Below are positions 1-64,000 of a DNA stretch of 64,000 nucleotides, piece after piece. Position numbers and translations under genes: made by a program. This DNA is from an uncultured bacterium (GTDB lineage Bacteria > Patescibacteriota > Minisyncoccia > Phycocordibacterales > GWA1-40-21), in NCBI GenBank assembly GCA_963840885.1, contig CAWJAN010000001.1:115051-179050 (forward strand). The letters run 5' to 3'. Every line of letters begins with the position of its first letter. Within the stretch, counting starts at the first letter, position 1. The notes beneath the pieces were generated by a model. The model did no database searches, was not told the origin of the DNA, and saw nothing but the letters and a program-made list of their open reading frames with translations.

Positions 1-653
1 TGCGGAAGATATCCCGTGCCTAGAAGAGTTTCCCGCCTTACAAGCGACGGCACTATCATGAAAAAATAATCTTTCCTGTTTTCCCTGAAAAAATCCAGGA
101 CAAAATTCCAAAGCGCCATCTCAAGCTCCGCGCCTTCATTCTTGAGGAAATATCCGCGGAAGCCGGCGACTTTTGTGCCCATTTCAAAATCGGCAAGGTC
201 ATGGTGCTCCATAAGCTCTATATGATCTTTCGGCCTGAAAGAAAATTTTGGAATCTCGCCCCATTTTCTTACTTCCTTATTGTCTTCTTCGCTGTCGCCT
301 TCCGGCACGGAAATATCCGGCACATTCGGTACGGCAAGCATGAGTTCCTGCCATTTTTTCATGACATCTTTCAGCTCTTCTTCCTGCTTCTGAAGACCTT
401 CTTTTAGGGTTTTCATCTGTCGCAAGAGCTCGGCTTTCTGATTATCGTCCTTGAGCTGTGGCAATCTCGTTGAAACTTCGTTCTGCTCAGCGCGCTTTTT
501 TTCCACTTCCGTGAGAAGCTCTTTTCTTTTGTCATCAAACTTAATAAGGTCGTCAACGTTGAATTTGACTCTCTTTTTTCTTGCGGCTTCGGTGATAAGC
601 TCTTTGTTCTCCCGGATGAATTTGATATCGAGCATGATTTTTTGCTTTTTCAT
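1..653 (-). CDS. serS: seryl-tRNA synthetase, N-terminal part; the gene continues beyond the window start
   Basis: Minus-strand translation reads MKKQKIMLDIKFIRENKELI..., then a long coiled-coil arm, then RPKDHIELMEHHDLADFEMGTKVAGFRGYFLKNEGAELEMALWNF, the typical SerS N-terminal arm and start of the catalytic core. The ORF is open to position 1. An alternative start is the ATG at 633-635 (MLDIKF). Confidence 0.8.
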   Translation of the reverse strand, partial: MKKQKIMLDIKFIRENKELITEAARKKRVKFNVDDLIKFDDKRKELLTEVEKKRAEQNEVSTRLPQLKDDNQKAELLRQMKTLKEGLQKQEEELKDVMKKWQELMLAVPNVPDISVPEGDSEEDNKEVRKWGEIPKFSFRPKDHIELMEHHDLADFEMGTKVAGFRGYFLKNEGAELEMALWNFVLDFFRENRKDYFFMIVPSLVRRETLLGTGYLP

Positions 654-682
654 TCTATCAAATGTTAGAATAAATTCAAAAT

Positions 683-1552
683 ATGAAAAGTTCTTCAATC
701 AAAATACTCGAAGGAAATGAAATTCCTGAAATGCTCCGGGAGATTCCAGATGCGCCGGAAAAGCTCTGGCTTGAAGGCTCTCTGCCCGGCCCGGAAACGA
801 AAATACTCTGTGTCGTCGGCTCAAGAAAATTCACTCCCTATGGCAAGGACGCCTGCGAAAAGCTTATCTCAGGTCTTCGCGGATACGACGTAGTTATCGT
901 CTCAGGCCTGGCTCTCGGCATTGATGCCATCGCCCACAAAGCCGCACTTGATGCAGGTTTGAAGACAATCGCTGTTCCCGGCTCAGGCCTAGACCGCTCT
1001 GTGCTTTATCCGAGTACAAACCGCCAGCTTGCCGAAAAGATTTTGGAATCCGGCGGAGCGCTCGTTTCAGAATTTGAACCGAAATTCCGCGCCACTCCTT
1101 ACAGCTTTCCGCAAAGAAATAGGATTATGGCCGGGCTCTCTCATGCCGTGCTTGTAATAGAAGCGGAAATAAAATCCGGCACGCTCATCACTTCGAAATT
1201 TGCCACGGAATACAATCGCGATGTGCTCACCGTTCCAGGCTCGATTTTCTCCAGGAATTCTGACGGGCCGAATATGCTCATCCGCCTCGGCGCTACGCCG
1301 ATGCGAACAAGTGAAGATATTCTTGAAGCTCTTGGATTCAAAATCGACGAAACTCCTCAAAATCTAGAGTTAAAATATTCTGATTGCTCACCAGAAGAAT
1401 TGCTTGTAATAAAAATACTTGCGGAGCCTATGCCAAAAGATGAACTTATTCGAACTATGAAAATGCCTACTTCAAAAGCAAGCACTGTGCTTTCAATAAT
1501 GGAGATTAAAGGATTGATAAAGGAAAGTATGGGAGAAGTTAGATTGGTTTAA
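683..1552 (+). CDS. dprA: DNA processing protein DprA/Smf
   Basis: Rossmann-like DprA motifs are present: GSRKFTPYG, VSGLALGIDAIAHKAAL and PQRNRIMAGLSHAVLVIEA..SGTLITSKFATEYNRDVLTVPG. There is a C-terminal winged-helix-like tail. Confidence 0.85.
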   Translation: MKSSSIKILEGNEIPEMLREIPDAPEKLWLEGSLPGPETKILCVVGSRKFTPYGKDACEKLISGLRGYDVVIVSGLALGIDAIAHKAALDAGLKTIAVPGSGLDRSVLYPSTNRQLAEKILESGGALVSEFEPKFRATPYSFPQRNRIMAGLSHAVLVIEAEIKSGTLITSKFATEYNRDVLTVPGSIFSRNSDGPNMLIRLGATPMRTSEDILEALGFKIDETPQNLELKYSDCSPEELLVIKILAEPMPKDELIRTMKMPTSKASTVLSIMEIKGLIKESMGEVRLV

Positions 1553-2385
1553 TTACTGTATAAAATTTGTTGATATTGAGCTACTAAAAGATTATAGTCC
1601 ATTTGGTATTTTTGAGTGATCATATTTTTTCTTCCCTCAACTATACTTGAAAGCTCACCTTCTCCTGATACTTGCGCTATATCGTTTGCATATTTTAAAT
1701 TAAGATCTGCTATCTGTTTATTTATGGCATCTAATTTTCCCTGTTTTATATTTTGAGCTTGGGTATTTGCAAAATTTGCAGCATCTTGAGCTGTTTGTTC
1801 TTGCATTGCTTGTAGATTTGAATTAGTAATAATTACTGCACTATTGCAAATATTAGTTGCAACTTGTCCTGAAGAATTAATAACTTTTACATTGGCACTT
1901 TTTATACCATCAGTCGTATATGTCCACGATATTGATTTATTATTACCACTTAAACCATCATCGCCTGACCAAATATATTGATGTGCAGCATCACCATCTG
2001 ATGGTTGCGCTGTCCATGTAACTGGCTCTGTTCCAACAACAGAATTTTTATCAGGAGAACAGTTAACGGTAAACGGTTGTGCTACTGTTTGGGAAATTGA
2101 ATTTGAAATATTTTGAGTATTTTGTTGAGTATTATTTATATCTTCATTTATTGTTGGAGTGTTAATTCCACCTTCAGTTTTGGAATTTGTATTATTTACT
2201 TTAGTAGTTGACGTGGAAGCAACTACGGTTGAAGTTGCAATTTCACTATTTTCTGTTTTTACAGATGAGTGAAACCAAGAAAAAATATTCCAGGTGAAAG
2301 GATTCCACCATGCTGCAAATGCTAAGTTTGGAACAATTAGTGAGACAAATATTGAGGATATGACCAATTTATGTATCTTACTCAT
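1549..2385 (-). CDS. secreted Ser/Thr/Asn-rich protein with a PKD/Ig-like module and a C-terminal coiled coil
   Basis: It has an N-terminal signal peptide (MSKIHKLVISSIFVSLIVPNLAFA) and a low-complexity S/T/N linker. A beta-sandwich-like segment reads FTVNCSPDK...WTAQPSDGD..YIWSGDDG. Its stop overlaps the dprA stop by 4 nt. Confidence 0.5.
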   Translation of the reverse strand: MSKIHKLVISSIFVSLIVPNLAFAAWWNPFTWNIFSWFHSSVKTENSEIATSTVVASTSTTKVNNTNSKTEGGINTPTINEDINNTQQNTQNISNSISQTVAQPFTVNCSPDKNSVVGTEPVTWTAQPSDGDAAHQYIWSGDDGLSGNNKSISWTYTTDGIKSANVKVINSSGQVATNICNSAVIITNSNLQAMQEQTAQDAANFANTQAQNIKQGKLDAINKQIADLNLKYANDIAQVSGEGELSSIVEGRKNMITQKYQMDYNLLVAQYQQILYSN

Positions 2386-2447
2386 AATTCAAAAAGTATA
2401 CCAAAATTTGCATTAAATTTAAATGTGTTATATTACTTATCAAACTT

Positions 2448-4628
2448 ATGAAGCTGGTAATCGTTGAATCGCCGTCAAAAGCGAAAACAATAGAAAAATA
2501 TTTAGGAAGCGACTATACCGTTCGCGCCTCCATCGGCCATGTCCGCGATTTGCCTAAATCAAACAAAGACGCCATCGATGTAAAAGGTGGATTCATTCCC
2601 CGCTATGTCGTTTCTCCTGGAAAAGAAAAAGTCATTTCCGAAATAAAAAGTCTTTCAAAGAAAGCCTCTGAAGTGCTCCTCGCAACCGACCCTGACCGAG
2701 AAGGAGAAGCTATCGCCTGGCATATAAAGGAAGCTGTCGGCCTGAAAAACCCGAAAAGAGTCCGATTTTATGAAATCACTAAAGACGCGGTAAAAGAAGC
2801 GATTCAGCATCCTACAGATATAGACGAAAATCTCCGCAAAGCCCAGGAAGCAAGAAGAGTTCTCGACCGACTTGTCGGCTATGATCTTTCCGGCCTTATC
2901 TGGAAAAAAGTCCGCTACGGCCTTTCAGCCGGACGCGTGCAGTCCCCCGCACTCCGCATAATAATGGAGCGTGAAAGAGAAATACGCGCATTCGTGCCCG
3001 AGCAATATTGGGTCATTGAAGCGGATGTCTCGACGAAATCGAAAGAAAAAATCACAGTTGTATGCGATAAAGAACCGCGAGACCTGAAAGAAGTGGAAAA
3101 AATACTTGCCGCCGGAAACAAAGAAGCATGGTCGGTGAAAAGCGTCACAGAAACTGAAGCGAAGAGAAGTCCGAAAGCGCCCTTTACCACTTCCACGCTC
3201 CAGCAATCGGCTTCTACGAGGCTAGGGCTTTCCCCTTCAAACACAATGCGCATAGCGCAGAAGCTTTATGAAGCCGGTTACATTACATATATGAGGACGG
3301 ACAGCACAAACCTTGCCGAATCGGCGCTGAGTCAGATTGCCGCAGTGGTAAGCAAAAAATACGGCACAAATTACGCAAAGAAAACGATTTACGCGACAAA
3401 ATCAAAAAACGCCCAAGAAGCGCATGAGGCAATAAGGCCGACGGACGCGGCAAACGAAATCGCCGGCCTTGCCGATGACCAGAAAAAACTTTATCGCCTC
3501 ATATGGCAGCGAACAGTTGCCTCGCAGATGGCCGATGCAAAAATCTTAAGGACGAAAGTCTCGGCTGGTGTAGAAAATAAAGACGTTCCAAGCTTTTCCG
3601 CAAACGGCTCGAGAACTCTCTTTGACGGCTGGCTCCGCGCCGACCCTGATGCACGTGGCGAAGACGTGGAATTGCCGAAAGTGTCAGAAGGCAATGCGCT
3701 CAAGCTTTTGGATATAAGAAGCGGAGAAAAATTCACCGAAGCGCCGAACAGATACACCGAGGCCGGACTCATCAAAGAGCTCGAGAAAAGAGGTATCGGC
3801 AGGCCTTCCACTTACGCTTCTATCATGAGAACGCTTGAAGAGCGTGGCTACGTGGAAAAACAGAACAGGACTCTAATGCCGACAGACACAGGAGACGTGG
3901 TCAGCACATTCCTCGAGAATAATTTCGCAAACTACATAAGCGATACTTTTACTGCGGAAATGGAAGATGAGCTCGATGATATCGCTACCGGAAAAAGAGA
4001 TTATACGAAAACTCTTAAAGACTTTTACGGGCCATTTGCAAAAGAGGTCAAAGAAAAAGAAAAGCTGGACAAGGCGACCACTCTTGGTGAAGCCGATGCG
4101 AAATTCAAATGCCCTATTTGCGGCTCGCCGATGATCATCAAGCTTGGAAGAAACGGAAAGTTTCTGTCATGTTCGAGATATCCGGACTGCACCGGAGCGC
4201 TTATGATAAACGGCGAAGAATTGCCTAAAGATAAAATCATAGGAAAAGATCCGGAAACAGGACTCGATATAACACTGAAGACCGGAAAATACGGGCCTTA
4301 TGTCCAGCTCGGCGAAGATACAGGAAAGGGCAAAAAGAAAGTGAAATCCAGGAAAGCCAGCATTCCGAAAGAAGTCAATCCCGACGATGTCACACTTCCG
4401 ATGGCGCTCAAATACCTGAGCCTGCCGAGACTTCTTGGAACTCATCCGGAAACCGGAAAAAATATTACGGCAAGCATCGGACGCTTCGGGCCGTATATAG
4501 TGCACGACGGAGATTTCAGATCGCTGAAAACCGACGACGTTTATGCAATAGAGCTGGAACGTGCGCTCGGAATACTCAAGGAAGAAAAGAAAGTTGGCAG
4601 AGGAAGGTTTGCAAAAAAGAAAAAATAA
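2448..4628 (+). CDS. topA: DNA topoisomerase I
   Basis: The N-terminus reads MKLVIVESPSKAKTIEKYLG (Toprim). The active-site region is present, and C-terminal zinc-ribbon motifs read CPICGSPM...CSRYPDC. Confidence 0.95.
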   Translation: MKLVIVESPSKAKTIEKYLGSDYTVRASIGHVRDLPKSNKDAIDVKGGFIPRYVVSPGKEKVISEIKSLSKKASEVLLATDPDREGEAIAWHIKEAVGLKNPKRVRFYEITKDAVKEAIQHPTDIDENLRKAQEARRVLDRLVGYDLSGLIWKKVRYGLSAGRVQSPALRIIMEREREIRAFVPEQYWVIEADVSTKSKEKITVVCDKEPRDLKEVEKILAAGNKEAWSVKSVTETEAKRSPKAPFTTSTLQQSASTRLGLSPSNTMRIAQKLYEAGYITYMRTDSTNLAESALSQIAAVVSKKYGTNYAKKTIYATKSKNAQEAHEAIRPTDAANEIAGLADDQKKLYRLIWQRTVASQMADAKILRTKVSAGVENKDVPSFSANGSRTLFDGWLRADPDARGEDVELPKVSEGNALKLLDIRSGEKFTEAPNRYTEAGLIKELEKRGIGRPSTYASIMRTLEERGYVEKQNRTLMPTDTGDVVSTFLENNFANYISDTFTAEMEDELDDIATGKRDYTKTLKDFYGPFAKEVKEKEKLDKATTLGEADAKFKCPICGSPMIIKLGRNGKFLSCSRYPDCTGALMINGEELPKDKIIGKDPETGLDITLKTGKYGPYVQLGEDTGKGKKKVKSRKASIPKEVNPDDVTLPMALKYLSLPRLLGTHPETGKNITASIGRFGPYIVHDGDFRSLKTDDVYAIELERALGILKEEKKVGRGRFAKKKK

Positions 4629-4631
4629 GAG

Positions 4632-4670
4632 AATGAGGCCGAGGGCAACGCCCTCGGCCTCATTTTTCGA
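4632..4670 (+). terminator. rho-independent terminator after topA
   Basis: A GC-rich perfect hairpin aatgaggccgagggc-aacg-gccctcggcctcatt is followed by TTTTT. Confidence 0.8.
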
Positions 4671-4709
4671 AGTTGATTTTAATGTTTTTAAAATATACTA
4701 TTACTACCC

Positions 4710-6239
4710 ATGAATATCGAGGAAATTTTCAAGCTTCTCGGCTCGCCTAAGGAAGAAGAGAAAAAGCTGATTAAAAAAGCGCATGATTTTGCCTTAAAAG
4801 CCCATCAAGGACAAAAAAGATTGTCCGGGGAGCCGTATTTTAATCATGTTTTTGAAGTGGTTAAAATCCTGGCCGAATTGCAGATGTCTCCCACCACTAT
4901 AGTAGCCGGCTTTCTTCATGACACGATAGAAGACAAAGTTGCCACGGAAGACGAGATAAGAAAAGAATTCGGAGATGAAGTGCTGTTTCTTGTAAAGGGA
5001 GTAACCAAGCTCGACAATGTCAAATACAAAGGATCCGACAGGCATATTGAATCTTTGCGAAAATTCTTCGTAGCCACGGCGCAGGATATACGCGTACTCA
5101 TCATAAAATTCGCCGACCGCCTCCACAATATGCGCACGCTACAATATCTGCCTGAAGAAAAGCAAAAAAGGATAGCGCTTGAAACTCTTGAGATATACGC
5201 TCCCCTTGCCGACAGGCTTTCTATCAGGCTTGTGGCAAGAGAGCTGGAAGATTTGGCATTCAAATTCGCCTATCCTAAAGAATATGAAGAAACGGTGAAG
5301 CTCCTGAAAAGCAAGGAGAAGGAATCTTTTCCGTATCTGGAAAAATTCACAAGAGAAGTAAAGAAGGCTCTGGCGAAAGAAAATATGATAAATTTCAGGA
5401 CTGACTTCAGGGAAAAAGGCATCTATAGCCTTTACAAAAAGCTCAAGGCAAAGAAAAATGATATAGAAAAAATATATGACATACTGGCCGTCAGGATTTA
5501 TGTCGACACGGTCGCAGACTGCTATAAGGTGCTCGGGATAATACACGGCATATGGAGGCCTCTTCCAGGCAGGATTAAAGATTATATAGCCTATCCAAAA
5601 CCGAACGGCTATCAAAGCCTTCACACCACTATACTGACAAGCGACGGAGCCATAATCGAAGTGCAGATAAGGACGAATGAGATGCATTACAATGCCGAAT
5701 ACGGTATCGCTTCGCATATATCGTATAAAAAATATGTCGGATCAAAACTGAAAAAAGAAGATGCTGAAACTAAATGGTTCAAGCAATTTCTTCCAAAGAT
5801 AATAAATTATTCCGGCAAGGAGAGCGAAATCGTGAACAGCGAAGCCGTGCCTGGATGGATGAAGGAGCTCGCCGATATGCAGGCGAATATAAAAACTGCG
5901 GAAGAAAAAGAAGAGATGATGGACAATCTAAAAGCTGATTTTTTCAATGAAAGGATTTTTGTAATGACTCCCAAGGGTGATGTCATAGACCTGCCGAAAG
6001 ATTCCAAGGTATTGGACTTTGCTTATGCAATACATTCGAAGATCGGCGACCACACGAACGGTGCGCGAATAAACGGCAAGATGGTATCGCTCGATACCGT
6101 GCTCGATAACGGCGACATAGTTGAGATAATAACCAGGGAATCTTCAAAGCCTAGCGCCAAGTGGCTCGATATAGTGAAAACCAGCATGGCAAAAAGGCAT
6201 ATAAACAACTCTCTGGAAAAACTGAAAAACAAGAAATAA
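4710..6239 (+). CDS. rel: bifunctional (p)ppGpp synthetase/hydrolase, short RelA/SpoT-homolog form
   Basis: An HD hydrolase motif (HDTIEDK) is followed by a RelA/SpoT synthetase domain (YQSLHTTI) and a TGS domain (GDVIDLPKDSKVLDFAYAIHSKIGDH..INGKMVSLDTVLDNGDIVEIIT). No ACT domain is present, and the protein is only 509 aa. Confidence 0.85.
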   Translation: MNIEEIFKLLGSPKEEEKKLIKKAHDFALKAHQGQKRLSGEPYFNHVFEVVKILAELQMSPTTIVAGFLHDTIEDKVATEDEIRKEFGDEVLFLVKGVTKLDNVKYKGSDRHIESLRKFFVATAQDIRVLIIKFADRLHNMRTLQYLPEEKQKRIALETLEIYAPLADRLSIRLVARELEDLAFKFAYPKEYEETVKLLKSKEKESFPYLEKFTREVKKALAKENMINFRTDFREKGIYSLYKKLKAKKNDIEKIYDILAVRIYVDTVADCYKVLGIIHGIWRPLPGRIKDYIAYPKPNGYQSLHTTILTSDGAIIEVQIRTNEMHYNAEYGIASHISYKKYVGSKLKKEDAETKWFKQFLPKIINYSGKESEIVNSEAVPGWMKELADMQANIKTAEEKEEMMDNLKADFFNERIFVMTPKGDVIDLPKDSKVLDFAYAIHSKIGDHTNGARINGKMVSLDTVLDNGDIVEIITRESSKPSAKWLDIVKTSMAKRHINNSLEKLKNKK

Positions 6240-6272
6240 AAAGCGGCGCCCTTCGGGCGCCGCTTTTTATTT
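6240..6272. terminator. bidirectional intrinsic terminator between rel (+) and parB (-)
   Basis: Hairpin agcggcgccc-ttcg-ggcgccgct has T-runs on the plus strand and A-runs upstream, so it is a T-run on the minus strand. Confidence 0.8.
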
Positions 6273-6277
6273 CTTGT

Positions 6278-7291
6278 TTACAGAGAAAAATTTTTCACCG
6301 AGTATATATCTTCCCCTTCTTCATTTTTTGCGCTTGAATCATCATCCATTTCAATCGCCTCTTCTTCACTTAGCTTAGGCGCTGATTCTACGCTTCCAAC
6401 TTCTGAAATATGCTTATCAAGAAGCTCATCGATTTTTTTCTTGTCTTTGCTGTTTATAAGGTCGAGTATGGCTTTAACATCTGCATTTGAAAAGAAATCT
6501 ATCTTTATCGTTCCGCCATTCTGCCCTTTTTCTATATGCACTCTTGTGCCGAGCGATTCCGCAAATTTCTTTTCTAAATCCATTATTTCCGGATCGATTA
6601 TATTTTCCTTCTTTCTTGATTTTTCAACGGCAATCTTTCTTGCTATGAGCTCCGCGTCCCTGACGGTAATTTTTTTATATACTATCTCCTTGAAAAGAGT
6701 TTCCTGCTCGTCCGGCCTGTCTATAAGCATCAGAAGCGGCCTTGTATGGCCTTCGAGTATTTTTCCTTCAGAAATCGCGGTTAGCATATGTTCTGGGAGC
6801 GAAAGAATCCTCAAGCTATTGGAAACATATTCGCGCGATCTTCCTATCTTTTGGGCAATCTGCGTATGTTTGAGGTTGAAATCTTCGGCAAGCTTTTGGA
6901 ATGCTTTCGCCCTGTCAACGCAGTTGAGGTCTTCTCTCTGTAGGTTTTCTATGATTGCAAGCTCAAGCTTCATCAAGTCTGATTCTTCATTTGAACGGAT
7001 AACAACAGGTATCTGCGCAAGCCCGGCTATTTTGGAAGCGCGCAGTCTCCTTTCTCCGGATATAAGCTCGTATTCCACGCCGAGTCCGCCGTCAGTTTTC
7101 TGAAATTCTTTTCTTGTGACGACAATCGGCTGAAGAACGCCGTATTGGCGTATCGATTCCGAAAGATCCTTGAGCTTTGATTCGTCAAATTCTTTTCTTG
7201 GCTGAAACGGATTCGGTCTGACCTTATCGAGCTCGACCCAAAAGATCGAGTCGTTGTAAAATTGTCCTGACATATCGCAGTATTTTATCAC
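6278..7291 (-). CDS. parB: ParB/Spo0J-family partition protein with an acidic C-terminal extension
   Basis: ParB box GERRLRASKIAGL..IPVVIR is present. The HTH reads KHTQIAQKIGRSREYVSNSLRILSLPEHMLTAISEGKILEGHTRPLL. Confidence 0.85.
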   Translation of the reverse strand: MIKYCDMSGQFYNDSIFWVELDKVRPNPFQPRKEFDESKLKDLSESIRQYGVLQPIVVTRKEFQKTDGGLGVEYELISGERRLRASKIAGLAQIPVVIRSNEESDLMKLELAIIENLQREDLNCVDRAKAFQKLAEDFNLKHTQIAQKIGRSREYVSNSLRILSLPEHMLTAISEGKILEGHTRPLLMLIDRPDEQETLFKEIVYKKITVRDAELIARKIAVEKSRKKENIIDPEIMDLEKKFAESLGTRVHIEKGQNGGTIKIDFFSNADVKAILDLINSKDKKKIDELLDKHISEVGSVESAPKLSEEEAIEMDDDSSAKNEEGEDIYSVKNFSL

Positions 7292-7472
7292 AGCCGATTG
7301 CCAAATAGAAATTGATTTTTGTTCATAAATTAAGTATTATGCATTCGATGCCGGGATGGATGAAAAGTGAACTGCTTCACTTTTCATCCGAGCGTAGCGA
7401 GGTGGCCGCCATCCCGGCATAGGTTCCGCCATACTTGGCGGAATCAAAAATTCGCAGTATATTTTTGAATAT

Positions 7473-7554
7473 GCCGGGATGGCGGAATTGGTAGACGCAC
7501 ACGACTCAAAATCGTGCGGAGCAATCCATGGGAGTTCGATTCTCCCTCCCGGCA
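7473..7554 (+). tRNA. tRNA-Leu(CAA)
   Basis: Cloverleaf: acceptor gccggga/tcccggc, D-arm, anticodon loop cuCAAaa, long variable arm ggagcaatccatggga, T-arm gagttcgattctc. No encoded CCA. Confidence 0.85.
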
Positions 7555-7671
7555 CAACAAACACAAAGCACTTCTATGTGCTTTTTTGTTTTGCAAATTT
7601 AAATTATTTGACAACGTAAAGTAAAAGATGTAAATTATTAAAGGAAAAACAATAACTCCGGAGGTGTTCTC

Positions 7672-8226
7672 TTGAAAAGCGAAAAAATCGTTTATCTTCT
7701 TGTTGGACAAAGAGGATCGGGCAAAAGCGGTTACATAGAAAAAATCTTGAAGAACCAAAACGGCTTTTATATTATAAGCCGGGATGAGATTCTCATTCGT
7801 CTTTTCGGTTCCACGGATTTGAATCCTTATACGGGCGGGCATTGCTATGCATTTAAAATCATGCGTCGCCTTATTAGTATGAAACTGTCATCTTCCGGCA
7901 ATATTAAATTGATTCTTGATTGCTGGACGGGCAACAGTTCTGAGAGAAAAGCGCTTATTAAAGGATTGCAATCCTGCGGCGCAACCAAGATCATTGCATT
8001 ATATTTTATGACTCCGCTTGAAACAGTAAAGGAATGGTTTTGGAAAAAACCGGGGATTAAAAAGATAGGTCAGAAGGCCGACGATGAAGAGCATACCGTC
8101 TTTTTTTCTGAGGATGCTCCTGAGCGAGATTATGAAATATTCCATAATCTTGCCAAAGATATCAACTCGGACGGTTTTGATAAAGTTGTGAGGATTGATC
8201 CCACACAACCAGTTGTTGTTCTTTAA
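7672..8226 (+). CDS. P-loop NTPase/kinase-like protein (AAA_33/zeta-toxin-like fold)
   Basis: Walker A motif VGQRGSGKSGY is present. TTG start at 7672 has a GGAGGTG RBS 6-12 nt upstream. Size is typical of small nucleotide/polynucleotide kinases. Confidence 0.55.
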   Translation: MKSEKIVYLLVGQRGSGKSGYIEKILKNQNGFYIISRDEILIRLFGSTDLNPYTGGHCYAFKIMRRLISMKLSSSGNIKLILDCWTGNSSERKALIKGLQSCGATKIIALYFMTPLETVKEWFWKKPGIKKIGQKADDEEHTVFFSEDAPERDYEIFHNLAKDINSDGFDKVVRIDPTQPVVVL

Positions 8227-8237
8227 CCTGTTGTTAA

Positions 8238-8272
8238 GGAACCGTCTGTTATTCAGACGGTTCTTTTTTATT
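8238..8272 (+). terminator. rho-independent terminator
   Basis: Hairpin gaaccgtctg-ttattc-agacggttc is followed by a T-run. Confidence 0.75.
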
Positions 8273-8292
8273 TTTATGATACTATCTTTCTC

Positions 8293-9177
8293 ATGAAGCC
8301 AAAGATCTTAGTCATCCTCGGTCCGACCGCCACCGGCAAAAGCGGACTTGCCGTAAAAATCGCAAAAAAATTCAATGGCGAAATAATAAGCGCCGATTCT
8401 CGCCAGGTCTATAAGGGTATGAATCTTGGTAGCGGAAAAATTACCAAAAAAGAGATGCTTGGTATTCCCCATCACCTTATTGATGTCGTTTTGCCGAATA
8501 CTCGGTTTTCAGTTGCCGAGTATAAGAAACTTGCCGAAAAATCCATTGAAAAAATAATCGCAAAGGGAAAACTTCCTATAATCTGCGGCGGAACGGGATT
8601 CTACATAGACAGCATCATAAAAAATATTGAGCTTCCGGAAGTGCCGCCGAATCAAAAATTAAGAAAGATTTTGAATAAAAAATCAGCCGAAAGCCTCTTT
8701 AAGATGCTCGGAAAGCTTTCTCCTTCTCGCGCAAAAAATATTGATAGATATAACAAAGTCCGCCTTATACGAGCCATCGAAATAGCCAAAGCGCTCGGCA
8801 ATGTTCCGGAAATAAAGGAATTGCCAGGCAAATATGATTTTATTTTTATCGGACTCGATTTGCCTGATAAAGATTTGAAGAACAAGATAAGCATTCGGCT
8901 GTTGGCGCGAATAAAGACAGGAATGATTAATGAAGTTAAGAGACTTCATAAAGAAGGTGTTTCCTGGAAGCGGCTTGAATCTTTCGGCCTTGAATACCGC
9001 CAAATCTCTATGTATCTGCAAGGAAAAATTTCAAAGAATAAGATGATAGAAAACCTCAAAAACGATATCTGGCATTTCGCCAAACGGCAAAGGACCTGGT
9101 TCAAAAGAAACGAAGATATTAAGTGGTTCGGGCTGGAAGAATATAAAAAAATTATAAGGTATCTTTCTTCAAAATAG
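8293..9177 (+). CDS. miaA: tRNA dimethylallyltransferase
   Basis: Motifs GPTATGKSGLAV, ISADSRQVYKGMNLGSGK and the conserved MiaA core are present. Confidence 0.9.
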   Translation: MKPKILVILGPTATGKSGLAVKIAKKFNGEIISADSRQVYKGMNLGSGKITKKEMLGIPHHLIDVVLPNTRFSVAEYKKLAEKSIEKIIAKGKLPIICGGTGFYIDSIIKNIELPEVPPNQKLRKILNKKSAESLFKMLGKLSPSRAKNIDRYNKVRLIRAIEIAKALGNVPEIKELPGKYDFIFIGLDLPDKDLKNKISIRLLARIKTGMINEVKRLHKEGVSWKRLESFGLEYRQISMYLQGKISKNKMIENLKNDIWHFAKRQRTWFKRNEDIKWFGLEEYKKIIRYLSSK

Positions 9178-9757
9178 TCTGTTTTTTCCTTAAATGTTCA
9201 GGCAAAATAATTGCAAGAATAAGGAGCGTATTTATAATGTTCAGATAAATAAGAAATCCCGCCTCTGAAAAGCTGTATGTCTGTATGGCAAAAAAACCGG
9301 TCAAAGAATTGAACAGGCTTGCTGCATAAATATTCACTGATTCGGTTTCCGGATATTTCCATGACTTGATAAGGGTCGGTATAGCGGCCGTAAAATCGCC
9401 GGCTATGGCGAAGAGGACGGCCAGACCGGGATTCTTAGTAATTATCCACAACAGAAGAGCGACAACGGAAAATGAGCCGCACAGATAATCGAACCATTTC
9501 AGCTCCCAATGGGACTTCGGATTCATGAATGAGAATGCCAGAACTGGAAAAGAGACTAGTCCGGTTATGAAAACCGGCAATACGATAAGGCCTGCGCCTT
9601 TGGATAATGCGGCTGCGGTGGCAATCATCGGAGAAATCGTCCACATAAGCCAGCTTATCTTATTCGGCCTGTTTTTCTCCAATATGATTCCATGAATATA
9701 CGGAAACATTCCGATTATATTCACGAGTGCCCCTATCAATACAAGATATTCCAACAT
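9152..9757 (-). CDS. polytopic membrane protein, unknown function
   Basis: 201 aa with about 6 predicted hydrophobic helices. No motif recognised. Confidence 0.45.
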   Translation of the reverse strand: MLEYLVLIGALVNIIGMFPYIHGIILEKNRPNKISWLMWTISPMIATAAALSKGAGLIVLPVFITGLVSFPVLAFSFMNPKSHWELKWFDYLCGSFSVVALLLWIITKNPGLAVLFAIAGDFTAAIPTLIKSWKYPETESVNIYAASLFNSLTGFFAIQTYSFSEAGFLIYLNIINTLLILAIILPEHLRKKQTILKKDTL

Positions 9758-9775
9758 GCGGTTTGCATTTAAAGA

Positions 9776-10273
9776 TTAAAATCCGATAATTTCTATCTTG
9801 TCTATTTCCCCGTCGCCGATATGTCTGAAGCTTTCGACAAGTTTTTTAAGCCACTTTCTTTTCTTTTCCACGGCATCTTTGAAAGTAAATATATAGATAT
9901 TATCGAATCCGTTGTAGGCCGACAAGACTTTTATGTCTCCGTTCACGTGGCATATGACCGAGGCTATATCATCCACCGGTATAATCACCTTGGCGTTTAT
10001 GCCTTCCATATCAAGCATATCCTGTATCATTTCCTGGTTTTTTTCGAGCACATCGCGCGCCAGCTGTTTCTGCATGAATGTCTTTGTAATCCTGCCGAGA
10101 GGGCTGAATTTCACCTTCCACCCTTTTTTCCGAAAAGCATTGTTTATCTGCTCTCCTCCGCCAATAAGAATCACGGTAAAATATTTTTTCGATATCTTTT
10201 TTATTTCCGCTATCGCCTTCTTATTTTTCAGTAGCGAGCCTGAAATTTTTATCAGAGCGTTTTGTTTTGCCAT
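9776..10273 (-). CDS. small amino-acid-kinase-fold (PyrH/UMP-kinase-like) protein, apparently truncated
   Basis: LIKISGSLL and VILIGGGEQINNAF resemble the N-terminal half of uridylate/carbamate kinase folds. At 165 aa it is shorter than PyrH. Confidence 0.35.
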   Translation of the reverse strand: MAKQNALIKISGSLLKNKKAIAEIKKISKKYFTVILIGGGEQINNAFRKKGWKVKFSPLGRITKTFMQKQLARDVLEKNQEMIQDMLDMEGINAKVIIPVDDIASVICHVNGDIKVLSAYNGFDNIYIFTFKDAVEKKRKWLKKLVESFRHIGDGEIDKIEIIGF

Positions 10274-10277
10274 TTTG

Positions 10278-10348
10278 CGGGAGATGGAGGAATCGGACCT
10301 CCGACAGCGGTTTTGGAGACCGCAGTTATACCACTTAACTAATCTCCC
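10278..10348 (-). tRNA. tRNA-Trp(CCA)
   Basis: Minus-strand cloverleaf GGGAGAT..AGTGGTA..GCGGT-CTCCAAA-ACCGC..GGAGG-TCCGATT-CCTCC-ATCTCCC-G. It lies in the conserved rpmG-tRNA-Trp arrangement. Confidence 0.8.
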
Positions 10349-10372
10349 ATCGCGAATAAATATAACACAAAT

Positions 10373-10398
10373 AAAAACCGCCCGAAAGGGCGGTTTTT
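10373..10398. terminator. bidirectional intrinsic terminator downstream of rpmG
   Basis: Hairpin aaaaaccgccc-gaaa-gggcggttttt has U-runs on both strands. Confidence 0.75.
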
Positions 10399-10409
10399 AT
10401 TTGTGAATT

Positions 10410-10568
10410 TTATTTCTTCACCTCCTTATGGACGGTATTTTTCTTGCACCATTTGCAAAACTTCTTGAGCTCTATCTTTCGCTCAACGAGTTTTTTATTT
10501 TTTCTTGACCAGTAATTGACTCTTTTGCAATCTTTACAGGCAAGCTTTATGAGTTGTATCTGAGGCAT
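10410..10568 (-). CDS. rpmG: 50S ribosomal protein L33
   Basis: MPQIQLIKLACKDCKRVNYWSRKNKKLVERKIELKKFCKWCKKNTVHKEVKK carries the CxxC...CxxC zinc-ribbon L33 signature. The longer ORF reaching 10703 is probably not the real N-terminus. Confidence 0.75.
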   Translation of the reverse strand: MPQIQLIKLACKDCKRVNYWSRKNKKLVERKIELKKFCKWCKKNTVHKEVKK

Positions 10569-10633
10569 AATTGATTTATTTAACGTTTCAGAGTATAGCC
10601 TAAAATAAGGAAGAAAGCAATGTTTTTTAGTCT

Positions 10634-12313
10634 TTATAGGCTCGTGGGCTCCGCTGGCATTACGCCTTTGGCTTTGAAAATTTTGCTTTTCAAAGTCTGC
10701 CACACGTCTGTAATTTCCTTATTTTTAAGAAGCACGAGGACAAAGATTCCGACAGCGATGGCTATTATCCCGGACAAAAATCCCTGCATGAATATTCCGA
10801 ATGTCGTATTCTGGTTGAACGCGTAGGCAAAAAGATTAAGAGCAAAATAGCTCACTACCCCTATCGACAACGAGCTTATGACCACCTGCCAAAATGTCCT
10901 GAGCACCGGCTTTGAAAAATTCTTGAAATCCTTTTCAAATACAAACCATAATGCCACGCTGTTTATTATCTCTCCGACTGTCCAGCCGAGAGGAAGCGCA
11001 AGCACTATTGTCCCTGGAATATCTTTTATTCTGAGCAAAGTTTCCATTATATTTTTAAATGCCGGATTATTCTTGTACATTACGATAAATAAAAATCCCA
11101 AAATTACCGTGGAAGCGGCGTTTGCAAATTTTGCCCAGAAAGGCTTCTTGGTGTTTCCTGCTGCATAATATGCGCGGACAAAAAGCAATGTCAGATTCTG
11201 AAATGCTATGGAAACAACAAAAACAGCTAGCGACGCAGCTGTAAGACGCGTCTGATACCAGTTGAAAAGGCCTGCGCCGAGAATGGTTCTTACTATCTGC
11301 GCGCGCAGGGTTATAAAAAGCACCGCCGCCGGGACAGACCAGAAAATTATATGCTGAGCAGAAAGCACCGCCTGGTCCACAAATTTCTTATTATCCCCGT
11401 CAGCGAAAGATTGTATTAGTATCGGAAATGCCGCAAGAGAATAACTGACGCCGATGATGGAAAGTAAGACGGACTGCAGGTTGTATGAAAGATTGAAAAT
11501 GGATATTGATCCGGCAGCCATTGTGGAAGCGAAGGATATGAGGAATATTGCGGAAATATTATCAGAACCTAGAGTAAGAGTCCTGGGTACAGATACGAAT
11601 AAGACTTTTTTTATCTCAGCGAAATCGAATTTAAAGCTCGGTCTCGGCACAAGGCCGTGTTCCATGATGAACGGAACCTGTATCAAAAGATGCATAAGAG
11701 CTCCGAAAATAACCCCGTATGCAAGGCCTTTTAAGCCGAATATCGGGAAAAACAGGAGTACCCCCATGATTATTCCCACATTGTATAAAATTGGGCTAAG
11801 AGAATATATGATGAATCTCTTGTAAGTCTGGGTAAGAGTGCCAAAAATATTCGAAAGCCCCAAAAGTATCGGAGAAAGAAGCAGGATTCTTGTCATCATT
11901 ATGACTTTGTCTATATCTTCATGGCTGAAGCCGTTGAAAAGCAGCTGGCTTATCGATGGCACCAGAAAAAAAGCGATGATGCTTACGGCGATTATGAGAA
12001 GGAAAAAGAATGTAAATATGTTTCCTATGAATCGCTTCCCTTCTTCCGGCCCGTCTTTCATCTTGTGCATCAGAAACGGAATAAGGACGGAAACGGAAAC
12101 CATGGAACCGACAGTTATGAAAATAAAATCCGGAATCCTGAAAGACGCGTAATAGATATCGAGCGTCTGTCCTGCGCCGAAATATGCCGCAAGCAGCCTG
12201 TCTCTTACCAAGGCTAGAATCTGGGAAGCAATGGCAAAAAAAGCCAAAAGATAAGCTGCCTGATGCAAACCGCCGACCTCCTTGTTTATAGCGCTGAAAA
12301 ATTTCTTGACCAT
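10634..12313 (-). CDS. murJ: lipid II flippase MurJ/MviN
   Basis: 559 aa with about 14 TM helices. The conserved MurJ N-terminus reads LAFFAIASQILALVRDRLLAAYFGAGQTLDIYYASFRIPDF. Confidence 0.9.
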   Translation of the reverse strand: MVKKFFSAINKEVGGLHQAAYLLAFFAIASQILALVRDRLLAAYFGAGQTLDIYYASFRIPDFIFITVGSMVSVSVLIPFLMHKMKDGPEEGKRFIGNIFTFFFLLIIAVSIIAFFLVPSISQLLFNGFSHEDIDKVIMMTRILLLSPILLGLSNIFGTLTQTYKRFIIYSLSPILYNVGIIMGVLLFFPIFGLKGLAYGVIFGALMHLLIQVPFIMEHGLVPRPSFKFDFAEIKKVLFVSVPRTLTLGSDNISAIFLISFASTMAAGSISIFNLSYNLQSVLLSIIGVSYSLAAFPILIQSFADGDNKKFVDQAVLSAQHIIFWSVPAAVLFITLRAQIVRTILGAGLFNWYQTRLTAASLAVFVVSIAFQNLTLLFVRAYYAAGNTKKPFWAKFANAASTVILGFLFIVMYKNNPAFKNIMETLLRIKDIPGTIVLALPLGWTVGEIINSVALWFVFEKDFKNFSKPVLRTFWQVVISSLSIGVVSYFALNLFAYAFNQNTTFGIFMQGFLSGIIAIAVGIFVLVLLKNKEITDVWQTLKSKIFKAKGVMPAEPTSL

Positions 12314-12361
12314 TTTTTAAAAATATTCAGAGCTTAGTATACTAAATTAAACTTATAAGAC

Positions 12362-12392
12362 AAATGAAAAGGGCCCGCTTTAGGCGGACCCT
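12362..12392 (-). terminator. intrinsic terminator at the 3' end of RNase P RNA
   Basis: Minus strand GGGTCCGCC-TAAA-GGCGGGCCC is followed by TTTTCATTTG. Confidence 0.7.
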
Positions 12393-12394
12393 AT

Positions 12395-12735
12395 TCATGA
12401 ACCTTTATATCTGTAAGCCGAATTCTGTTTGCCGGTTGCCCGGCAAGATAGCCATCTATCTAGGCCAAAAATTGCTTTTTAGCTCGAGCGGCGCTTCCGC
12501 ATAAAGCGGACACGGCCTTGCACAAAGGTAAGGATTTAGCCGTTGCACTTTCACCTTTCGGTGAAATTATTCCCGAAGGAACCCTAGCCTTTCGGCATCG
12601 GCGTCACTGTTCGCACCTCGTGGATTGCTCCAGACGGGCGTTACCCGCTACCCTGCTCCGAGCCTTGCGGCCCGGTTGTGTTCGGACTTTCCTCCCCGGG
12701 AAAATCCCGGAGCAGCTATCCGATACAGAGGCGCT
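12395..12735 (-). ncRNA. rnpB: RNase P RNA (bacterial type)
   Basis: The minus strand contains the universally conserved P4 5' strand GGAGGAAAGTCCG (plus-strand cggactttcctcc at 12682-12694). It also contains the 3' P4 strand ACAGAATTCGGCTTACAG (plus-strand ctgtaagccgaattctgtt at 12411-12429). The region between is GC-rich, stem-rich and ORF-poor. The ends are approximate. Confidence 0.8.
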
Positions 12736-12772
12736 AAAAATTATACAATGATCATTTAATATATGCAAATAT

Positions 12773-12810
12773 AAAACCGCCGCGGCAGAAGCCGCGGCGG
12801 TTTTATATTG
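12773..12810. terminator. bidirectional intrinsic terminator downstream of the pilin-like gene array
   Basis: A perfect 14-bp hairpin aaaaccgccgcggc-agaa-gccgcggcggtttt is present. Confidence 0.8.
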
Positions 12811-12813
12811 ATT

Positions 12814-13056
12814 TTATCTCAAGCCAAGCGTGGAAAGTATGAAGTTTATTATACCTTTTGCGCTAAGCATGATGAATAGGCCGACGATGCCCCAGATCAT
12901 ATGGCTTATGCCTTCCTGCCTTTTGCTTTCATTATCTGCATTCTTTATGAACATGACCACTCCCCACATGAAATACAATATTGCCAAGGCGAATACAAGG
13001 TATTCGGCCGGCGTGAGTATATTGTTGACTATGTTCGTAAAAAGTTTGTCAAACAT
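12814..13056 (-). CDS. small two-TM protein, TrbC/VirB2-pilin-like family, paralog 1 (no signal peptide)
   Basis: 80 aa. TM1 is followed by a charged loop (NADNESKRQEG) and a TM2 carrying the MIWGIVGLFIMLSAKG motif shared with four upstream paralogs. Confidence 0.6.
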   Translation of the reverse strand: MFDKLFTNIVNNILTPAEYLVFALAILYFMWGVVMFIKNADNESKRQEGISHMIWGIVGLFIMLSAKGIINFILSTLGLR

Positions 13057-13081
13057 CTGGTTTGTCTCGTTTGTTTAAAAC

Positions 13082-13426
13082 TTAAGGGAGAGTTGGCAAA
13101 GTTACGGAAGAATTGCCGGTGCCAAACGTATTTACGAGTATTGCTACAAGTCCCCAGACAGAAACCATGACGAAGATTCCCACGATACCCCAGATCATCT
13201 GACCTTTGGCTTTCGACTTCTTTTCATCGCTGTCGGCAATGACAAATACGAAAACTTGCCATATGAAATAAACGACGGCAACCGCAATAAGAACAGGAAG
13301 AATAAGGTTTGCCAGCTGGTGGACATAATTGATGAGTCCGACTACTCCCTGGGTAGGCGTATATTGCGCAAGAGCCACTAAAGGCAAGAAGCTCGATACG
13401 GCCACTGCTGATATCTTTTTTAACAT
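13082..13426 (-). CDS. TrbC/VirB2-pilin-like small secreted membrane protein, paralog 2
   Basis: Signal peptide MLKKISAVAVSSFLPLVALA, then TM1, loop DSDEKKSKAKGQ, and TM2 MIWGIVGIFVMVSVWGLV. The internal ATG at 13424-13426 is the preferred start. Confidence 0.6.
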   Translation of the reverse strand: MLKKISAVAVSSFLPLVALAQYTPTQGVVGLINYVHQLANLILPVLIAVAVVYFIWQVFVFVIADSDEKKSKAKGQMIWGIVGIFVMVSVWGLVAILVNTFGTGNSSVTLPTLP

Positions 13427-13537
13427 AAACTGATTGTTTTTAAATAAACTATTAAATTTTAAAGCGACCAAAATTACGACTTTACATAATTATAAACTGA
13501 CTTATATAAGAGGGCAAGTCTCGTTATCTACACAAAA

Positions 13538-13945
13538 CTAAGGGGTTGGGACATTAACAGGCCTTATCTGTATCTGGGTATCATTGAGCCTGAAAGTATA
13601 TTGGAGAATATTCACGAGCCCCCATACGGAAACCATGACGAAAAGGCCTATGATTCCGTAGATTATGAAATCCTTGGCTTTCTTTTTATTGTCACCTTCG
13701 GCTCTTATGAAAGTGAAAACTCCCCAAAGAAAAGCCAGCACCGCTACAGCCATAAGAACTGGAACAAGAGGATTTATTATGCATCCTATAAACATATTCA
13801 TTACAAGTTCCTTGAAATTTCTCGGGGCCAAGCTGCAGGTAAAACCAGTGAGCGACAAATTGCTCTGGGCATATGAAGAGCCGTAAAACATTCCGAATAC
13901 GAGTGGAGAAACGGATATTGCAAAAATTTTAGCTCTTTTTTTCAT
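13538..13945 (-). CDS. TrbC/VirB2-pilin-like small secreted membrane protein, paralog 3
   Basis: Signal peptide MKKRAKIFAISVSPLVFGMFYGSSYA, then TM1, loop EGDNKKKAKD, and TM2 FIIYGIIGLFVMVSVWGLV. Confidence 0.6.
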   Translation of the reverse strand: MKKRAKIFAISVSPLVFGMFYGSSYAQSNLSLTGFTCSLAPRNFKELVMNMFIGCIINPLVPVLMAVAVLAFLWGVFTFIRAEGDNKKKAKDFIIYGIIGLFVMVSVWGLVNILQYTFRLNDTQIQIRPVNVPTP

Positions 13946-13950
13946 AAAAA

Positions 13951-14292
13951 TTATTGTCCAACTGACTTAATGGTTCCAACAACAAGTGACGCCAGAAGCT
14001 GTGCTCCGAGAAGTATTGCAACGCCTATTACTGTATAAAAGAAGAGTTCTTTTGCTTTCTGAATTTCAGCCGGTTTACCCTGTGCGCGTACGAATACAAA
14101 GCCAGACCAAATAAAGGCAACAATCGCTACAACTACTCCTACTCTTGTAATATAAGTAAGGACTATAGAGACAAGATTTGGAACATTTGTAGTACCTAAA
14201 GGATTTACTATCTGAGCGAAAGAAACAAATGGCATAGCAAGCTGAACAAGAGTTAGACCGCCTATTTTTTTAAACTGTAATATTTTTTTCAT
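13951..14292 (-). CDS. TrbC/VirB2-pilin-like small secreted membrane protein, paralog 4
   Basis: Signal peptide MKKILQFKKIGGLTLVQLAMPFVSFA, then two TM segments separated by the QGKPAEIQKAKE loop. The start is set at the internal ATG at 14290-14292 to avoid overlap with paralog 5. Confidence 0.55.
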   Translation of the reverse strand: MKKILQFKKIGGLTLVQLAMPFVSFAQIVNPLGTTNVPNLVSIVLTYITRVGVVVAIVAFIWSGFVFVRAQGKPAEIQKAKELFFYTVIGVAILLGAQLLASLVVGTIKSVGQ

Positions 14293-14312
14293 ATTTTTAT
14301 TTTTAATAAATT

Positions 14313-14702
14313 TTATTGACCGCCCAAGAATCTGAGCGCCGAGCCGGCATTCGGAACTATCCACTTGATAACCGTATAAACCGCAAGCCAAGAACAAAGG
14401 ACTATAATCATTCCTATAATGGTATTTTTGAACATATTTTTGGCTGCAGTTCTTTCTCCAGGGTTATTAGGATGCAAAAGCATTTTTCCTCCGGCTATTG
14501 CAAATGTAACAGCCGCAACTGAAATTGAAATGCCTAAAAAATATTTTAAGATATTATTTATCAGCTGTATGAAACTGTTGAAATTGCAATCCTGACCATT
14601 ACAAGGAATCACTCCTCCGCTTGATTGCGCGTAAGCCAAAAGCGGCAGAAAAACAAGCGAAGATACGGAGAATGCCAGGATTTTAGAAATATTTCTTTTC
14701 AT
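14313..14702 (-). CDS. TrbC/VirB2-pilin-like small secreted membrane protein, paralog 5 (Cys-containing)
   Basis: Signal peptide MKRNISKILAFSVSSLVFLPLLAYA, a CNGQDC motif, then TM1, loop NPGERTAAKNMFKN, and TM2 TIIGMIIVLCSWLAV. Confidence 0.55.
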   Translation of the reverse strand: MKRNISKILAFSVSSLVFLPLLAYAQSSGGVIPCNGQDCNFNSFIQLINNILKYFLGISISVAAVTFAIAGGKMLLHPNNPGERTAAKNMFKNTIIGMIIVLCSWLAVYTVIKWIVPNAGSALRFLGGQ

Positions 14703-14710
14703 TTGAATGA

Positions 14711-16003
14711 TTATAACAAATTATCCAGTTCTCCGCTTGCATTCTGAACGGAACTATCTACATCAAGACGTCCACTCGTTATATTTTGAATCATTTCCTT
14801 GAATATCTGGTCTGTCTTTGTCATATCCGGGTCAAGCCATCCTTCTGATATAAGAGCTGAGTTGAAAAATACGGTTTTTGCTGGATCTTTGGAACCTTGG
14901 GATATAAGATCCCTTCTTGCCGGGGCAAAATCGGAAACATTGGAAAATTCAGCTTCAGCCTGCGCGCTTGTAAGTGTCGAGATCAGCTGGAATGCAGGAA
15001 CTATATTAGGCGAATTCTTGACCAGAGAGAATCCGTAAAGCTCGCCGAATGTCAGCTTGTTTTTTGTACCGACAACCTGAGGAATCATGGAAACGTCAAA
15101 ATTCAAATTCGGATTCTTGTTCTTTATATCGCCGTATTCCGAAGCAAAGCCGAAATAAACCGCCAAGTTTTCGGCAAGGAAAGACTGCTTTGATGAAGGC
15201 AGGGATATATTCCATGAATAAACAGTTTTCTGGGGATTGGCATAATCCGTATAAAAAGTCATTGCCGAAACTGCAGGCACCGATACGTCCGTCAAAGACC
15301 TGGAATAAAGATCGGACTTAAGTGAGCCATTGTCATTTGCAACTATCTGACTTCCCGCCTGAAGTATGAGGTTGCTGACGATGGCTTTTGCATTATCTAT
15401 ATTGCCGTATTCGCCGAGAGCAACCGCGCTCTGCGTTATATTTCCGCTCTGATCAAGCTTTGTGAGCTTATCGGCAAGCGATGGAAATTCAGCCCATGTT
15501 GCCGGAGGCGTAGCGATGGCCGCACTTCCAAATAGATCTTTGTTCCAATACATCACGAGCGGATCGACAGCAAAAGGAAGAGCGAATGTTCCGCTTGCCT
15601 GAAGATAAAGGTCTGATTCAGGAACAAATGTATCCTGTATTGTGCGCACCGGAATGGACGTCATCAGATACACTTTATCCAGGTATCTTTCTTCAAGATC
15701 TTGCGGCACAAGTATGACATCAGGCTCCTTGCCAGTAGCTATGGCTTCAACCAAATCCCCGTCTATGGTATCAATGCTTTTCTGCGTATATTGTAGCCTG
15801 AGCGATGCATTGTAATCCTGATCGTATTGCTGGATAAAACTGTTGAATGTCGTGCTGTCTATAGTTCCCCAAATAGTTACTTCGACATTGGAATTTGTCG
15901 TGCTTGAGGATTTGTAAGTGGCAAAAACTACAAGCCCGACCACTATCAGAAGCCCGAATACGGCCAGCAATATCAATTTGAATTTATTATCTTCTTTTGG
16001 CAT
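14711..16003 (-). CDS. membrane-anchored extracellular solute-binding-protein-like (SBP family 1-like) protein
   Basis: N-terminal TM anchor followed by a domain of about 400 aa with SBP-like segments (VILVPQDL, YWNKDLFG, and a bilobed alpha/beta pattern). No permease or ATPase partner is adjacent. Confidence 0.5.
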   Translation of the reverse strand: MPKEDNKFKLILLAVFGLLIVVGLVVFATYKSSSTTNSNVEVTIWGTIDSTTFNSFIQQYDQDYNASLRLQYTQKSIDTIDGDLVEAIATGKEPDVILVPQDLEERYLDKVYLMTSIPVRTIQDTFVPESDLYLQASGTFALPFAVDPLVMYWNKDLFGSAAIATPPATWAEFPSLADKLTKLDQSGNITQSAVALGEYGNIDNAKAIVSNLILQAGSQIVANDNGSLKSDLYSRSLTDVSVPAVSAMTFYTDYANPQKTVYSWNISLPSSKQSFLAENLAVYFGFASEYGDIKNKNPNLNFDVSMIPQVVGTKNKLTFGELYGFSLVKNSPNIVPAFQLISTLTSAQAEAEFSNVSDFAPARRDLISQGSKDPAKTVFFNSALISEGWLDPDMTKTDQIFKEMIQNITSGRLDVDSSVQNASGELDNLL

Positions 16004-16024
16004 ATTTTATTAAAATTATTTTTC

Positions 16025-16552
16025 TTATTTTTTTCTGAATACCAATCCATAATGATGGGTGCCGGCATTTATGTCCCGCTCGTATTCGAAGCCGTGCTTT
16101 TCAAAAAGTTCCTTGGCTTTTTGTCCGCTGAAAACAGCTTGTGGCTCTGGTCCCATTCCTCCGAAAGATTCCGACCAGTCTATAACAAGAACCCTTCCGC
16201 CGCGCTTCAATATCCTCTTTATTTCCATGGCTGCATAGTCTTTCTGCTCAAGCTGAAAAAATATATTCGAGGCAATTATGGCATCGAGATATCCTTCCCT
16301 TAATTTTGTTCCGCCAAGATTATCCAAGTCGGTCCATATATTTTCAATATTCAGCAGATGCATTTCTTGGATATGCTTTTTAAGCTTATCAAGCAAGTCT
16401 TTCTGGACATCTATAGCATAAACCTTGCCTGATTCCCCTACGGCTTTGGACAATGCAAGAGCATAGCTGCCTGAACCTGTTCCGAAATCGGCAACCAGGC
16501 TTCCTTTCCCTATATTGAATTGTTCGATATTTTTTTCTGGATCGGAAAACAT
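16025..16552 (-). CDS. class I SAM-dependent methyltransferase
   Basis: Motif I VADFGTGSGSYAL is present, followed by acidic motif II (AIDV) and motif III (LKRGGRVLVID). Confidence 0.75.
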   Translation of the reverse strand: MFSDPEKNIEQFNIGKGSLVADFGTGSGSYALALSKAVGESGKVYAIDVQKDLLDKLKKHIQEMHLLNIENIWTDLDNLGGTKLREGYLDAIIASNIFFQLEQKDYAAMEIKRILKRGGRVLVIDWSESFGGMGPEPQAVFSGQKAKELFEKHGFEYERDINAGTHHYGLVFRKK

Positions 16553-16607
16553 ACGATTATCGAATAATTATAGCTTTATTGGCAAAAGAAGTCCATGAAT
16601 CGGCTAT

Positions 16608-16636
16608 TATAAAACCGCATAATACGCGGTTTTATA
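16608..16636. terminator. bidirectional intrinsic terminator
   Basis: Hairpin aaaaccgc-ataatac-gcggtttt. Confidence 0.7.
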
Positions 16637-16639
16637 AAG

Positions 16640-18109
16640 CTATTTTTTATTTTTCCACTTCTCTATCTCTTTGACTTCTTTTCTGATATATAGTTCTGCG
16701 TCTTCTAAATCATTCTTGAGCTCATTGTTGATTTCTTCTTCCTCCTCGGTCAGCTCTCTTCTGTTTTTGACTTTTTCCAGCTTTCTGATCTGCTCCACTA
16801 CACTTTCTTTAAGCAGATCAAAAGCCTTATGAATCGCATCCTCCGCTTCATCGACTTTTTTGTCTATCAGGAAGAATCTGCGCCATGCATACCATAGCAA
16901 AAGTATCAGAAGTATAATCAAGGAAAGAAGAGGAATGAATATGTCCAAGAAGCTTATGGCCCAGTTTCCTATTATGATTATAGCTGGAGGCCTGACGCTT
17001 ATGCTTATTTCCTTGCTTGACGAGCTTACCGCGCCGCGGCTATCGGTTATCTCTGCCCATATCGTATATGTGCCGTCTTTTAATCCTTCAGTCGATACTA
17101 CCGTGAAATTGCCGCTTGAATCTACACTCGAAATATATTTCCTGATATATCCGCTTGAGTCTTTCAGATAAAGATCCGCTTCGGAATTAAAATATTTCGT
17201 TGTTCCGGACACCGACAAGATGTCGTCTGTTTTTAGGTTTATAGGATAATTGGTTATTATAGGGGCTTCAAGCGATTGCACGAAGAACTGTGCGGAATTT
17301 ATCAGGATATTTCCAAGCTTGCTTACAGCTTTTACCAAAAGAGTATGATTGCCGGCTTCTTGTATCGGAGTCTTATAAATATGGCTGCCGTCGTCATTCC
17401 AGATTTCACTGCTATTATTGTCTATCTGGATTTCGTAATGATCTACGGAATAAGTGCTGTCGGATACGGAAAGCTTGAAGCTTGCCACTGGATCCGTAAG
17501 ATCAGTTCTTTTTATTTCAGTTATATTTAAAACGGCTTGCCCCGTAGACGGAGTAGGCGTCGGCTGATTTTTTACATCCAAAATTGTATATGATGCCTGG
17601 CCGGTGCCCGTAGTTATATCGGTGCCGGAACCGTCGGCTGCAAGGACCGATCCTGAGGTAAAAGACAAGTTTGCCGTCCCGGGTGCCAAAGCCTTAAACG
17701 TAATCGATATTATATTTCCCGAGGAACCTTGGTACCATGGCGGCAAAACTACGCCTTCAAAACTTATTGTGCCTTCAATATTAGAAGAAGCCGGTTCTTG
17801 CGCCCAAAAACCGAATATTGAGCTGCTTTTTGAAATAGAAGAAACTGAAATCAGGTTTGCAGGAAAAGAAATGATTCCTGAAGCGGCATTCATGACTTTG
17901 TCAGCGCTCGAAACCAATACATTTACGGTAAAATAAGAGCCTTTGGTATATGTGCCTGAATTCGGAGACAGCAAGAGCGTAGCCGCCGAAGCTTTAAAGG
18001 CATTTGGAATAAAAAAGGCCGTGATAATGGATAGCAGAAAAAATGTTTTAATAAAAATATCATTAAAACGGCTACAGGAATTTTTTATGTTTGGCTTAAA
18101 CGTTCCCAT
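16640..18109 (-). CDS. cohesin-like domain surface protein with C-terminal TM anchor and coiled coil
   Basis: Signal peptide, then a beta-sandwich segment reading LLLSPNSGTYTKGSYFTVNVLVSS...ISFPANLISV...ISITFKALAPGTANLSFTSGSVLAADGSG, a cohesin-type pattern. A C-terminal TM helix and a charged coiled coil follow. The ATG overlaps the stop of the upstream gene (TAATG). Confidence 0.5.
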   Translation of the reverse strand: MGTFKPNIKNSCSRFNDIFIKTFFLLSIITAFFIPNAFKASAATLLLSPNSGTYTKGSYFTVNVLVSSADKVMNAASGIISFPANLISVSSISKSSSIFGFWAQEPASSNIEGTISFEGVVLPPWYQGSSGNIISITFKALAPGTANLSFTSGSVLAADGSGTDITTGTGQASYTILDVKNQPTPTPSTGQAVLNITEIKRTDLTDPVASFKLSVSDSTYSVDHYEIQIDNNSSEIWNDDGSHIYKTPIQEAGNHTLLVKAVSKLGNILINSAQFFVQSLEAPIITNYPINLKTDDILSVSGTTKYFNSEADLYLKDSSGYIRKYISSVDSSGNFTVVSTEGLKDGTYTIWAEITDSRGAVSSSSKEISISVRPPAIIIIGNWAISFLDIFIPLLSLIILLILLLWYAWRRFFLIDKKVDEAEDAIHKAFDLLKESVVEQIRKLEKVKNRRELTEEEEEINNELKNDLEDAELYIRKEVKEIEKWKNKK

Positions 18110-18993
18110 TATTTTTTATTCTTCCTTCTTTGAAATATGAAATATGCGCAAGCAACTGAAATTACCATTATAATTATAAACCAGACTTCTATATTTTCAT
18201 ACCAAGGCAACGGATTTTGTGGGGATAATTTTTCAATCCTGGTATTTCCTTTCTTATCGATGGCTTTAACGTAAATATAGCTCCTTAAATCCTGATCGGC
18301 CAATACGTACGGGCTTGTTGCAGGAACCCATTTTGAAAAATCAAATATAAAGTACCTGGATTCCTTTACCTCATATCCTGCTATACCAGAACCTTTGTCT
18401 TCGGCCGCAAAAGATAAAAACCATTTGCCGTCAAAAATATTCGGATCACGTGATATCTCCGGCTTGAAAGCTTCCGGGGGCTCGTTATCGGCAATATTAA
18501 GAGATGGTGAGCTTGTAGGAATGACGGAACTTGAAATATTCAAATTCAGGTCGGATGTCTTTATTTTATCCGCAGTACCGTTGCCATCATTCAGCAAAGC
18601 GCTTGCATTTGTAATTTTTATCGGAGCGCTTCCCTCTTTCTTCGTTTTAAATATAAGAGACAGTACAAAACCTTTATCCAAAATGAATCCGCCTGGAGTT
18701 ATCCCGGAGAAAACTATTTCTCCGTTAAGGAGTGCCGGCTGGTCCACCCAGAAATTTACAACGGAATTACCTATTCTTATTTCTGACAGATCCAATAAGT
18801 TCGCAGGAAAATATATCTTTCCGCTTACTGCATTTATATTCTCCTTTTCCGTATTTATGTTCAGATCAACCTCAAATTCCTGCCCTATAGATAAGCTTTT
18901 GCTTGCGGTATCAAAAGAAAATTCAGAACCGAATGCCGATTTCGGGCAAAAAATCACTAAAAATAATAAGGTTATATAAAATTTATTTTTCAT
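18109..18993 (-). CDS. cohesin-like domain surface protein with C-terminal TM anchor
   Basis: Signal peptide, then LSIGQEFEVDLNINTEKENINAVSGKIYFPANLLDL...LSLIFKTKKEGSAPIKITNASALLNDGNGT, which parallels the neighbouring cohesin-like gene. The C-terminus is VWFIIIMVISVACAYFIFQRRKNKK. Confidence 0.5.
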   Translation of the reverse strand: MKNKFYITLLFLVIFCPKSAFGSEFSFDTASKSLSIGQEFEVDLNINTEKENINAVSGKIYFPANLLDLSEIRIGNSVVNFWVDQPALLNGEIVFSGITPGGFILDKGFVLSLIFKTKKEGSAPIKITNASALLNDGNGTADKIKTSDLNLNISSSVIPTSSPSLNIADNEPPEAFKPEISRDPNIFDGKWFLSFAAEDKGSGIAGYEVKESRYFIFDFSKWVPATSPYVLADQDLRSYIYVKAIDKKGNTRIEKLSPQNPLPWYENIEVWFIIIMVISVACAYFIFQRRKNKK

Positions 18994-19050
18994 CTTGTGA
19001 TAATTGTTTTCATTTTAATTTTATGGTTCTCCTGGATTTTTAGATTTGCC

Positions 19051-20385
19051 TTATCCGGTCCAATAATATGCCATTATGGAAAAGTCTACGAGATCGATCT
19101 TTCCGTCTCCGTTCAGTTCTGTTTTTTCTATCTTACTGAAAGCATCGCTTAAAGTATTTTTATACCAATACGATCCTATGGAAAAATCTACGAGATTTAC
19201 TTTACAATCCCCGTTTAAATCTCCCTTTATGGGACATTTTATGACGGGCAATGCGGCGACATTCTGGTCTCCGACCAAAAATGATACGGTCTGGCTGAAA
19301 TCGGATATCGATTGATCTGATGCCGAAGCTTTTGATTTTGTCATGTGCGTTCCCAGATCGACTTGCGAAGTGTCGAAATTATAAAGATATATTCCATTTT
19401 TATCTGAAGATGTGGTGGCAAAAATCTCTTGCGGAGAATGAACGGATATTATTATATTCGCATCATCGGCAGATTGCCCGAAAATCGCTATATTGTCCCC
19501 TTGTTTCACTTCGCTTTTATCCACGGCTATTGTTGGAGCTATAAAAATTCCGCTGACATTTGTGGTTGCTCCGTAAGTAACGCTTACCGGAAATGTCAGG
19601 CTTGTTGACCTGTTTCCCTGATAATCTTCCGAATAGACGCTGAAGAAATAATTCCCTCCTGAAATTCCGTTCAATGTTATTTGGAAATTGGAATCCGTGC
19701 CGGCAACAGTAGAAGCCGCAACTTGCGCATCCTTCAGCAAAGTTACTGTGCTTTGAGGATAGGCTCTTCCAGAAAATACAACTGATGTTGCGCCGCCTCC
19801 TCCGCCTCCTCCTCCGCCCCCGCCTCCTCCGCCTGCAGGCGGCGGCGCAGCAGGCGTGGAAGAAACTTGCGTTGATGTAGCTATTATATTTCCGAATGCG
19901 TCTTCGACTCTTATTACAAAATAATACGCCGTTCCGTTCGATAATCCGGTCTTTACATAAGAAAGGACGTTTCCCAAAGATGGGCCGAAAGTATAGGGGC
20001 CTCCGGATAGGGTGGAAACGCCTACGTCATAACCGGATGCTGTCCAGCCTAAAATGCCTGTGGCTGATGTCCACAACAAAGTTACTTGGGAATCGCCAGC
20101 TGTTGCCGATACTGCAGGAGTGCTTACAAAAGGAAAATATAAAAATCCCGAGTTTATTTTAAAATCCGTGGCGGTACTCGTGCCTATTCCGATTTGTCCT
20201 AGAGTGCTTATAAGGGTATAGCTTGTCGACGAAGAGAGTCCGCCGCCGTTTGATTCCACTGGATCCAGTATTTTATAATCGACGGAGGAATATTCCGCTG
20301 CGAAAAGATTTCTGCCTGTAAAAATAGCGGCAAACAAAAAAAATAATATTGCCGACAGCCTTATTTTTTTGTGCAACTTGTTCAT
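19051..20385 (-). CDS. secreted FN3/Ig-like protein with poly-Gly tract and C-terminal type I dockerin
   Basis: Signal peptide present. An FN3-like segment reads YDVGVSTLSGGPY...GTAYYFVIRVEDAFGN. There is a run of 14 Gly. The C-terminus carries duplicated calcium-binding dockerin segments DLNGDCKVNLVDFSI and LNGDGKIDLVDFSIMAYYW. Confidence 0.6.
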   Translation of the reverse strand: MNKLHKKIRLSAILFFLFAAIFTGRNLFAAEYSSVDYKILDPVESNGGGLSSSTSYTLISTLGQIGIGTSTATDFKINSGFLYFPFVSTPAVSATAGDSQVTLLWTSATGILGWTASGYDVGVSTLSGGPYTFGPSLGNVLSYVKTGLSNGTAYYFVIRVEDAFGNIIATSTQVSSTPAAPPPAGGGGGGGGGGGGGGATSVVFSGRAYPQSTVTLLKDAQVAASTVAGTDSNFQITLNGISGGNYFFSVYSEDYQGNRSTSLTFPVSVTYGATTNVSGIFIAPTIAVDKSEVKQGDNIAIFGQSADDANIIISVHSPQEIFATTSSDKNGIYLYNFDTSQVDLGTHMTKSKASASDQSISDFSQTVSFLVGDQNVAALPVIKCPIKGDLNGDCKVNLVDFSIGSYWYKNTLSDAFSKIEKTELNGDGKIDLVDFSIMAYYWTG

Positions 20386-20410
20386 ATCCTTAAAAATCTG
20401 CCGCGAAAAA

Positions 20411-20824
20411 TTAATTGCCCTTTGGTGTTGCAGCTGTTGCCGTAGTGGTGGAAATTTCGCTTGTATCTATAGGAGCTATTTCAACCACTTTATCTTCGCT
20501 TGGGTCAAATAATATGGCCTTCTGGGCTTTTATATAAATGAGTATCTTGTCGCCGACTTTAGCATTCTCGAAAAACGGCTGGCCTTTGAGCGCATTCGTA
20601 TCGGTTACTGTGGCTATGGTAGGAGTTTCATCTGTAGGCAAAACAACGAGCTTGCTAACCGATGATACTAGCTGATTTATCTCATTCTGTGCGGCCTGGT
20701 CAGATGTTTTTGGAACTTGCGCAAGCTTGATACATAAGAAGACTATAACTGCGAGCGATAAGAAAAACAGAAACCAAGGAATCATTATCTGATATTTGCT
20801 TTTGAGTTTTATTTGAGGGAACAT
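20411..20824 (-). CDS. small N-terminally anchored membrane protein, unknown function
   Basis: Single N-terminal TM (IMIPWFLFFLSLAVIVFLCI) with an extracytoplasmic tail. Confidence 0.4.
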   Translation of the reverse strand: MFPQIKLKSKYQIMIPWFLFFLSLAVIVFLCIKLAQVPKTSDQAAQNEINQLVSSVSKLVVLPTDETPTIATVTDTNALKGQPFFENAKVGDKILIYIKAQKAILFDPSEDKVVEIAPIDTSEISTTTATAATPKGN

Positions 20825-20867
20825 CTTTAATTTTAATATTTTTATTACTTTCTATTATATTAGCTTT

Positions 20868-23800
20868 TTAAAAGACTGCGGTAAATACCTTTTTTATAAA
20901 ATCCCAAATATAATCCGTGAACTGGCCTGAGATGGCGGCTGTCGCCAGCATAAATATACTGTCTCCTTTTATAAGGCCTACATCTCCGCCTCCTCCTCCC
21001 TCATTTTGAGTCGTTGTCGATGTGGTAGTGGCTGTTGATGATGATTGCTCCGTGCCTGAACCTCCTCCAAAATTTCCGCCGGACTGAGAGCCGTTCGGCG
21101 CATTGCCTGATTCTACATTTGAGCCGCCTCTCGGCTTGATAATAACTGGGGCAGCAACAGAAATCTGCGGCTGTACCGTATATGTGAATTTAGACGCATC
21201 GCCGGCATTTGTCACCCTGAAGCAATAATTTGATCCAGTTACGACATTGCTTGTGGAGCGTACCGAATACTCGAGCTCGGTAAACTGGCTATTGGTTAAT
21301 GTTATTGCGGGAGTCTGATTGCTTGAAGTCTTAACATAACCTGGCACGAATGTCTTATTTGCCGGATCGGCAATGCCTGCGGAATCAGTTGTCAGAGAAT
21401 TATCGGCTACATTGCTCGACCAATCCATTGTCCATGGACCGGTAGAAGTTGAAGATGGCACGGCAGTCCAGGTAGAGCAGGAATCGCTTGGCGATGCGTA
21501 TTCCAGGCGGTACTGATAATTTGTGGCCGTATTGCTCCCTGTATTTGAAATCTGCACTCTCAATCTATCGCGGTCTCCTATTACAACGCCGGACGTCAAA
21601 GCCGTGTTTGTAGCGGCGGCATAGCTTGCATTTACTTCATTGCTATCATCTAATCTCCAGCGGTAATTCAGCTGCGTCAGAGCTGCAGTTCCGTTGCCCC
21701 AGCTGACTTCCCAATCATTAAGGTTTGGCGTACCGCCTCCGAGATCTGAAAGCGTAGCTTTAAGATATAGCGTTGCATTATTTCCTGTAGTCGAGATATC
21801 CGAAAGGTCTATAGAGCATGAGCTTGCGCCATTTTGTATAGTGCAGGTTTTTCCGCTTATGGCAGATTGCGTCGAATCAAGAACCTGTACAATGATGTTC
21901 GAATTAAGAGTAGTCGTGGCATCAACTGCAACTCCACCCCATGATGCAACGCCTGGAACAAAATTAAATTTTATTGCCGGAGAAATTATCGTTCCCTGAG
22001 ATCCTGCGGCTGCAGTCGAAGTCGGAGCCGAAGCGCCGTTTAATCCTACACCGAAAACATCAAAGCTTGCACCAGTTCCATCATTGTGAAAATCAAATAT
22101 TCCTATCCATCCGGCAGCGGTAATGAGACTTGATGTGGCTGTTAAATCCCATGTTGCAGGTTCAGGATTGGAATCCAGCCATGTTTTATAGCTAAAATTA
22201 GTTCCTTCAAAACTGGCTCTTGCATCATACCAAGTATTTGTTGACGGTGTGAATAAAGATGAAGAAAGAGTGGTAAATGAGTTAGAACTAAAGTAACCGA
22301 TTTGTTCTCCGTTTGATGGCTGATTAAAACCTGATCTTAGCGTGGTAATAGCTCCTGACGTAGCTCCACTGGCTCGATCAAGAACATCGGCATCATCATT
22401 TGTTGACGGAACCTTATATCTGAAAAATATCTCGGCATCAGGAGAAACATTATCCAATAAATTCCAAGATAAAGCTCTTCTCAAACTTGAATTTGCTCCG
22501 CCTACCTGAAGAACTTTGCTTCCAGTTGCTGTGACATCACTTTGCACAAGCCAAGAAGAAGTGGCTTCGCTATCGTATCGTTTTGTCCAATCGCTCGGCG
22601 CGCTTCCTGTAGCATATCCGGAAAAATCCGTGAAATATGTCGAGACGGTATGAGAACCCAATATTAAAGATTCTGATCCCGTAGCCATCAGAGTTTGCGG
22701 ATCGGAAATGCTGTTATAAAATGTTGCCGGCGAATTCTGGTCGTTATATTCCGTGGCAATCCAGCCCGAAGAAAGGGCGGTATTAGAAATCTGGACTTCG
22801 TCCAGCAAGCCGCTGTTAAAAAAGCTGCTTCCTCCTCGCGACATAAGATATACCGGAACATTGCCGAAGTTATTGGTATTGTCGGTATTTGTAGGATACG
22901 AAGTTGGCGTTTGTAGCGTTCCGTCTATATACAATGCTACTTCATTGACAGCTTGGCTCTTATCAAACACTGCAACATACTGGTGCCAAGCTCCTGCACT
23001 CGGCCTCGTATAGCATGCTTGGTTATATCCGACATCTCCTAATATAGAAATCTGAACATATCCTGAACACGGAGCGGAGCTATTCGGATCAATGAAATAA
23101 CCGGTTGTATAAAGATTGGAGTTAGTCGTTCCCTCTATAGCCATCTGATCTCCGGTTCCAAACGAACTCTGATTCAACCAAAGCGAAACAGTTATGGCAT
23201 TCGTCGCGCTAGAATCTACGGCTGGTGCAGAAACGGAATTGCTTGTTCCATTGAAATTCAAGCTTCCATCAATCTTTCCGGGGACTTGGGCACTGGAAAG
23301 CATGGATCCGATAGATGTTCCGTTGTTAGCGTTTGAGGTGCTGTCCTTCATCTGAGGAGCAACCCCGGCAGGATTTTCTTCCAAATGCCATACTGCCCTA
23401 TAATTTGAGTTCCAAGTGCTGGTGCTATTTTCTTGGTCAGGAGCGGTGCTCGAGCCGTAGTACATATATATCTGGGTATCAGCAGATGACGAAAGAGACG
23501 GAATATTGACCCAGGCATTAAGGGCTCCGGTACTGCTTGAATATGATTCTCGCTGGTATGGAAGAGTGGTGGTGCCGTTTGATGATGTGAAAACTATGTC
23601 ATTGCCGCTTGACTCTGCGTGAGAAGCGAGATCTGAATCGGTCAAACTGATAAGGGCTGGAAAATTCGCATACGAAGCGCTGTTGCTGCTCACTTTCGTA
23701 TGATCGATAGTGATAAGCTTTCGGTATGGAAAACTCGTATTGTACCAATTAGTTGATGAAACGGCGGACGAACCAGTGGCTTGCGTGCTGCTCAAAGTTC

Positions 23801-26800
23801 CGGTATTGAATTGCGCGCTTGATGTCTGGAACCAATCAGGATTTCCTGTAGGAGATGATGAGGCATATGTGAATGTCCAAGTCCCTGATGACCAGCTCCC
23901 ATAAGTGCCTCCTCCGTCATTAGAAGCTCTTGCGCGGACATAATATGTTTCCCCATCCGTTGTAGACAGAGCAGGCGAAAGGCTTGCGGCTGAAAGATTA
24001 TAAGCGGTGCCTGAAGTATATGTTCCTGAAAAAGTTTCCCTGTGAGCCGTTCCGGTGAAATCAGATACGTCATTGAGTTCAATCTGAAAACTGTTGGAGC
24101 TTATGGAACTTGTGGCTGATACTCTGAAAATCGGCGTGGTCGTAGCCTGCCTTATATTATTGAAAGCGATTTGGTTTGAACCTCCATCATCATTATAAAA
24201 CACAGGGGCATTAGGAGCTGTCACAGTCTTATAAGCAACTGTCCAGTCATTAAGAGTGGCTCCGGATGTGATGGAAGCTTTCAAGCAAATGGTTGAATAA
24301 GTCGAGGTGCTGAGCCCGGAAAGATTTATTGGGCTGCTTGCAAAACCCGTGCTGTTTCCCGAGAGATCGCCGTCTGGAATTATTGTGCTGCAGCTAGCTC
24401 CATAATAGACCTGCATGGATACGGTTCCTGAAGTTGCGGTTTTTGACCATGATGCAGAATCCCAGCTCGTCGCGCCTGGTACGAAACTATAATTTATCGG
24501 GGATGACATAATGGAACCAGAACTGGAAGGATTAATTAAAACGGTTGCAGCATCGGGAGAGGTTGCTGAACCAGAAAGGGTCCAAGTATTTGATATGCCG
24601 GTCGATGTATCGGTCGTTAAAGCATTTCGTGAAGCTGCATAAGTTGCGTGATACTGCGGCCTTGCTGTTTGGTCTTCAGTCCAGCCTCCGCTGACGCTGC
24701 TGAGTGTCAGACCGCCGGCTGAGCCATCATCTGTTTCCATGCTCGACAAAGCCAAGGTGCCGATGACGCTTGGAGTAACCGTCGGTGAAGTTTGCGTGCC
24801 AGTATTTGAACTGCTTTGGTTTATGGGAGTAACCGAATTTTCACCTTGAATTTCATACAATACGCCAGACTGCCATTCAACTGTCCCGCTAATCGGAAAG
24901 GTATATCCTGTCCCGTCTCCTCCTTGAACTATTTTCCACCAAACAGTAAGCTGTGCGGTGCCGTTTGTTTGATCTTGAATCTTAGTCCAGGTTCCATCCG
25001 GAGCCGATGTGGTTCTGTCCAGCGAATAATCGGAATTTCCGACAAACGCGACCAAAAGATCTCCGACAGCCGGCTGCAAACTTAATGTAAACGGAACTGA
25101 TGTCCCTGTTACAGCTGGTTCCCATTTTGTACTCTGGACTATTCCTAATGTCTGGCTGCTTGATACTCCGACTGAACCAGAACCTGTTGTTGTTGCAGAA
25201 GATAAAGTTCCTGTATTAAACTGCGCATCCGTAGTCTGAAACCATGCCGGACTGCCGCTTGATTCATAAGTGAAAGATTGCGTCGATGTCGACCAGTTGG
25301 AATAATTTGATCCGTCTGCCGATGCCCTTGCCCTTACATAATATGTGATTCCGTTTGTCGTAGGCAAGCTTGGCGACAAGCTTGACGCCAATAAATTGTA
25401 TACCGTGCCTGAAGCGTATGTGCTTGAAAAAGTCTGGGAATATGTAGTTCCGCTGAAATTAGTGGTGGTGCTGAGCTGTAATTGGAAATTCGTGAAATTC
25501 GTAGGGCTTGTAGCCGAAACCCTGAACAAAGGAGTGGTCGTGCTTTGTATTATATTGTTGAATGCGATTTGGTTTGTTCCGTCACTGTTTGAAAAAGTCG
25601 GGGTGTTTGGTTTTATAATGGCAGAAGAATAAGTTACCGTCCAATCGTTAAGAGTGGCTCCGGATGTGATGGAAGCTTTCAAGCAAATGGTTGAATAAGT
25701 CGAGGTGCTGAGCCCGGAAAGATTTATTGGGCTGCTTGCAAAACCCGTGCTGTTTCCCGAGAGATCGCCGTCTGGAATTATTGTGCTGCAGCTAGCTCCA
25801 TAATAGACTTGCATGGATACGGTTCCTGAAGTTTCTGTTTCCGACCATGTAGCCTGGCTCCATATTACCGAGCCGGGAACGAAACTGAAATTTATCGGGG
25901 ATGACATTATCGTTCCGGTTGAAGATGTGGAATATGGATATTTGACTATTACGATTCCTGAGCCTCCGGCGCCTCCGGTGTCGCTTGATCCGGAACCATT
26001 TTGTCCAGCTCCTCCTCCTCCGCCTCCTGTATTAACAGTTCCCGCTGTTCCGCTTTGGCCGGTATTGCCTCCGGCTCCTCCTCCGCCAGCTCCTCCTGCT
26101 CCGGCATTTCCAGTTCCTGTGCCCAAATGCTGAAGTCCTCCGCCTCCGCCTCCGCCATAAGTAACAGAAGAACCTGAAATAGAAGTTGTGTAGCCGTCTC
26201 CGCCTTTTCCTGCCTGAGTGGCAACTCCATTAGCACCAACTTGCGTTGCTCCTCCTCCGCCTCCGGCGGCAAAAGTTCCGTTCGTTCCGTCTCCGCTGTC
26301 ATAGCCGTTTCCTCCGGAATTTCCTTGCCCTGCCGTTCCGGCTTTACCGGAATCACCGGCATTGTGATATCCTCCTCCGCCGGAACCGCCGGCAGTCGCA
26401 GTTGAACCTTGTTGTCCGCCTCTGCCTCCGCCTATAGCCGTCAATGTTCCAAAAACAGAATTGCTGCCGGCAGTATTTGCCGCTCCTCCGCCTCCTATAG
26501 TAACCGTGTATGACTGCGGAGTTACCGCGTAAGAAGAATTATAAATGACTCCTCCGGCTCCTCCTCCGCCTCCGGTTCTGTCGGGATCATTTCCTCCTCC
26601 GCCTCCGCCGGCAACAACCAGCGCCTCGATATTTCCTGAACCGGATGTGACTTGGAATGTTCCGCTTGAAGTAAAAGAATGATAGCGATAGCCGCCTGTT
26701 GTGGTTATCGTGCCTCCGGTAGCGCTCATGAGAGGAAGCAAAATCACCTGATCGGAGCTTGCGACTGTTCCGGTTAATGTATCCGTATTGAATTGGGCAT

Positions 26801-28052
26801 TAGCTGTCTGAAACCATGCCGGACTGCCGGATGATTCGTAAGTAAAAGTCTGGGTCGATGTAGACCAGCTGCCGTAAGTCGTTCCCCCGTCGGCTGAAGC
26901 GCGGGCACGTACGTAATAGGTCGCGCCATTCGTTGTCGGAAGGCTCGGCGAAAGGCTTGTTGCGGAAAGATTGTATACGGTGCCGGATGCATAGCTACTC
27001 GAATACGTTTCCGTATAAGCGGTGCCGCTGAAATCCGATGCGGTGTTCATCTCGATCTGGAAGCGGTTGAAAGCAGCCGAACTCGTAGCCGATACCCGGA
27101 AGATCGGCGTGGTCGTGCTTTGCATTATATTATTGAAAGCTATCTGGTTGGTGCCATCGGAATCGGAAAAAGATGGTGAGCCAGGAGGAGAAAGCCGGCT
27201 GATTACTATGCCTGTCTGAGATTTTAAACATGTTCCGCTCCATGTTGTTCCTCCGTCTTCTGTTGTATTTGAAGATGATGTTGCGAAAACTCCGACCGCA
27301 TATCTCCATGCAGCGCTTGTGCCTGATGCACCGGTAACTTGAGTTACTGCAGATGTCCAATTTGTTCCGATGCTACTGATGGTTCTCGCCGTACCGCTTC
27401 CGGTTCTTAATCCGTTTGTTATTTTAATGGCTAAATTTCCGGCGTTTACATTAAGATTCGGACTAAAAACTATTGGGCTTGTGCCTGTTGTTGTAAGCTG
27501 GTTAACGTTTTGCGAATCAGCGATTGGGTTTGATGTATCGACTCCGCTGTATACCGCTTTAAATACGCTCGTATAGTAGTCGGTTCCGCCGCTCATAGAA
27601 ATTGCCAAAGTTTTTGCGGTGCCATCCATGACCGCATTATCGGTCAGATAATATATATATGTATGCTGTTGTGCAGAAGATCCGGCGTCCCCCGCGGCAA
27701 GTGTCATTGCAACTCCTCCGTAAGTAACACTTGTCATTGTTTGCGTTCCGGCTGTCGATCTTGATGATGCTATTGCCACTACCAAAAGCCTGTTCGAACT
27801 TGTCGTCGATACAGCAAAAGATGCGGCTGTTGCTCCAGGATATGCAGTGGCTCCATAAACAGAAGCCCAGGCATCAAGCGTTGCCACTTCCGCGTTTGCA
27901 TAATTCGGACTTGCAGGGAAATTCAACAAGCTCAAAAAACCCTGTCCGGAAAAGCCGATCGGATATTGGAATACCCAGCTGAAAATCAAAACAAAAATAA
28001 AAGCCGATTTAAACGTTTTCCTTATTATTTTGTTTATGAGTTTAAGCTTCAT
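20868..28052 (-). CDS. giant secreted surface protein (2394 aa) with repeated FN3/Ig-like modules, Gly-rich region and a LamG/ConA-like lectin domain
   Basis: A single uninterrupted 7.2-kb ORF with an N-terminal signal peptide. A module of about 130 aa (SDGTNQIAFNNI.QSTTTP.FRVSATS...YYVRARAS.DG..YS.WS..TQ.FTYESSGSPAWFQT..AQFNTGTL) is present three times. A 60-aa block is exactly duplicated. An internal region of about 230 aa is extremely Gly-rich. The LamG-like segment reads NFNGTSNSVSAP...ITVSLWLNQSS...ALYIDGTLQ. Confidence 0.75.
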   Translation of the reverse strand: MKLKLINKIIRKTFKSAFIFVLIFSWVFQYPIGFSGQGFLSLLNFPASPNYANAEVATLDAWASVYGATAYPGATAASFAVSTTSSNRLLVVAIASSRSTAGTQTMTSVTYGGVAMTLAAGDAGSSAQQHTYIYYLTDNAVMDGTAKTLAISMSGGTDYYTSVFKAVYSGVDTSNPIADSQNVNQLTTTGTSPIVFSPNLNVNAGNLAIKITNGLRTGSGTARTISSIGTNWTSAVTQVTGASGTSAAWRYAVGVFATSSSNTTEDGGTTWSGTCLKSQTGIVISRLSPPGSPSFSDSDGTNQIAFNNIMQSTTTPIFRVSATSSAAFNRFQIEMNTASDFSGTAYTETYSSSYASGTVYNLSATSLSPSLPTTNGATYYVRARASADGGTTYGSWSTSTQTFTYESSGSPAWFQTANAQFNTDTLTGTVASSDQVILLPLMSATGGTITTTGGYRYHSFTSSGTFQVTSGSGNIEALVVAGGGGGGNDPDRTGGGGGAGGVIYNSSYAVTPQSYTVTIGGGGAANTAGSNSVFGTLTAIGGGRGGQQGSTATAGGSGGGGYHNAGDSGKAGTAGQGNSGGNGYDSGDGTNGTFAAGGGGGATQVGANGVATQAGKGGDGYTTSISGSSVTYGGGGGGGLQHLGTGTGNAGAGGAGGGGAGGNTGQSGTAGTVNTGGGGGGAGQNGSGSSDTGGAGGSGIVIVKYPYSTSSTGTIMSSPINFSFVPGSVIWSQATWSETETSGTVSMQVYYGASCSTIIPDGDLSGNSTGFASSPINLSGLSTSTYSTICLKASITSGATLNDWTVTYSSAIIKPNTPTFSNSDGTNQIAFNNIIQSTTTPLFRVSATSPTNFTNFQLQLSTTTNFSGTTYSQTFSSTYASGTVYNLLASSLSPSLPTTNGITYYVRARASADGSNYSNWSTSTQSFTYESSGSPAWFQTTDAQFNTGTLSSATTTGSGSVGVSSSQTLGIVQSTKWEPAVTGTSVPFTLSLQPAVGDLLVAFVGNSDYSLDRTTSAPDGTWTKIQDQTNGTAQLTVWWKIVQGGDGTGYTFPISGTVEWQSGVLYEIQGENSVTPINQSSSNTGTQTSPTVTPSVIGTLALSSMETDDGSAGGLTLSSVSGGWTEDQTARPQYHATYAASRNALTTDTSTGISNTWTLSGSATSPDAATVLINPSSSGSIMSSPINYSFVPGATSWDSASWSKTATSGTVSMQVYYGASCSTIIPDGDLSGNSTGFASSPINLSGLSTSTYSTICLKASITSGATLNDWTVAYKTVTAPNAPVFYNDDGGSNQIAFNNIRQATTTPIFRVSATSSISSNSFQIELNDVSDFTGTAHRETFSGTYTSGTAYNLSAASLSPALSTTDGETYYVRARASNDGGGTYGSWSSGTWTFTYASSSPTGNPDWFQTSSAQFNTGTLSSTQATGSSAVSSTNWYNTSFPYRKLITIDHTKVSSNSASYANFPALISLTDSDLASHAESSGNDIVFTSSNGTTTLPYQRESYSSSTGALNAWVNIPSLSSSADTQIYMYYGSSTAPDQENSTSTWNSNYRAVWHLEENPAGVAPQMKDSTSNANNGTSIGSMLSSAQVPGKIDGSLNFNGTSNSVSAPAVDSSATNAITVSLWLNQSSFGTGDQMAIEGTTNSNLYTTGYFIDPNSSAPCSGYVQISILGDVGYNQACYTRPSAGAWHQYVAVFDKSQAVNEVALYIDGTLQTPTSYPTNTDNTNNFGNVPVYLMSRGGSSFFNSGLLDEVQISNTALSSGWIATEYNDQNSPATFYNSISDPQTLMATGSESLILGSHTVSTYFTDFSGYATGSAPSDWTKRYDSEATSSWLVQSDVTATGSKVLQVGGANSSLRRALSWNLLDNVSPDAEIFFRYKVPSTNDDADVLDRASGATSGAITTLRSGFNQPSNGEQIGYFSSNSFTTLSSSLFTPSTNTWYDARASFEGTNFSYKTWLDSNPEPATWDLTATSSLITAAGWIGIFDFHNDGTGASFDVFGVGLNGASAPTSTAAAGSQGTIISPAIKFNFVPGVASWGGVAVDATTTLNSNIIVQVLDSTQSAISGKTCTIQNGASSCSIDLSDISTTGNNATLYLKATLSDLGGGTPNLNDWEVSWGNGTAALTQLNYRWRLDDSNEVNASYAAATNTALTSGVVIGDRDRLRVQISNTGSNTATNYQYRLEYASPSDSCSTWTAVPSSTSTGPWTMDWSSNVADNSLTTDSAGIADPANKTFVPGYVKTSSNQTPAITLTNSQFTELEYSVRSTSNVVTGSNYCFRVTNAGDASKFTYTVQPQISVAAPVIIKPRGGSNVESGNAPNGSQSGGNFGGGSGTEQSSSTATTTSTTTQNEGGGGGDVGLIKGDSIFMLATAAISGQFTDYIWDFIKKVFTAVF

Positions 28053-28093
28053 TTTTATGCTTAAATTATATCAATGGCGATTGATATTGTCTA

Positions 28094-31090
28094 TTATTTG
28101 CTTATAAATAACGGCGACAGGCTTGATCCGACTGCATTTATAACGTTCACATATCCGTCAAATACCCTATTGACCGGAGAAACCAGCCATATAACTGAAT
28201 CACCAAAAGCTATAACATGCTGTTCTAATTTAAGCCCGACATCGCCTCCTCCGCCTCCGTTTGAAGGCGGAGTGGTTGTTGAAACTGTCGTCGTTGCGGT
28301 TGATGAAGACTGCTCTGTGCCGCTTCCGCCGTTTTCGTTTCCTCCGGACTTGCCTGAATTTGCCGCCGCTGAAGACTCGACATTTTTTCCTCCCCTGTTT
28401 TTGACAACCGGCGCGACAACGGACACTTCCGGCAAATTGCCGTATACAAAATTTGACGAGTCGCCGGCGTTCGTTACCCTGAAGCAATAGGCCGATGATG
28501 TATCGATATTTGATATGGAATATATAGAATATTCAAGCTCTGTAAACTGAGAAGTTGTCAGGCTCATTGCCGTCGTCTGGTCTTCCTGCGTCTTTACATA
28601 TCCAGGAACAAAAGTTTTTCCGGCTGGATCAGTAATTTTGGAAGAATTTGTCGTAGAAGTATTATTACCTACCTTTGATATGCTCATGGCCCATGGCCCC
28701 ATCGTATTGTCGAAAGCCGGCACCGGATACCAGCTCGTGCATGAGTCATCGCTTGAAGCGTATTCAAGGCGGTATTGATAATTTGAAGCTATGCCCGTGC
28801 CGGTATTTGAAACCTGAATCCTGAGTCTCAATTGATCTCCCATATTTACTCCGGAAGTCAGCGGCGCATTTACCGAAGCATAGCTTTCGCTGTTTTGATT
28901 CGGATCATTCGTCCTCCAGCCGTAATTGTCTGTCTGAGTTATCTGCGCGGTTCCGCTAGCATTTCGCCAGCTTACAGACCAGTCATTTAATGATGGAGAT
29001 GTTGTGCCTGTGCCGTTTAGAGTAGCTTTTAGGCATATACTATTATATGTGGTGGTGCTTAATCCTGATAAATCTAGGGGGCTCGTTGATGAAGAAAATC
29101 CTGCGCTGTTTCCGGAAAGCGCGCTGTCCGGAATAATCGTATCGCAAGGAGCCGTGCTTGAATAATAGACTTGGACTGAAGTAGATCCGTATGTCTCATC
29201 TGCCGACCAAGATGCCTGATTCCAAGAAATCATTCCTGGAACGTAATTGAAATTAACCGGCGGAGAGATGATCGAGCCTGTATCGGTGGCTGCGGAAATC
29301 GGCGCTGAACCTCCGCCTACATTTACGCCGAAAGCGCCGAAGCTCGTTCCGGTTGCCGCGGAAATTGAGCTCATGAGCCCTATCCATCCTGCGCTTGTGG
29401 TCGCGCTTGAAGTAGATTGAATATCCCAAGATGAAGGCTCATTGTCAGCCGCAAGCCAAGTCTTATATTTAAAATAATTTCCTGAAAAACTTGCGCGCGC
29501 TTTATACCATCTATTAGCCGAAGGGCTGAATGAAGAACTGGCATTTACAGCAGAACTACCTGAATCATAATATCCTATATCTTCCGTGCTTGATGAAGAA
29601 TCATATCCTCCTATAACTCCCGTTGCGCTTACGTAACTCGTTCCCGAAGCCCTTGCCACGGCAAAAGCGTCGGTATTTGTCGCCGGGACTTTATAAATAA
29701 AAAATATATTCGCGTCTCCGGAAACGCCGTCTAGGACATTCCATGATAAAAGATTGAATGGGCTTGTCGTCGATTCTGAACGCAGAACCTTTCCTCCCGC
29801 TGCTGTCGCATCGTCCCGTATAAACCAGTCATTCGCGCTTGCAGACCACTTTTCCGTCCAATCACTTGGCTTTGAGCCTGTGGCATACCCTGAAAAATCA
29901 GTAAAATATATCTTGCTTGTATCCAAAAGGTCTGCTGTTCCGGAACTTGTCGTTTCAATGCTGCCGGACAAAGATCCGGTATTGAATTGCGGTCCCGTAG
30001 TCTCGAACCAGTCCGGATTGCCTCCTGTTTTATAAGTGAAAGATTGCGTAGCTGCAGACCAGGAAGAATAATTCGTTCCGCCGTCTGATGAAGCGCGCGC
30101 TCGGACATAGTAAGTTGCGCCATCTGTGGCAGGCAAGCTTGGCGACAATGCGGCTGCCAATAAATTGTATTTTGTTCCCGAGGCATACGCTCCTGAAAAA
30201 GTCTCCGTATACGATGTGCTGCTGAAATCGGATACGGAATTCAATTCCAATTGGAAAGCATCAAAAGAAGACGAAGAGACGGCAGATACGATAAAATCAG
30301 GAGTGGTAGTGCTCTCTCGTATATTGTTGAAAGAAATTTGGTTTGTTCCGTCGCTGTCCGAAAAGATCGGAGCGGACGGAGGGATTGCCAATGGCTTGAT
30401 AGCTATAGTAAATGCTTCCGGGCTGTCTATCGTTCCGGAAGTCGTAAAAGTCCCCGGATCATCAGAAGAGGCGGTCAATGAACGATTGGCAGTTGAAACT
30501 CGCGAGCGAGAAGTCGCTCCAGATCCGTTCTCCGCTATCGTAATCAAATTGGAATAATTTGCAGGAGCTGCGGTTACTGAAGAGTTAGAAATGCGGTTTG
30601 TCATGCCGGCAATCCAAAGAGTATCTGCAGTTCCCCAAGACGGAGAAAGAGCCGGCGGATCATTTGTTGTGGATGTGGCTATTTCTGGTGTTCCGGTCCA
30701 TCCGCTTATGCGGTATCCGATGGCGGCAACACGGATATTTGTGGATGTTATGGCAACTGTCGCTCCTTCCGATCCGCTTGCCGTTTTATACCATATATAT
30801 GTATGGCCAAGAGTTGTTGAGTCTATGGAACTAAGCAAAGACCATCCGCTAGGCGTTGATGCGGTTGCAGTTGATCCTCCCCTAAAAACAAGCATGAGCA
30901 GATCGCCAGCCTGGATGCCGGAAGGCAAGGTGACATTGTTCGATGTCGCGGCGCTACTGTTTTGATATGTGCTCGTAGCTGCAATTGCAGGATAACCTGC
31001 TGCTAATGCATTGGCGTGAATATTGAATATTCCCAAAATAATAAAAACAAATATTGATTTTAAAAATAGCTTTTCCAAGTGATTGTTCAT
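28094..31090 (-). CDS. large secreted surface protein (998 aa), paralogous to the 2394-aa protein
   Basis: Signal peptide MNNHLEKLFLKSIFVFIILGIFNIHANA. It shares the FN3-like AQFNTG module, the YFTDFSGYATGS.PSDWT jelly-roll-like domain, and a C-terminal S/T/G tail ending GGGGGDVGL plus a hydrophobic segment, all with the 2394-aa protein. Confidence 0.75.
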   Translation of the reverse strand: MNNHLEKLFLKSIFVFIILGIFNIHANALAAGYPAIAATSTYQNSSAATSNNVTLPSGIQAGDLLMLVFRGGSTATASTPSGWSLLSSIDSTTLGHTYIWYKTASGSEGATVAITSTNIRVAAIGYRISGWTGTPEIATSTTNDPPALSPSWGTADTLWIAGMTNRISNSSVTAAPANYSNLITIAENGSGATSRSRVSTANRSLTASSDDPGTFTTSGTIDSPEAFTIAIKPLAIPPSAPIFSDSDGTNQISFNNIRESTTTPDFIVSAVSSSSFDAFQLELNSVSDFSSTSYTETFSGAYASGTKYNLLAAALSPSLPATDGATYYVRARASSDGGTNYSSWSAATQSFTYKTGGNPDWFETTGPQFNTGSLSGSIETTSSGTADLLDTSKIYFTDFSGYATGSKPSDWTEKWSASANDWFIRDDATAAGGKVLRSESTTSPFNLLSWNVLDGVSGDANIFFIYKVPATNTDAFAVARASGTSYVSATGVIGGYDSSSSTEDIGYYDSGSSAVNASSSFSPSANRWYKARASFSGNYFKYKTWLAADNEPSSWDIQSTSSATTSAGWIGLMSSISAATGTSFGAFGVNVGGGSAPISAATDTGSIISPPVNFNYVPGMISWNQASWSADETYGSTSVQVYYSSTAPCDTIIPDSALSGNSAGFSSSTSPLDLSGLSTTTYNSICLKATLNGTGTTSPSLNDWSVSWRNASGTAQITQTDNYGWRTNDPNQNSESYASVNAPLTSGVNMGDQLRLRIQVSNTGTGIASNYQYRLEYASSDDSCTSWYPVPAFDNTMGPWAMSISKVGNNTSTTNSSKITDPAGKTFVPGYVKTQEDQTTAMSLTTSQFTELEYSIYSISNIDTSSAYCFRVTNAGDSSNFVYGNLPEVSVVAPVVKNRGGKNVESSAAANSGKSGGNENGGSGTEQSSSTATTTVSTTTPPSNGGGGGDVGLKLEQHVIAFGDSVIWLVSPVNRVFDGYVNVINAVGSSLSPLFISK

Positions 31091-31117
31091 TTATTATCTT
31101 CTATTGATATAAATTTA

Positions 31118-34100
31118 TTATTGGCTGGAGCTTGTAGCTTCTGTACTCGTGCTGTCTGTAGTGCCGGTTGTCGTCGCCTGTTCCGTTTGAACCGGTTCGG
31201 TAACATCCACTTCTCTCGTTGCTTTTGCATTATTACCTGCAGCATCTGTTGCGGAATACGTTATCGCATATGTTCCCGCTGTGCTCGTATCTACAGTTCC
31301 GGAAGTTGTAACGGAAACGTTTCCGTCGACATCATCTGTCGCTGTCGCGCCGGCATCCGCATATGTGTCGCCCACGGTAAGGTTTACAGGATTTGAACCG
31401 TTCAGTGTTATGACCGGAGCCGTGGTGTCGGCTGGCGCTGGCGGAGTGGTTGTAGCTTCCGTATCGGTAGTCGTCGATGTCGTATCTGTTGTTGAGGCTG
31501 TATCGTCAGCCGAAGTCGTATCCGTGCTCGTTGAAGTGGTGTCGGTGCTTGTCGATGTTGTATCGGTCGAAGTTGATGTCGTGGATGATGAAGTTTCCGA
31601 GGTATCGGACGACTGATCGCTTCCCTGTCCCATTGCCGGAGACGGCGATGAAGGAATTATGGACATAAAATCTTTTGCGCCTTTCACAGCAAATGCCGTC
31701 CAGCTGAACTCGATATCTTCGGGCGCAGGATTATTTATCATTATCGTGAATCCATTCGTTGATTTATCGGCCACCAAATATTTGATCTCATTGTTGAATA
31801 TTGCGACAGAAACGGCGGCAGCATCAACTGAGCTGTCAAGAGAAATCGTGGCGTTCACTACAGGATCGACAAGATACGGCTTGTCGAATGTCACATCCAC
31901 GCTGGTAGCGCCTTTATATATGGTGGCAAATCCTGCTGTATCGGAATTGAAGTAAGGAGTGCCGAAGAAAATGGTATCCGAATTGAACGAAATTGCGTCA
32001 CTCAAAGAATTTACATGGTCTATCGTCAAGCCGTTTGCCGTTATCTGCGGCGTTATTATTTCCACTCCGGCGGCAAGCCTGCCGGTGAACAGTTCCGAGG
32101 AATTTTCTGCCGTTGATGTTCCGTTGAGAAGCTTGTCCAAAACTTGTTTTGCAAAATCGTCAGGATATATTCCATTGTCTATGTTTATTCCGGCAAATTC
32201 GCTTATGCTCTGTCCATTGTAATATCCTTGTTCAACATAAACCATTACCGTTGTCGATGTCGACGACGGAGACCATGAGCCGAGGGCTTTACCTATTACG
32301 AATCCCGCTCCGGTCGCTTTCATCGCTTTTCCAGGATCGTTTGAAGTCGTAAGATAATCTCCGGGATTTATTTCTTCCGAACTAGAGGAAATTTTTACAG
32401 GAACGCGTCCGTTAAGGGCTATCGGCATAGGATTGTCTTCCTTCTTTATATTATATCCGGCTGATGTGAAATTGCCGTGGTTGTCGGAAACTATTCCTAC
32501 AGTATTTTTCTGGTAAGGGCTGTTTGATTTTACGAGCTCTGTGATCTGGCCGAGAACATTATTGTAGTCTACAGACGTATCGGTTGCTGTGCCGTATGTG
32601 TTTACCAATTGCGAGCCGGTAACGACTATGTCGCCGTATTCGGTTCCTGTGGCGACCGGATAATTTTCAGCGTAGTCGGCGGATGGCGCTGAACTGCAAT
32701 CTCCGAGCGTATATATGCTGCCGGCCGAAGGAGATGTTCCTGTGGCCAATGTCGAACATACCGCCGTTGAAACGGTTGTAGTTGCAAGGCCGATGCTTAC
32801 TATTCCATTGCTGTTTACTGTAAATAATGACGTGTCGTTTTTCTTAAGATCTATGAAGTTTCCTGTAAACGATCCTCCGCCTTTTCCGAAATTCATCGTA
32901 AGCCCTTCTCCGGAGAATGCGGAGGTTTCCTGATAAAAGCTTGCCACTGACGTAGCTGTCGTCATGGTATTGGTGTAAAGCCTCAAGACATCTCCTTGCG
33001 TAGTTCCGTCATTTTCTGCATACAGCGCAGCAGGTAAAAGAACTCCTCCAGCATTTCCGGCAGTGATTGCCTGCAAGCCGAATGTCGCGCCGGTGGTTCT
33101 GATGCCGGTATTCACGCCGGAAGTGTTTGAACCTGCGTTCGAGACTATTTCCATTCCGCGCGTAGTATTTGCAAGAGTGGTGTTATCAACCATTCTCATG
33201 ATTTCTCCTACGACCGTATTTGCATTCGTGGTCGGCTGAACATTTACAACGAAACGGTTACCGACTTGAACGCCTCCGGCAGTAGGATTTACATTATAAT
33301 TTCCATTGATACCGGCGATGGCATTTGTAGCGCCGTCAGCCGAAACCGAACCGTCTATCAAAAGTTTCGCCAGAGAAAAAGATGTCGTTGTACCTATCAT
33401 CGCCTGGCCGCTTTGCGATATTGTGAAAAGATTTGCGCCTGTAGATGAGGAAACTGCGAACGGATTAATACCTGATGCTCCTTGTACCAAGAAACTTGAT
33501 GTTGAAGTCGTGGCGTTCACGCCAGCAACTGTTCCGTTATCGAAAAGGACGCCGGAACTTAGAGTTGAAGTGGATGTCCAGCGCGCCACCTTTCCATTAG
33601 TGCCTCCTGAAAGAATTGGTGAGGTTGTTGAAATAACATTTCCGCTTCCATCAACTGCAAGGAATGAGCCGACAAGTCCGTTGCCGAGTTTAAGATTTGA
33701 GATTGTTGTTGTTGCAAGTGTCGTCGTTCCGTTAATGGTAACTGAACCTGTGAATGTTGCTCCTGTAAGAGCTGCGAAGGTCGATGAAGCGTAAGTATAT
33801 GTCGGATAATTCGCGATTGTCGCATACGTTGATGTTCCATATGCGTATGTGGAGAATGTTGAAGATGCGTATGTGTATGTCGGATAATTCGTAAGGGTGC
33901 TAACGGTATTTGTTATGTATCCAGACGGATTAGATGCGAAATAATATGTGGAAGAAGCATAGCCAAATGATGGGAAGGTCGAGGATGCATACGTATATGT
34001 AGGAGTGTTTGCAAGAAGCGCATATGTGGAAGTTCCATAAGCATAAGTGACAAATGTTGATGATGCGTAAGTGAATGATGGGAAAGTTGAGGATGCGTAT

Positions 34101-37100
34101 GTATTCGTAACATATCCGGACAAAAGATTTGCAGTCGAAGTTGCAATGACATTTCCCAAAGAATCAGCCGCGAGAAGAGTTGAAGCTATTCCGTTTCCTA
34201 GAGAAAGCTGGCTGATGCTTGTTGTAGCGAGATTAGAACTTCCTAAAACGCTTAATATGGATGAAAGATTAGCTGATCCTGAAATGGTTGTTGTGGAAAA
34301 AGTAGAAGTGCCGGAAACAGTAAGCTGATTTGAACCAAGATTTACATTGGAGCTTGCTCCCGTATAGGGAACATAATTGGCAAGCGCAGCAGAAGTTGCA
34401 TATGTTGATGAGCCGTAAGCATATGTCACGAAAGTTGATGAAGCGTAAGTGAATGTCGGATATGTGGCTGTGGCGTTTGCGATTGTCAGGTATGTGGAAG
34501 CGGCGGAAGTGGTGGAAAGGTATCCTCCGAGTGTTGTTGCCAATGTTCCCGTGGAGACGTAATTGATGGCAGCCTGAAGCTGGGAAAGATATGTCGAAGA
34601 TCCGTAAGTGAATGTCGGATATGTGGCTGTGGCGTTTGCGATTGTCAGGTATGTGGAAGCGGCGGAAGTGGTGGAAAGATACGGTGCGAGAGCGGAAGCC
34701 GTGATGAATCCTGAAGTAGAGTTGTCAGCGGTGGAAAGGTCTTGTCCGGAGATGTTTGAGATGTATCCAGACGGATTCGAAGCAAGGTAGAAGTCGGATG
34801 ATGAAGCGCTTGGAATATACGGAAGCGATGTCGAAGCGGAAAGAGGAAGGTATGTTGCTGCTGCAGATGTTGTTGAAAGGTATCCTCCGAGTGTTGTTGC
34901 CAATGTTCCCGTGGAGACGTAATCGATGGCAGCCTGAAGCTGGGAAAGATATGTCGAAGATCCGTAAGTGAATGTCGGATATGTGGCTGTGGCGTTTGCG
35001 ATTGTCAGGTATGTGGAAGCGGCGGAAGTGGTGGAAAGATACGGTGCGAGAGCGGAAGCCGTGATGAATCCTGAAGTAGAGTTGTCAGCGGTGGAAAGGT
35101 CTTGTCCGGAGATGTTTGAGATGTATCCAGACGGATTCGAAGCAAGGTAGAAGTCGGATGATGAAGCGCTTGGAATATACGGAAGCGATGTCGAAGCGGA
35201 AAGAGGAAGGTATGTTGCTGCTGCAGATGTTGTTGAAAGGTATCCTCCGAGTGTTGTTGCCAATGTTCCCGTGGAGACGTAATCGATGGCAGCCTGAAGC
35301 TGGGAAAGATATGTCGAAGATCCGTAAGTGAATGTCGGATATGTGGCTGTGGCGTTTGCGATTGTCAGGTATGTGGAAGCTGCGGAAGTGGTGGAAAGAT
35401 ACGGTGCGAGAGCGGAAGCCGTGATGAATCCTGAAGTAGAGTTGTCAGCGGTGGAAAGGTCTTGTCCGGAGATGTTTGAGATGTATCCAGACGGATTCGA
35501 AGCAAGGTAGAAGTCGGATGATGAAGCGCTTGGAATATACGGAAGCGATGTCGAAGCGGAAAGAGGAAGGTATGTTGCTGCTGCAGATGTTGTTGAAAGG
35601 TATCCTCCGAGTGTTGTTGCCAATGTTCCCGTGGAGACGTAATCGATGGCAGCCTGAAGCTGGGAAAGATATGTCGAAGATCCGTAAGTGAATGTCGGAT
35701 ATGTGGCTGTGGCGTTTGCGATTGTCAGGTATGTGGAAGCTGCGGAAGTGGTGGAAAGATACGGTGCGAGAGCGGAAGCCGTGATGAATCCTGAAGTAGA
35801 GTTGTCAGCGGTGGAAAGGTCTTGTCCGGAGATGTTTGAGATGTATCCAGACGGATTCGAAGCAAGGTAGAAGTCGGATGATGAAGCGCTTGGAATATAC
35901 GGAAGCGATGTCGAAGCGGAAAGAGGAAGGTATGTTGCTGCTGCAGATGTTGTTGAAAGGTATCCTCCGAGTGTTGTTGCCAATGTTCCCGTGGAGACGT
36001 AATTGATGGCAGCCTGAAGCTGGGAAAGATATGTCGAAGATCCGTAAGTGAATGTCGGATATGTGGCTGTGGCGTTTGCGATTGTCAGGTATGTTGCTGC
36101 TGCAGATGTTGTTGAAAGGTATCCTCCGAGAGAAGAGATGGTTGCGAATGTCGTCGAAGCGTAAGTGAATGTCGGATATGTGGCTGTGGCGTTTGCGATT
36201 GTCAGGTATGTGGAAGCGGCGGAAGTGGTGGAAAGGTATCCTCCGAGAGAAGAGATGGTTGCGAATGTCGTCGAAGCGTAAGTGAATGTCGGATATGTGG
36301 CTGTGGCGTTTGCGATTGTCAGGTATGTGGAAGCGGCGGAAGTGGTGGAAAGTTTTGCATCAAGTGCGGCTTGCAAATCGGTTTGATCAGAAAGTAAACC
36401 GGTGATGGCTCCCCATGCGACGGTTGCTGACCCGCTTGAAGCAAAAGCCCAGGCATATCCGTTTGGTGCAGTGCTTGATGCCTGAAGAAATTGTCCGGCT
36501 GTTCCCGTTGCGATAGATGTAAGTCCTGAAGAAGAATTGAATATTGCGATTTGTCCTGCTGTTCCCGTCCCCGTTATCGGATTCGTAAGCGTAGTCTGAT
36601 ATGTCGAAGATCCGTAATCATATGTGACAAAAGTTGATGATGCGTATGTATATGGAACATATGTCGAAGCTGCCGTTGCCGAAGTAAGATACGGTGCGAG
36701 AGCTGATGAATCAATGTATCCAGACGGATTCGAAGCAAGGTAGAAGTCGGATGATGAAGCGCTTGGAATATACGGAAGCGATGTCGAAGCGGAAAGAGGA
36801 AGGTATGTTGCTGCTGCAGATGTTGTTGAAAGGTATCCTCCGAGAGAAGAGATGGTTGCGAATGTCGTCGAAGCGTAAGTGAATGTCGGATATGTGGCTG
36901 TGGCGTTTGCGATTGTCAGGTATGTGGAAGCTGCGGAAGTGGTGGAAAGATACGGTGCGAGAGCGGAAGCCGTGATGAATCCTGAAGTAGAGTTGTCAGC
37001 GGTGGAAAGGTCTTGTCCGGAGATGTTTGAGATGTATCCAGACGGATTCGAAGCAAGGTAGAAGTCGGATGATGAAGCGCTTGGAATATACGGAAGCGAT

Positions 37101-40100
37101 GTCGAAGCGGAAAGAGGAAGGTATGTTGCTGCTGCAGATGTTGTTGAAAGGTATCCTCCGAGTGTTGTTGCCAATGTTCCCGTGGAGACGTAATCGATGG
37201 CAGCCTGAAGCTGGGAAAGATATGTCGAAGATCCGTAAGTGAATGTCGGATATGTGGCTGTGGCGTTTGCGATTGTCAGGTATGTGGAAGCTGCAGATGT
37301 TGTTGAAAGGTATCCTCCGAGAGAAGAGATGGTTGCGAATGTCGTCGAAGCGTAAGTGAATGTCGGATATGTGGCTGTGGCGTTTGCGATTGTCAGGTAT
37401 GTGGAAGCGGCGGAAGTGGTGGAAAGATACGGTGCGAGAGCGGAAGCCGTGATGAATCCTGAAGTAGAGTTGTCAGCGGTGGAAAGGTCTTGTCCGGAGA
37501 TGTTTGAGATGTATCCAGACGGATTCGAAGCAAGGTAGAAGTCGGATGATGAAGCGCTTGGAATATACGGAAGCGATGTCGAAGCGGAAAGAGGAAGGTA
37601 TGTTGCTGCTGCAGATGTTGTTGAAAGGTATCCTCCGAGTGTTGTTGCCAATGTTCCCGTGGAGACGTAATCGATGGCAGCCTGAAGCTGGGAAAGATAT
37701 GTCGAAGATCCGTAAGTGAATGTCGGATATGTGGCTGTGGCGTTTGCGATTGTCAGGTATGTTGCTGCTGCAGATGTTGTTGAAAGGTATCCTCCGAGAG
37801 AAGAGATGGTTGCGAATGTCGTCGAAGCGTAAGTGAATGTCGGATATGTGGCTGTGGCGTTTGCGATTGTCAGGTATGTGGAAGCGGCGGAAGTGGTGGA
37901 AAGTTTTGCATCAAGTGCGGCTTGCAAATCGGTTTGATCAGAAAGTAAACCGGTGATGGCTCCCCATGCGACGGTTGCTGACCCGCTTGAAGCAAAAGCC
38001 CAGGCATATCCGTTTGGTGCAGTGCTTGATGCCTGAAGAAATTGTCCGGCTGTTCCCGTTGCGATAGATGTAAGTCCTGAAGAAGAATTGAATATTGCGA
38101 TTTGTCCTGCTGTTCCCGTCCCCGTTATCGGATTCGTAAGCGTAGTCTGATATGTCGAAGATCCGTAATCATATGTGACAAAAGTTGATGATGCGTATGT
38201 ATATGGAACATATGTCGAAGCTGCCGTTGCTGAAGTAAGATACGGTGCGAGCGCTGATGAATCAATGTATCCAGACGGATTCGAAGCAAGGTAGAAGTCG
38301 GATGATGAAGCGCTTGGAATATACGGAAGCGATGTCGAAGCGGAAAGAGGAAGGTATGTTGCTGCTGCAGATGTTGTTGAAAGGTATCCTCCGAGTGTTG
38401 TTGCCAATGTTCCCGTGGAGACGTAATCGATGGCAGCCTGAAGCTGGGAAAGATATGTCGAAGATCCGTAAGTGAATGTCGGATATGTGGCTGTGGCGTT
38501 TGCGATTGTCAGGTATGTGGAAGCTGCAGATGTGGTTGAAAGGTATCCTCCGAGAGAAGAGATGGTTGCGAATGTCGTCGAAGCGTAAGTGAATGTCGGA
38601 TATGTGGCTGTGGCGTTTGCGATTGTCAGGTATGTGGAAGCTGCGGAAGTGGTGGAAAGATACGGTGCGAGAGCGGAAGCCGTGATGAATCCTGAAGTAG
38701 AGTTGTCAGCGGTGGAAAGGTCTTGTCCGGAGATGTTTGAGATGTATCCAGACGGATTCGAAGCAAGGTAGAAGTCGGATGATGAAGCGCTTGGAATATA
38801 CGGAAGCGATGTCGAAGCGGAAAGAGGAAGGTATGTTGCTGCTGCAGATGTTGTTGAAAGGTATCCTCCGAGTGTTGTTGCCAATGTTCCCGTGGAGACG
38901 TAATCGATGGCAGCCTGAAGCTGGGAAAGATATGTCGAAGATCCGTAAGTGAATGTCGGATATGTGGCTGTGGCGTTTGCGATTGTCAGGTATGTTGCTG
39001 CTGCAGATGTTGTTGAAAGGTATCCTCCGAGTGTTGTTGCCAATGTTCCCGTGGAGACGTAATCGATGGCAGCCTGAAGCTGGGAAAGATATGTCGAAGA
39101 TCCGTAAGTGAATGTCGGATATGTGGCTGTGGCGTTTGCGATTGTCAGGTATGTGGAAGCTGCGGAAGTGGTGGAAAGTTTTGCATCAAGTGCGGCTTGC
39201 AAATCGGTTTGATTGGAAAGCGTACCAGTGATTGCACCCCACACTCCGTTTCCTCCACTACTGCTTGCAAGCACCCAATCATATCCAGTAGGAGAAGTTG
39301 AAGATGCTCTCAAAAACATTCCGTCTGTGGAAGTGCCTATGCTCGACAATGTTCCAGTTGCTGTCCAGTAAGAAAGTTGTCCTGCGACTCCGCTGCCGGA
39401 AATTTTATTATTAAAATTTGTCCAATCTGATGATGAAAGATATCCGTCATTTGTCGATGAGGCAATACCAAGCTTTGTTCTTATTGATGAAGAAGATTCA
39501 TCTCCGGTATTTATTCCTGTTGAAGTTCCTGTAAAATTTGAAGCGGAAATATTTCCGGAAAAGTTTGCGTCCGCGGCGCTTAAAAGTCCATTGCTGTCTA
39601 TGGAAAAAATATTTGTTCCTGTCGAATCTTGAATTTGAAAAATATTTGCAACCTGTCCCAGAAAAGCCCTGACGGTAAGCGCGGTGGAATCCGTGGATGT
39701 AGAAAGTATACTCACCACGGAATTATCTATTGGGGTTGTAGTTCCGAAAGATGATTGCCCTGCTCCGCTTACGGCTCCAGCCACCTGAGAAAATGCTGCG
39801 GAAGTTATTTTTTGTCTTGGGCTAAGAGTTTGGAATGTAACATTGTCGGAAGAAACTTCAATCTGCAGATATATGGAATTATTCGTATTGAAATTGTAAT
39901 CCAAAATATCAGGGTAGCCGGCTACAGTATCTCCGATATTTACATTAAAAACTCCCTGGCGGACTTGCGAAGAAAAAGATGTTGGCGCCGATGCTGGCCA
40001 GAGTTTTGTGCCAGAACCGACGGTAGAATTATCCCAAATTGAAAATTTAAAATAATAATTTGTTCCGGTTCCTCCCAAAAGATTTCCGCTTGAATCCGCA

Positions 40101-40231
40101 AGCCTGCCTTGATAAGAAAGGATGGTAGGAACTCCATTTTGTGCAAAAACAAAATTTTCGCTTAATAACGGAGAAAAAGCGAAACAGAGGACAAACAATA
40201 AAATTAGTGATTTTTTATAGGTTTTTACCAT
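31118..40231 (-). CDS. giant repeat-rich secreted protein (about 3038 aa from the signal-peptide ATG) with fiber-like Tyr/Ser/Thr repeats and a C-terminal Ig-like (DUF5011-type) domain
   Basis: One uninterrupted 9.1-kb ORF. The signal peptide MVKTYKKSLILLFVLCFAFSPLLS starts at the ATG at 40229-40231. The central region of about 4.8 kb consists of near-identical tandem repeats with unit LSTTSAA(S/A)TYLTIANATATYPTFTY(G/A)SSTYLSQLQAAIDYVSTGTLATTLGGY. The C-terminus has a TSTSTDTT S/T linker. It ends in a segment PVITLNGSNPVNLTVGDTYADAGATATDDVDGNVSV...GTYAITYSATDAAGN, typical of bacterial Ig-like surface domains. Confidence 0.75.
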   Translation of the reverse strand: MVKTYKKSLILLFVLCFAFSPLLSENFVFAQNGVPTILSYQGRLADSSGNLLGGTGTNYYFKFSIWDNSTVGSGTKLWPASAPTSFSSQVRQGVFNVNIGDTVAGYPDILDYNFNTNNSIYLQIEVSSDNVTFQTLSPRQKITSAAFSQVAGAVSGAGQSSFGTTTPIDNSVVSILSTSTDSTALTVRAFLGQVANIFQIQDSTGTNIFSIDSNGLLSAADANFSGNISASNFTGTSTGINTGDESSSSIRTKLGIASSTNDGYLSSSDWTNFNNKISGSGVAGQLSYWTATGTLSSIGTSTDGMFLRASSTSPTGYDWVLASSSGGNGVWGAITGTLSNQTDLQAALDAKLSTTSAASTYLTIANATATYPTFTYGSSTYLSQLQAAIDYVSTGTLATTLGGYLSTTSAAATYLTIANATATYPTFTYGSSTYLSQLQAAIDYVSTGTLATTLGGYLSTTSAAATYLPLSASTSLPYIPSASSSDFYLASNPSGYISNISGQDLSTADNSTSGFITASALAPYLSTTSAASTYLTIANATATYPTFTYASTTFATISSLGGYLSTTSAASTYLTIANATATYPTFTYGSSTYLSQLQAAIDYVSTGTLATTLGGYLSTTSAAATYLPLSASTSLPYIPSASSSDFYLASNPSGYIDSSALAPYLTSATAASTYVPYTYASSTFVTYDYGSSTYQTTLTNPITGTGTAGQIAIFNSSSGLTSIATGTAGQFLQASSTAPNGYAWAFASSGSATVAWGAITGLLSDQTDLQAALDAKLSTTSAASTYLTIANATATYPTFTYASTTFATISSLGGYLSTTSAAATYLTIANATATYPTFTYGSSTYLSQLQAAIDYVSTGTLATTLGGYLSTTSAAATYLPLSASTSLPYIPSASSSDFYLASNPSGYISNISGQDLSTADNSTSGFITASALAPYLSTTSAASTYLTIANATATYPTFTYASTTFATISSLGGYLSTTSAASTYLTIANATATYPTFTYGSSTYLSQLQAAIDYVSTGTLATTLGGYLSTTSAAATYLPLSASTSLPYIPSASSSDFYLASNPSGYISNISGQDLSTADNSTSGFITASALAPYLSTTSAASTYLTIANATATYPTFTYASTTFATISSLGGYLSTTSAAATYLPLSASTSLPYIPSASSSDFYLASNPSGYIDSSALAPYLTSATAASTYVPYTYASSTFVTYDYGSSTYQTTLTNPITGTGTAGQIAIFNSSSGLTSIATGTAGQFLQASSTAPNGYAWAFASSGSATVAWGAITGLLSDQTDLQAALDAKLSTTSAASTYLTIANATATYPTFTYASTTFATISSLGGYLSTTSAASTYLTIANATATYPTFTYASTTFATISSLGGYLSTTSAAATYLTIANATATYPTFTYGSSTYLSQLQAAINYVSTGTLATTLGGYLSTTSAAATYLPLSASTSLPYIPSASSSDFYLASNPSGYISNISGQDLSTADNSTSGFITASALAPYLSTTSAASTYLTIANATATYPTFTYGSSTYLSQLQAAIDYVSTGTLATTLGGYLSTTSAAATYLPLSASTSLPYIPSASSSDFYLASNPSGYISNISGQDLSTADNSTSGFITASALAPYLSTTSAASTYLTIANATATYPTFTYGSSTYLSQLQAAIDYVSTGTLATTLGGYLSTTSAAATYLPLSASTSLPYIPSASSSDFYLASNPSGYISNISGQDLSTADNSTSGFITASALAPYLSTTSAASTYLTIANATATYPTFTYGSSTYLSQLQAAIDYVSTGTLATTLGGYLSTTSAAATYLPLSASTSLPYIPSASSSDFYLASNPSGYISNISGQDLSTADNSTSGFITASALAPYLSTTSAASTYLTIANATATYPTFTYGSSTYLSQLQAAINYVSTGTLATTLGGYLSTTSAASTYLTIANATATYPTFTYASSTFVTYAYGSSTYATSAALANYVPYTGASSNVNLGSNQLTVSGTSTFSTTTISGSANLSSILSVLGSSNLATTSISQLSLGNGIASTLLAADSLGNVIATSTANLLSGYVTNTYASSTFPSFTYASSTFVTYAYGTSTYALLANTPTYTYASSTFPSFGYASSTYYFASNPSGYITNTVSTLTNYPTYTYASSTFSTYAYGTSTYATIANYPTYTYASSTFAALTGATFTGSVTINGTTTLATTTISNLKLGNGLVGSFLAVDGSGNVISTTSPILSGGTNGKVARWTSTSTLSSGVLFDNGTVAGVNATTSTSSFLVQGASGINPFAVSSSTGANLFTISQSGQAMIGTTTSFSLAKLLIDGSVSADGATNAIAGINGNYNVNPTAGGVQVGNRFVVNVQPTTNANTVVGEIMRMVDNTTLANTTRGMEIVSNAGSNTSGVNTGIRTTGATFGLQAITAGNAGGVLLPAALYAENDGTTQGDVLRLYTNTMTTATSVASFYQETSAFSGEGLTMNFGKGGGSFTGNFIDLKKNDTSLFTVNSNGIVSIGLATTTVSTAVCSTLATGTSPSAGSIYTLGDCSSAPSADYAENYPVATGTEYGDIVVTGSQLVNTYGTATDTSVDYNNVLGQITELVKSNSPYQKNTVGIVSDNHGNFTSAGYNIKKEDNPMPIALNGRVPVKISSSSEEINPGDYLTTSNDPGKAMKATGAGFVIGKALGSWSPSSTSTTVMVYVEQGYYNGQSISEFAGINIDNGIYPDDFAKQVLDKLLNGTSTAENSSELFTGRLAAGVEIITPQITANGLTIDHVNSLSDAISFNSDTIFFGTPYFNSDTAGFATIYKGATSVDVTFDKPYLVDPVVNATISLDSSVDAAAVSVAIFNNEIKYLVADKSTNGFTIMINNPAPEDIEFSWTAFAVKGAKDFMSIIPSSPSPAMGQGSDQSSDTSETSSSTTSTSTDTTSTSTDTTSTSTDTTSADDTASTTDTTSTTTDTEATTTPPAPADTTAPVITLNGSNPVNLTVGDTYADAGATATDDVDGNVSVTTSGTVDTSTAGTYAITYSATDAAGNNAKATREVDVTEPVQTEQATTTGTTDSTSTEATSSSQ
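34400..39250. repeat. nested near-perfect tandem repeat array inside the giant gene (117-nt subunit, 360-nt unit, about 1.5-kb higher-order unit)
   Basis: Antisense ORFs at 34608, 34968, 35328 and 35688 are exactly 360 nt apart, and their translated proteins are identical. The 360-nt unit recurs at 34561, 34921, 35281, 35641 and 36001. A 117-nt subunit dominates 36060-36360. Blocks starting at about 36351 and 37902 are identical over several hundred bp (offset 1551 nt). A third divergent copy starts near 39177. Confidence 0.9.
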
Positions 40232-40363
40232 ACAAATAATGCCTGTACACTCAAATAAATGCCTTATTTGATCAACTGGCATTATTATAACACTGTATGC
40301 ATAGAATATACAAATATATGTTGATAAAAATACGTTTAAAAATATGGATATTTTATTCCATTG

Positions 40364-40410
40364 ACAAAAAAACCGGTTCTTAGCTTAAGAAATCCGGTTT
40401 TTTATTTTTT
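40364..40410 (-). terminator. intrinsic terminator downstream of gyrA
   Basis: Hairpin aaaaaaccgg-ttcttagcttaagaaat-ccggtttttt. Confidence 0.7.
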
Positions 40411-40428
40411 ATGGCTTAAAATAAAGAC

Positions 40429-42906
40429 TTATATGCAGGTCACTGAAGCGATTGAATCACCCTCATAAAGCTTCATTATTCTTACCCCCTGAGTCTGTCT
40501 TCCGAGCGAAGGAATCTCTTTCGCATTGATTCTTATGACTTGGCTTTTCTTGGAAATAGTCGCTACTTCTTCGACATCGTCGGTCAAAACTCTTGATGCG
40601 ATTATTTCTCCGGTCTTCGGCGTAACTTTCATCGTCTTTATTCCTGATCCTCCTCTGCCTTGGACTTTGTATTCCTTGATAGCCGTTTTTTTCCCATAAC
40701 CATTTTTACTGACTACGAAAAATTCAGGATTTTTCATTTCTTTATTTATGACATCGGCTCCGACAATATAATCGCCTTTACTAAGTTTCATTCCGCGGAC
40801 TCCGGCGGCGCCTCTTCCCATAACCCTTATGTCTTTTCCTTTGAATCTTATGGACTGGCCTTTCGCTGAAGCAAGAATTACCTCATCTGTATCTGTCATG
40901 AAAAGCGCAGAGGAAAGTTCATCTCCGGTATCAAGTGATATAGCGATGAGTCCGCTTCTTCGTACATCCTTGAAACTGTCTGCATCGACTCTTTTCGTCG
41001 TTCCATTTTTTGTAATCAGGATGAGCGAGAGTTTTAAATTTTTCAAAGTTTTCGGCATCGCAAGAACAGAAGTTATTTTTTCATCGGCGGAAACTGCAAG
41101 ATAATTTACGATGGCTTTTCCTTTCGTCGCCCGCTTGCCTTCCGGAAGTTCATACATCTTAAGCTGATATGCTTTTCCTTTGTTCGTAAAAAACAAAATA
41201 TCATTGTGGGTTGTCGCAGTCAGGAAATGAGTTATGAAATCCTCCTCTTTGGTATCAAGATCGACAACGCCGACTCCTCCTCTTTTCTGTTTTTTGTATT
41301 CGTCGGGATTTGTCCTCTTTACGTATCCTCCGGCAGTAAGCACGAGCATCGAAGGTTCGTCTGCTATCAGATCTTCCTGAGAAAAAATCTTTGCTCCGCC
41401 TTTTACGACCTTGGTCAGCCTTTCATCGCCGTATTTTTCTTTTATTTCCTTAAGCTCGTCTTTTATGATCTGCAGAATCCTTTTCGGCTTTGACAAAATG
41501 TCTTTTAGATCTTTTATGAGGTTCTGCACTTCGAGAAGCTCGTCCTCCACTTTCTTCCTTTCAAGACCGGCAAGCTTCTGCAACCGCATTTCCAAAATGG
41601 CATTGGCCTGGATTTCCGAAAACTTGAAAGTTTTCATGAGGCTTGATCTCGCATCATCAACATCTTTTGATTTTTTTATGAGTTTTATTATTTCATCTAT
41701 ATGATCGAGGGCTTTCTTGAGTCCTAGAAGTATATGTTCCCTTGCTTCGGCTTTCCTCAAATCGTATTCTGTCCTTCTCTTTACAACGATTTTCCTGTGC
41801 ACGATAAATTCGTCCAGGAATGTCTTGAGCGACAATGTCTTCGGGACTCCTCCGACAAGAGCTACCAGGTTGAAATGGAAAGCTTCCTCAAGCTGCGTAT
41901 GCTTATACAAATAATTCAAAACTGAGTTCGGCTCGGCATTATTCTTGAGTTCAATGACAATTCTTATATCTTTTGCCGATTCGTCGCGAAGGCCCTTTAT
42001 TCCCTCGACTTTCTTGTCGCGCACAAGATTTGCAATAGCTATGATGAGCTCGGCTTTATTAACCCTGTAAGGAATCGAGGATATTATTATCTGCATCTCC
42101 CCGCCTTTTTTTCCTTCCACTATTTCTGCATTTCCTCTTGTAACGACTCCTCCGCGGCCAGTAGCATAGGCATGATTTATATCTGTCTGATTGAAAATAG
42201 TTCCGCCAGTGGGAAAATCCGGGCCTTTTATGAATTCAAGAAGGTCTTCCGTGGTAGCCTCAGGATTATCTGCCAAATGGAGCGTTGCATCAACGACTTC
42301 ATTTAGATTATGAGGAGGAATATTCGTAGCCATGCCTACGGCAATACCCAGAGTTCCATTCAGAAGAAGATTCGGCACTGCAGCAGGAAGAACATCCGGC
42401 TCTTTTTTCGTATTGTCATAGTTTGGCCTCCAGTCAACAGTATCTTTTTCAAGATCTTTAAGCATCTCTCCGGAAATCTTGGACATTTTTGCTTCTGTAT
42501 ACCTCATAGCGGCCGCTCCGTCTCCATCTATATTCCCAAAGTTTCCTTGTCCTATTATGAGAGGGTATCTGAAAGAAAAATCTTGGGCCATCTTTACCAT
42601 GGATTCATAAATGGCGACGTCGCCATGAGGGTGGTAATTTCCCATGACTTCTCCTACTACAGTAGCGGATTTCCTTGTTTTTCCTCCAGATGTAATACCC
42701 ATCTGACCCATCGCATACAAAATCCTCCTGTGAATCGGCTTTAGCCCGTCTCGTATATCCGGCAGCGCTCTCTGTGTAATGACTGACATGGCATAGTCCA
42801 AATACGACTCCTTCATTTCAGTCGTAATGCTCCTCGGAGAAATAGCTTTAGCTTCTATTTTTTTCTCTTCGTGTGAATCTTCCTTTTTCGTATTCGTCTT
42901 TGCCAT
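40429..42906 (-). CDS. gyrA: DNA gyrase subunit A
   Basis: The GyrA N-terminal catalytic region reads [32 protein letters not shown], with AAMRYTE around the active-site Tyr. C-terminal beta-pinwheel repeats are present. Confidence 0.95.
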
Positions 42907-42931
42907 TTTTTTATAATCTTATGATTTTTAA

Positions 42932-43231
42932 TTATTTTGTGCTTGTTGCCGATGTGGCCGTATCCGTTGATTCCATTAAATCAGTACTGCTTGCCGTGCT
43001 CGTCCCAAAAAACTCATCCTTGGATTCATTCAATTTTTCAGAGAAATCCGATATGGACTGCTTGATATTTTCTAACCCTCTGTTGTCTGCCGGACTGCTT
43101 TCGTTGAAATAGCTTATCTGCGATTTCACGAAAAACCACCCTGCGGCAATGGCAATCGTAATCACGATTGCCGCCATTACGGAAAAATTTTTCTTTTTGC
43201 CGTCCGGCCAATTTTTCATGTCTTTGAACAT
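42932..43231 (-). CDS. small membrane-anchored protein, unknown
   Basis: 99 aa with a single TM (VMAAIVITIAIAAGWFFV) and an S/T-rich tail. Confidence 0.4.
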   Translation of the reverse strand: MFKDMKNWPDGKKKNFSVMAAIVITIAIAAGWFFVKSQISYFNESSPADNRGLENIKQSISDFSEKLNESKDEFFGTSTASSTDLMESTDTATSATSTK

Positions 43232-43244
43232 CGGATTTCAATTA

Positions 43245-43910
43245 TTACTGAACTGAAAGAACAACCACATCTCCTTCCCTTCCTTCCAAATCTTTTCTTT
43301 TTATCGTCAGCTTGTCCGTAGGCTTTACGCTCTCTTCTCCGGCTTCTTTCAAATATTTCTTGAGTGCGTCTTTGGCTCCGACTTCTCCCTGGCCGGACAG
43401 GCCGTAATGCATAGGTATGATTATTTTAGGCTCTATTTCCACCGAAAGCTTTTCAGCTTGCGCCGAATCTATTACCCCTTCTCCTCCGATAGGAAGAAAC
43501 AATATATCCACATCACCCAATGATTCTTTTACATCACTTGAAAGATTTATATCGCTAAGCGCTCCAAGAAAACATATATTTATATTTTCAAGAGTAACGG
43601 AATAAATTGTATTTATCTTATCTTTGCCACCCTGGCCGGTCAGGCCATAATTTGATTTTGAAGCGAATCCCTTTATGAAAACATTTTTTGCTTCATATTC
43701 TCCTGGACCTGAAATGACTATTGGCTCTTTCCCATTATAGGATAAGTTTTCCGCGCCGTTCATATCTTTGTTATTCAGGCTTACAAGGGCGATATCGGCA
43801 AAAAACCTTGTAGTCTTGAATTTTGATTCTTTGGAAATAGGGTTAAAAGCGAGGGTAATATCGCCAAATTGGACTTTAAAAAACTCCACCCCTTGGTAAG
43901 TTATTATCAT
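43245..43910 (-). CDS. MBL-fold metallo-hydrolase (UPF0173-like)
   Basis: The beta-lactamase-fold pattern is present, with DILFLPIGG and a C-terminal PKIIIPMHY metal-binding segment. Confidence 0.65.
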   Translation of the reverse strand: MIITYQGVEFFKVQFGDITLAFNPISKESKFKTTRFFADIALVSLNNKDMNGAENLSYNGKEPIVISGPGEYEAKNVFIKGFASKSNYGLTGQGGKDKINTIYSVTLENINICFLGALSDINLSSDVKESLGDVDILFLPIGGEGVIDSAQAEKLSVEIEPKIIIPMHYGLSGQGEVGAKDALKKYLKEAGEESVKPTDKLTIKRKDLEGREGDVVVLSVQ

Positions 43911-44105
43911 GCTGTAATTATAGCAAATATTGCGGCAGATTAAAAGGGAAAAATACTATTTTAAGTCTTTACAGCGGCTATTAATTCTGATAGCATGAGC
44001 CCATTATCAGGTTGCGCAAAAAGCTGACCTCATCAGGCCCGAGAGCGGATGAAACTTTTTGGCAAAGTTTGCGCGCCTTAACAGGCGCATTTTTTTATCA
44101 AATAT

Positions 44106-45266
44106 ATGGGTTTATTTTCAAAAAAAACAAAAGAAGAAAAAGAGGAAGTTAAAGAAACAAAGACAGCAAAGGTTTCTAAGACCGATACTGTAGTTTCCGA
44201 AAAAGCAATGAAGGATAGCGTGATGTCCAAATATTTCGCCGAAACGAAAAATCTTCCTATGCCGGGAGAAGTCGTTGAAGGAAAAGTTTCAGGAATAGAA
44301 AAAGCCAGGGTTTACGTCGATCTTACTCCTTACGGAACAGGCCTCATTTACGGAAAAGAATTCATAACGGCAAGAGACGTCATAAAAAAAATCGGCGTCG
44401 GAGATACCGTTTCCGCAAAAGTAGTTGATTACGCAAATAAAGAAGGATACATAGAGCTTTCGCTCAAAGAAGCCAGACAAGCGCAGATATGGGGAGAGGC
44501 GGAAAAAGGCATAAGAGAAAAAACTGTTTTCGAACTTCCTGTTGAGGAAGCTAACAAGGGTGGACTTATAGTTTCGTGGCAAGGAATAAAAGGATTTTTG
44601 CCTGCTTCACAGCTGAAAGCCGAACATTATCCGAAAGTAGAAGAAGGCGACAAGGATAAGATTCTTGATGAGCTAAAAAAGCTTGTCGGGCAGAAAATCG
44701 CCGTCAGCATCATTACTGCTGATCCTAAAGAAGGAAAGCTCATTTTTTCTGAAAAGAATCTCGAGAAGAAAGAGAAGCTTAAAATGGCTGACAAATATAA
44801 AGTCGGCGATGTTCTGGACGGCGTTGTAACTGGTGCCGTAGATTTCGGAGTATTCGTAAAGCTTGAAGACGGCCTTGAAGGACTTGTTCATATTTCTGAA
44901 ATAGACTGGGGACTTGTTGAAGATCCTAAAATAATGTTCAAAGTCGGAGACAAGGTTAAAGTCAAAGTCATAGACGTCAAAGACGGAAAAGTTTCGCTTT
45001 CCATAAAAGCCCTTAAAACCAATCCTTGGGTTGAGGCCGAGAAAAAATACAAGAAAGGAGACGAAGTTGAAGGCGTCATAATAAAATTCAACAAATACGG
45101 AGCCCTTGCTTCAATTGAGGAAGGAGTTTCCGGGCTTGTCCATGTTTCCGATTTCGGTTCGGAAACGAAGATGAAAGAAGCCATCAGCCTTGGAAAAAGC
45201 TATAAATTCAAAATAAATCTTTTTGAGCCTAAAAATCAGAAGATGGGATTGAGTTTTGCAAAGTAA
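44106..45266 (+). CDS. rpsA: 30S ribosomal protein S1-like, with about four S1 domains
   Basis: Repeated S1 OB-fold segments are present (GEVVEGKVSGIEKARVYVDL, VGDVLDGVVTGAVDFGVFVKL, KGDEVEGVIIKFNKYGALASI). Confidence 0.8.
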   Translation: MGLFSKKTKEEKEEVKETKTAKVSKTDTVVSEKAMKDSVMSKYFAETKNLPMPGEVVEGKVSGIEKARVYVDLTPYGTGLIYGKEFITARDVIKKIGVGDTVSAKVVDYANKEGYIELSLKEARQAQIWGEAEKGIREKTVFELPVEEANKGGLIVSWQGIKGFLPASQLKAEHYPKVEEGDKDKILDELKKLVGQKIAVSIITADPKEGKLIFSEKNLEKKEKLKMADKYKVGDVLDGVVTGAVDFGVFVKLEDGLEGLVHISEIDWGLVEDPKIMFKVGDKVKVKVIDVKDGKVSLSIKALKTNPWVEAEKKYKKGDEVEGVIIKFNKYGALASIEEGVSGLVHVSDFGSETKMKEAISLGKSYKFKINLFEPKNQKMGLSFAK

Positions 45267-45275
45267 CTGTAAAAA

Positions 45276-45312
45276 TAAAAAGCGGCGCCTTACGGCGTCG
45301 CTTTTTATTTTT
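45276..45312. terminator. bidirectional intrinsic terminator between rpsA (+) and pth (-)
   Basis: Hairpin aaagcggcgcc-ttac-ggcgtcgcttt is followed by a T-run. Confidence 0.75.
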
Positions 45313-45317
45313 TATTA

Positions 45318-45917
45318 TTAGTTTCCAGAATTGACCTGTGCAGTTGCAATATCTCTTCCTTCTTTCAAAAGAGTTTCGAGCCCCTCCGCCGCTCTTTTCA
45401 TTATTTTTTTCAGCTCATCCTGCTCGCTTGGCTTGAATTTTCCTAGAATAAAATCTCCCACTGCTTTTTCTCCCTGAGGTTTTTTTACCATACCTTTTGC
45501 ATTAGCCGGAGAAATTCCTATTCTCATTCTTATGAATCCTTCCGTTTTAACTGCTTTGATTATGGATTCCACTCCTCTGTGCCCGCCGGAGCTTTTGTTG
45601 TATGAAAGTTTTATTTTTCCGAAAGGAATATCCATGTCGTCGTGAATGACTACCAGAGTTTCAGCCGCTTTCTTGCTTTTTATGAGCGATCTGACGGCAT
45701 CGCCTGATTTGTTCATGAAAGTATTTGGCTTTATCAATGTCACAGTATTTTTCCCGACTTTCGTTTTTGCGATTTCTGATTTTATTTTCTTGTCTTCCTT
45801 CCACTCATATACGCCTTCTTTTTTCGCAAAAGCATCCATTGCGATTCTTCCTGTATTGTGGCGCGTGCCTTCATATTCAGCGCCTGGATTTCCTAAACCA
45901 ACTATTATGTAATTCAT
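45318..45917 (-). CDS. pth: peptidyl-tRNA hydrolase
   Basis: The N-terminus MNYIIVGLGNPGAEYEGTRHNTG and the conserved Pth core are present. Confidence 0.9.
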   Translation of the reverse strand: MNYIIVGLGNPGAEYEGTRHNTGRIAMDAFAKKEGVYEWKEDKKIKSEIAKTKVGKNTVTLIKPNTFMNKSGDAVRSLIKSKKAAETLVVIHDDMDIPFGKIKLSYNKSSGGHRGVESIIKAVKTEGFIRMRIGISPANAKGMVKKPQGEKAVGDFILGKFKPSEQDELKKIMKRAAEGLETLLKEGRDIATAQVNSGN

Positions 45918-46037
45918 AGTTCATAATTTTAAGGCAAACAAAAAAGATGTAAAGGGTGTTTTTTCTTTAAAATTTTGCAAAATGGCATTTTTATGGTAAA
46001 ATCTTCCTTTAACCTTAATTAAAGCCGCAAAAACAGG

Positions 46038-46670
46038 ATGCAGAACGCAAAAAATTTTATAAAGGAAGTTGTTGGCATAGCTATTTTATCTTTCATAATA
46101 GTTCTTCCCATAAGAGTATTTATCGCTCAGCCATTTGTCGTATCCGGAGAATCGATGAGCCAGACTTTCCAAGACGGCAATTATCTTATAGTAAATGAGT
46201 TAGGCTATGATTTCCATAAGCCTGCCCGCGGAGACGTAATAGTGTTCAAAGTTCCTCCTGCCGGCCTTGCGCTTCAGAATGTCGATATAACAAAAACCGT
46301 TTACTATATAAAAAGAGTTATAGGTCTTCCTGGAGAAACCGTTGAAATAGACGGTGATGAAGTAAAGATTTACAATTCTGCAAATCCTGGCGGATTTGTG
46401 CTGGACGAACCTTACATATATATAGACAAAAGCGTAACATCCGCATTCTCGCAAATACATGAAAAGACTACTCTCGGACCGAACGAATATTTCGTCATGG
46501 GCGACAACAGGCATAACAGCTCTGATTCCAGATTATGGGGAATATTGCCTGGAGATAACATAAAAGGACAGGTTTTAGCCCGTCTATTCCCATTGAATGA
46601 AATTTCTATCTCGCCTGGAGAATTCAGCTTCGGTTCATCAACGCCGATTTCAACTTCAACATCAAAATAA
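46038..46670 (+). CDS. lepB: signal peptidase I
   Basis: N-terminal TM; catalytic Ser box GESMSQTF; and YIKRVIGLPGE...GDNRHNSSDSRLWG boxes. Confidence 0.9.
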   Translation: MQNAKNFIKEVVGIAILSFIIVLPIRVFIAQPFVVSGESMSQTFQDGNYLIVNELGYDFHKPARGDVIVFKVPPAGLALQNVDITKTVYYIKRVIGLPGETVEIDGDEVKIYNSANPGGFVLDEPYIYIDKSVTSAFSQIHEKTTLGPNEYFVMGDNRHNSSDSRLWGILPGDNIKGQVLARLFPLNEISISPGEFSFGSSTPISTSTSK

Positions 46671-46672
46671 AT

Positions 46673-47896
46673 ATGGCAAAAAAGAACAATAAACAAAAAA
46701 TGAAAAAATCTTCTCCTAAAAAAGAATTCGTAAGCTTTTTGCCTGTAAATAAATCGGCCGAGGCGGCCCTATATTTTGGATTTACTCCGATAAAAACTCT
46801 CCGCATAGCAAAAGACGATATCAGCAAAGCATCGGCGCTTAAAGAAAGCTGGGCAAAAAACTGCGCCGGAATGCCCTGGCTTTTTTCTCAGCCTTTCGTG
46901 GAAGAAAGGATAGCCATGCTCCGCGAATATACCGACCAAAAAATGATTTCCCAGCCGCAGCCGGTAATGTTTATACATGAAACGGAAATAATAAAAGAAA
47001 GGGCAAAATCCACCATTAATCTTGAAGTCGTCGGAACGGAAAAAGCTATAGCCGAAGCTCTTCTCATAAAAACTACGGTTTCAATACTTAAAGACAGCGG
47101 CTATAAGAATATTTCCATAGAAATAAATTCCGTCGGGGACAAAGAATCGATAAGCAAGTTTTCAAGAGATCTTACGAATTATTACAAGAAAAATCTCAAT
47201 CAGCTTGGAAGCCACTGCAGGCAGAACTTCAAGAAAGATTCATTTTATGTGCTTCCATGCTGCGAATGCGATCCCGCAGGAAAAATAAAAGAAGTCGCTC
47301 CAACGTCCATTGCTTCCCTTTCAGACATAAGCCGCCTGCAGTTCAAAGAAGTGCTCGAGTACATAGAGACTATGGAAATTCCGTACAAAATAAACAATTG
47401 CCTGGTGCCGGACAGGAAATACGGTTCAGGAACAGTCTTCGAAATAAGGGAGGTGTTGTCAGACGGCAAAGAAGGAGAAGTCATCGCTGTCGGCTTCAGA
47501 TACGACGGCCTAGCGCAAAAGATAGGATATAAAAGGGATATTCCGGGAGCAGGCGTAAAGATATTCCTCAAGAAAAAAGCTTCCGTTAAAAAAATATCTA
47601 AGCTTCCTAAGCCAAATGCATTTTATATACAGCTAGGCGATGAAGCTAAGCACAAGAGCCTGCAAGTCATAGAAAGGCTCAGGAACGACGGCATTTTCAT
47701 ATACCATATGCTCGGACGAGATAAGTTCGGAAGCCAGTTCTCTCTTGTGGAAAAATCCAAAGTTCCATACGTCATAATCATGGGCAAAAAGGAATTTTTG
47801 GAAAACGCCGTTATGGTGCGCGACAATACCACGAGAATACAGGAAACCGTTCCCATAGAAAATCTATCGGAATACCTCAATAAGCTCAAGAAATAG
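46673..47896 (+). CDS. histidyl-tRNA synthetase-like protein (HisRS/HisZ family) with degenerate catalytic motifs
   Basis: The HisRS-type block LNLEVVG..ISIEINSVGD is present, as is the histidine-A-like motif VGFRYDGL. A clear class II anticodon-binding domain follows (VKIFLKK..VPYVIIMGKKEF..VMVRD). The N-terminal third lacks a recognisable motif 1 and motif 2. Confidence 0.5.
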   Translation: MAKKNNKQKMKKSSPKKEFVSFLPVNKSAEAALYFGFTPIKTLRIAKDDISKASALKESWAKNCAGMPWLFSQPFVEERIAMLREYTDQKMISQPQPVMFIHETEIIKERAKSTINLEVVGTEKAIAEALLIKTTVSILKDSGYKNISIEINSVGDKESISKFSRDLTNYYKKNLNQLGSHCRQNFKKDSFYVLPCCECDPAGKIKEVAPTSIASLSDISRLQFKEVLEYIETMEIPYKINNCLVPDRKYGSGTVFEIREVLSDGKEGEVIAVGFRYDGLAQKIGYKRDIPGAGVKIFLKKKASVKKISKLPKPNAFYIQLGDEAKHKSLQVIERLRNDGIFIYHMLGRDKFGSQFSLVEKSKVPYVIIMGKKEFLENAVMVRDNTTRIQETVPIENLSEYLNKLKK

Positions 47897-47954
47897 GCTG
47901 TTGTTTTAAATCAACATTGCATTGATACTGAAAAAATGCTATTCTTTTTCGGCT

Positions 47955-48200
47955 ATGATAACGAATATAGAAATAGACAAAAAATCCAACGAGAGCAATG
48001 CAAGCATGCTCAGGCGCTTTACGAAAGCCGTGCAAGGCTCGGGAATCTTGCCAAGAGTAAGATCTATCAGATATTCAACTAGAAAACTCTCCCACTACAA
48101 ATTGAAGATGCAGAGGCTTTCCAAAATAGAGAAAAAAACAAAGATAGAAGAACTCATTAAGCTCGGCAAGATGGGCGAAAGGAATGAAAACCGCAGATAA
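47955..48200 (+). CDS. rpsU: 30S ribosomal protein S21
   Basis: IEIDKKSNESNASMLRRFTKAVQGSGILPRVRSIRYSTRKLSHYKLK matches the S21 pattern (LRRF.K....G.L...R....Y..P...R). The start is set at the internal ATG. The ORF extends to 47922. Confidence 0.7.
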   Translation: MITNIEIDKKSNESNASMLRRFTKAVQGSGILPRVRSIRYSTRKLSHYKLKMQRLSKIEKKTKIEELIKLGKMGERNENRR

Positions 48201-48205
48201 GTTCG

Positions 48206-48589
48206 ATGATAAATAATTTCTCCACAACAAATGAGACCAGAGGCAAGCTACCAAGCTTGCCTTTTGCCAAAATCAAAAATAAGATACTGGGAAAAGGCTA
48301 CGATCTTTGCCTTATCTTTACCAGCCCGCAAAAAATTCGGAGGCTTAATAAGGTTTATAGAAAAATAAATAAGCCGACGGATATACTCAGCTTCCCTGTT
48401 TCAAGGAAATCCGGGGAGGTTTTTATCTGCCTTTCCGAAGCAAGGAAAGAAGCGGTCAGATTTGAAAGGGGGTATGAAAATTTCATTGCATTTCTGTTCA
48501 TACACGGCTGCGTGCATCTTTTGGGATATGATCATGGAAGAAAAATGGAGAATCTGGAAAAAAAACGCAGAAAGGATTTCGGCGTCTGA
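48206..48589 (+). CDS. ybeY: rRNA maturation endoribonuclease YbeY
   Basis: DILSFP and the zinc site HGCVHLLGYDH are present. Confidence 0.85.
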   Translation: MINNFSTTNETRGKLPSLPFAKIKNKILGKGYDLCLIFTSPQKIRRLNKVYRKINKPTDILSFPVSRKSGEVFICLSEARKEAVRFERGYENFIAFLFIHGCVHLLGYDHGRKMENLEKKRRKDFGV

Positions 48590-48673
48590 TATGCATATTT
48601 GTCCACACAGAGCTTTTCTCGCATTTAGAAAATAATTTTGCTAAAATAAGGCTAACTTAACCTTATTTTAAAA

Positions 48674-49858
48674 ATGTCCAGAAAAATTTCAGTCGGAATA
48701 GGAATAGGAACATACCAGATAAAAGTGGTTGTTACCGAGGATATAAAGACTGAGAACGGAGAATTCAGCCCCCAAATAATTGGTACCGGAATTGCGGAAT
48801 CCAAAGGACTCAGGCACGGCTACATAATAAACGTGAACGATGCGGTAAGATGCGTAAAGCATGCCGTGGCGCAAGCGGAAAAATCGTCGGGAATGAAAAT
48901 AAAGAGAGCTTATATCGCCGTAGGAGGAATAGGCCTATCTTCCATAGTCAGCAAAAGCACTGTTCCGGTAGCTAAAGCCGATTCTGAAATAAGCGAACTT
49001 GATGTAAAAAATGCCATAGCGACTGCTGAAAATGATCTTCCTAAAAGCGTTCTCAATAATAAAAGAATACTGAATGCAATACCTATCGGCTATAAAATAG
49101 ACAACGAGGCTGTAATGGGAAGGCCTGTAGGAATGCACGGCACGAAGCTCGAGGCAAAAGTCCTTTTTGTGCTTTGCATAGAACAGCATCTGAACGACTT
49201 GATATCGGCTGTTGAAACAGCCGGCATCGAAGTTGCAGACGTCGTAGCTTCTCCTATCGCCGCAAGCATAGTTAATCTTTCAAAAACACAGAAAATCGCC
49301 GGATGCGTTCTGGTAAATATCGGTGCCGAAACCGTTTCTCTTGTCGTATATGAAAACAATGTTCCCATTTCACTTGAAGTCTTCCCTATCGGCAGCGCAG
49401 ACATAACGAATGATATCGCTTTGGGATTCAGAATCCCAATAGATGAGGCAGAGAACATAAAAATCGGTTCTGAAAATGGCAGCAAGCAGGAAAAGAAAAA
49501 ACTGGATGAAATTATAGGAAGAAAACTTTCAGATATTTTCAACCTTGTAGAAGCTCATCTCAAGAAAATAGGCAGGAGCAATCTTCTGCCTGCCGGAATA
49601 GTCCTTACAGGAGGAGGCTCTCTTGTGGAATCTGTTGAAGAAATGGCAAAAACATCGCTAAAACTCCCGTCAAAGATAGCTTCGATTAACTTCGCGCCGA
49701 ATATAAAAAATTTTCAGCTCAAGGATCCTTCGTGGTCTGTAGCTTACGGCCTGTCGATTCTCGGGCTTGAAAGCGACGACAGCTCCATAATCACGATAAA
49801 AAGAGGCGATGGAATAGGAAAAACTGTCGGCGGATGGTTCAAAAAGCTTCTCCCTTAA
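48674..49858 (+). CDS. ftsA: cell division protein FtsA
   Basis: Actin-like ATPase fold: VGIGIGTYQIKVVV, IAVGGIG and VLTGGGSL. Confidence 0.9.
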   Translation: MSRKISVGIGIGTYQIKVVVTEDIKTENGEFSPQIIGTGIAESKGLRHGYIINVNDAVRCVKHAVAQAEKSSGMKIKRAYIAVGGIGLSSIVSKSTVPVAKADSEISELDVKNAIATAENDLPKSVLNNKRILNAIPIGYKIDNEAVMGRPVGMHGTKLEAKVLFVLCIEQHLNDLISAVETAGIEVADVVASPIAASIVNLSKTQKIAGCVLVNIGAETVSLVVYENNVPISLEVFPIGSADITNDIALGFRIPIDEAENIKIGSENGSKQEKKKLDEIIGRKLSDIFNLVEAHLKKIGRSNLLPAGIVLTGGGSLVESVEEMAKTSLKLPSKIASINFAPNIKNFQLKDPSWSVAYGLSILGLESDDSSIITIKRGDGIGKTVGGWFKKLLP

Positions 49859-50064
49859 ACTTTCCTTCCGCCGGTTTTCCGCAATTGTGCGAAAGACCGG
49901 CTTTTTCTTTCTTCAACACGAAAAAAAACTTAAGACAACATTTCCATTTTAGGCTGTTTTTTGATATTATATTGCTACAAATAAGTTGTTTAAATTATCA
50001 AGTTTATTAAATTTTGCTTAACGCTTAGGTTAGAAGACCGGAAGAGCTGAAAGCCGTTTTAAAA

Positions 50065-51252
50065 ATGCCACAAATAAAACCAGACGTAGAGACTTTTGCC
50101 AGAATTAAAGTTATCGGTATCGGCGGATCGGGAAAAAATGCCACAAATCACATGATCAATTCCAAAGTAAAAGGAGTTGAGTTCATTGTCGTAAATACCG
50201 ACGTGCAGGATCTCCACCATTCTCTTGCGCCAAAAAAGATTCATATAGGAAAAAATCTCACTCGAGGCCTCGGAACCGGAATGAACGCTGAGCTCGGTAA
50301 GCGCGCCGCTGAAGAGACTAAAGAAGAAATACAGGAGGCATTGAAGGGTGCGGATATGGTATTCATAGCCGGAGGAGAAGGAGGAGGGACATGCACTGGA
50401 GCTGCTCCGTTTGTGGCAAAAACCGCAAAAGAACTTGGCATACTTACGATAGCTGTGGTCACAAAGCCATTTTCTTTCGAAGGCGCCCAGAGAAGCAAGC
50501 TTGCTGAATTAGGAATAGACGAACTTCGAAAAAATGTCGACGCTATAATAGTGATACCTAACGACAGGATGATGGCGATGGTTGGTAAAGACGCTACCGT
50601 GAAATCAGCTTTTGCCATATGCGATGATGTCCTGAGGCAGGCTGTCGAAGGTATTTCTGACCTAATCACCACTCCTGGGACAATAAATATAGACTTTGCT
50701 GACATTAAAGCTGTCGTTGAAAATGCCGGCTCAGCGCTTATGGGAGTCGGCAAATCAACCGGAGAAAAGAGAGCAGAGGAAGCGGCAAAAATGGCCATCA
50801 ATTCCCCTCTTCTCGAAGTTTCGATTAATGGGGCGAAAGGAGTTCTCTTCTCCATCGCGGGCGGCGACGATCTGACGCTTTTTGAAATCCAGGAAGCGGC
50901 AAAAATAATAACGGAATCCATAGATCCGAATGCGAAAGTCATTTTCGGCACGATTCATACGGACAAGCTCAAAAAGGGAGAGATTCAGATTACCGTCATA
51001 GCTTCTGGATTCTCCGGCGAGTATGTAAACAAGAAAACTTTGTTCTATTCCGCTGCGCCAAAAGAAGAAAAGGAAAGCAAGATAGAAAAGCTTTTTTCAG
51101 CTTCCCCGGCAAGCATGCCAGAAATGAAAGAAACGAAAGAAACTAAAGCCGAGCCGCAAGCTCAGACTGAAAACAAGAAAACGGTAAAAATAGACAATGA
51201 AGACGATGACTGGGGCCCAGTTCCGTCATTTTTAAGGCGTTCAAAAAAATAA
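50065..51252 (+). CDS. ftsZ: cell division GTPase FtsZ
   Basis: IKVIGIGGSGKNATNHM, the tubulin signature GGEGGGTCTGAAP, and a T7 loop NIDFADIK are present. Confidence 0.95.
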   Translation: MPQIKPDVETFARIKVIGIGGSGKNATNHMINSKVKGVEFIVVNTDVQDLHHSLAPKKIHIGKNLTRGLGTGMNAELGKRAAEETKEEIQEALKGADMVFIAGGEGGGTCTGAAPFVAKTAKELGILTIAVVTKPFSFEGAQRSKLAELGIDELRKNVDAIIVIPNDRMMAMVGKDATVKSAFAICDDVLRQAVEGISDLITTPGTINIDFADIKAVVENAGSALMGVGKSTGEKRAEEAAKMAINSPLLEVSINGAKGVLFSIAGGDDLTLFEIQEAAKIITESIDPNAKVIFGTIHTDKLKKGEIQITVIASGFSGEYVNKKTLFYSAAPKEEKESKIEKLFSASPASMPEMKETKETKAEPQAQTENKKTVKIDNEDDDWGPVPSFLRRSKK

Positions 51253-51258
51253 AATAAT

Positions 51259-52179
51259 ATGACTTACGATTTAGCCATTATCGGCGCCGGACCCGCTGGA
51301 ATCGCAGCCGGAGTCTATGCTGCCAGAAAAAAACTCAAGACTGTTTTTATAACGAAAAACTTTGAAAATCAGAGCATTGTTTCAGATAATATACAAAATT
51401 GGATAGGAACTGTTTCCATTCCTGGAGCCGAGCTTGCAAAAAACCTGGAAAATCACCTGCGGGCTTACGCGAAAGATTCTGTTGACATAAAAACTGGAGA
51501 AACCGCAGAAGAAATAAGAAAGGACGCTGGAGCATTTAAAATAAAAACCGGCTCAAATGAATACGCCGCAAAAACCGTTCTTATAACGACCGGCAGCATG
51601 AGAAAAAAACTCACAGTGAAAGGGGCGGATGTGTTCGACAACAAAGGAATCACCTACTGCGCCACATGCGATGCGCCTTTTTTTGAAGACATGGATGTTG
51701 CCGTTATAGGAGGAGGAAATGCCGCATTTGAAACGGCGATGCAGCTCGTTGATATAGCAAAAAGCGTAACCATACTCCAAAGAAGCAAATTTAAAGCTGA
51801 TCCGGTAACGGCAGAAAAAGTCCTTTCAAATCCTAAAGTCAAAGGCTACGAAAATGCCGATCTTATGGAAATAAAGGGTGACAAATTCGTTACAGGGCTT
51901 GTTTACAAGAAAAAAGATACAGGAGAAACAGTTGAGCTTCCCATACAAGGTGTTTTCGCAGAAATCGGCTCCGTTCCTTCGGTAAATTTCCTTAAAAACG
52001 GAATCGTCAAGCTGAACGAATTCAGCCAGATAATCACCGATCCGAAAAACCAGCGCACTTCTGAGCCCGGCATCTGGGCTGCCGGCGACTGCACCGACGG
52101 GCTATATCATCAGAACAATATAGCCGCAGGAGATGCCGTAAAAGCACTCGAGGACGCTTACTACTATCTGAGAGGATAA
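51259..52179 (+). CDS. trxB: thioredoxin-disulfide reductase
   Basis: FAD motif IIGAGPAGIAAGVYAAR, redox-active CATCD, and NADPH motif VIGGGNAA are present. Confidence 0.9.
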   Translation: MTYDLAIIGAGPAGIAAGVYAARKKLKTVFITKNFENQSIVSDNIQNWIGTVSIPGAELAKNLENHLRAYAKDSVDIKTGETAEEIRKDAGAFKIKTGSNEYAAKTVLITTGSMRKKLTVKGADVFDNKGITYCATCDAPFFEDMDVAVIGGGNAAFETAMQLVDIAKSVTILQRSKFKADPVTAEKVLSNPKVKGYENADLMEIKGDKFVTGLVYKKKDTGETVELPIQGVFAEIGSVPSVNFLKNGIVKLNEFSQIITDPKNQRTSEPGIWAAGDCTDGLYHQNNIAAGDAVKALEDAYYYLRG

Positions 52180-52182
52180 ATA

Positions 52183-52212
52183 AAAAGCCGACCGTAAAAA
52201 CCGGCCGGCTTT
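52183..52212. terminator. intrinsic terminator shared by trxB (+) and the Nudix gene (-)
   Basis: Hairpin aaagccgaccg-taaaaa-ccggccggcttt. Confidence 0.6.
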
Positions 52213-52751
52213 TAAAAATCTCTGATATTGCTTATGCGCTGTATCTGCACATCGCCTTTAAGGCTTTCCTGGCGCGGACCATATACAGCCTTACCAAAAA
52301 TCTTCTGTCCGCCAAGAACGATCGGAACCCAATACTTATCCGCAAGCATCATCCTATCAAAAGGCAGGTTGTCTATGAGGCATAAGTTTGGCTCCGACAT
52401 TTCGTCGCTTGGCACGATAGTGCCGGTCCATTTTTTTGTAACATAAACATGGACCTTGCAGACGAATGTGATTTTCTCTTCCGTGGTATTGCGGAAGAAC
52501 ATTACGGCGAATTTTTCCAGATCTTTTTCTTCGATATCGACTCCTCCGATATCTCCGTTTGATGTTTCCTGGAAGACTTCACGTATGGCTGCCTGCTTCG
52601 GCGTTTCACCCTCTTCGATTCCGCCGCCATATCCATTCAGCTTGCCGGCGCCGATTCCCTTATTCTTAACCGCAAGAGTCACATAGCGGCCAGAAACAAG
52701 AAAAATCAAAACGGCATCGCGCAGAATCTTTTCCTTTTCCCTTGTTTTCAT
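52212..52751 (-). CDS. Nudix hydrolase
   Basis: Nudix box GGGIEEGETPKQAAIREVFQETS. The start is set at the ATG at 52749-52751, which has a strong AGGAGGTGA RBS. The longer ORF to 52892 is rejected. Confidence 0.8.
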   Translation of the reverse strand: MKTREKEKILRDAVLIFLVSGRYVTLAVKNKGIGAGKLNGYGGGIEEGETPKQAAIREVFQETSNGDIGGVDIEEKDLEKFAVMFFRNTTEEKITFVCKVHVYVTKKWTGTIVPSDEMSEPNLCLIDNLPFDRMMLADKYWVPIVLGGQKIFGKAVYGPRQESLKGDVQIQRISNIRDF

Positions 52752-52833
52752 AGAGCTCACCTCCTTTCTTTTTAAATAAGCATCACTCCTGATTATTAGA
52801 CTATAACTTATTCGGCATTTGTAAAGCAAAATC

Positions 52834-52862
52834 AAAAAACGGCCTTCCGGCCGTTTTTTGAT
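52834..52862. terminator. intrinsic terminator
   Basis: Hairpin aaaaaacggcc-ttcc-ggccgtttttt. Confidence 0.75.
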
Positions 52863-52863
52863 T

Positions 52864-53097
52864 TTACATCTGCGCTGTCTTGTTTCCGACAACCATATTG
52901 TAAATCCAAGCCACTATTGCAGCTCCGATTCCCCAGTCGAAGAATCCCCAGATGCCTCCGATGATTCCTCCGACAAATGTCGGGGCATATCCTATATAAA
53001 GCGGCGATAGCAAATTAACTATGCTGTTTCCCCAGCCATATGAAGCAAGCCATCCGAGAATCATTATCCAAAGACCGAATGATAGCCCCCCAAGCAA
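52864..53097 (-). CDS. small Gly-rich two-TM membrane protein, unknown
   Basis: 77 aa with two hydrophobic helices carrying GxxxG-type repeats (GGIIGGIWGFFDWGIGAAIVAWIY). Confidence 0.4.
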   Translation of the reverse strand: MLGGLSFGLWIMILGWLASYGWGNSIVNLLSPLYIGYAPTFVGGIIGGIWGFFDWGIGAAIVAWIYNMVVGNKTAQM

Positions 53098-53237
53098 GAG
53101 CGAAAGCTTTTACGTTAAGTTTCATAAACAAAGTCAATTAAACTTATAATGAATCAACCGCATTAATTATACAAAGATGATTTTTTACGCACAAATAGCT
53201 ATTGTTAATAAAAAATCCGCCGGAGCGGATTATTTTG

Positions 53238-53310
53238 TGGGCGGTACAGGATTCGAACCTATGACCCTCTCTACGTCAAAGAGATGCTCTACCAACTGAG
53301 CTAACCGCCC
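53238..53310 (-). tRNA. tRNA-Val(GAC)
   Basis: Minus-strand cloverleaf GGGCGGT-TA-GCTCAGTTGGTAGAGC-A-TCTCT-TTGACGT-AGAGA-GGGTC-ATAGG-TTCGAAT-CCTGT-ACCGCCC-A. Confidence 0.8.
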
Positions 53311-53429
53311 ATATTATTTTTCTTTTTAAATTTGCTTCGCGATATTATCTGCCAGAACAGCTAACCGCCCAAAATATAAAATTACCTAAAAGATACTAGC
53401 ATAAAAAATTCAAAAGACAATTTTTGAAT

Positions 53430-54176
53430 TTAAATCTCTATTTTGGAGAATGACCAGCTTCCCAGCACCAAAAATACCAGTGTAAATAAAGAGAGGACGA
53501 GTATATCAAGTCCCAGCCCGAAATGAGTTGCGCCATCCAGAAGAGTCCTGAAAGCGTCTATTCCATATGAAAGAGGGTCCAGCCTGGCAAGAATATCTAT
53601 GACTTTAGGAAGGCCGTCGAGCGGAAAGATGGCGCCTGAGAGAAAGAATAATGGCATTATCAAAAAGTTTGATATGAGCTGGAATCCCTGCATATCATCA
53701 AGGTGGGATGCTATGAGAGTTCCGAGACAATTGAAGAGAAGTGCCACGAGAAACATTATGAATATTGCCGGAATAAGCATCAGCCAATTCCCTGGCCTGA
53801 AGCCTACGAAAAGCGATAGGAAAAATACGACAAGGCCCTGAAGGGTCGAGGTCGTTGCCCCGCCCATGGTCCTTCCTATCATTATATTGAATCTTGAAAC
53901 GGGGGCGGCCAACGTTTCCTTAAGGAAACCGAATTGCTTATCCCATATTACCTCTATACCGGAAAAGAAAGATGAGAAAATTATTCCCATGCCGATGATT
54001 CCCGGGACAAGAAAGCTCAGGTAATTCCCTTCTCCGGCTTTTTGGAAAACTGGGCCGAGTCCAAATCCTAAAGCCACCATGAAAAGAAGCGGCTGCGCCA
54101 AAGAACCGAGCATCCTCGATTTTGACCTGAAATATCTTTTAACCTGCCTAAGCCATAAAATGTAAATCGCTCTCAT
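53430..54176 (-). CDS. ABC-2 family transporter permease
   Basis: Six TM helices with the ABC-2 signature. Translationally adjacent to the ATPase gene. Confidence 0.8.
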   Translation of the reverse strand: MRAIYILWLRQVKRYFRSKSRMLGSLAQPLLFMVALGFGLGPVFQKAGEGNYLSFLVPGIIGMGIIFSSFFSGIEVIWDKQFGFLKETLAAPVSRFNIMIGRTMGGATTSTLQGLVVFFLSLFVGFRPGNWLMLIPAIFIMFLVALLFNCLGTLIASHLDDMQGFQLISNFLIMPLFFLSGAIFPLDGLPKVIDILARLDPLSYGIDAFRTLLDGATHFGLGLDILVLSLFTLVFLVLGSWSFSKIEI

Positions 54177-54184
54177 ATTTTTTA

Positions 54185-54988
54185 TTATCGTTTATTCCCG
54201 CCTCCCCACATTCTCCTTCCCATCCTCATATGGTCGACTCCCTTCGCTTCCTCTTCCCTTATCACTTTTCCTGTAAGCGAAAGAAAAGCTTCTTCCAAGC
54301 TGTTTGTGCCGGTTTTTTGTTTTAATTCCGACGAAGAACCCATGGCGATGATTTTACCGTGGTCTATGACGGCTATCCTTTGCGCCACTTTGTCGGCTTC
54401 TTCCATATAATGAGTCGTAAAGAAAATCGTAGTTCCTTCCGTCCTATTGAGTTCTTTGAGGTATTCCCACATGTGATTTCTGGTCTGCGGATCAAGGCCG
54501 AGCGTAGGTTCATCCAGAAACATTACTTTTGGGTGATGCAAAAGCCCCCGTGCAATCTCCAATCTTCTTTTCATTCCTCCGGAAAAAGTTTTTACAAGAC
54601 TGTCCTTCCTGTCCCAAAGTTCCACAAAATTCATAAGCTTCTCTATTCTTTCTTTTATGGTCTTCCTATCCATGCCGTAAAGCACCCCGTGAAATTCCAT
54701 ATTTTCATATGCCGTAAGCTCATCATCAAGAGATGGATCCTGAAAAACTATTCCGAAAGAATGCCTTACGCCGTTTGGATCTTCCTGAACATTAAAACTG
54801 TTCAATGTTATGTGTCCGGATGTCGGAGAAAGCAATGTGGTGAGTATCTTTATAGTGGTGGATTTTCCGGCGCCATTCGGGCCCAAAAACGCAAATATCT
54901 CTCCTTTGGCTACGGAGAAAGAGATATTATCTACCGCGGTAAAATCTCCGAATTTCTTTGTTAGATTTTCAACTTTGATTATGCTCAT
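54185..54988 (-). CDS. ABC transporter ATP-binding protein
   Basis: Walker A GPNGAGKST, signature LSGGMKRRLEIA, and Walker B VMFLDEPT are present. Confidence 0.9.
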   Translation of the reverse strand: MSIIKVENLTKKFGDFTAVDNISFSVAKGEIFAFLGPNGAGKSTTIKILTTLLSPTSGHITLNSFNVQEDPNGVRHSFGIVFQDPSLDDELTAYENMEFHGVLYGMDRKTIKERIEKLMNFVELWDRKDSLVKTFSGGMKRRLEIARGLLHHPKVMFLDEPTLGLDPQTRNHMWEYLKELNRTEGTTIFFTTHYMEEADKVAQRIAVIDHGKIIAMGSSSELKQKTGTNSLEEAFLSLTGKVIREEEAKGVDHMRMGRRMWGGGNKR

Positions 54989-55037
54989 TATTGTTTAGTA
55001 CGTTCCATTCTTAAAACAGATGCTTATATCTTATCAT

Positions 55038-55065
55038 AAAAACTGCGGAGAGGGGGAGATTCGAA
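55038..55065. repeat. 28-nt direct repeat of the 3' end plus trailer of tRNA-Ser (att-like scar)
   Basis: aaaaactgcggagagggggagattcgaa occurs at 55038-55065 and again at 55195-55222, where it forms the last ~20 nt of tRNA-Ser plus its trailer. The 129-bp spacer contains a degenerate T-arm-like motif (ggtttcgaatctcgc) and a nested inverted repeat. Confidence 0.7.
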
Positions 55066-55202
55066 GCTTACAGCTTCAGTACCCTCATTGGATATTTTAC
55101 TTCATTGTATTCGTAAAATATACACAATGAGGTTTCGAATCTCGCACGGAAGCGCCCCGCGCTTCCTCCTCTCGAAGTTTTTACACTGCGTTTAAAAAAC
55201 TG

Positions 55203-55289
55203 CGGAGAGGGGGAGATTCGAACTCCCGAGACCCTTTCGAGCCTACCGCTTTTCGAGAGCGGCGCTTTCAACCACTCAGCCACCTCTCC
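55203..55289 (-). tRNA. tRNA-Ser(CGA)
   Basis: GGAGAGG-T-GGCTGAGTGGTTGAAAGC-GCCGCT-CTCGAAA-AGCGGT-long variable arm-GGGAG-TTCGAAT-CTCCC-CCTCTCC-G. Confidence 0.8.
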
Positions 55290-55365
55290 AGTGTTAAGTG
55301 AACCGAAAAACATTAGCATTTTTTTGCCTTTTTTACAAAAAGTTGTTATATTATCTCGGCTGTTT

Positions 55366-55440
55366 GGCCCTATCGTCTAACGGTTAGGACACGGCCTTTT
55401 CAAGGCTGTAATCGGGGTTCGATTCCCCGTAGGGTCACCA
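55366..55440 (+). tRNA. tRNA-Glu(UUC), CCA encoded
   Basis: GGCCCTA..GTCTAACGGTTAGGAC-A-CGGCC-TTTTCAA-GGCTG..CGGGG-TTCGATT-CCCCG-TAGGGTC-A-CCA. Confidence 0.85.
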
Positions 55441-55473
55441 CTAGTATTTAAATACCAGTATTAAAATAAGACT

Positions 55474-56079
55474 ATGGATTTCAAAGTAAAATGTGAAAAT
55501 TGTGGAAAGATAACTCCACACACCCAAAGAGGTGAAGCTGTACAAAATGATGAGATAGATTGGGGGGAAGATGAACCAGCCCAAGAAATACATTGGAACA
55601 ATCTTTTATTACAATGCGACCTATGTGAAAGTGTTTCTTTGCACTATTTTTCTCCAGAAGTACGCGAGGAGTTAACTCAACAGTTTCCCATTATAAAAAA
55701 TTTAAATGGTGTACCTGCTAATGTGGCGAAATCTTATTCGGAAGCAAAAAAGGTAAAAAATATCTCGTCTTTAGCTTTTTCAACGTTAATAAGAAGAGCT
55801 TTAGAATCTGTATGTATAGACCAAAAGGCTGTAGGGAAAGATTTAAATAAAAAACTAGAAGATCTGGGTAAAAAAGGAATTATTCCTCAAACTCTATCAA
55901 AAATGTCTCATGCGATAAGATATTTTGGAAATATCGGCGCTCATGCTTCAGATATTGAAATTAGTGTTGAAGAAGTTCAAACCATGGATGATTTTTTTGT
56001 AGCAGTGCTAGAGTACGTATATATAGCTCCTCAGAAATTAAAAAGAGTAGAAGAACTTATGAAAAAGAAGAATAAATAG
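55474..56079 (+). CDS. zinc-ribbon plus DUF4145-like domain protein (defence-island-associated family)
   Basis: N-terminal CENCGK...CDLC zinc ribbon. The C-terminal helical domain has the DUF4145-type motif IRYFGNIGAHASD. It starts 34 nt after tRNA-Glu. Confidence 0.5.
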   Translation: MDFKVKCENCGKITPHTQRGEAVQNDEIDWGEDEPAQEIHWNNLLLQCDLCESVSLHYFSPEVREELTQQFPIIKNLNGVPANVAKSYSEAKKVKNISSLAFSTLIRRALESVCIDQKAVGKDLNKKLEDLGKKGIIPQTLSKMSHAIRYFGNIGAHASDIEISVEEVQTMDDFFVAVLEYVYIAPQKLKRVEELMKKKNK

Positions 56080-56106
56080 TTTTATAGATTACTTACAAAT
56101 ATTTTA

Positions 56107-56871
56107 ATGAGTAACAAAAATGAACAGATTACAGAAGATCAACATTATGTTCCCCAATTTTATCTAAGGCAGTGGCTGGATGAAACCGGCGGTTTCTATC
56201 CTGTAAAGATTGAAGAAAAACAACCTCCAAAATTAAAAATCTTTTCTGATAAATCAGATCAGAGTAGGTTTTGTTACGAAAACTTCTTCTATGCCCAACA
56301 CACAGGAGTTGAAGATGAAATAAGTCAAATTATTGAAAAGGAATTTGCAAAGATTGAAACAATATTTTCTCAAGAATTACCAGTTCTTGAGAAGAAGATT
56401 TTGAATTATGAGCATATTAACAATGGTGTTGTAGGAGATACCGGATAATCTGGATAGATCCTCTTGATACAGACCTTTCTCTTTCCTATACCTCCGTATT
56501 GCCTCACCTATATGGTTTTCATTGTTCATAGGATGAATTGTAGTTAGTTAATAAAAAAATGGTAAGACTGTGAAATGTATCCATTTGGACATGTTTTGTG
56601 GATAACTTTATTAGCTTTAAGAACAAATACTATGATTAGTCTTGAACAATTGAGAGAAGTTGAGCCTGCATTAAAAGATATGTTTGATAAAGAGGTAGAG
56701 CGTATTCGGGATCTCCTCTATGCCCAAGCCAAGATGGCCCTTGAATGCTTCCTGGAAGAGAAAACTGGTACTAAACAAGAGGTGCATGTTCCTGATTTTA
56801 GTTTTGACTCAAGAGAACGGGATGCACTCAAACGCTGTCAGGAGATTATGGATCTGAAAAAGAAAAAATAG
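56107..56871 (+). pseudogene. disrupted DUF4238-like gene (N-terminal fragment 56107-56448, possible C-terminal fragment 56575-56871)
   Basis: The N-terminal fragment starts with the DUF4238 hallmark HYVPQFYLRQW, but the ORF ends after 113 aa. A second 98-aa ORF follows in another frame after a 126-nt gap. Together they would make a protein of about 250 aa. Confidence 0.35.
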
Positions 56872-56889
56872 TGCTGTTGAGCGGATTTT

Positions 56890-57470
56890 GACTTTATTTT
56901 CCTATCCTATACAATTGGATTAACACCACAATTTTTTTCCTCTGCATTTGGGCATAATGCAAACACTGTAGATTTAGGTGTTCGGGAAAAGTGGTGCTGG
57001 ACCTAGCCCAAGTGGAGCCAACCATAAAAAAGCTAGCCGACTAAGCGTGTAGTCTAGACTCTAAGCTTATAGGCGAAATAAAATAGGAGTCACTTACTGG
57101 TGCCAATGCAGTTAAAAGGGGCTAGCCTCGTTAGCGATTTGGGAGACGATTTCCGGCTTTCTCTGAGGCGAAAAAAACAGGAAACAGTATAGTCCGTTGC
57201 TTTAGCCTTTGTGCTCGTACAAACAAAGGTAGCGGGGTTTTAACCTTTGTGTACCCGACTAAACGACAAAGGGAAGGGATTTTCTCTCTCTTGTATCCAG
57301 CGAACCAAACAAGTGAGAAAAAAGTTTATCTCTTGTACTGAACAAGGATAGCCAAAGAAGCGGCTCACGGCTTTAGGGCGAAACAGACAGTGGCTTCGGT
57401 TATTGCGTATAAGCTGAGCGCAATACATGATGAGCAAAACCCAGTTCTCGAGAACTGGGTTTATTTATTC
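56890..57470 (+). ncRNA. candidate large structured ncRNA (about 580 nt) of unknown class, ending in an intrinsic terminator
   Basis: No ORF of 60 aa or more on either strand across about 850 bp. Local GC is higher than the flanking island. Repeated stem motifs are present (cctttgt..acaaagg twice, gctagcc box twice). It ends in the perfect terminator aaacccagttc-tcga-gaactgggttt-ATTTATT at 57437-57470. Confidence 0.35.
57436..57470 (+). terminator. rho-independent terminator closing the candidate ncRNA
   Basis: 11-bp perfect stem, tcga tetraloop, T-rich tail. Confidence 0.8.
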
Positions 57471-57891
57471 CCCGAAACAGATATCTACTTTTTCTTTCTG
57501 CATGAAATTCTGGAAACTACGGAGATGTATTATAATGGCGTTCCAATTCTGGATAACGAGGGTCACCAACGTTGATATTGTGTGTAAAAATTCAATAATA
57601 CCTTGCAACTAAGCCACCCTTAAGGGGTTCCAAATCCAATTTTTCAAAAAGAGATTATTTAATTCTCTTAGTGATTAAAGGATACCCCTTCGGGGATTGG
57701 AACCGATAGCTAACTAAGGAGGATTGGAACTACTATTTTTTGATGTTAAACATCAGACCTTCTTTTTCAGAAAAAGGTTGCAAGATCGCAGTATTCAACT
57801 CCCTGTTCTTTACATAACGGAGGTATTTTTGGCTTGTTTTGATTGCAATCTGGTATCTCATATGTAACAAGAATACATTTGTGGATATATG

Positions 57892-59046
57892 CTACCGCAA
57901 CCGCAAATGTGTCGGCGCTATAAACTTTTGGATCTTTATACTCAGAAATTTGAGGGTATTTATAGACCATGTTCTCTGAGTTTCAAGATAATCTCTATAA
58001 AGGCCAATTAAATTTAATCTGAAAATATCATCGTTTTCTGGTTTAAATCTTGAAATTATGGATTCAAAAACATCATAAAGAAAAATACCTGTTTTCTCAC
58101 GTAATTTTTTGCTTTTATCCTTCGTTCTCACACCCCAACTGTAATTCCAACCAATACTAGACAAAGCTTTTAAAAGTAAATTACGATTCTCTTGTTCAAA
58201 TTCACTCTCAAAAAACCTTTTTATATTCTCAAAAAATGCAAAAATAAGATCATCATTATAATCAAGTTTTTTCTCATAACCCTCCTGGTTGTGAGCCATG
58301 TTCGCTCTGTGAATAAGTTCAAAATAATGACCGGCAAGTTTAATAAATGAAATTTTTCCATCAATACCAAGACCATTAAAACTGATTTCCTCAAATAGAA
58401 AATGAGAATGGTCAATTTCAGGATGCTTAACAAAAAGTTCGTCTAGATAAAATGACGAATTTGGATATATATGTTCATCTAGATAACCATTAAGGAATGA
58501 TTTCTGATTGTTCAAAGACAAGACAAAAAGATTGTTTGTGAATTGATTGATATGACGTAGTTTTTCCAAGGGAGTAGTTTTTATTTTTTTGAAGCCAAAT
58601 TCTAAAGTTTTTTCAAAAAGAAAAGCATGCTCAGAAAATAATGTTAATAATAAATTACTTCTGAAATAAGTAATAAAAACGGTCCTGGCATCATTATTTT
58701 CCAAAGAAAACTCTAAAAGAGAATCGTAAAAATAAACTATGTCGCCAAGATATTTCAGTACATCTTCCCCGTTTTTTTGTGTAAGTAATTTATTCAAATC
58801 TATAATAAAAAGTTTGATGTTGTACTTATTAAATTTTTTGAATGGTATAAATACAACAGAAGCATAAATAGTTATAGAACCTAACATGAAAATTCCACCC
58901 GTTATTTGGAGAAGAAATGGCTGAAAAATTTGAGTAAATTCAGCTAATAGAGTTGCTAGGACACTTGCTATACAAAAATAAATTGCAATAGAAACTGATA
59001 TTTTTCTAAGTTTAAATCGTAAACCAAGTCGCGTATCAAGCGACAA
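57892..59046 (-). CDS. AT-rich membrane protein (two N-terminal TM helices plus cytoplasmic domain), unknown; likely horizontally acquired
   Basis: 384-aa ORF with markedly lower GC than the rest of the window. N-terminal TM pair. No recognisable catalytic motif. A 67-aa ORF at 57767-57970 overlaps its 3' end in another frame. Confidence 0.5.
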   Translation of the reverse strand: MSLDTRLGLRFKLRKISVSIAIYFCIASVLATLLAEFTQIFQPFLLQITGGIFMLGSITIYASVVFIPFKKFNKYNIKLFIIDLNKLLTQKNGEDVLKYLGDIVYFYDSLLEFSLENNDARTVFITYFRSNLLLTLFSEHAFLFEKTLEFGFKKIKTTPLEKLRHINQFTNNLFVLSLNNQKSFLNGYLDEHIYPNSSFYLDELFVKHPEIDHSHFLFEEISFNGLGIDGKISFIKLAGHYFELIHRANMAHNQEGYEKKLDYNDDLIFAFFENIKRFFESEFEQENRNLLLKALSSIGWNYSWGVRTKDKSKKLREKTGIFLYDVFESIISRFKPENDDIFRLNLIGLYRDYLETQRTWSINTLKFLSIKIQKFIAPTHLRLR

Positions 59047-59099
59047 ACCGATAAGGGAAACTAAAATGGAGATTGCAGTTATAGCGACACCTAAATTAA

Positions 59100-59640
59100 A
59101 AGAAGAGACCGTTTCTTGTATTATTTTAATGCCCTAATTCAAAATCTTTTAATAATTCAAGATATTTGGCTTTTATATGTCGCTCTACCCAATTATCTGA
59201 AAGCTGACTTATTTCGCCGTTACTGCTGACAATTGAACTGCATGGCGCAAAATAAGAATCCCGAGTTGGTGTTGCGATAGAATAACCATGAAGGATCCGC
59301 ATGTTTTCATGAGTCTGTTCTAGACAATTTCCTTTATTTCCTTCGGATGCAAACTTGATGCTATATTTTACCTCTACAGATAGAAAACGTTCAACTTTCC
59401 ATCAGTTTTCTTTATCAATAAGAATGAAGTCGGGGGCATTTCTGAATATTGATTTAACGACTTTTTTAACTTCTACCGAAGTTTTGATATTGGGCTAACT
59501 CAGGAAGTGTGTATTCATAAGCAAAACGAAGTATGGTAAATTTCCCAACATCTCTGAACATAAGTGCGAAGATTAGTTCAGCGACTTTCCCTTTGATAAG
59601 GTCATGCGAAAATTTTTCAGTAGATTCCATTTATTTAGTA
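59100..59640 (-). pseudogene. frameshifted PD-(D/E)xK-type nuclease-like gene
   Basis: The minus strand reads MESTEKFSHDLIKGKVAELIFALMFRDVGKFTILRFAYEYTLPELAQ.., then a stop, and then in other frames ..PDFILIDKEN.. and WKVERFLSVEVKYSIKFASEGNKGN.... The D..E.K spacing (PDFILID...VEVKY) fits a restriction-endonuclease-like core. At least two frame breaks are present. Confidence 0.4.
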
Positions 59641-59674
59641 ATTTAAAGTCCAATAGCTTTAATTTTCTCGTCAA

Positions 59675-60341
59675 TTATAGCTGAACCTTTTGATTCCCGA
59701 GGAAATGAACCATCCTTATTGAAAAGGAAATTTCATGAGATGGGTGATTAACTTTCTTTGGAAATAGGGATGTAATTTTTTCAATATCAGTAAATGGTGC
59801 CACTTCTAACTTTTCTCCTGCAACTGCTGAAGTATGGCGACCAGAGGAGAGTGACCCCGTATTTGGGTTTTCCTCTATAAGTTTTCCCATTTCCGTGGCA
59901 GCTAACTGCCAATAGGTAGTAAGGGCTATTTCGTGTTCAGTGATAGACCCTTCATGAAATTTTTCGAGATGTTCTAATAACTCTTTCGTAGCATTCCAGA
60001 GAGAATCGTATTTCATTGATCCATCAGAGCTGAATCAATTCGTTGTCGATTCGACTCTACCATGAGAAAAAACATAACCTTTAACGAAAGGAATTCCATT
60101 TTTTACATCTAATTCAAATACTTGGATCCAACTGTCATCGATTTTTCCAAATAGGTGAGGATAATCGTTTAAACATTTTGCTTTCTGAGTTTCTCAGTGC
60201 TCGCGATTCAGCAGATGCAAACTCGTCTACGTGTAGCAATTGCGTTCTTTCTCGTCGTCTTTCTGACGATAAATACGATACGACCGTACCCACTTCAAGC
60301 GTATGCATGCGCCACAACAAAGGACTATAAGTGTTGTCCAA
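59675..60341 (-). pseudogene. fragments of a second decayed gene (ORFs 59675-60016 and 60135-60341)
   Basis: Contiguous minus-strand ORF fragments are separated by stops and frameshifts. No family recognised. Confidence 0.3.
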
Positions 60342-60644
60342 GTTCGACGGAGGATTTATGTCCTATTAGTTCAATTATAAGTTTTTTCGTAGAAAAATCG
60401 CAAATGTTGTCTATGTAGAATTGCAATACGGGATTAGACTGTTCTGACAAAGGTTACCAAGTTTGGTAACTTTCGACCCCTTGGCAAAAATTTCTTCAGG
60501 AGTATAGATCCAAATGAAGGAAGATATTTAGTCAACCAGTTTTTGGCAGGTCATTATCCTCATGTTTCTCAGAATCTTTAAAATGTAAAAAGTTTTTGAC
60601 CTGTCTCCAAATCTGGTTCCAATTTTCTAAACAGAGTGTCACCA

Positions 60645-61826
60645 ATGAGAATACTTGGAATTGAAACTTCGTGCGACGAAACTGCCGTCTGTATCATTGA
60701 AACGGGCGGCGATTTTCCTGAATCAAAAATAAAAATCCTGGGAAATGAGCTGTATTCTCAGATTGCCTTGCATGCGCAATATGGCGGAGTCTTCCCTAAT
60801 CTTGCAAAAAGAGAACATGAGAAAAATCTTGTTCCCCTGCTTTTGAAATGCCTTGAAGAAGCCGGCTTACTTAAACTGAATACCGACGCTTTGGTCGGGA
60901 CTACGACCAAAAGCGTCGGAGAAATAAAAGAAATGCTTTCCCATGAAAAAGAGCTTTTTGAAGCTCTTCAAAAAGAAGTTTTCAAAATCGGCAAGCCTGA
61001 AATAGATCTTATTGCCGTCACAAACGGCCCTGGCCTTGAGCCGGCGCTATGGGTCGGAGTAAATTTTGCAAAAGCATTGTCGCAGATATGGGGCATTCCA
61101 GTTATGCCCGTAAACCATATGGAAGGACACATTGTGGTTGCAGCGCTTGAACAAATAAAAAAAACTGAATATGAAATGAGGGCTGTAAACTTTCCAGCGA
61201 TGGCGCTTCTAATAAGCGGCGGTCATACGCAGCTTGTTCTTGTGAAAGATTGGCTTCATTACGAAATAGTCGGCAATACCAAAGACGATGCGGTCGGCGA
61301 AGCTTTCGACAAAGTCGCTCGTATTCTCGGGCTTCCTTATCCGGGCGGACCTGAAATATCAAAGCTTGCGGAAAAAGAAAGGACTGAATATACCGGCAAA
61401 AAAACTCCCTATCCGCTGACAAGGCCGATGATTCACTCAAAGGATCTTAATTTTTCTTTTTCCGGAATAAAGACAGCTGTTCTTTATCTGACAAAAAAGA
61501 TTCCGGATATGACGGATGTAATAAGGCAAGAAATCGCAAAAGAGTTCGAAGATGCCGTAACGGAAATACTTGTAAAAAAAACAAGTGAAGCTGCGGAAGA
61601 ATATAATGCCAAAACAATAATCCTAGGCGGAGGAGTGAGCGCAAACAAAAAAATAAGGGCTGATTTTATAGCTCTTGCCGGAGAATTAGGCTTAAATCTC
61701 ATGATACCTGAAATAAGTGCTTCCACCGACAATGCCCTCATGATAGCCGTTGCCGGATATTTTAACGCCAAAAATGGCAAAAAAACGTCTTCAGACTTCG
61801 AAGCTGACGGTAATTTGTCTTTATAA
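60645..61826 (+). CDS. tsaD: tRNA N6-adenosine threonylcarbamoyltransferase TsaD (Kae1/YgjD family)
   Basis: MRILGIETSCDETAVCI, metal-binding HMEGHI, and the ASKH-fold C-terminal half are present. A GTG at 60636 is a possible alternative start. Confidence 0.9.
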   Translation: MRILGIETSCDETAVCIIETGGDFPESKIKILGNELYSQIALHAQYGGVFPNLAKREHEKNLVPLLLKCLEEAGLLKLNTDALVGTTTKSVGEIKEMLSHEKELFEALQKEVFKIGKPEIDLIAVTNGPGLEPALWVGVNFAKALSQIWGIPVMPVNHMEGHIVVAALEQIKKTEYEMRAVNFPAMALLISGGHTQLVLVKDWLHYEIVGNTKDDAVGEAFDKVARILGLPYPGGPEISKLAEKERTEYTGKKTPYPLTRPMIHSKDLNFSFSGIKTAVLYLTKKIPDMTDVIRQEIAKEFEDAVTEILVKKTSEAAEEYNAKTIILGGGVSANKKIRADFIALAGELGLNLMIPEISASTDNALMIAVAGYFNAKNGKKTSSDFEADGNLSL

Positions 61827-61849
61827 CCTGGCACTTGATTTTTTTCTTG

Positions 61850-62031
61850 CCATCAATTATGATACTGGCAGACAGACATCGAACCGGGGTCTTTGGCTGG
61901 AGACCCGGAAGAGGATAGCCCACACTTCCCTCTTTCAACGACAAAACGGCAAGAGCCCGTTGAGTTTTCTTTCAGGGAGAAAACGCAACCTAGCGCTCGG
62001 GGCCCTACCGACTCGGAGGGCCCTTTTTTAT
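61850..62031 (+). ncRNA. candidate small ncRNA (about 180 nt) with its own terminator, possibly SRP RNA-like
   Basis: ORF-free and structured: hairpin GTTG-AGTTTTC..GAGAAAAC-GCAAC, and a GGAA-tetraloop hairpin CCCGGAAGAGGATAGCC resembling SRP RNA helix 8 (GUCCGGAAGGAAGCAGCC). It ends with the terminator ggggccct-accgactcgg-agggccc-TTTTTTA at 61998-62031. Confidence 0.3.
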
Positions 62032-62088
62032 TGCGACAGAATATAAAAATATTTCCAAAAAACATTATTTTTGCTAATATAAGCTGAA

Positions 62089-64000
62089 ATGAATGAAAAG
62101 TTTTTAAAGCCGTACGACCCGAAAGAAACTGAACCGAGAATATACAAAACCTGGGAAAATTCAGGATTTTTTAATCCTGACAATCTTCCAAAAAGTCATA
62201 AGGAAAAATATTCGATAATAATGCCTCCTCCGAATGCAACCGGCGTGCTTCATATGGGCCATGCTCTTGGAATGACCATTGAAGATCTTATGATCCGTTA
62301 TCAAAGAATGCGCGGCAAAAAAGCACTCTGGCTGCCAGGCACTGACCATGCAGCTATGGCCACTCAGTCAAAAGTCGAAAAAGACATAAGAAAAAAAGAA
62401 AATAAATCCAGATACGATCTCGGCCGCGAAGAGCTTCTGAGAAGGATAGACGAATTCGTCGAAGGAAGCAGAAATACCATGACTTCCCAGATGAGGATTA
62501 TGGGTGCGTCTTGCGACTGGTCGCGGGAAGCTTTCACGCTGGATGAAAAAAGAAGCTTTGCTGTCCGCACTGTTTTCAAAAAAATGTACGATGACGGGCT
62601 TATTTACCGCGGATACAGGATAGTGAACTGGGATCCTAAAGGCCAGACGACTATTTCCGACGACGAGATAGACCACGAGGAACGAGACGCAAAAATGTAT
62701 ACCTTCAAATACTCTAAAGACTTCCCTATTTCCATTTCAACAACAAGGCCGGAAACGAAAGTCGGCGATGTCGCCGTTGCGGTCCATCCTGAAGATCCGA
62801 GATACGAAAAATTCGTAGGAAAGGAATATGACGCCGTTTTCTGCTCCGTTCCCATACACATAAAAATTATTGCCGATAAGGAAGTGGACAAGGATTTCGG
62901 CACGGGCGCTCTTGGCGTCACTCCTGCGCATAGCATGATCGACTGGGAGATGGCTGAGAGGCATGATCTTCCTAAAGATAAAATAGTAATAGATGAAAGA
63001 GCAAGGATGACGGTCGGAGATGAAAATATAAAGGAAAAGAAAACGACTGAAGCGAGAGAAGCCGTAGTCGAATGGCTTAAAAAAGAAGGGCTGCTGGAGA
63101 AGGAGGAAACAATAAAGCAGAATGTTTCGCTTTCGGACAGGACGGGGGCCTTGGTTGAACCGCTTCCAAAGCTTCAATGGTTTATCGGGGTTAACAAGCC
63201 TTTCAAGATTGAACACTCGGAAATACAAGGCATAAAATCAGGGCAAGAAACTACGCTGAAAGATATGATGAAAAACTCCGTGGAAAGCGGGCAGATTAAG
63301 ATAATTCCAGATTATTTTTCAAAAACTTATTTCCATTGGGTGAATAATCTGCGCGACTGGTGCATTTCTAGGCAAATCTGGTATGGACACAGGATTCCAG
63401 TCTGGTATAAGGGCGATTCTATTTATTGCGGAATTGAAGCTCCAAAAGGCGACGGCTGGACTCAAGACGAGGATACTTTGGATACCTGGTTTTCTTCCGC
63501 TCTTTGGACATTCTCCACGCTCGGCTGGCCGGAAAAAACCGAAGACCTGAAAATCTATCATCCCACTGATGTTATGGAAACAGGCTATGATATTTTGCCT
63601 ATCTGGGTGGCAAAAATGATACTGATGACGAATTATAATCTTGGCACTATACCCTTCAGCAAAGTCTATCTTCATGGCATAGTCCGCGATTCAAAAGGCA
63701 GAAAAATGTCCAAATCCCTGGATAACAATGTCGATCCCATAGATGTGGTGAATAAATTTGGCGCCGATGCCGCAAGAATGGCGCTCATCGTCGGCAATAC
63801 TCCGGGCACGGATTCAAAATGGTCGGAAGACAAAGTAAAGGGATATAAAAATTTTGCCAATAAGATATGGAATATATCCAGATTCGTGCTCGAATCGGCC
63901 ACTGATGAAAAATTTGACGAGAAATTCAGCGCATACTCTGATAACGATTCCAAGCTCGTAAAAGAAAGGGATGATTTTATTTCGGATGTAACCAAAGACA
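62089..64000 (+). CDS. valS: valyl-tRNA synthetase, N-terminal about 637 aa; the gene continues beyond the window end
   Basis: MNEKFLKPYDP..IIMPPPNATGVLHMGHALG carries the class I HIGH motif. The editing domain and the KMSKS motif (GRKMSKSLDNNVDP at about 63700) are present. The ORF is open at position 64000. Confidence 0.9.
   Translation, partial: MNEKFLKPYDPKETEPRIYKTWENSGFFNPDNLPKSHKEKYSIIMPPPNATGVLHMGHALGMTIEDLMIRYQRMRGKKALWLPGTDHAAMATQSKVEKDIRKKENKSRYDLGREELLRRIDEFVEGSRNTMTSQMRIMGASCDWSREAFTLDEKRSFAVRTVFKKMYDDGLIYRGYRIVNWDPKGQTTISDDEIDHEERDAKMYTFKYSKDFPISISTTRPETKVGDVAVAVHPEDPRYEKFVGKEYDAVFCSVPIHIKIIADKEVDKDFGTGALGVTPAHSMIDWEMAERHDLPKDKIVIDERARMTVGDENIKEKKTTEAREAVVEWLKKEGLLEKEETIKQNVSLSDRTGALVEPLPKLQWFIGVNKPFKIEHSEIQGIKSGQETTLKDMMKNSVESGQIKIIPDYFSKTYFHWVNNLRDWCISRQIWYGHRIPVWYKGDSIYCGIEAPKGDGWTQDEDTLDTWFSSALWTFSTLGWPEKTEDLKIYHPTDVMETGYDILPIWVAKMILMTNYNLGTIPFSKVYLHGIVRDSKGRKMSKSLDNNVDPIDVVNKFGADAARMALIVGNTPGTDSKWSEDKVKGYKNFANKIWNISRFVLESATDEKFDEKFSAYSDNDSKLVKERDDFISDVTKD

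Follow-up and report, generated by a model that had tools for sequence, protein, structure and literature searches.

What kind of DNA separates a tRNA-Glu gene from the core gene tsaD in the very small genome of a groundwater-type bacterium of the Patescibacteria (Paceibacteria), and how did it come to lie there? The window, that is, the whole stretch of 64,000 nucleotides analyzed, contains 5.2 kb of such DNA, which had been predicted to be an old mobile or defence island in decay. It is bordered on the left by a tRNA-Glu(ttc) gene with an encoded CCA end (55366-55440, plus strand; ARAGORN; Rfam, 61.7 bits), the presumed integration target, and on the right by tsaD (60645-61826, plus strand, alternative start 60636; Pfam TsaD, 4e-79), in agreement with the predicted borders. 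The island has a GC content of 0.35, the backbone one of 0.436. A sharp drop had been noticed in 57770-59700, and the lowest computed values (0.27-0.33) are located at 57800-59200. Only two ORFs in the island are intact, one for a RAZR/PD-T7-4-like protein and the other for a protein of 98 aa; the remainder are broken. It is quite likely that this gap is an insertion hot spot which holds immobilised, decaying acquired DNA with the history proposed below.

The gene following tRNA-Glu, whose product had been described as DUF4145-like, is intact (55474-56079, plus strand) and encodes a protein of 201 aa in which a zinc ribbon is combined with a DUF4145/HEPN domain. Pfam matched DUF4145 (PF13643) at 3.9e-19 over profile positions 1-87 of 88, the PADLOC PD-T7-4 model was matched at 7e-14 from residue 6 onwards (model positions 15-172 of 211), and phrog_1305 at 2e-28. 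RAZR/PD-T7-4 is a zinc-finger and DUF4145 HEPN RNase of abortive infection, which ties DUF4145 experimentally to phage defence, and R146 and H154 of E. coli RAZR are the catalytic Arg and His of its HEPN motif (PMC13017515). The protein in the window resembles RAZR in size (201 aa versus 219 aa) and in the two-domain architecture; a Cys4 ribbon can be read from the translation as two CxxC motifs (C7, C10, C48, and C51). Its R149 and H157 align with R146 and H154 of RAZR in PDB 9y9c (phmmer, 5.5e-5) with identical spacing. On the other hand, the similarity to E. coli RAZR is low and confined to residues 80-164 in the phmmer match, and the host differs in being a Patescibacterium. The gene product is probably still active as an abortive-infection RNase, triggered by ring-shaped phage proteins. 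The gene is thus flagged in a phylum whose phage defence is almost uncharted.

The next gene belongs to the DUF4238 family, a single-gene anti-T7 system reported from the P2 hot spot (Rousset et al., bioRxiv 10.1101/2021.01.21.427644). Both families, which the original prediction had called typical of abortive-infection and restriction islands, are experimentally linked to phage defence (PMC13017515; bioRxiv 10.1101/2021.01.21.427644). The gene is disrupted, as had been predicted: the fragment at 56107-56448 (plus strand; Pfam, 1.1e-12) covers only profile positions 2-81 of 281 before stop codons follow, and the full-length domain is absent. It shares the Pfam family with the anti-phage system and lies next to another single-gene defence system, but it cannot function because only the first approximately 96 of approximately 324 codons remain. 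It is fused to a convergent XRE/HTH_3 regulator or antitoxin-like gene (56377-56529, minus strand), of which the first approximately 38 codons are homologous (Pfam HTH_3, 3.9e-5, profile positions 1-28 of 55; NCBIfam Y4mF/HipB-type antitoxin, 1.1e-8). This truncated gene had been overlooked. Divergent from it lies the intact 98-aa ORF (56575-56871, plus strand), whose product matched no family in Pfam, PADLOC, NCBIfam, or PHROGs.

An intact counterpart of this left module was found in a metagenomic Logan contig, ERR12036782. It encodes the same RAZR-like (DUF4145) and 98-aa proteins, both identical to those of the window, and between these two genes it carries intact genes for a 324-aa DUF4238 protein, a 225-aa protein, and a 72-aa HTH protein. 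Thus, approximately 1.5 kb has been deleted in the window. The deletion junction was placed at 56395-56416 by comparing gene coordinates with the Logan contig and by noting where the Pfam homology stops; the 3′ portions of the DUF4238 and HTH genes were lost together with the complete 225-aa gene.

The right half of the island, read on the minus strand, contains only broken genes. Its first member is a 3′ stub of a DUF4411 (PIN-like) gene at 57767-57970 (Pfam, 8.1e-6; phrog_11126, 1.6e-5), which covers profile positions 109-156 of 159 and lacks the full domain. Adjoining it is the AT-rich membrane protein gene that had been predicted; its ORF (57892-59046) has a GC content of 0.27-0.30 and three N-terminal hydrophobic segments. 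Homologues, tblastn, and hydropathy place this gene at 57946-59133 in a rare family of approximately 535 aa with three N-terminal TM segments (alignment of 7 homologues). Residues 2-390 are present (tblastn, 389 aa in a single unbroken frame at 55% identity); a start codon at the family N-terminus and the C-terminal approximately 150 aa are missing. The DUF4411 stub starts exactly where this gene breaks off, at residue ~390, which defines a second deletion junction at ~57937-57955. Neither the stub nor the truncation of the membrane protein gene had been noted before.

The frameshifted PD-(D/E)xK-like gene of the original prediction was borne out as a pseudogene at 59126-59630. It belongs to a family of approximately 160 aa with an Hjc-like fold (motifs E21, PDF, and VEVKY) and has one frameshift and an in-frame TGA at 59404 according to tblastn; manual reading of the frames gave two further shifts and a TAG near 59322. 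The family has no Pfam match. Its alpha-beta-beta-beta-alpha-beta core with E, D, and ExK residues, which are invariant in the family, resembles archaeal Hjc-type Holliday junction resolvases and minimal PD-(D/E)xK nucleases. It differs from them in the extra N- and C-terminal helices and in having no sequence-level membership, and the window copy, unlike the Hjc-type nucleases, is a pseudogene. In two other genomes (L084 and L085), the nuclease gene adjoins Pif1 helicase and Endonuc_Holl genes in a prophage-like region. The further ORF fragments of the original prediction, up to about 60330, belong to one pseudogene (59643-60330) of a family of approximately 220 aa with a TM helix and a helical bundle. 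It has no start codon and at least nine indels, among them insertions of +7, +10, and +2 nt that lie outside homopolymer runs. The fragments are indeed related to the families named in the prediction: DUF4145, DUF4238, and the PD-(D/E)xK fold are all present. These are the first structural and contextual notes on three CPR-restricted families, the 535-aa membrane, the 220-aa helical, and the 160-aa Hjc-like nuclease proteins.

Is this DNA found at the same site in relatives? The comparison set consisted of the best 80 of 166 tsaD relatives in Paceibacteria, with 42-53% identity and 10-kb flanks. Among the species-representative genomes, the best tsaD match reaches only 53% identity, and the set contains no empty site from the same genus or species. 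In the 80 loci, a tRNA-Val/Ser/Glu cluster lies mostly 0-200 nt from tsaD, and tRNA-Glu abuts tsaD in many of them. The same orientation of tRNA-Glu and tsaD is found with a gap of 191 nt in the closest relative (L014), with a gap of 1-18 nt in five loci (L028, L030, L043, L045, and L072), and with a gap of 3-8 kb in six (L002, L009, L010, L018, L051, and L070), where the inserts are unrelated to that of the window. None of the island genes was found near tsaD in the 80 loci by blastn and tblastx, so that no relative in this set has them intact at the site. The tRNA-Glu/tsaD gap is a recurrent, routine insertion hot spot in Paceibacteria. The original prediction had called such an island unusual for a streamlined genome, which does not hold, since several other Paceibacteria have 3-8 kb inserts in the same gap. 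In very small Patescibacteria genomes, too, mobile and defence DNA comes and goes at a fixed hot spot, and the junction is a conserved landmark for finding variable islands in metagenome-assembled Paceibacteria genomes.

The inserts of these relatives also indicate what may have entered the gap. In L009, it contains a large serine recombinase (Resolvase, Recombinase, and Zn_ribbon_recom domains) with its ORF running up to the tRNA-Glu 3′ end, while the cargo in L010 and L018 includes DNA methylases, S24/LexA, and an SDH protease. In L083, an intact homologue of the 535-aa gene lies in the same orientation approximately 5.6 kb from a serine recombinase, which overlaps a 52-nt tRNA-Glu 3′ half 96% identical to that of the window. 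Thus, a homologue of one cargo gene of the window rides on a recombinase-bearing element beside tRNA-Glu. In contrast to the elements of L009 and L083, the island has no integrase or recombinase: none was detected by six-frame Pfam and PHROGs searches of 56380-57900, in the minus frames of 59050-60640, or among the listed ORFs, and tblastn found no remnant of the L009, L081, or L083 recombinases. Since no such remnant is detectable in the island, the mechanism of mobility is deduced from other genomes only.

Two copies of a 29-nt repeat (both plus strand) may mark the former ends of integrated DNA. The internal copy (57540-57568), a proposed fossil att site, ends in AGGGTCACCA, which is the last 10 nt of tRNA-Glu including CCA. 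The outer copy (60616-60644) abuts the ATG of tsaD and is proposed to be a relic of the original tRNA-Glu 3′ end (attR); L028, L030, and L043 have a live tRNA-Glu 3′ end at exactly this position before the tsaD start. The copies are identical at 22 of 29 nt, a value reached by 0 of 400 shuffles, whereas the similarity of the repeats to the tRNA is limited to the 10-mer (P about 0.05) and is weak overall. The repeats suggest two tandem insertions. Probably, two integrative elements were inserted successively into the tRNA-Glu 3′ end, and each insertion would have restored the tRNA and shifted the older 3′ end toward tsaD, leaving the repeats behind. The left segment (55441-57568) would have brought single-gene defence cargo, namely the RAZR/PD-T7-4-like gene, the DUF4238 gene, and the HTH and 225-aa pair. 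The right segment (57569-60644) may have come from a serine-recombinase or prophage-type element carrying the DUF4411 PIN, 535-aa membrane, Hjc-like PD-(D/E)xK nuclease, and 220-aa protein genes. Later, the recombinase genes would have been lost, two internal deletions would have fused adjacent genes, and indels and stop codons would then have wrecked the nuclease and 220-aa genes.

The repeats could instead be the two ends of one insertion of 57569-60615 into native sequence. It is possible, with rather less than even chances, that only this part is an element with a 29-nt target duplication, that 55441-56871 is a separate small defence insertion, and that 56872-57568 is a native tsaD spacer, possibly with a native small RNA gene. 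The GC content of the last segment (0.429) is at the backbone level while both flanks are at 0.30-0.34, each repeat copy matches the other better than it matches the tRNA, in relatives such as L012 a spacer (814 nt) precedes tsaD, and the Logan contig with the left module stops approximately 217 nt into the segment. Moreover, this backbone-GC segment of approximately 700 nt fits neither half of the island cleanly, which counts against tandem insertion. However, nothing like the segment occurs in the spacers of L012, L014, or other relatives, and the exact tRNA 3′ 10-mer with CCA at the end of the internal repeat is expected for a displaced tRNA end and not for a random target.

Does the segment itself encode something? 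It had been described as ORF-free and structured. The former is true, since no ORF longer than 65 aa exists in 56872-57766, while the latter was not supported by the fold z-scores of 141-nt windows (-1.7 to +1.8, an ordinary range) or by Rfam. The part at 56872-57539 has a backbone-like GC content of 0.43 and no coding or RNA family match; the rest (57569-57766) is a non-coding stretch with an inverted T-arm-like pair (57620-57633 and 57694-57704), as found by sequence reading, motif search, and local alignment to tRNA. That 56872-57539 is a functional, undescribed ncRNA of approximately 550 nt, either element-borne or host-borne, is doubtful. An ncRNA would account for the retention of a higher GC content amid AT-rich DNA; the plus strand has a promoter-like site at 56888-56915 (10 of 12 matches) and a terminator-like site at 57437-57462 (a strong hairpin and a T run), and the fold z-score over 556 nt is -2.95 on the minus strand. 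However, the plus-strand value is only -1.1, promoter-like sites are no more common than in shuffled sequence (17 versus 18), and Rfam 15 gave nothing at gathering thresholds and only chance-level matches at E up to 10. Likewise, no Pfam or PHROGs match was found, nor any homologue in 1.2 Mb of related loci, IMG/VR, or GenBank phages. There is an outside chance that the locus holds something more novel: either such an ncRNA, carried by Patescibacteria integrative elements or caught between them, perhaps as a regulator or partner of the HTH/defence module, or an uncharacterised CPR element family, represented by the tRNA-Glu serine-recombinase elements of L009 and L083, of which the island would be a fossil.

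The decay of acquired DNA, as read from the sequence, is documented by two clean deletion junctions, at least nine indels in the 220-aa gene, and at least one frameshift and one or two stops in the nuclease gene. These lesions back the predicted decay, and the absence of the genes from relatives backs their acquired origin. One point against the proposed history is that the 220-aa and nuclease families also occur in ordinary-looking chromosomal settings. It is very unlikely that the lesions arose from assembly or sequencing errors or from collapsed strain variants. The source is a metagenome-assembled genome, and the intact left module in a metagenome makes strain mixtures plausible; however, the rest of the window has unbroken ORFs of up to 3054 aa, the insertions in the 220-aa gene lie outside homopolymers, start codons are missing as well, both junctions are clean joins between homologous gene bodies, and 389 codons of the 535-aa gene can be read without interruption. 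That the region is vertically inherited, merely fast-evolving core DNA is hardly credible and largely refuted: the 220-aa and 160-aa families have many members across Paceibacteria (more than 268 and more than 85 clusters, respectively), but both are missing from the gap and its 10-kb flanks in 80 of 80 relatives, the GC content is deviant, and homologues of the island genes elsewhere adjoin integrases, recombinases, terminases, and Abi genes.

As immobilised acquired DNA, the island resembles tRNA-targeting integrative elements and genomic islands in its position directly 3′ of a tRNA gene, its deviant GC content, its absence from relatives, the different cargo at the site in different genomes, and perhaps the direct repeats with their weak likeness to a tRNA 3′ end. 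It differs from the elements of L009 and L083 in lacking a recombinase and in the degenerate repeats; it can no longer be mobile and is a fossil, probably a composite one. The term defence island applies to part of the cargo only. RAZR-like, DUF4238, HTH/antitoxin-like, PIN-like DUF4411, and nuclease genes are clustered at a hot spot where relatives carry RM methylases, as in defence islands, but only one recognised defence gene is intact; PADLOC recognised no defence system in the right half, which resembles what is left of an element of the serine-recombinase or prophage type. The island adds no new mechanism and is an ordinary kind of mobile-DNA wreck. It may record an order of decay, in which the recombinase was lost first and the cargo then eroded by deletions and indels, with the RAZR-like RNase gene outlasting the rest.

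The 5.2-kb region between tRNA-Glu(ttc) (55366-55440, plus strand) and tsaD (60636/60645-61826; Pfam TsaD, 4e-79) is a fossil of integrative DNA that targeted tRNA-Glu, and its cargo is mostly dead. The tRNA-Glu gene and the tRNA-Ser(cga) gene just before it on the minus strand (55202-55289) were located by ARAGORN and Rfam. The host belongs to the Paceibacteria group of the Patescibacteria, and its tsaD reaches 53% identity with its best match in a set of 185,579 species-representative genomes. The island has a GC content of 0.35, versus 0.436 in the remaining window, with a trough of 0.27-0.30 at 58000-59000, which bears out the sharp GC drop that the original prediction placed at 57770-59700. 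Beyond tsaD, the reading of 61850-64000 as a gene desert was rejected; this stretch is valS, which starts at about 62089 and continues past the window end.

Is the island core or acquired? I compared 80 tsaD loci with 10-kb flanks, and the tRNAs were located in each. The tRNA Val/Ser/Glu cluster beside tsaD is old synteny in this set. With the arrangement of the window (minus-strand tRNA-Ser, plus-strand tRNA-Glu, tsaD), tRNA-Glu and tsaD are separated by a gap of 191 nt in the closest relative, locus L014. The gap is 1-18 nt in L028, L030, L043, L045, and L072, 814 nt in L012, and 3-8 kb in L002, L009, L010, L018, L051, and L070. The contents of the expanded gaps differ from genome to genome; that of L009 includes a large serine recombinase (Resolvase, Recombinase, and Zn_ribbon_recom domains) whose ORF end coincides with the tRNA-Glu 3′ end, while DNA methylases, LexA/S24, and an SDH protease occupy those of L010 and L018. 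The window island had no match in the 80 loci by blastn, tblastx, or tblastn, so these relatives do not carry its genes at this site. Intact homologues of its broken genes were found in mobile contexts. In L081, the gene of an about 535-aa membrane protein family has a large serine recombinase, a terminase, and methylases as neighbors. Its homologue in L083 lies 5.6 kb from a serine recombinase, in the same orientation relative to the tRNA as in the window, and the 3′ end of this recombinase gene overlaps a 52-nt 3′ half of tRNA-Glu with 96% identity to that of the window. In L084 and L085, a nuclease family has Pif1, Endonuc_Holl, and terminase neighbors, and an about 220-aa family occurs near integrases, AbiEii, and HEPN_AbiU2 in L091. 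The empty or variable gaps in relatives and these mobile contexts therefore indicate that the island was acquired. Judged from the loci compared, the tRNA-Glu/tsaD junction is a routine hot spot and not an oddity; the original prediction called such an island unusual to see preserved in a streamlined genome, which the six gaps of 3-8 kb do not support.

The large serine recombinase ORFs of L009 (5031-6588) and L083 (6557-8261), whose ends fall within tRNA-Glu or at its 3′ end, encode proteins only 24% identical to each other and come from different Patescibacteria. This suggests a family of tRNA-Glu-targeting elements that would carry a replacement tRNA end within the recombinase gene. L010 repeats 14 nt of the tRNA-Glu 3′ end exactly (4416-4435), 166 nt downstream of that tRNA, where a methylase-rich insert of 5.7 kb starts; the match of 16/20 was reached by none of 100 shuffles.

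The integration history of the window island may be recorded in a degenerate repeat. The best match within the island to the 29 nt before the tsaD ATG (60616-60644) is 57540-57568, identical at 22 of 29 positions, while 400 composition-preserving shuffles gave a maximum of 21 and a mean of 17. The internal copy ends in AGGGTCACCA, the exact last 10 nt of tRNA-Glu including CCA, a coincidence with a P of about 0.05 taken alone. In L028, L030, and L043, the place of the outer copy is taken exactly by the live 3′ end of tRNA-Glu, which abuts the tsaD start. Both copies would then be fossil att sites left by displacement of the tRNA 3′ end, and the island would consist of two tandem remnants, 55441-57568 and 57569-60644. 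Alternatively, 57569-60615 was inserted singly and 56872-57568 is native spacer, which the backbone-like GC content of the latter (0.429) favors. No integrase, recombinase, or remnant of either was detected in the island by six-frame Pfam and PHROGs searches or by tblastn. A phage origin, as judged by direct similarity, was rejected: blastn gave no match in 50,697 phage records, and searches of IMG/VR with the family alignments A1 (the about 535-aa family) and A2 and with two 18-20-mers of the ORF-free segment found none.

The first gene of the island, for the DUF4145-like protein that had been noted after tRNA-Glu, is intact. It encodes a 201-aa protein (55474-56079, plus strand; Pfam DUF4145, 3.9e-19) that matches the PADLOC PD-T7-4 model (7e-14), phrog_1305 (2e-28), and the RAZR chain of a cryo-EM structure (PDB 9y9c, E 5.5e-5). 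RAZR, earlier named PD-T7-4, acts as an RNase in abortive infection. It combines a Cys4 zinc ribbon at the N-terminus with a DUF4145/HEPN domain, requires R146 and H154, and becomes active when it assembles around phage portal-like rings (PMC13017515). R149 and H157 of the window protein align to these two residues, and it has CxxC pairs at residues 7-10 and 48-51. The RAZR-like abortive-infection gene is probably still live. A metagenome scan with this protein for close relatives gave only proteins 48% and 26% identical. Looking up the exact tsaD, with either start codon, and the 384-aa and 331-aa ORFs gave no match.

The next gene is broken, as predicted. A DUF4238 fragment (56107-56448, plus strand) covers only profile positions 2-81 of 281 before running into stop codons; a protein of this family encoded in a P2 prophage hot spot confers strong T7 resistance (bioRxiv 10.1101/2021.01.21.427644). 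On the opposite strand, an HTH_3 fragment (56529-56377) has the first 28 of 55 profile positions and also matches a HipB/Y4mF-type antitoxin model (1.1e-8). A 3187-bp metagenome contig in Logan (run ERR12036782) encodes a DUF4145 protein and a 98-aa ORF product, both identical to those of the window (98-aa ORF, 56575-56871); in window terms it extends from the tRNA 3′ end to about 57088. Since intact genes for a 324-aa DUF4238 protein, a 225-aa protein, and a 72-aa HTH protein lie between the two on that contig, the window has lost about 1.5 kb at a junction at 56395-56416. The loss is so recent that the flanking proteins have stayed identical.

The right part of the island is on the minus strand. 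A 3′ stub of a DUF4411 PIN-like gene (57970-57767; Pfam 8e-6, phrog_11126) retains the last ~48 profile positions; this and the HTH stub were missed in the original prediction. The gene it described as AT-rich and encoding a membrane protein is there (59133-57946), with three hydrophobic segments, but its truncation was overlooked. It covers residues 2-390 in one unbroken frame, belongs to the very rare ~535-aa family (seven matches among 5.8 billion proteins), and lacks the last ~150 residues of full-length members. ATG, GTG, and TTG are absent at the family N-terminus, so the first hydrophobic segment is untranslatable. The homology ends at 57946-57955, about 10 bases from the onset of DUF4411 homology, and the alignments mark this as a second clean deletion junction.

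The predicted frameshifted PD-(D/E)xK-like gene is a pseudogene at 59630-59126, whose product, stitched across the frameshift, aligned with 85 proteins (~160 aa each) along 95-100% of their length. Invariant in this family are E21, D69 (in PDF), and E87-V-K89. Two frames are required in tblastn, with one in-frame TGA crossed, and my reading of the frames after VEVKY puts two further shifts and a TAG there. The further ORF fragments to 60341 are the remains of one pseudogene (60330-59643) of the ~220-aa family, which has more than 268 clusters at 50-70% identity and no Pfam domain. In a DNA alignment with two intact homologues (77% identity), the pseudogene has a scrambled 5′ end and nine or more indels, among them +7, +10, and +2 nt. 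The model combines a TM helix with a helical bundle, and no structural match to it was informative. A conserved operon of the two genes was rejected, since the neighbors of the homologues P0008, P0010, P0093, and P0117 differ. Mean column identity of the ~220-aa family is 80% over 50 clusters (alignment A5), and the DNA identity of 59630-60274 to L095 (837-1457) is 77%. This unusual conservation exceeds that of tsaD (53% to its best species-representative match) and hints at horizontal spread.

The original observation is confirmed, and its description as an old mobile or defence island in decay is supported. That the decay is an assembly artefact is very improbable, because the indels of the ~220-aa pseudogene are not homopolymer slips, the remaining window has ORFs of up to 3054 aa, and the junctions join gene bodies cleanly. 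An alternative code or recoded donor, considered for two in-frame TGAs, was rejected: the TGA at 60037 arises from a +1 insertion (ATT GAC to A ATT GA), the one at 59404 aligns with Asp/Gly and not with Trp, and there are frameshifts and TAA and TAG stops as well.

The segment described as ORF-free and structured is ORF-free, but a structure is not supported. It folds no better than shuffles: z ranges from -1.7 to +1.8 for the ORF-free stretch and all 141-nt windows, and for the 556-mer it is -1.1 on the plus strand, with only the minus strand reaching -2.95. No Rfam match and nothing in six-frame Pfam and PHROGs searches was found in it, and no homologue was found by nhmmer in 1.2 Mb of related loci, in GenBank phages, or by IMG/VR k-mers. 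A tmRNA, group II intron, or other known RNA was rejected (ARAGORN and Rfam negative), as was an eroded recombinase or other gene (Pfam, PHROGs, and tblastn with proteins of L009, L081, L083, and other loci negative). The single match of the longest open stretch among 1.84 billion representatives is an artefact of a 26-residue repeat protein. The GGATTGGAAC motifs at 57694 and 57721 were also rejected as CRISPR/tracrRNA-like; there is no array, and the eight motifs in the window are at chance level (4.6 +/- 2.5). On the plus strand, a ~550-nt transcript would fit between a promoter-like site (56888-56915) and a good terminator hairpin (57437-57462), but promoter-like sites are no more frequent than by chance. 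A noncoding RNA is unlikely, and the segment is most likely junk or eroded DNA. Two neighboring hairpins at 57196-57280 share the arms CCTTTGT ... ACAAAGG, with no significance found, and could be protein-binding sites.

Upstream of the island, an exact 28-nt direct repeat (55038-55065 and 55195-55222, 157 nt apart) resembles an att scar left by a further integration or excision at tRNA-Ser; the second copy comprises the last 21 nt of the minus-strand tRNA-Ser(cga) and 7 nt past it. A two-gene ABC transporter (53430-54988, minus strand) lies between tRNA-Val and tRNA-Ser (53237-55289). It may also be an insertion, though backbone-like in GC, because these tRNAs are only 20-100 nt apart in L014, L012, and L010. 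Elsewhere in the window, the sole non-tRNA Rfam match is a bacterial class A RNase P RNA (12398-12731, minus strand; 116.8 bits). Three giant minus-strand ORFs of 2394, 998, and 3054 aa (20868-40282) probably encode surface proteins and include near-perfect tandem repeats of 360 nt and 477 nt at 34515-37903.

Follow-up and report, generated by a model that had tools for sequence, protein, structure and literature searches.

The DNA analysed here (the window) is a stretch of 64,000 nucleotides from an uncultured bacterium, the genome of which is probably that of a member of the Patescibacteria. It carries an island that begins at a tRNA-Glu gene, and inside this island lies a segment for which a large structured non-coding RNA had been proposed (the original prediction). 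The gene directly to the left of the segment encodes a 98-aa protein with only two relatives in 5.8 billion proteins; the loci of these relatives, designated L001, L002 and L003, are related to the island and were used for comparison. The segment, hereafter the cassette, and its surroundings are arranged as follows.

tRNA-Glu (55366-55440) to ~60470: island, upstream of TsaD
56575-56871, + strand: gene for the 98-aa protein, left flank, outside the cassette; 79% identity in L001 and 60% in L003, with a stop codon that abuts the insertion
56872-57478, + strand: whole cassette, missing from the syntenic loci L001, L002 and L003
57465-57608, - strand: small convergent ORF, right flank, outside the cassette; its core LVTLVIQNWNAIIIHLRSFQNFMQKEK is common to L001 and L003

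The tRNA genes that had been noted in the neighbourhood are present, tRNA-Ser and tRNA-Glu lying 1.4 kb upstream of the cassette. Among PADLOC models, the DUF4145 protein encoded at 55474-56079 (+ strand) corresponds to PD-T7-4, a single-gene defence model (E 7e-14), and it also matches PHROG 1305. At 56107-56530, a DUF4238 ORF is cut to 113 of ~324 aa, and the neighbouring HTH gene is also cut. The Logan contig ERR12036782 (3187 bp), the only other contig found for the strain, encodes identical DUF4145 and 98-aa proteins together with a DUF4238 protein of 324 aa, and its 225-aa gene and 72-aa HTH gene are intact; therefore, a deletion of ~1.9 kb has occurred in the window. On the other side of the cassette, what is left of a DUF4411 (PIN-like) gene is its C-terminal part (57758-57898, - strand; Pfam E 4.5e-06 over positions 109-156 of a 159-position profile). 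This remnant directly adjoins an ORF of 384 aa (57892-59109, - strand), which covers residues ~2-390 of the 535-537-aa homologs P0005 and P0007. This ORF is probably a truncated gene, because the last ~145 residues of the homologs are missing. The family of the 384-aa protein, to which no Pfam, PADLOC or clear PHROG entry corresponds, is found in recombinase-bearing elements of the loci L004 and L006. Positions 8210-8261 of L006, at the contig end, are 96% identical to window 55387-55438, the 3' half of tRNA-Glu; a 563-aa serine recombinase adjoins this half, and a homolog of the 384-aa protein is encoded in the same element, which suggests that tRNA-Glu is the attachment site of this island family. 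In the island of the window, no recombinase is left. The setting is a degenerating integrative or defence island, so that both new cargo and junk are plausible in it.

The small - strand ORF is 47 aa long here and 63 aa long in L001, where it overlaps the homolog of the 98-aa gene by 26 nt. The core LVTLVI(Q/R)(N/D)WNAII(I/L)HLR is found in the window, L001 and L003, and most of the substitutions that separate the window from L001 in this candidate ORF are non-synonymous. The block at 57482-57730, which has 80% identity with L001 10247-10471 and is partly conserved with L003, contains a promoter-like TTGAAA...TATAAT at about 57510-57534 and four 8-nt boxes, GTTCCAAT (57541 and 57637) and its complement ATTGGAAC (57696 and 57723). 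The promoter part of the block has a second copy at L001 11300-11365, and the 200 nt at 57600-57799 (+ strand) have the lowest MFE z-score of the neighbourhood (-3.35). This block could serve the adjacent HTH regulator as a set of operator sites, or it could be a small RNA.

A discrete insertion between two convergent genes

The order of genes in L001 follows that of the window (FtsZ, oxidoreductase, NUDIX, ABC transporter, tRNAs, island, then TsaD), and the two align on both sides of the cassette. Window 56501-56865 corresponds to L001 9870-10234 with 86% identity, and window 57482-57704 corresponds to L001 10247-10471 with 80% identity; the gap between the two aligned blocks is 12 nt in L001 versus 616 nt in the window. 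In L001, L002 and L003, the stop codon of the 98-aa gene is joined almost directly to the counterpart of window 57482 onward, and in L003, which is more distant than L001, the stop codon runs straight into the downstream block. The cassette is a discrete insertion of ~605 nt relative to the three related loci. The alignment breakpoints against L001 place its borders at window 56872-57478 (607 nt), by which the previously proposed interval, 56890-57470, is extended at both ends. Most simply, the cassette was gained in the lineage of the window.

The point of insertion falls exactly between the 98-aa gene and the small - strand ORF, and the C-terminal tail of the latter has been replaced by sequence of the insert. 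Since the core of the small ORF is common to L001 and L003, the insertion lies between two convergent genes, and the hairpin near its right edge can terminate both. There is no target-site duplication at the junctions, where the flanks TAG (left) and TATCTAC (right) have no sequence in common, and the window lacks ~6 nt of the empty site, represented by ATCCCT in L001. The left end of the cassette reads TGCTGTTGAG. As read from the sequence, the two ends resemble each other weakly, CTGTTGAGCGGATT agreeing with the reverse complement CTGTTTCGGGGAAT in 10/14 positions. No second copy of the cassette occurs within the 64-kb window.

Edges, modules and predicted folding of the cassette

The features inside the cassette, from left to right, are listed below.

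56888-56915, + strand: sigma-70-like promoter candidate TTGACT-16-TACAAT, a 10/12 match to the consensus, 17 nt inside the left edge
56924-56996, + strand: predicted 5' domain in which a closing helix CACCAC/GUGGUG surrounds two hairpins; MFE and centroid folds agree
57034-57078, + strand: module M1, TAGCC, hairpin GACTA/TAGTC with a loop that begins AGCG, GGCGAAA; from motif scan and reading of the sequence
57123-57173, + strand: module M2, TAGCC, hairpin TCGT/ACGA with a loop that begins TAGCG, GGCTT, GGCGAAA; from motif scan and reading of the sequence
57206-57347, + strand: array of four hairpins with a period of 38-44 nt, between M2 and M3; from sequence and predicted fold
57206-57229, + strand: hairpin H1, stem CCUUUGU/ACAAAGG
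57244-57272, + strand: hairpin H2, stem CCUUUGU/ACAAAGG
57285-57318, + strand: hairpin H3, core stem CUUGU/ACAAG
57331-57347, + strand: hairpin H4, core stem CUUGU/ACAAG
57349-57383, + strand: module M3, TAGCC-AAAGA-AGCG...GGCTT-TAG-GGCGAAA; from motif scan
57401-57425, + strand: predicted hairpin UAUUGCG/CGCAAUA, read from the sequence and outside the MFE and centroid folds
57437-57470, both directions: bidirectional intrinsic terminator with an 11-bp perfect stem, a 4-nt loop and, on its two sides, an A-tract (before) and a T-rich tract (after)

The promoter candidate belongs to the top-scoring class in 4.5 kb and would place the start of transcription near 56922. Across the window, matches of at least 10/12 have a density of 0.23 per kb per strand, giving ~0.012 expected in any given 50 nt, and promoter-like sites overall are no more frequent than in shuffles. 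A 10/12 promoter-like site also lies directly upstream of the RNase P RNA of the same genome. This RNase P RNA, of class A (12398-12731, - strand, 116.8 bits), has large deletions relative to the consensus, with several internal stretches of the model unaligned, which fits a reduced-genome lineage; the site upstream of it reads TTTGCA-18-TATAAT. At the opposite edge of the cassette, AAACCCAGTTC-TCGA-GAACTGGGTTT (57437-57462) forms 11 perfect pairs followed by ATTTATT, and 16 nt separate the end of the stem from the right edge. The perfect intrinsic terminator that had been noted at 57437-57470 is thus borne out, with 11/11 pairs and a T-rich tract after them; it is also positioned 3' of the stop codon of the convergent - strand ORF (57467-57465). 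The promoter-like site and the terminator, both recognized as consensus matches, occupy opposite edges of the cassette in the same orientation and predict its transcription.

The base composition of the insert (GC 0.437) differs from that of the rest of the island (0.338), which points to an origin unlike that of its flanks. The compositional shift claimed earlier therefore stands against the island (0.44 vs 0.34), but not against the window, the mean of which (0.429) the insert simply equals; the tRNAs and the RNase P RNA of the same genome, at 0.53-0.54, are much richer in GC.

The two strands of the entire 64 kb together contain three copies of the exact motif TAGCC-N5-AGCG, and all three (57034, 57123 and 57349) are on the + strand of the cassette, each followed within 35 nt by GGCGAAA. 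The gctagcc boxes of the original prediction are found here as GCTAGCCGACTAAGCG at 57032 and GCTAGCCTCGTTAGCG at 57121. The stems of M1 and M2 differ (GACTA/TAGTC and TCGT/ACGA), both being self-complementary and placed at the same position after TAGCC; the pairing in M3 is ambiguous and may be AAAG/CTTT or AGCC/GGCT. The two cctttgt...acaaagg hairpins reported previously are likewise real, with identical 7-bp stems at 57206-57229 and 57244-57272, and they form the first half of the array of four. The fifth pair is U-A in H1 and H2 and C-G in H3 and H4, which amounts to one compensatory change, and the loops of the four hairpins are unrelated to one another. The four units have a mean column identity of 63%, and the copies have diverged, because TRF detects no tandem repeat in the insert. 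Short direct and inverted repeats show a modest excess over dinucleotide shuffles (P 0.01-0.04), and internal repeats in a general local self-alignment of the insert are not significant; the repeat motifs were chosen after inspection of the sequence, and their statistics are indicative only. The interior of the cassette is non-randomly modular, comprising three TAGCC-N5-AGCG...GGCGAAA modules and four tandem hairpins.

The folding energy of the + strand is not better than chance (MFE z-score -1.4 to -1.7 vs shuffled sequence), and that of the - strand is somewhat better (-2.8). Windows of 200 nt inside the body range from -0.75 to +0.96, and the RNase P control from the same 64 kb reaches -3.9. 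The many GC-rich helices and ornate structure that had been described are no more than expected by chance on this scale, and in these predicted energies, support for an unusually stable fold is absent.

Coding potential, known RNA families and relatives

TAA, TAG and TGA are each present in all six frames of the insert, by which a hidden gene with an alternative genetic code is ruled out. Pfam comparison of the six-frame translation gave no match inside the insert and recovered only the DUF4411 remnant outside it. Pseudo-translations were intended to catch spurious ORFs called on homologous DNA; the one from frame +2 has no relatives among 5.8 billion proteins, and a 74-aa reverse-strand stretch has none among 1.84 billion representatives, its sole match, P0011, being a repetitive artefact. 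A pseudogene was rejected on the empty six-frame Pfam result in the insert together with the lack of relatives of the pseudo-translations in these collections. The statement that no ORF of 60 aa or more lies here needs qualification, as there are three mechanical ORFs of 61-65 aa (57240-57437 on the - strand, 57390-57575 and 57427-57612 on the + strand), but none of them is supported, and none of the ORFs of the region is present in a collection of 15 billion proteins. One shorter ORF deserves mention:

57100-57192, + strand: 30-aa ORF VPMQLKGASLVSDLGDDFRLSLRRKKQETV with a GTG start and a Shine-Dalgarno-like AGGAG 10 nt upstream

As the only ORF of at least 15 aa in the insert with a Shine-Dalgarno-like motif, it is the best example for the view that the cassette encodes a small protein. 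It begins with GTG, has no homologs, is absent from the 15-billion-protein collection and accounts for just 90 of the 607 nt, and we regard a small protein as the purpose of the cassette as very improbable.

The size of the cassette (~0.55 kb), the tRNA genes 1.4 kb off and the mobile island setting could also suggest a diverged member of a known family, be it GOLLD, ROOL, OLE, HEARO/IscB omega RNA, raiA, tmRNA or a group I or II intron. Short resemblances point the same way: presumably, GACUAAGCGUGUAG recalls E. coli tmRNA, GACUA/UAGUC and UAUAGUCC recall the R/S elements of group I introns, and UAGUCCGUU recalls the nexus of Cas9 tracrRNA. Against this, Rfam 15 gave no match in the segment at gathering thresholds over the 64 kb, and at E<=10 with permissive filters, on 1.5 kb or 607 nt, it gave terminator-like noise only. 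The earlier comparison with GOLLD, ROOL, OLE, HEARO and raiA consequently fails, none of them matching even at E<=10, and the tmRNA, group I and group II intron models of Rfam are equally without a match at that threshold. No IscB-type (HNH/RuvC) gene, as expected beside a HEARO or omega RNA, lies near the cassette, and the neighbouring ORFs (98-aa, small convergent, DUF4411 remnant and 384-aa membrane-anchored) have no match to a nuclease domain; exons, RT and TnpB are absent as well. ARAGORN finds no tmRNA in the cassette at default settings or with -ps; with -ps80 it makes one permuted-tmRNA call there, among 16 in the 64 kb, which is noise. A tmRNA, which was considered on account of a likeness to GACUAAGCAUGUAG, is rejected accordingly, the call appearing only at the 80% threshold. 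A group II intron is rejected for want of an RF00029 domain V/VI match and for a 5' end of TGCTGTTGAG versus the required GUGYG. A group I intron is rejected too, as the cassette has no RF00028 match at E<=10, no exons and no consistent P3/P7 pairing and lies between genes, not inside one; group I introns of Patescibacteria are normally detected by RF00028 (PMC13011429). Membership in a known family is largely refuted and retains only the slightest probability.

Relatives of the cassette were sought in several collections. Blastn of the insert against phage and plasmid collections returned nothing. A two-module motif pattern, which demanded 25 exact bases, returned nothing in IMG/VR and, in JGI metagenomes, four chance matches, of which three fell within coding sequence. 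IMG/VR was likewise without a match to two plain 20-mers and to twelve codon-degenerate 24-nt seeds in two reading frames; the seeds also had no match in 185,579 GTDB species representatives (the source genome is not among them). The cassette is also absent from the loci around homologs of the 384-aa protein and from those of the relatives of the 98-aa protein. All these searches need close similarity or exact seeds and may miss diverged relatives. As no homolog was found, neither covariation nor selection is in evidence for the cassette, and the conserved structured RNA class that had been envisaged gains no support, no homologs with covariation having emerged within the searches made. The cassette is in no described RNA family and is without detectable relatives.

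Interpretation and comparison with known systems

Of the original proposal of a large non-coding RNA, the notion of a self-contained non-coding unit gains support, but the named families and the ornate fold do not, and the GC content is not above the genome mean. The reading that we tentatively prefer, at somewhat less than an even chance, is that the cassette is an orphan, moron-like, lineage-specific, self-contained non-coding transcription unit. It is favoured because the indel has sharp breakpoints, a promoter-like site and a terminator stand at its edges, no coding signal is found and the modules are strand-specific. The layout would be that of a promoter, an ORF-free body of ~545 nt and a bidirectional terminator, and the unit was presumably gained at a site flanked by two small convergent genes, in a decaying defence or integrative island by tRNA-Glu. 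An RNA of its own would be transcribed from ~56922 to ~57470, and a single partner, most likely a protein, may bind to it at several of the repeated hairpin modules. A role of this RNA as a multivalent scaffold or sponge, in contrast to a single globular and ornate fold, is a doubtful further step. Counted against a non-coding RNA cassette are the lack of the cassette in the closest syntenic relatives, the unremarkable + strand MFE and self-alignment, a GC content equal to the genome mean and far below that of known structured RNAs, and the many truncated genes of the island.

The main rival, which we consider somewhat less likely than the preferred reading, holds that the cassette is a functionless remnant of decayed or rearranged mobile-element DNA; nothing in it would work except the hairpin, as terminator of both convergent genes, and the promoter match and the repeats would be due to chance or be relics of old duplications. 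The truncated genes of the island (DUF4238 with 113 of ~324 aa, HTH, the DUF4411 remnant and the 384-aa ORF against 535-537 aa) agree with such decay, and so do the lack of homologs in the searches made, an MFE no better than that of shuffles, the non-significant local self-alignment and the overall frequency of promoter-like sites, which shuffles reproduce. A remnant of this kind does not readily explain why no residual coding similarity is left in any frame or why both breakpoints fall exactly outside a promoter/terminator pair of the same orientation, and three exact strand-specific modules with four regularly spaced hairpins are hard to obtain by chance.

Two further accounts treat the cassette as a DNA element. 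A non-autonomous mobile element, MITE-like or derived from IS200/IS605, could have landed between the two genes, in line with the clean insertion relative to three loci, the weak terminal inverted match (CTGTTGAGCGGATT/CTGTTTCGGGGAAT, 10/14) and the strong subterminal hairpin at one end. Such an origin is nevertheless improbable: the left end has no matching hairpin, the junctions show no target-site duplication and ~6 nt of the empty site are missing, the 64-kb window holds no second copy, GTDB representatives and IMG/VR hold no matches, no transposase, TnpB or IscB gene is nearby and Rfam gives no match to IS605-associated or HEARO RNAs. Still less credit is due to a cis-acting DNA site of the integrated element (a replication or transfer origin, a single-strand origin or a partition site) with the repeats as protein-binding sites or ssDNA hairpins. 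The absence of supported ORFs, the clustering of direct repeats and a hairpin period of ~40 bp would suit it, as would an island family that integrates at tRNA-Glu via a serine recombinase; but the cassette is not AT-rich, the spacing of the hairpin arms (5 to 15 nt) is unsuited to a dimer on duplex DNA, the island has no rep, relaxase or par gene, and related islands that still carry recombinases are without the cassette.

If the preferred reading of a self-contained non-coding unit is extended, the cassette might be the first representative of a novel class of modular non-coding RNA of ~0.55 kb, carried as cargo by integrative defence islands of Patescibacteria, with modules that bind several copies of a partner and with relatives too diverged or too poorly sampled for exact-seed searches; we consider this extension unlikely. 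Should the transcript prove real and functional, the cassette would represent a cargo gene that yields only RNA, carried by a defence or mobile island of a bacterium with an ultra-small genome, and an example of a moron with an RNA payload. In a lineage with such genomes each retained base calls for explanation, and to our knowledge, few non-coding RNAs beyond the housekeeping set have been described in such lineages. At present, the value of the cassette is that of a well-delimited single orphan candidate with exact ends, strand and modules.

Several known systems offer points of comparison. The cassette shares with ROOL and GOLLD RNAs the size class of 0.5-0.8 kb, the non-coding nature, the mobile-element context and the nearby tRNA genes (PMC5737381, PMC12286853). 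It differs from them in matching neither covariance model at any threshold, in having no homologs and no covariation, in folding no better than shuffled sequence and in the distance to the nearest tRNA gene, which is 1.4 kb off and not adjacent. The defence-island setting, the promoter, the array of hairpins at ~40 nt and the terminator are reminiscent of ToxI, the RNA of type III toxin-antitoxin systems. Unlike in ToxI, the repeats are strongly diverged (none detected by TRF; 63% mean column identity), and unlike in a type III system, no ToxN/AbiQ-like or other + strand gene follows the terminator, the next gene being convergent. A type III antitoxin RNA was rejected on these two grounds, near-identical tandem repeats and a downstream + strand toxin gene both being absent. 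CsrB and RsmZ are multi-hairpin RNAs that sequester a protein. By analogy, the cassette may be likened to them as the source of a transcript predicted to stand alone, bounded by a promoter-like site and a terminator and bearing a series of similar short hairpins. Its motifs are different, namely TAGCC...AGCG...GGCGAAA and YUUGU/ACAAR stems, and the partner protein is hypothetical; a CsrB-like GGA sponge was rejected, GGA being not enriched in the cassette (11 by eye, ~12 estimated to be expected).

The morons of phages and prophages, as in the lambdoid phages, are independent units of promoter, gene and terminator that lie inserted between two genes found side by side in related elements. Classical morons encode proteins, whereas the cargo of the cassette is free of supported ORFs; its host is a decayed integrative or defence island, not a demonstrable prophage, and its expression is predicted. 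In the other respects the cassette is like them: it is present or absent between the same two genes, which are adjacent in L001, L002 and L003, it has a promoter-like site and a predicted terminator at its edges, and its GC content is unlike that of its flanks (0.437 vs 0.338).
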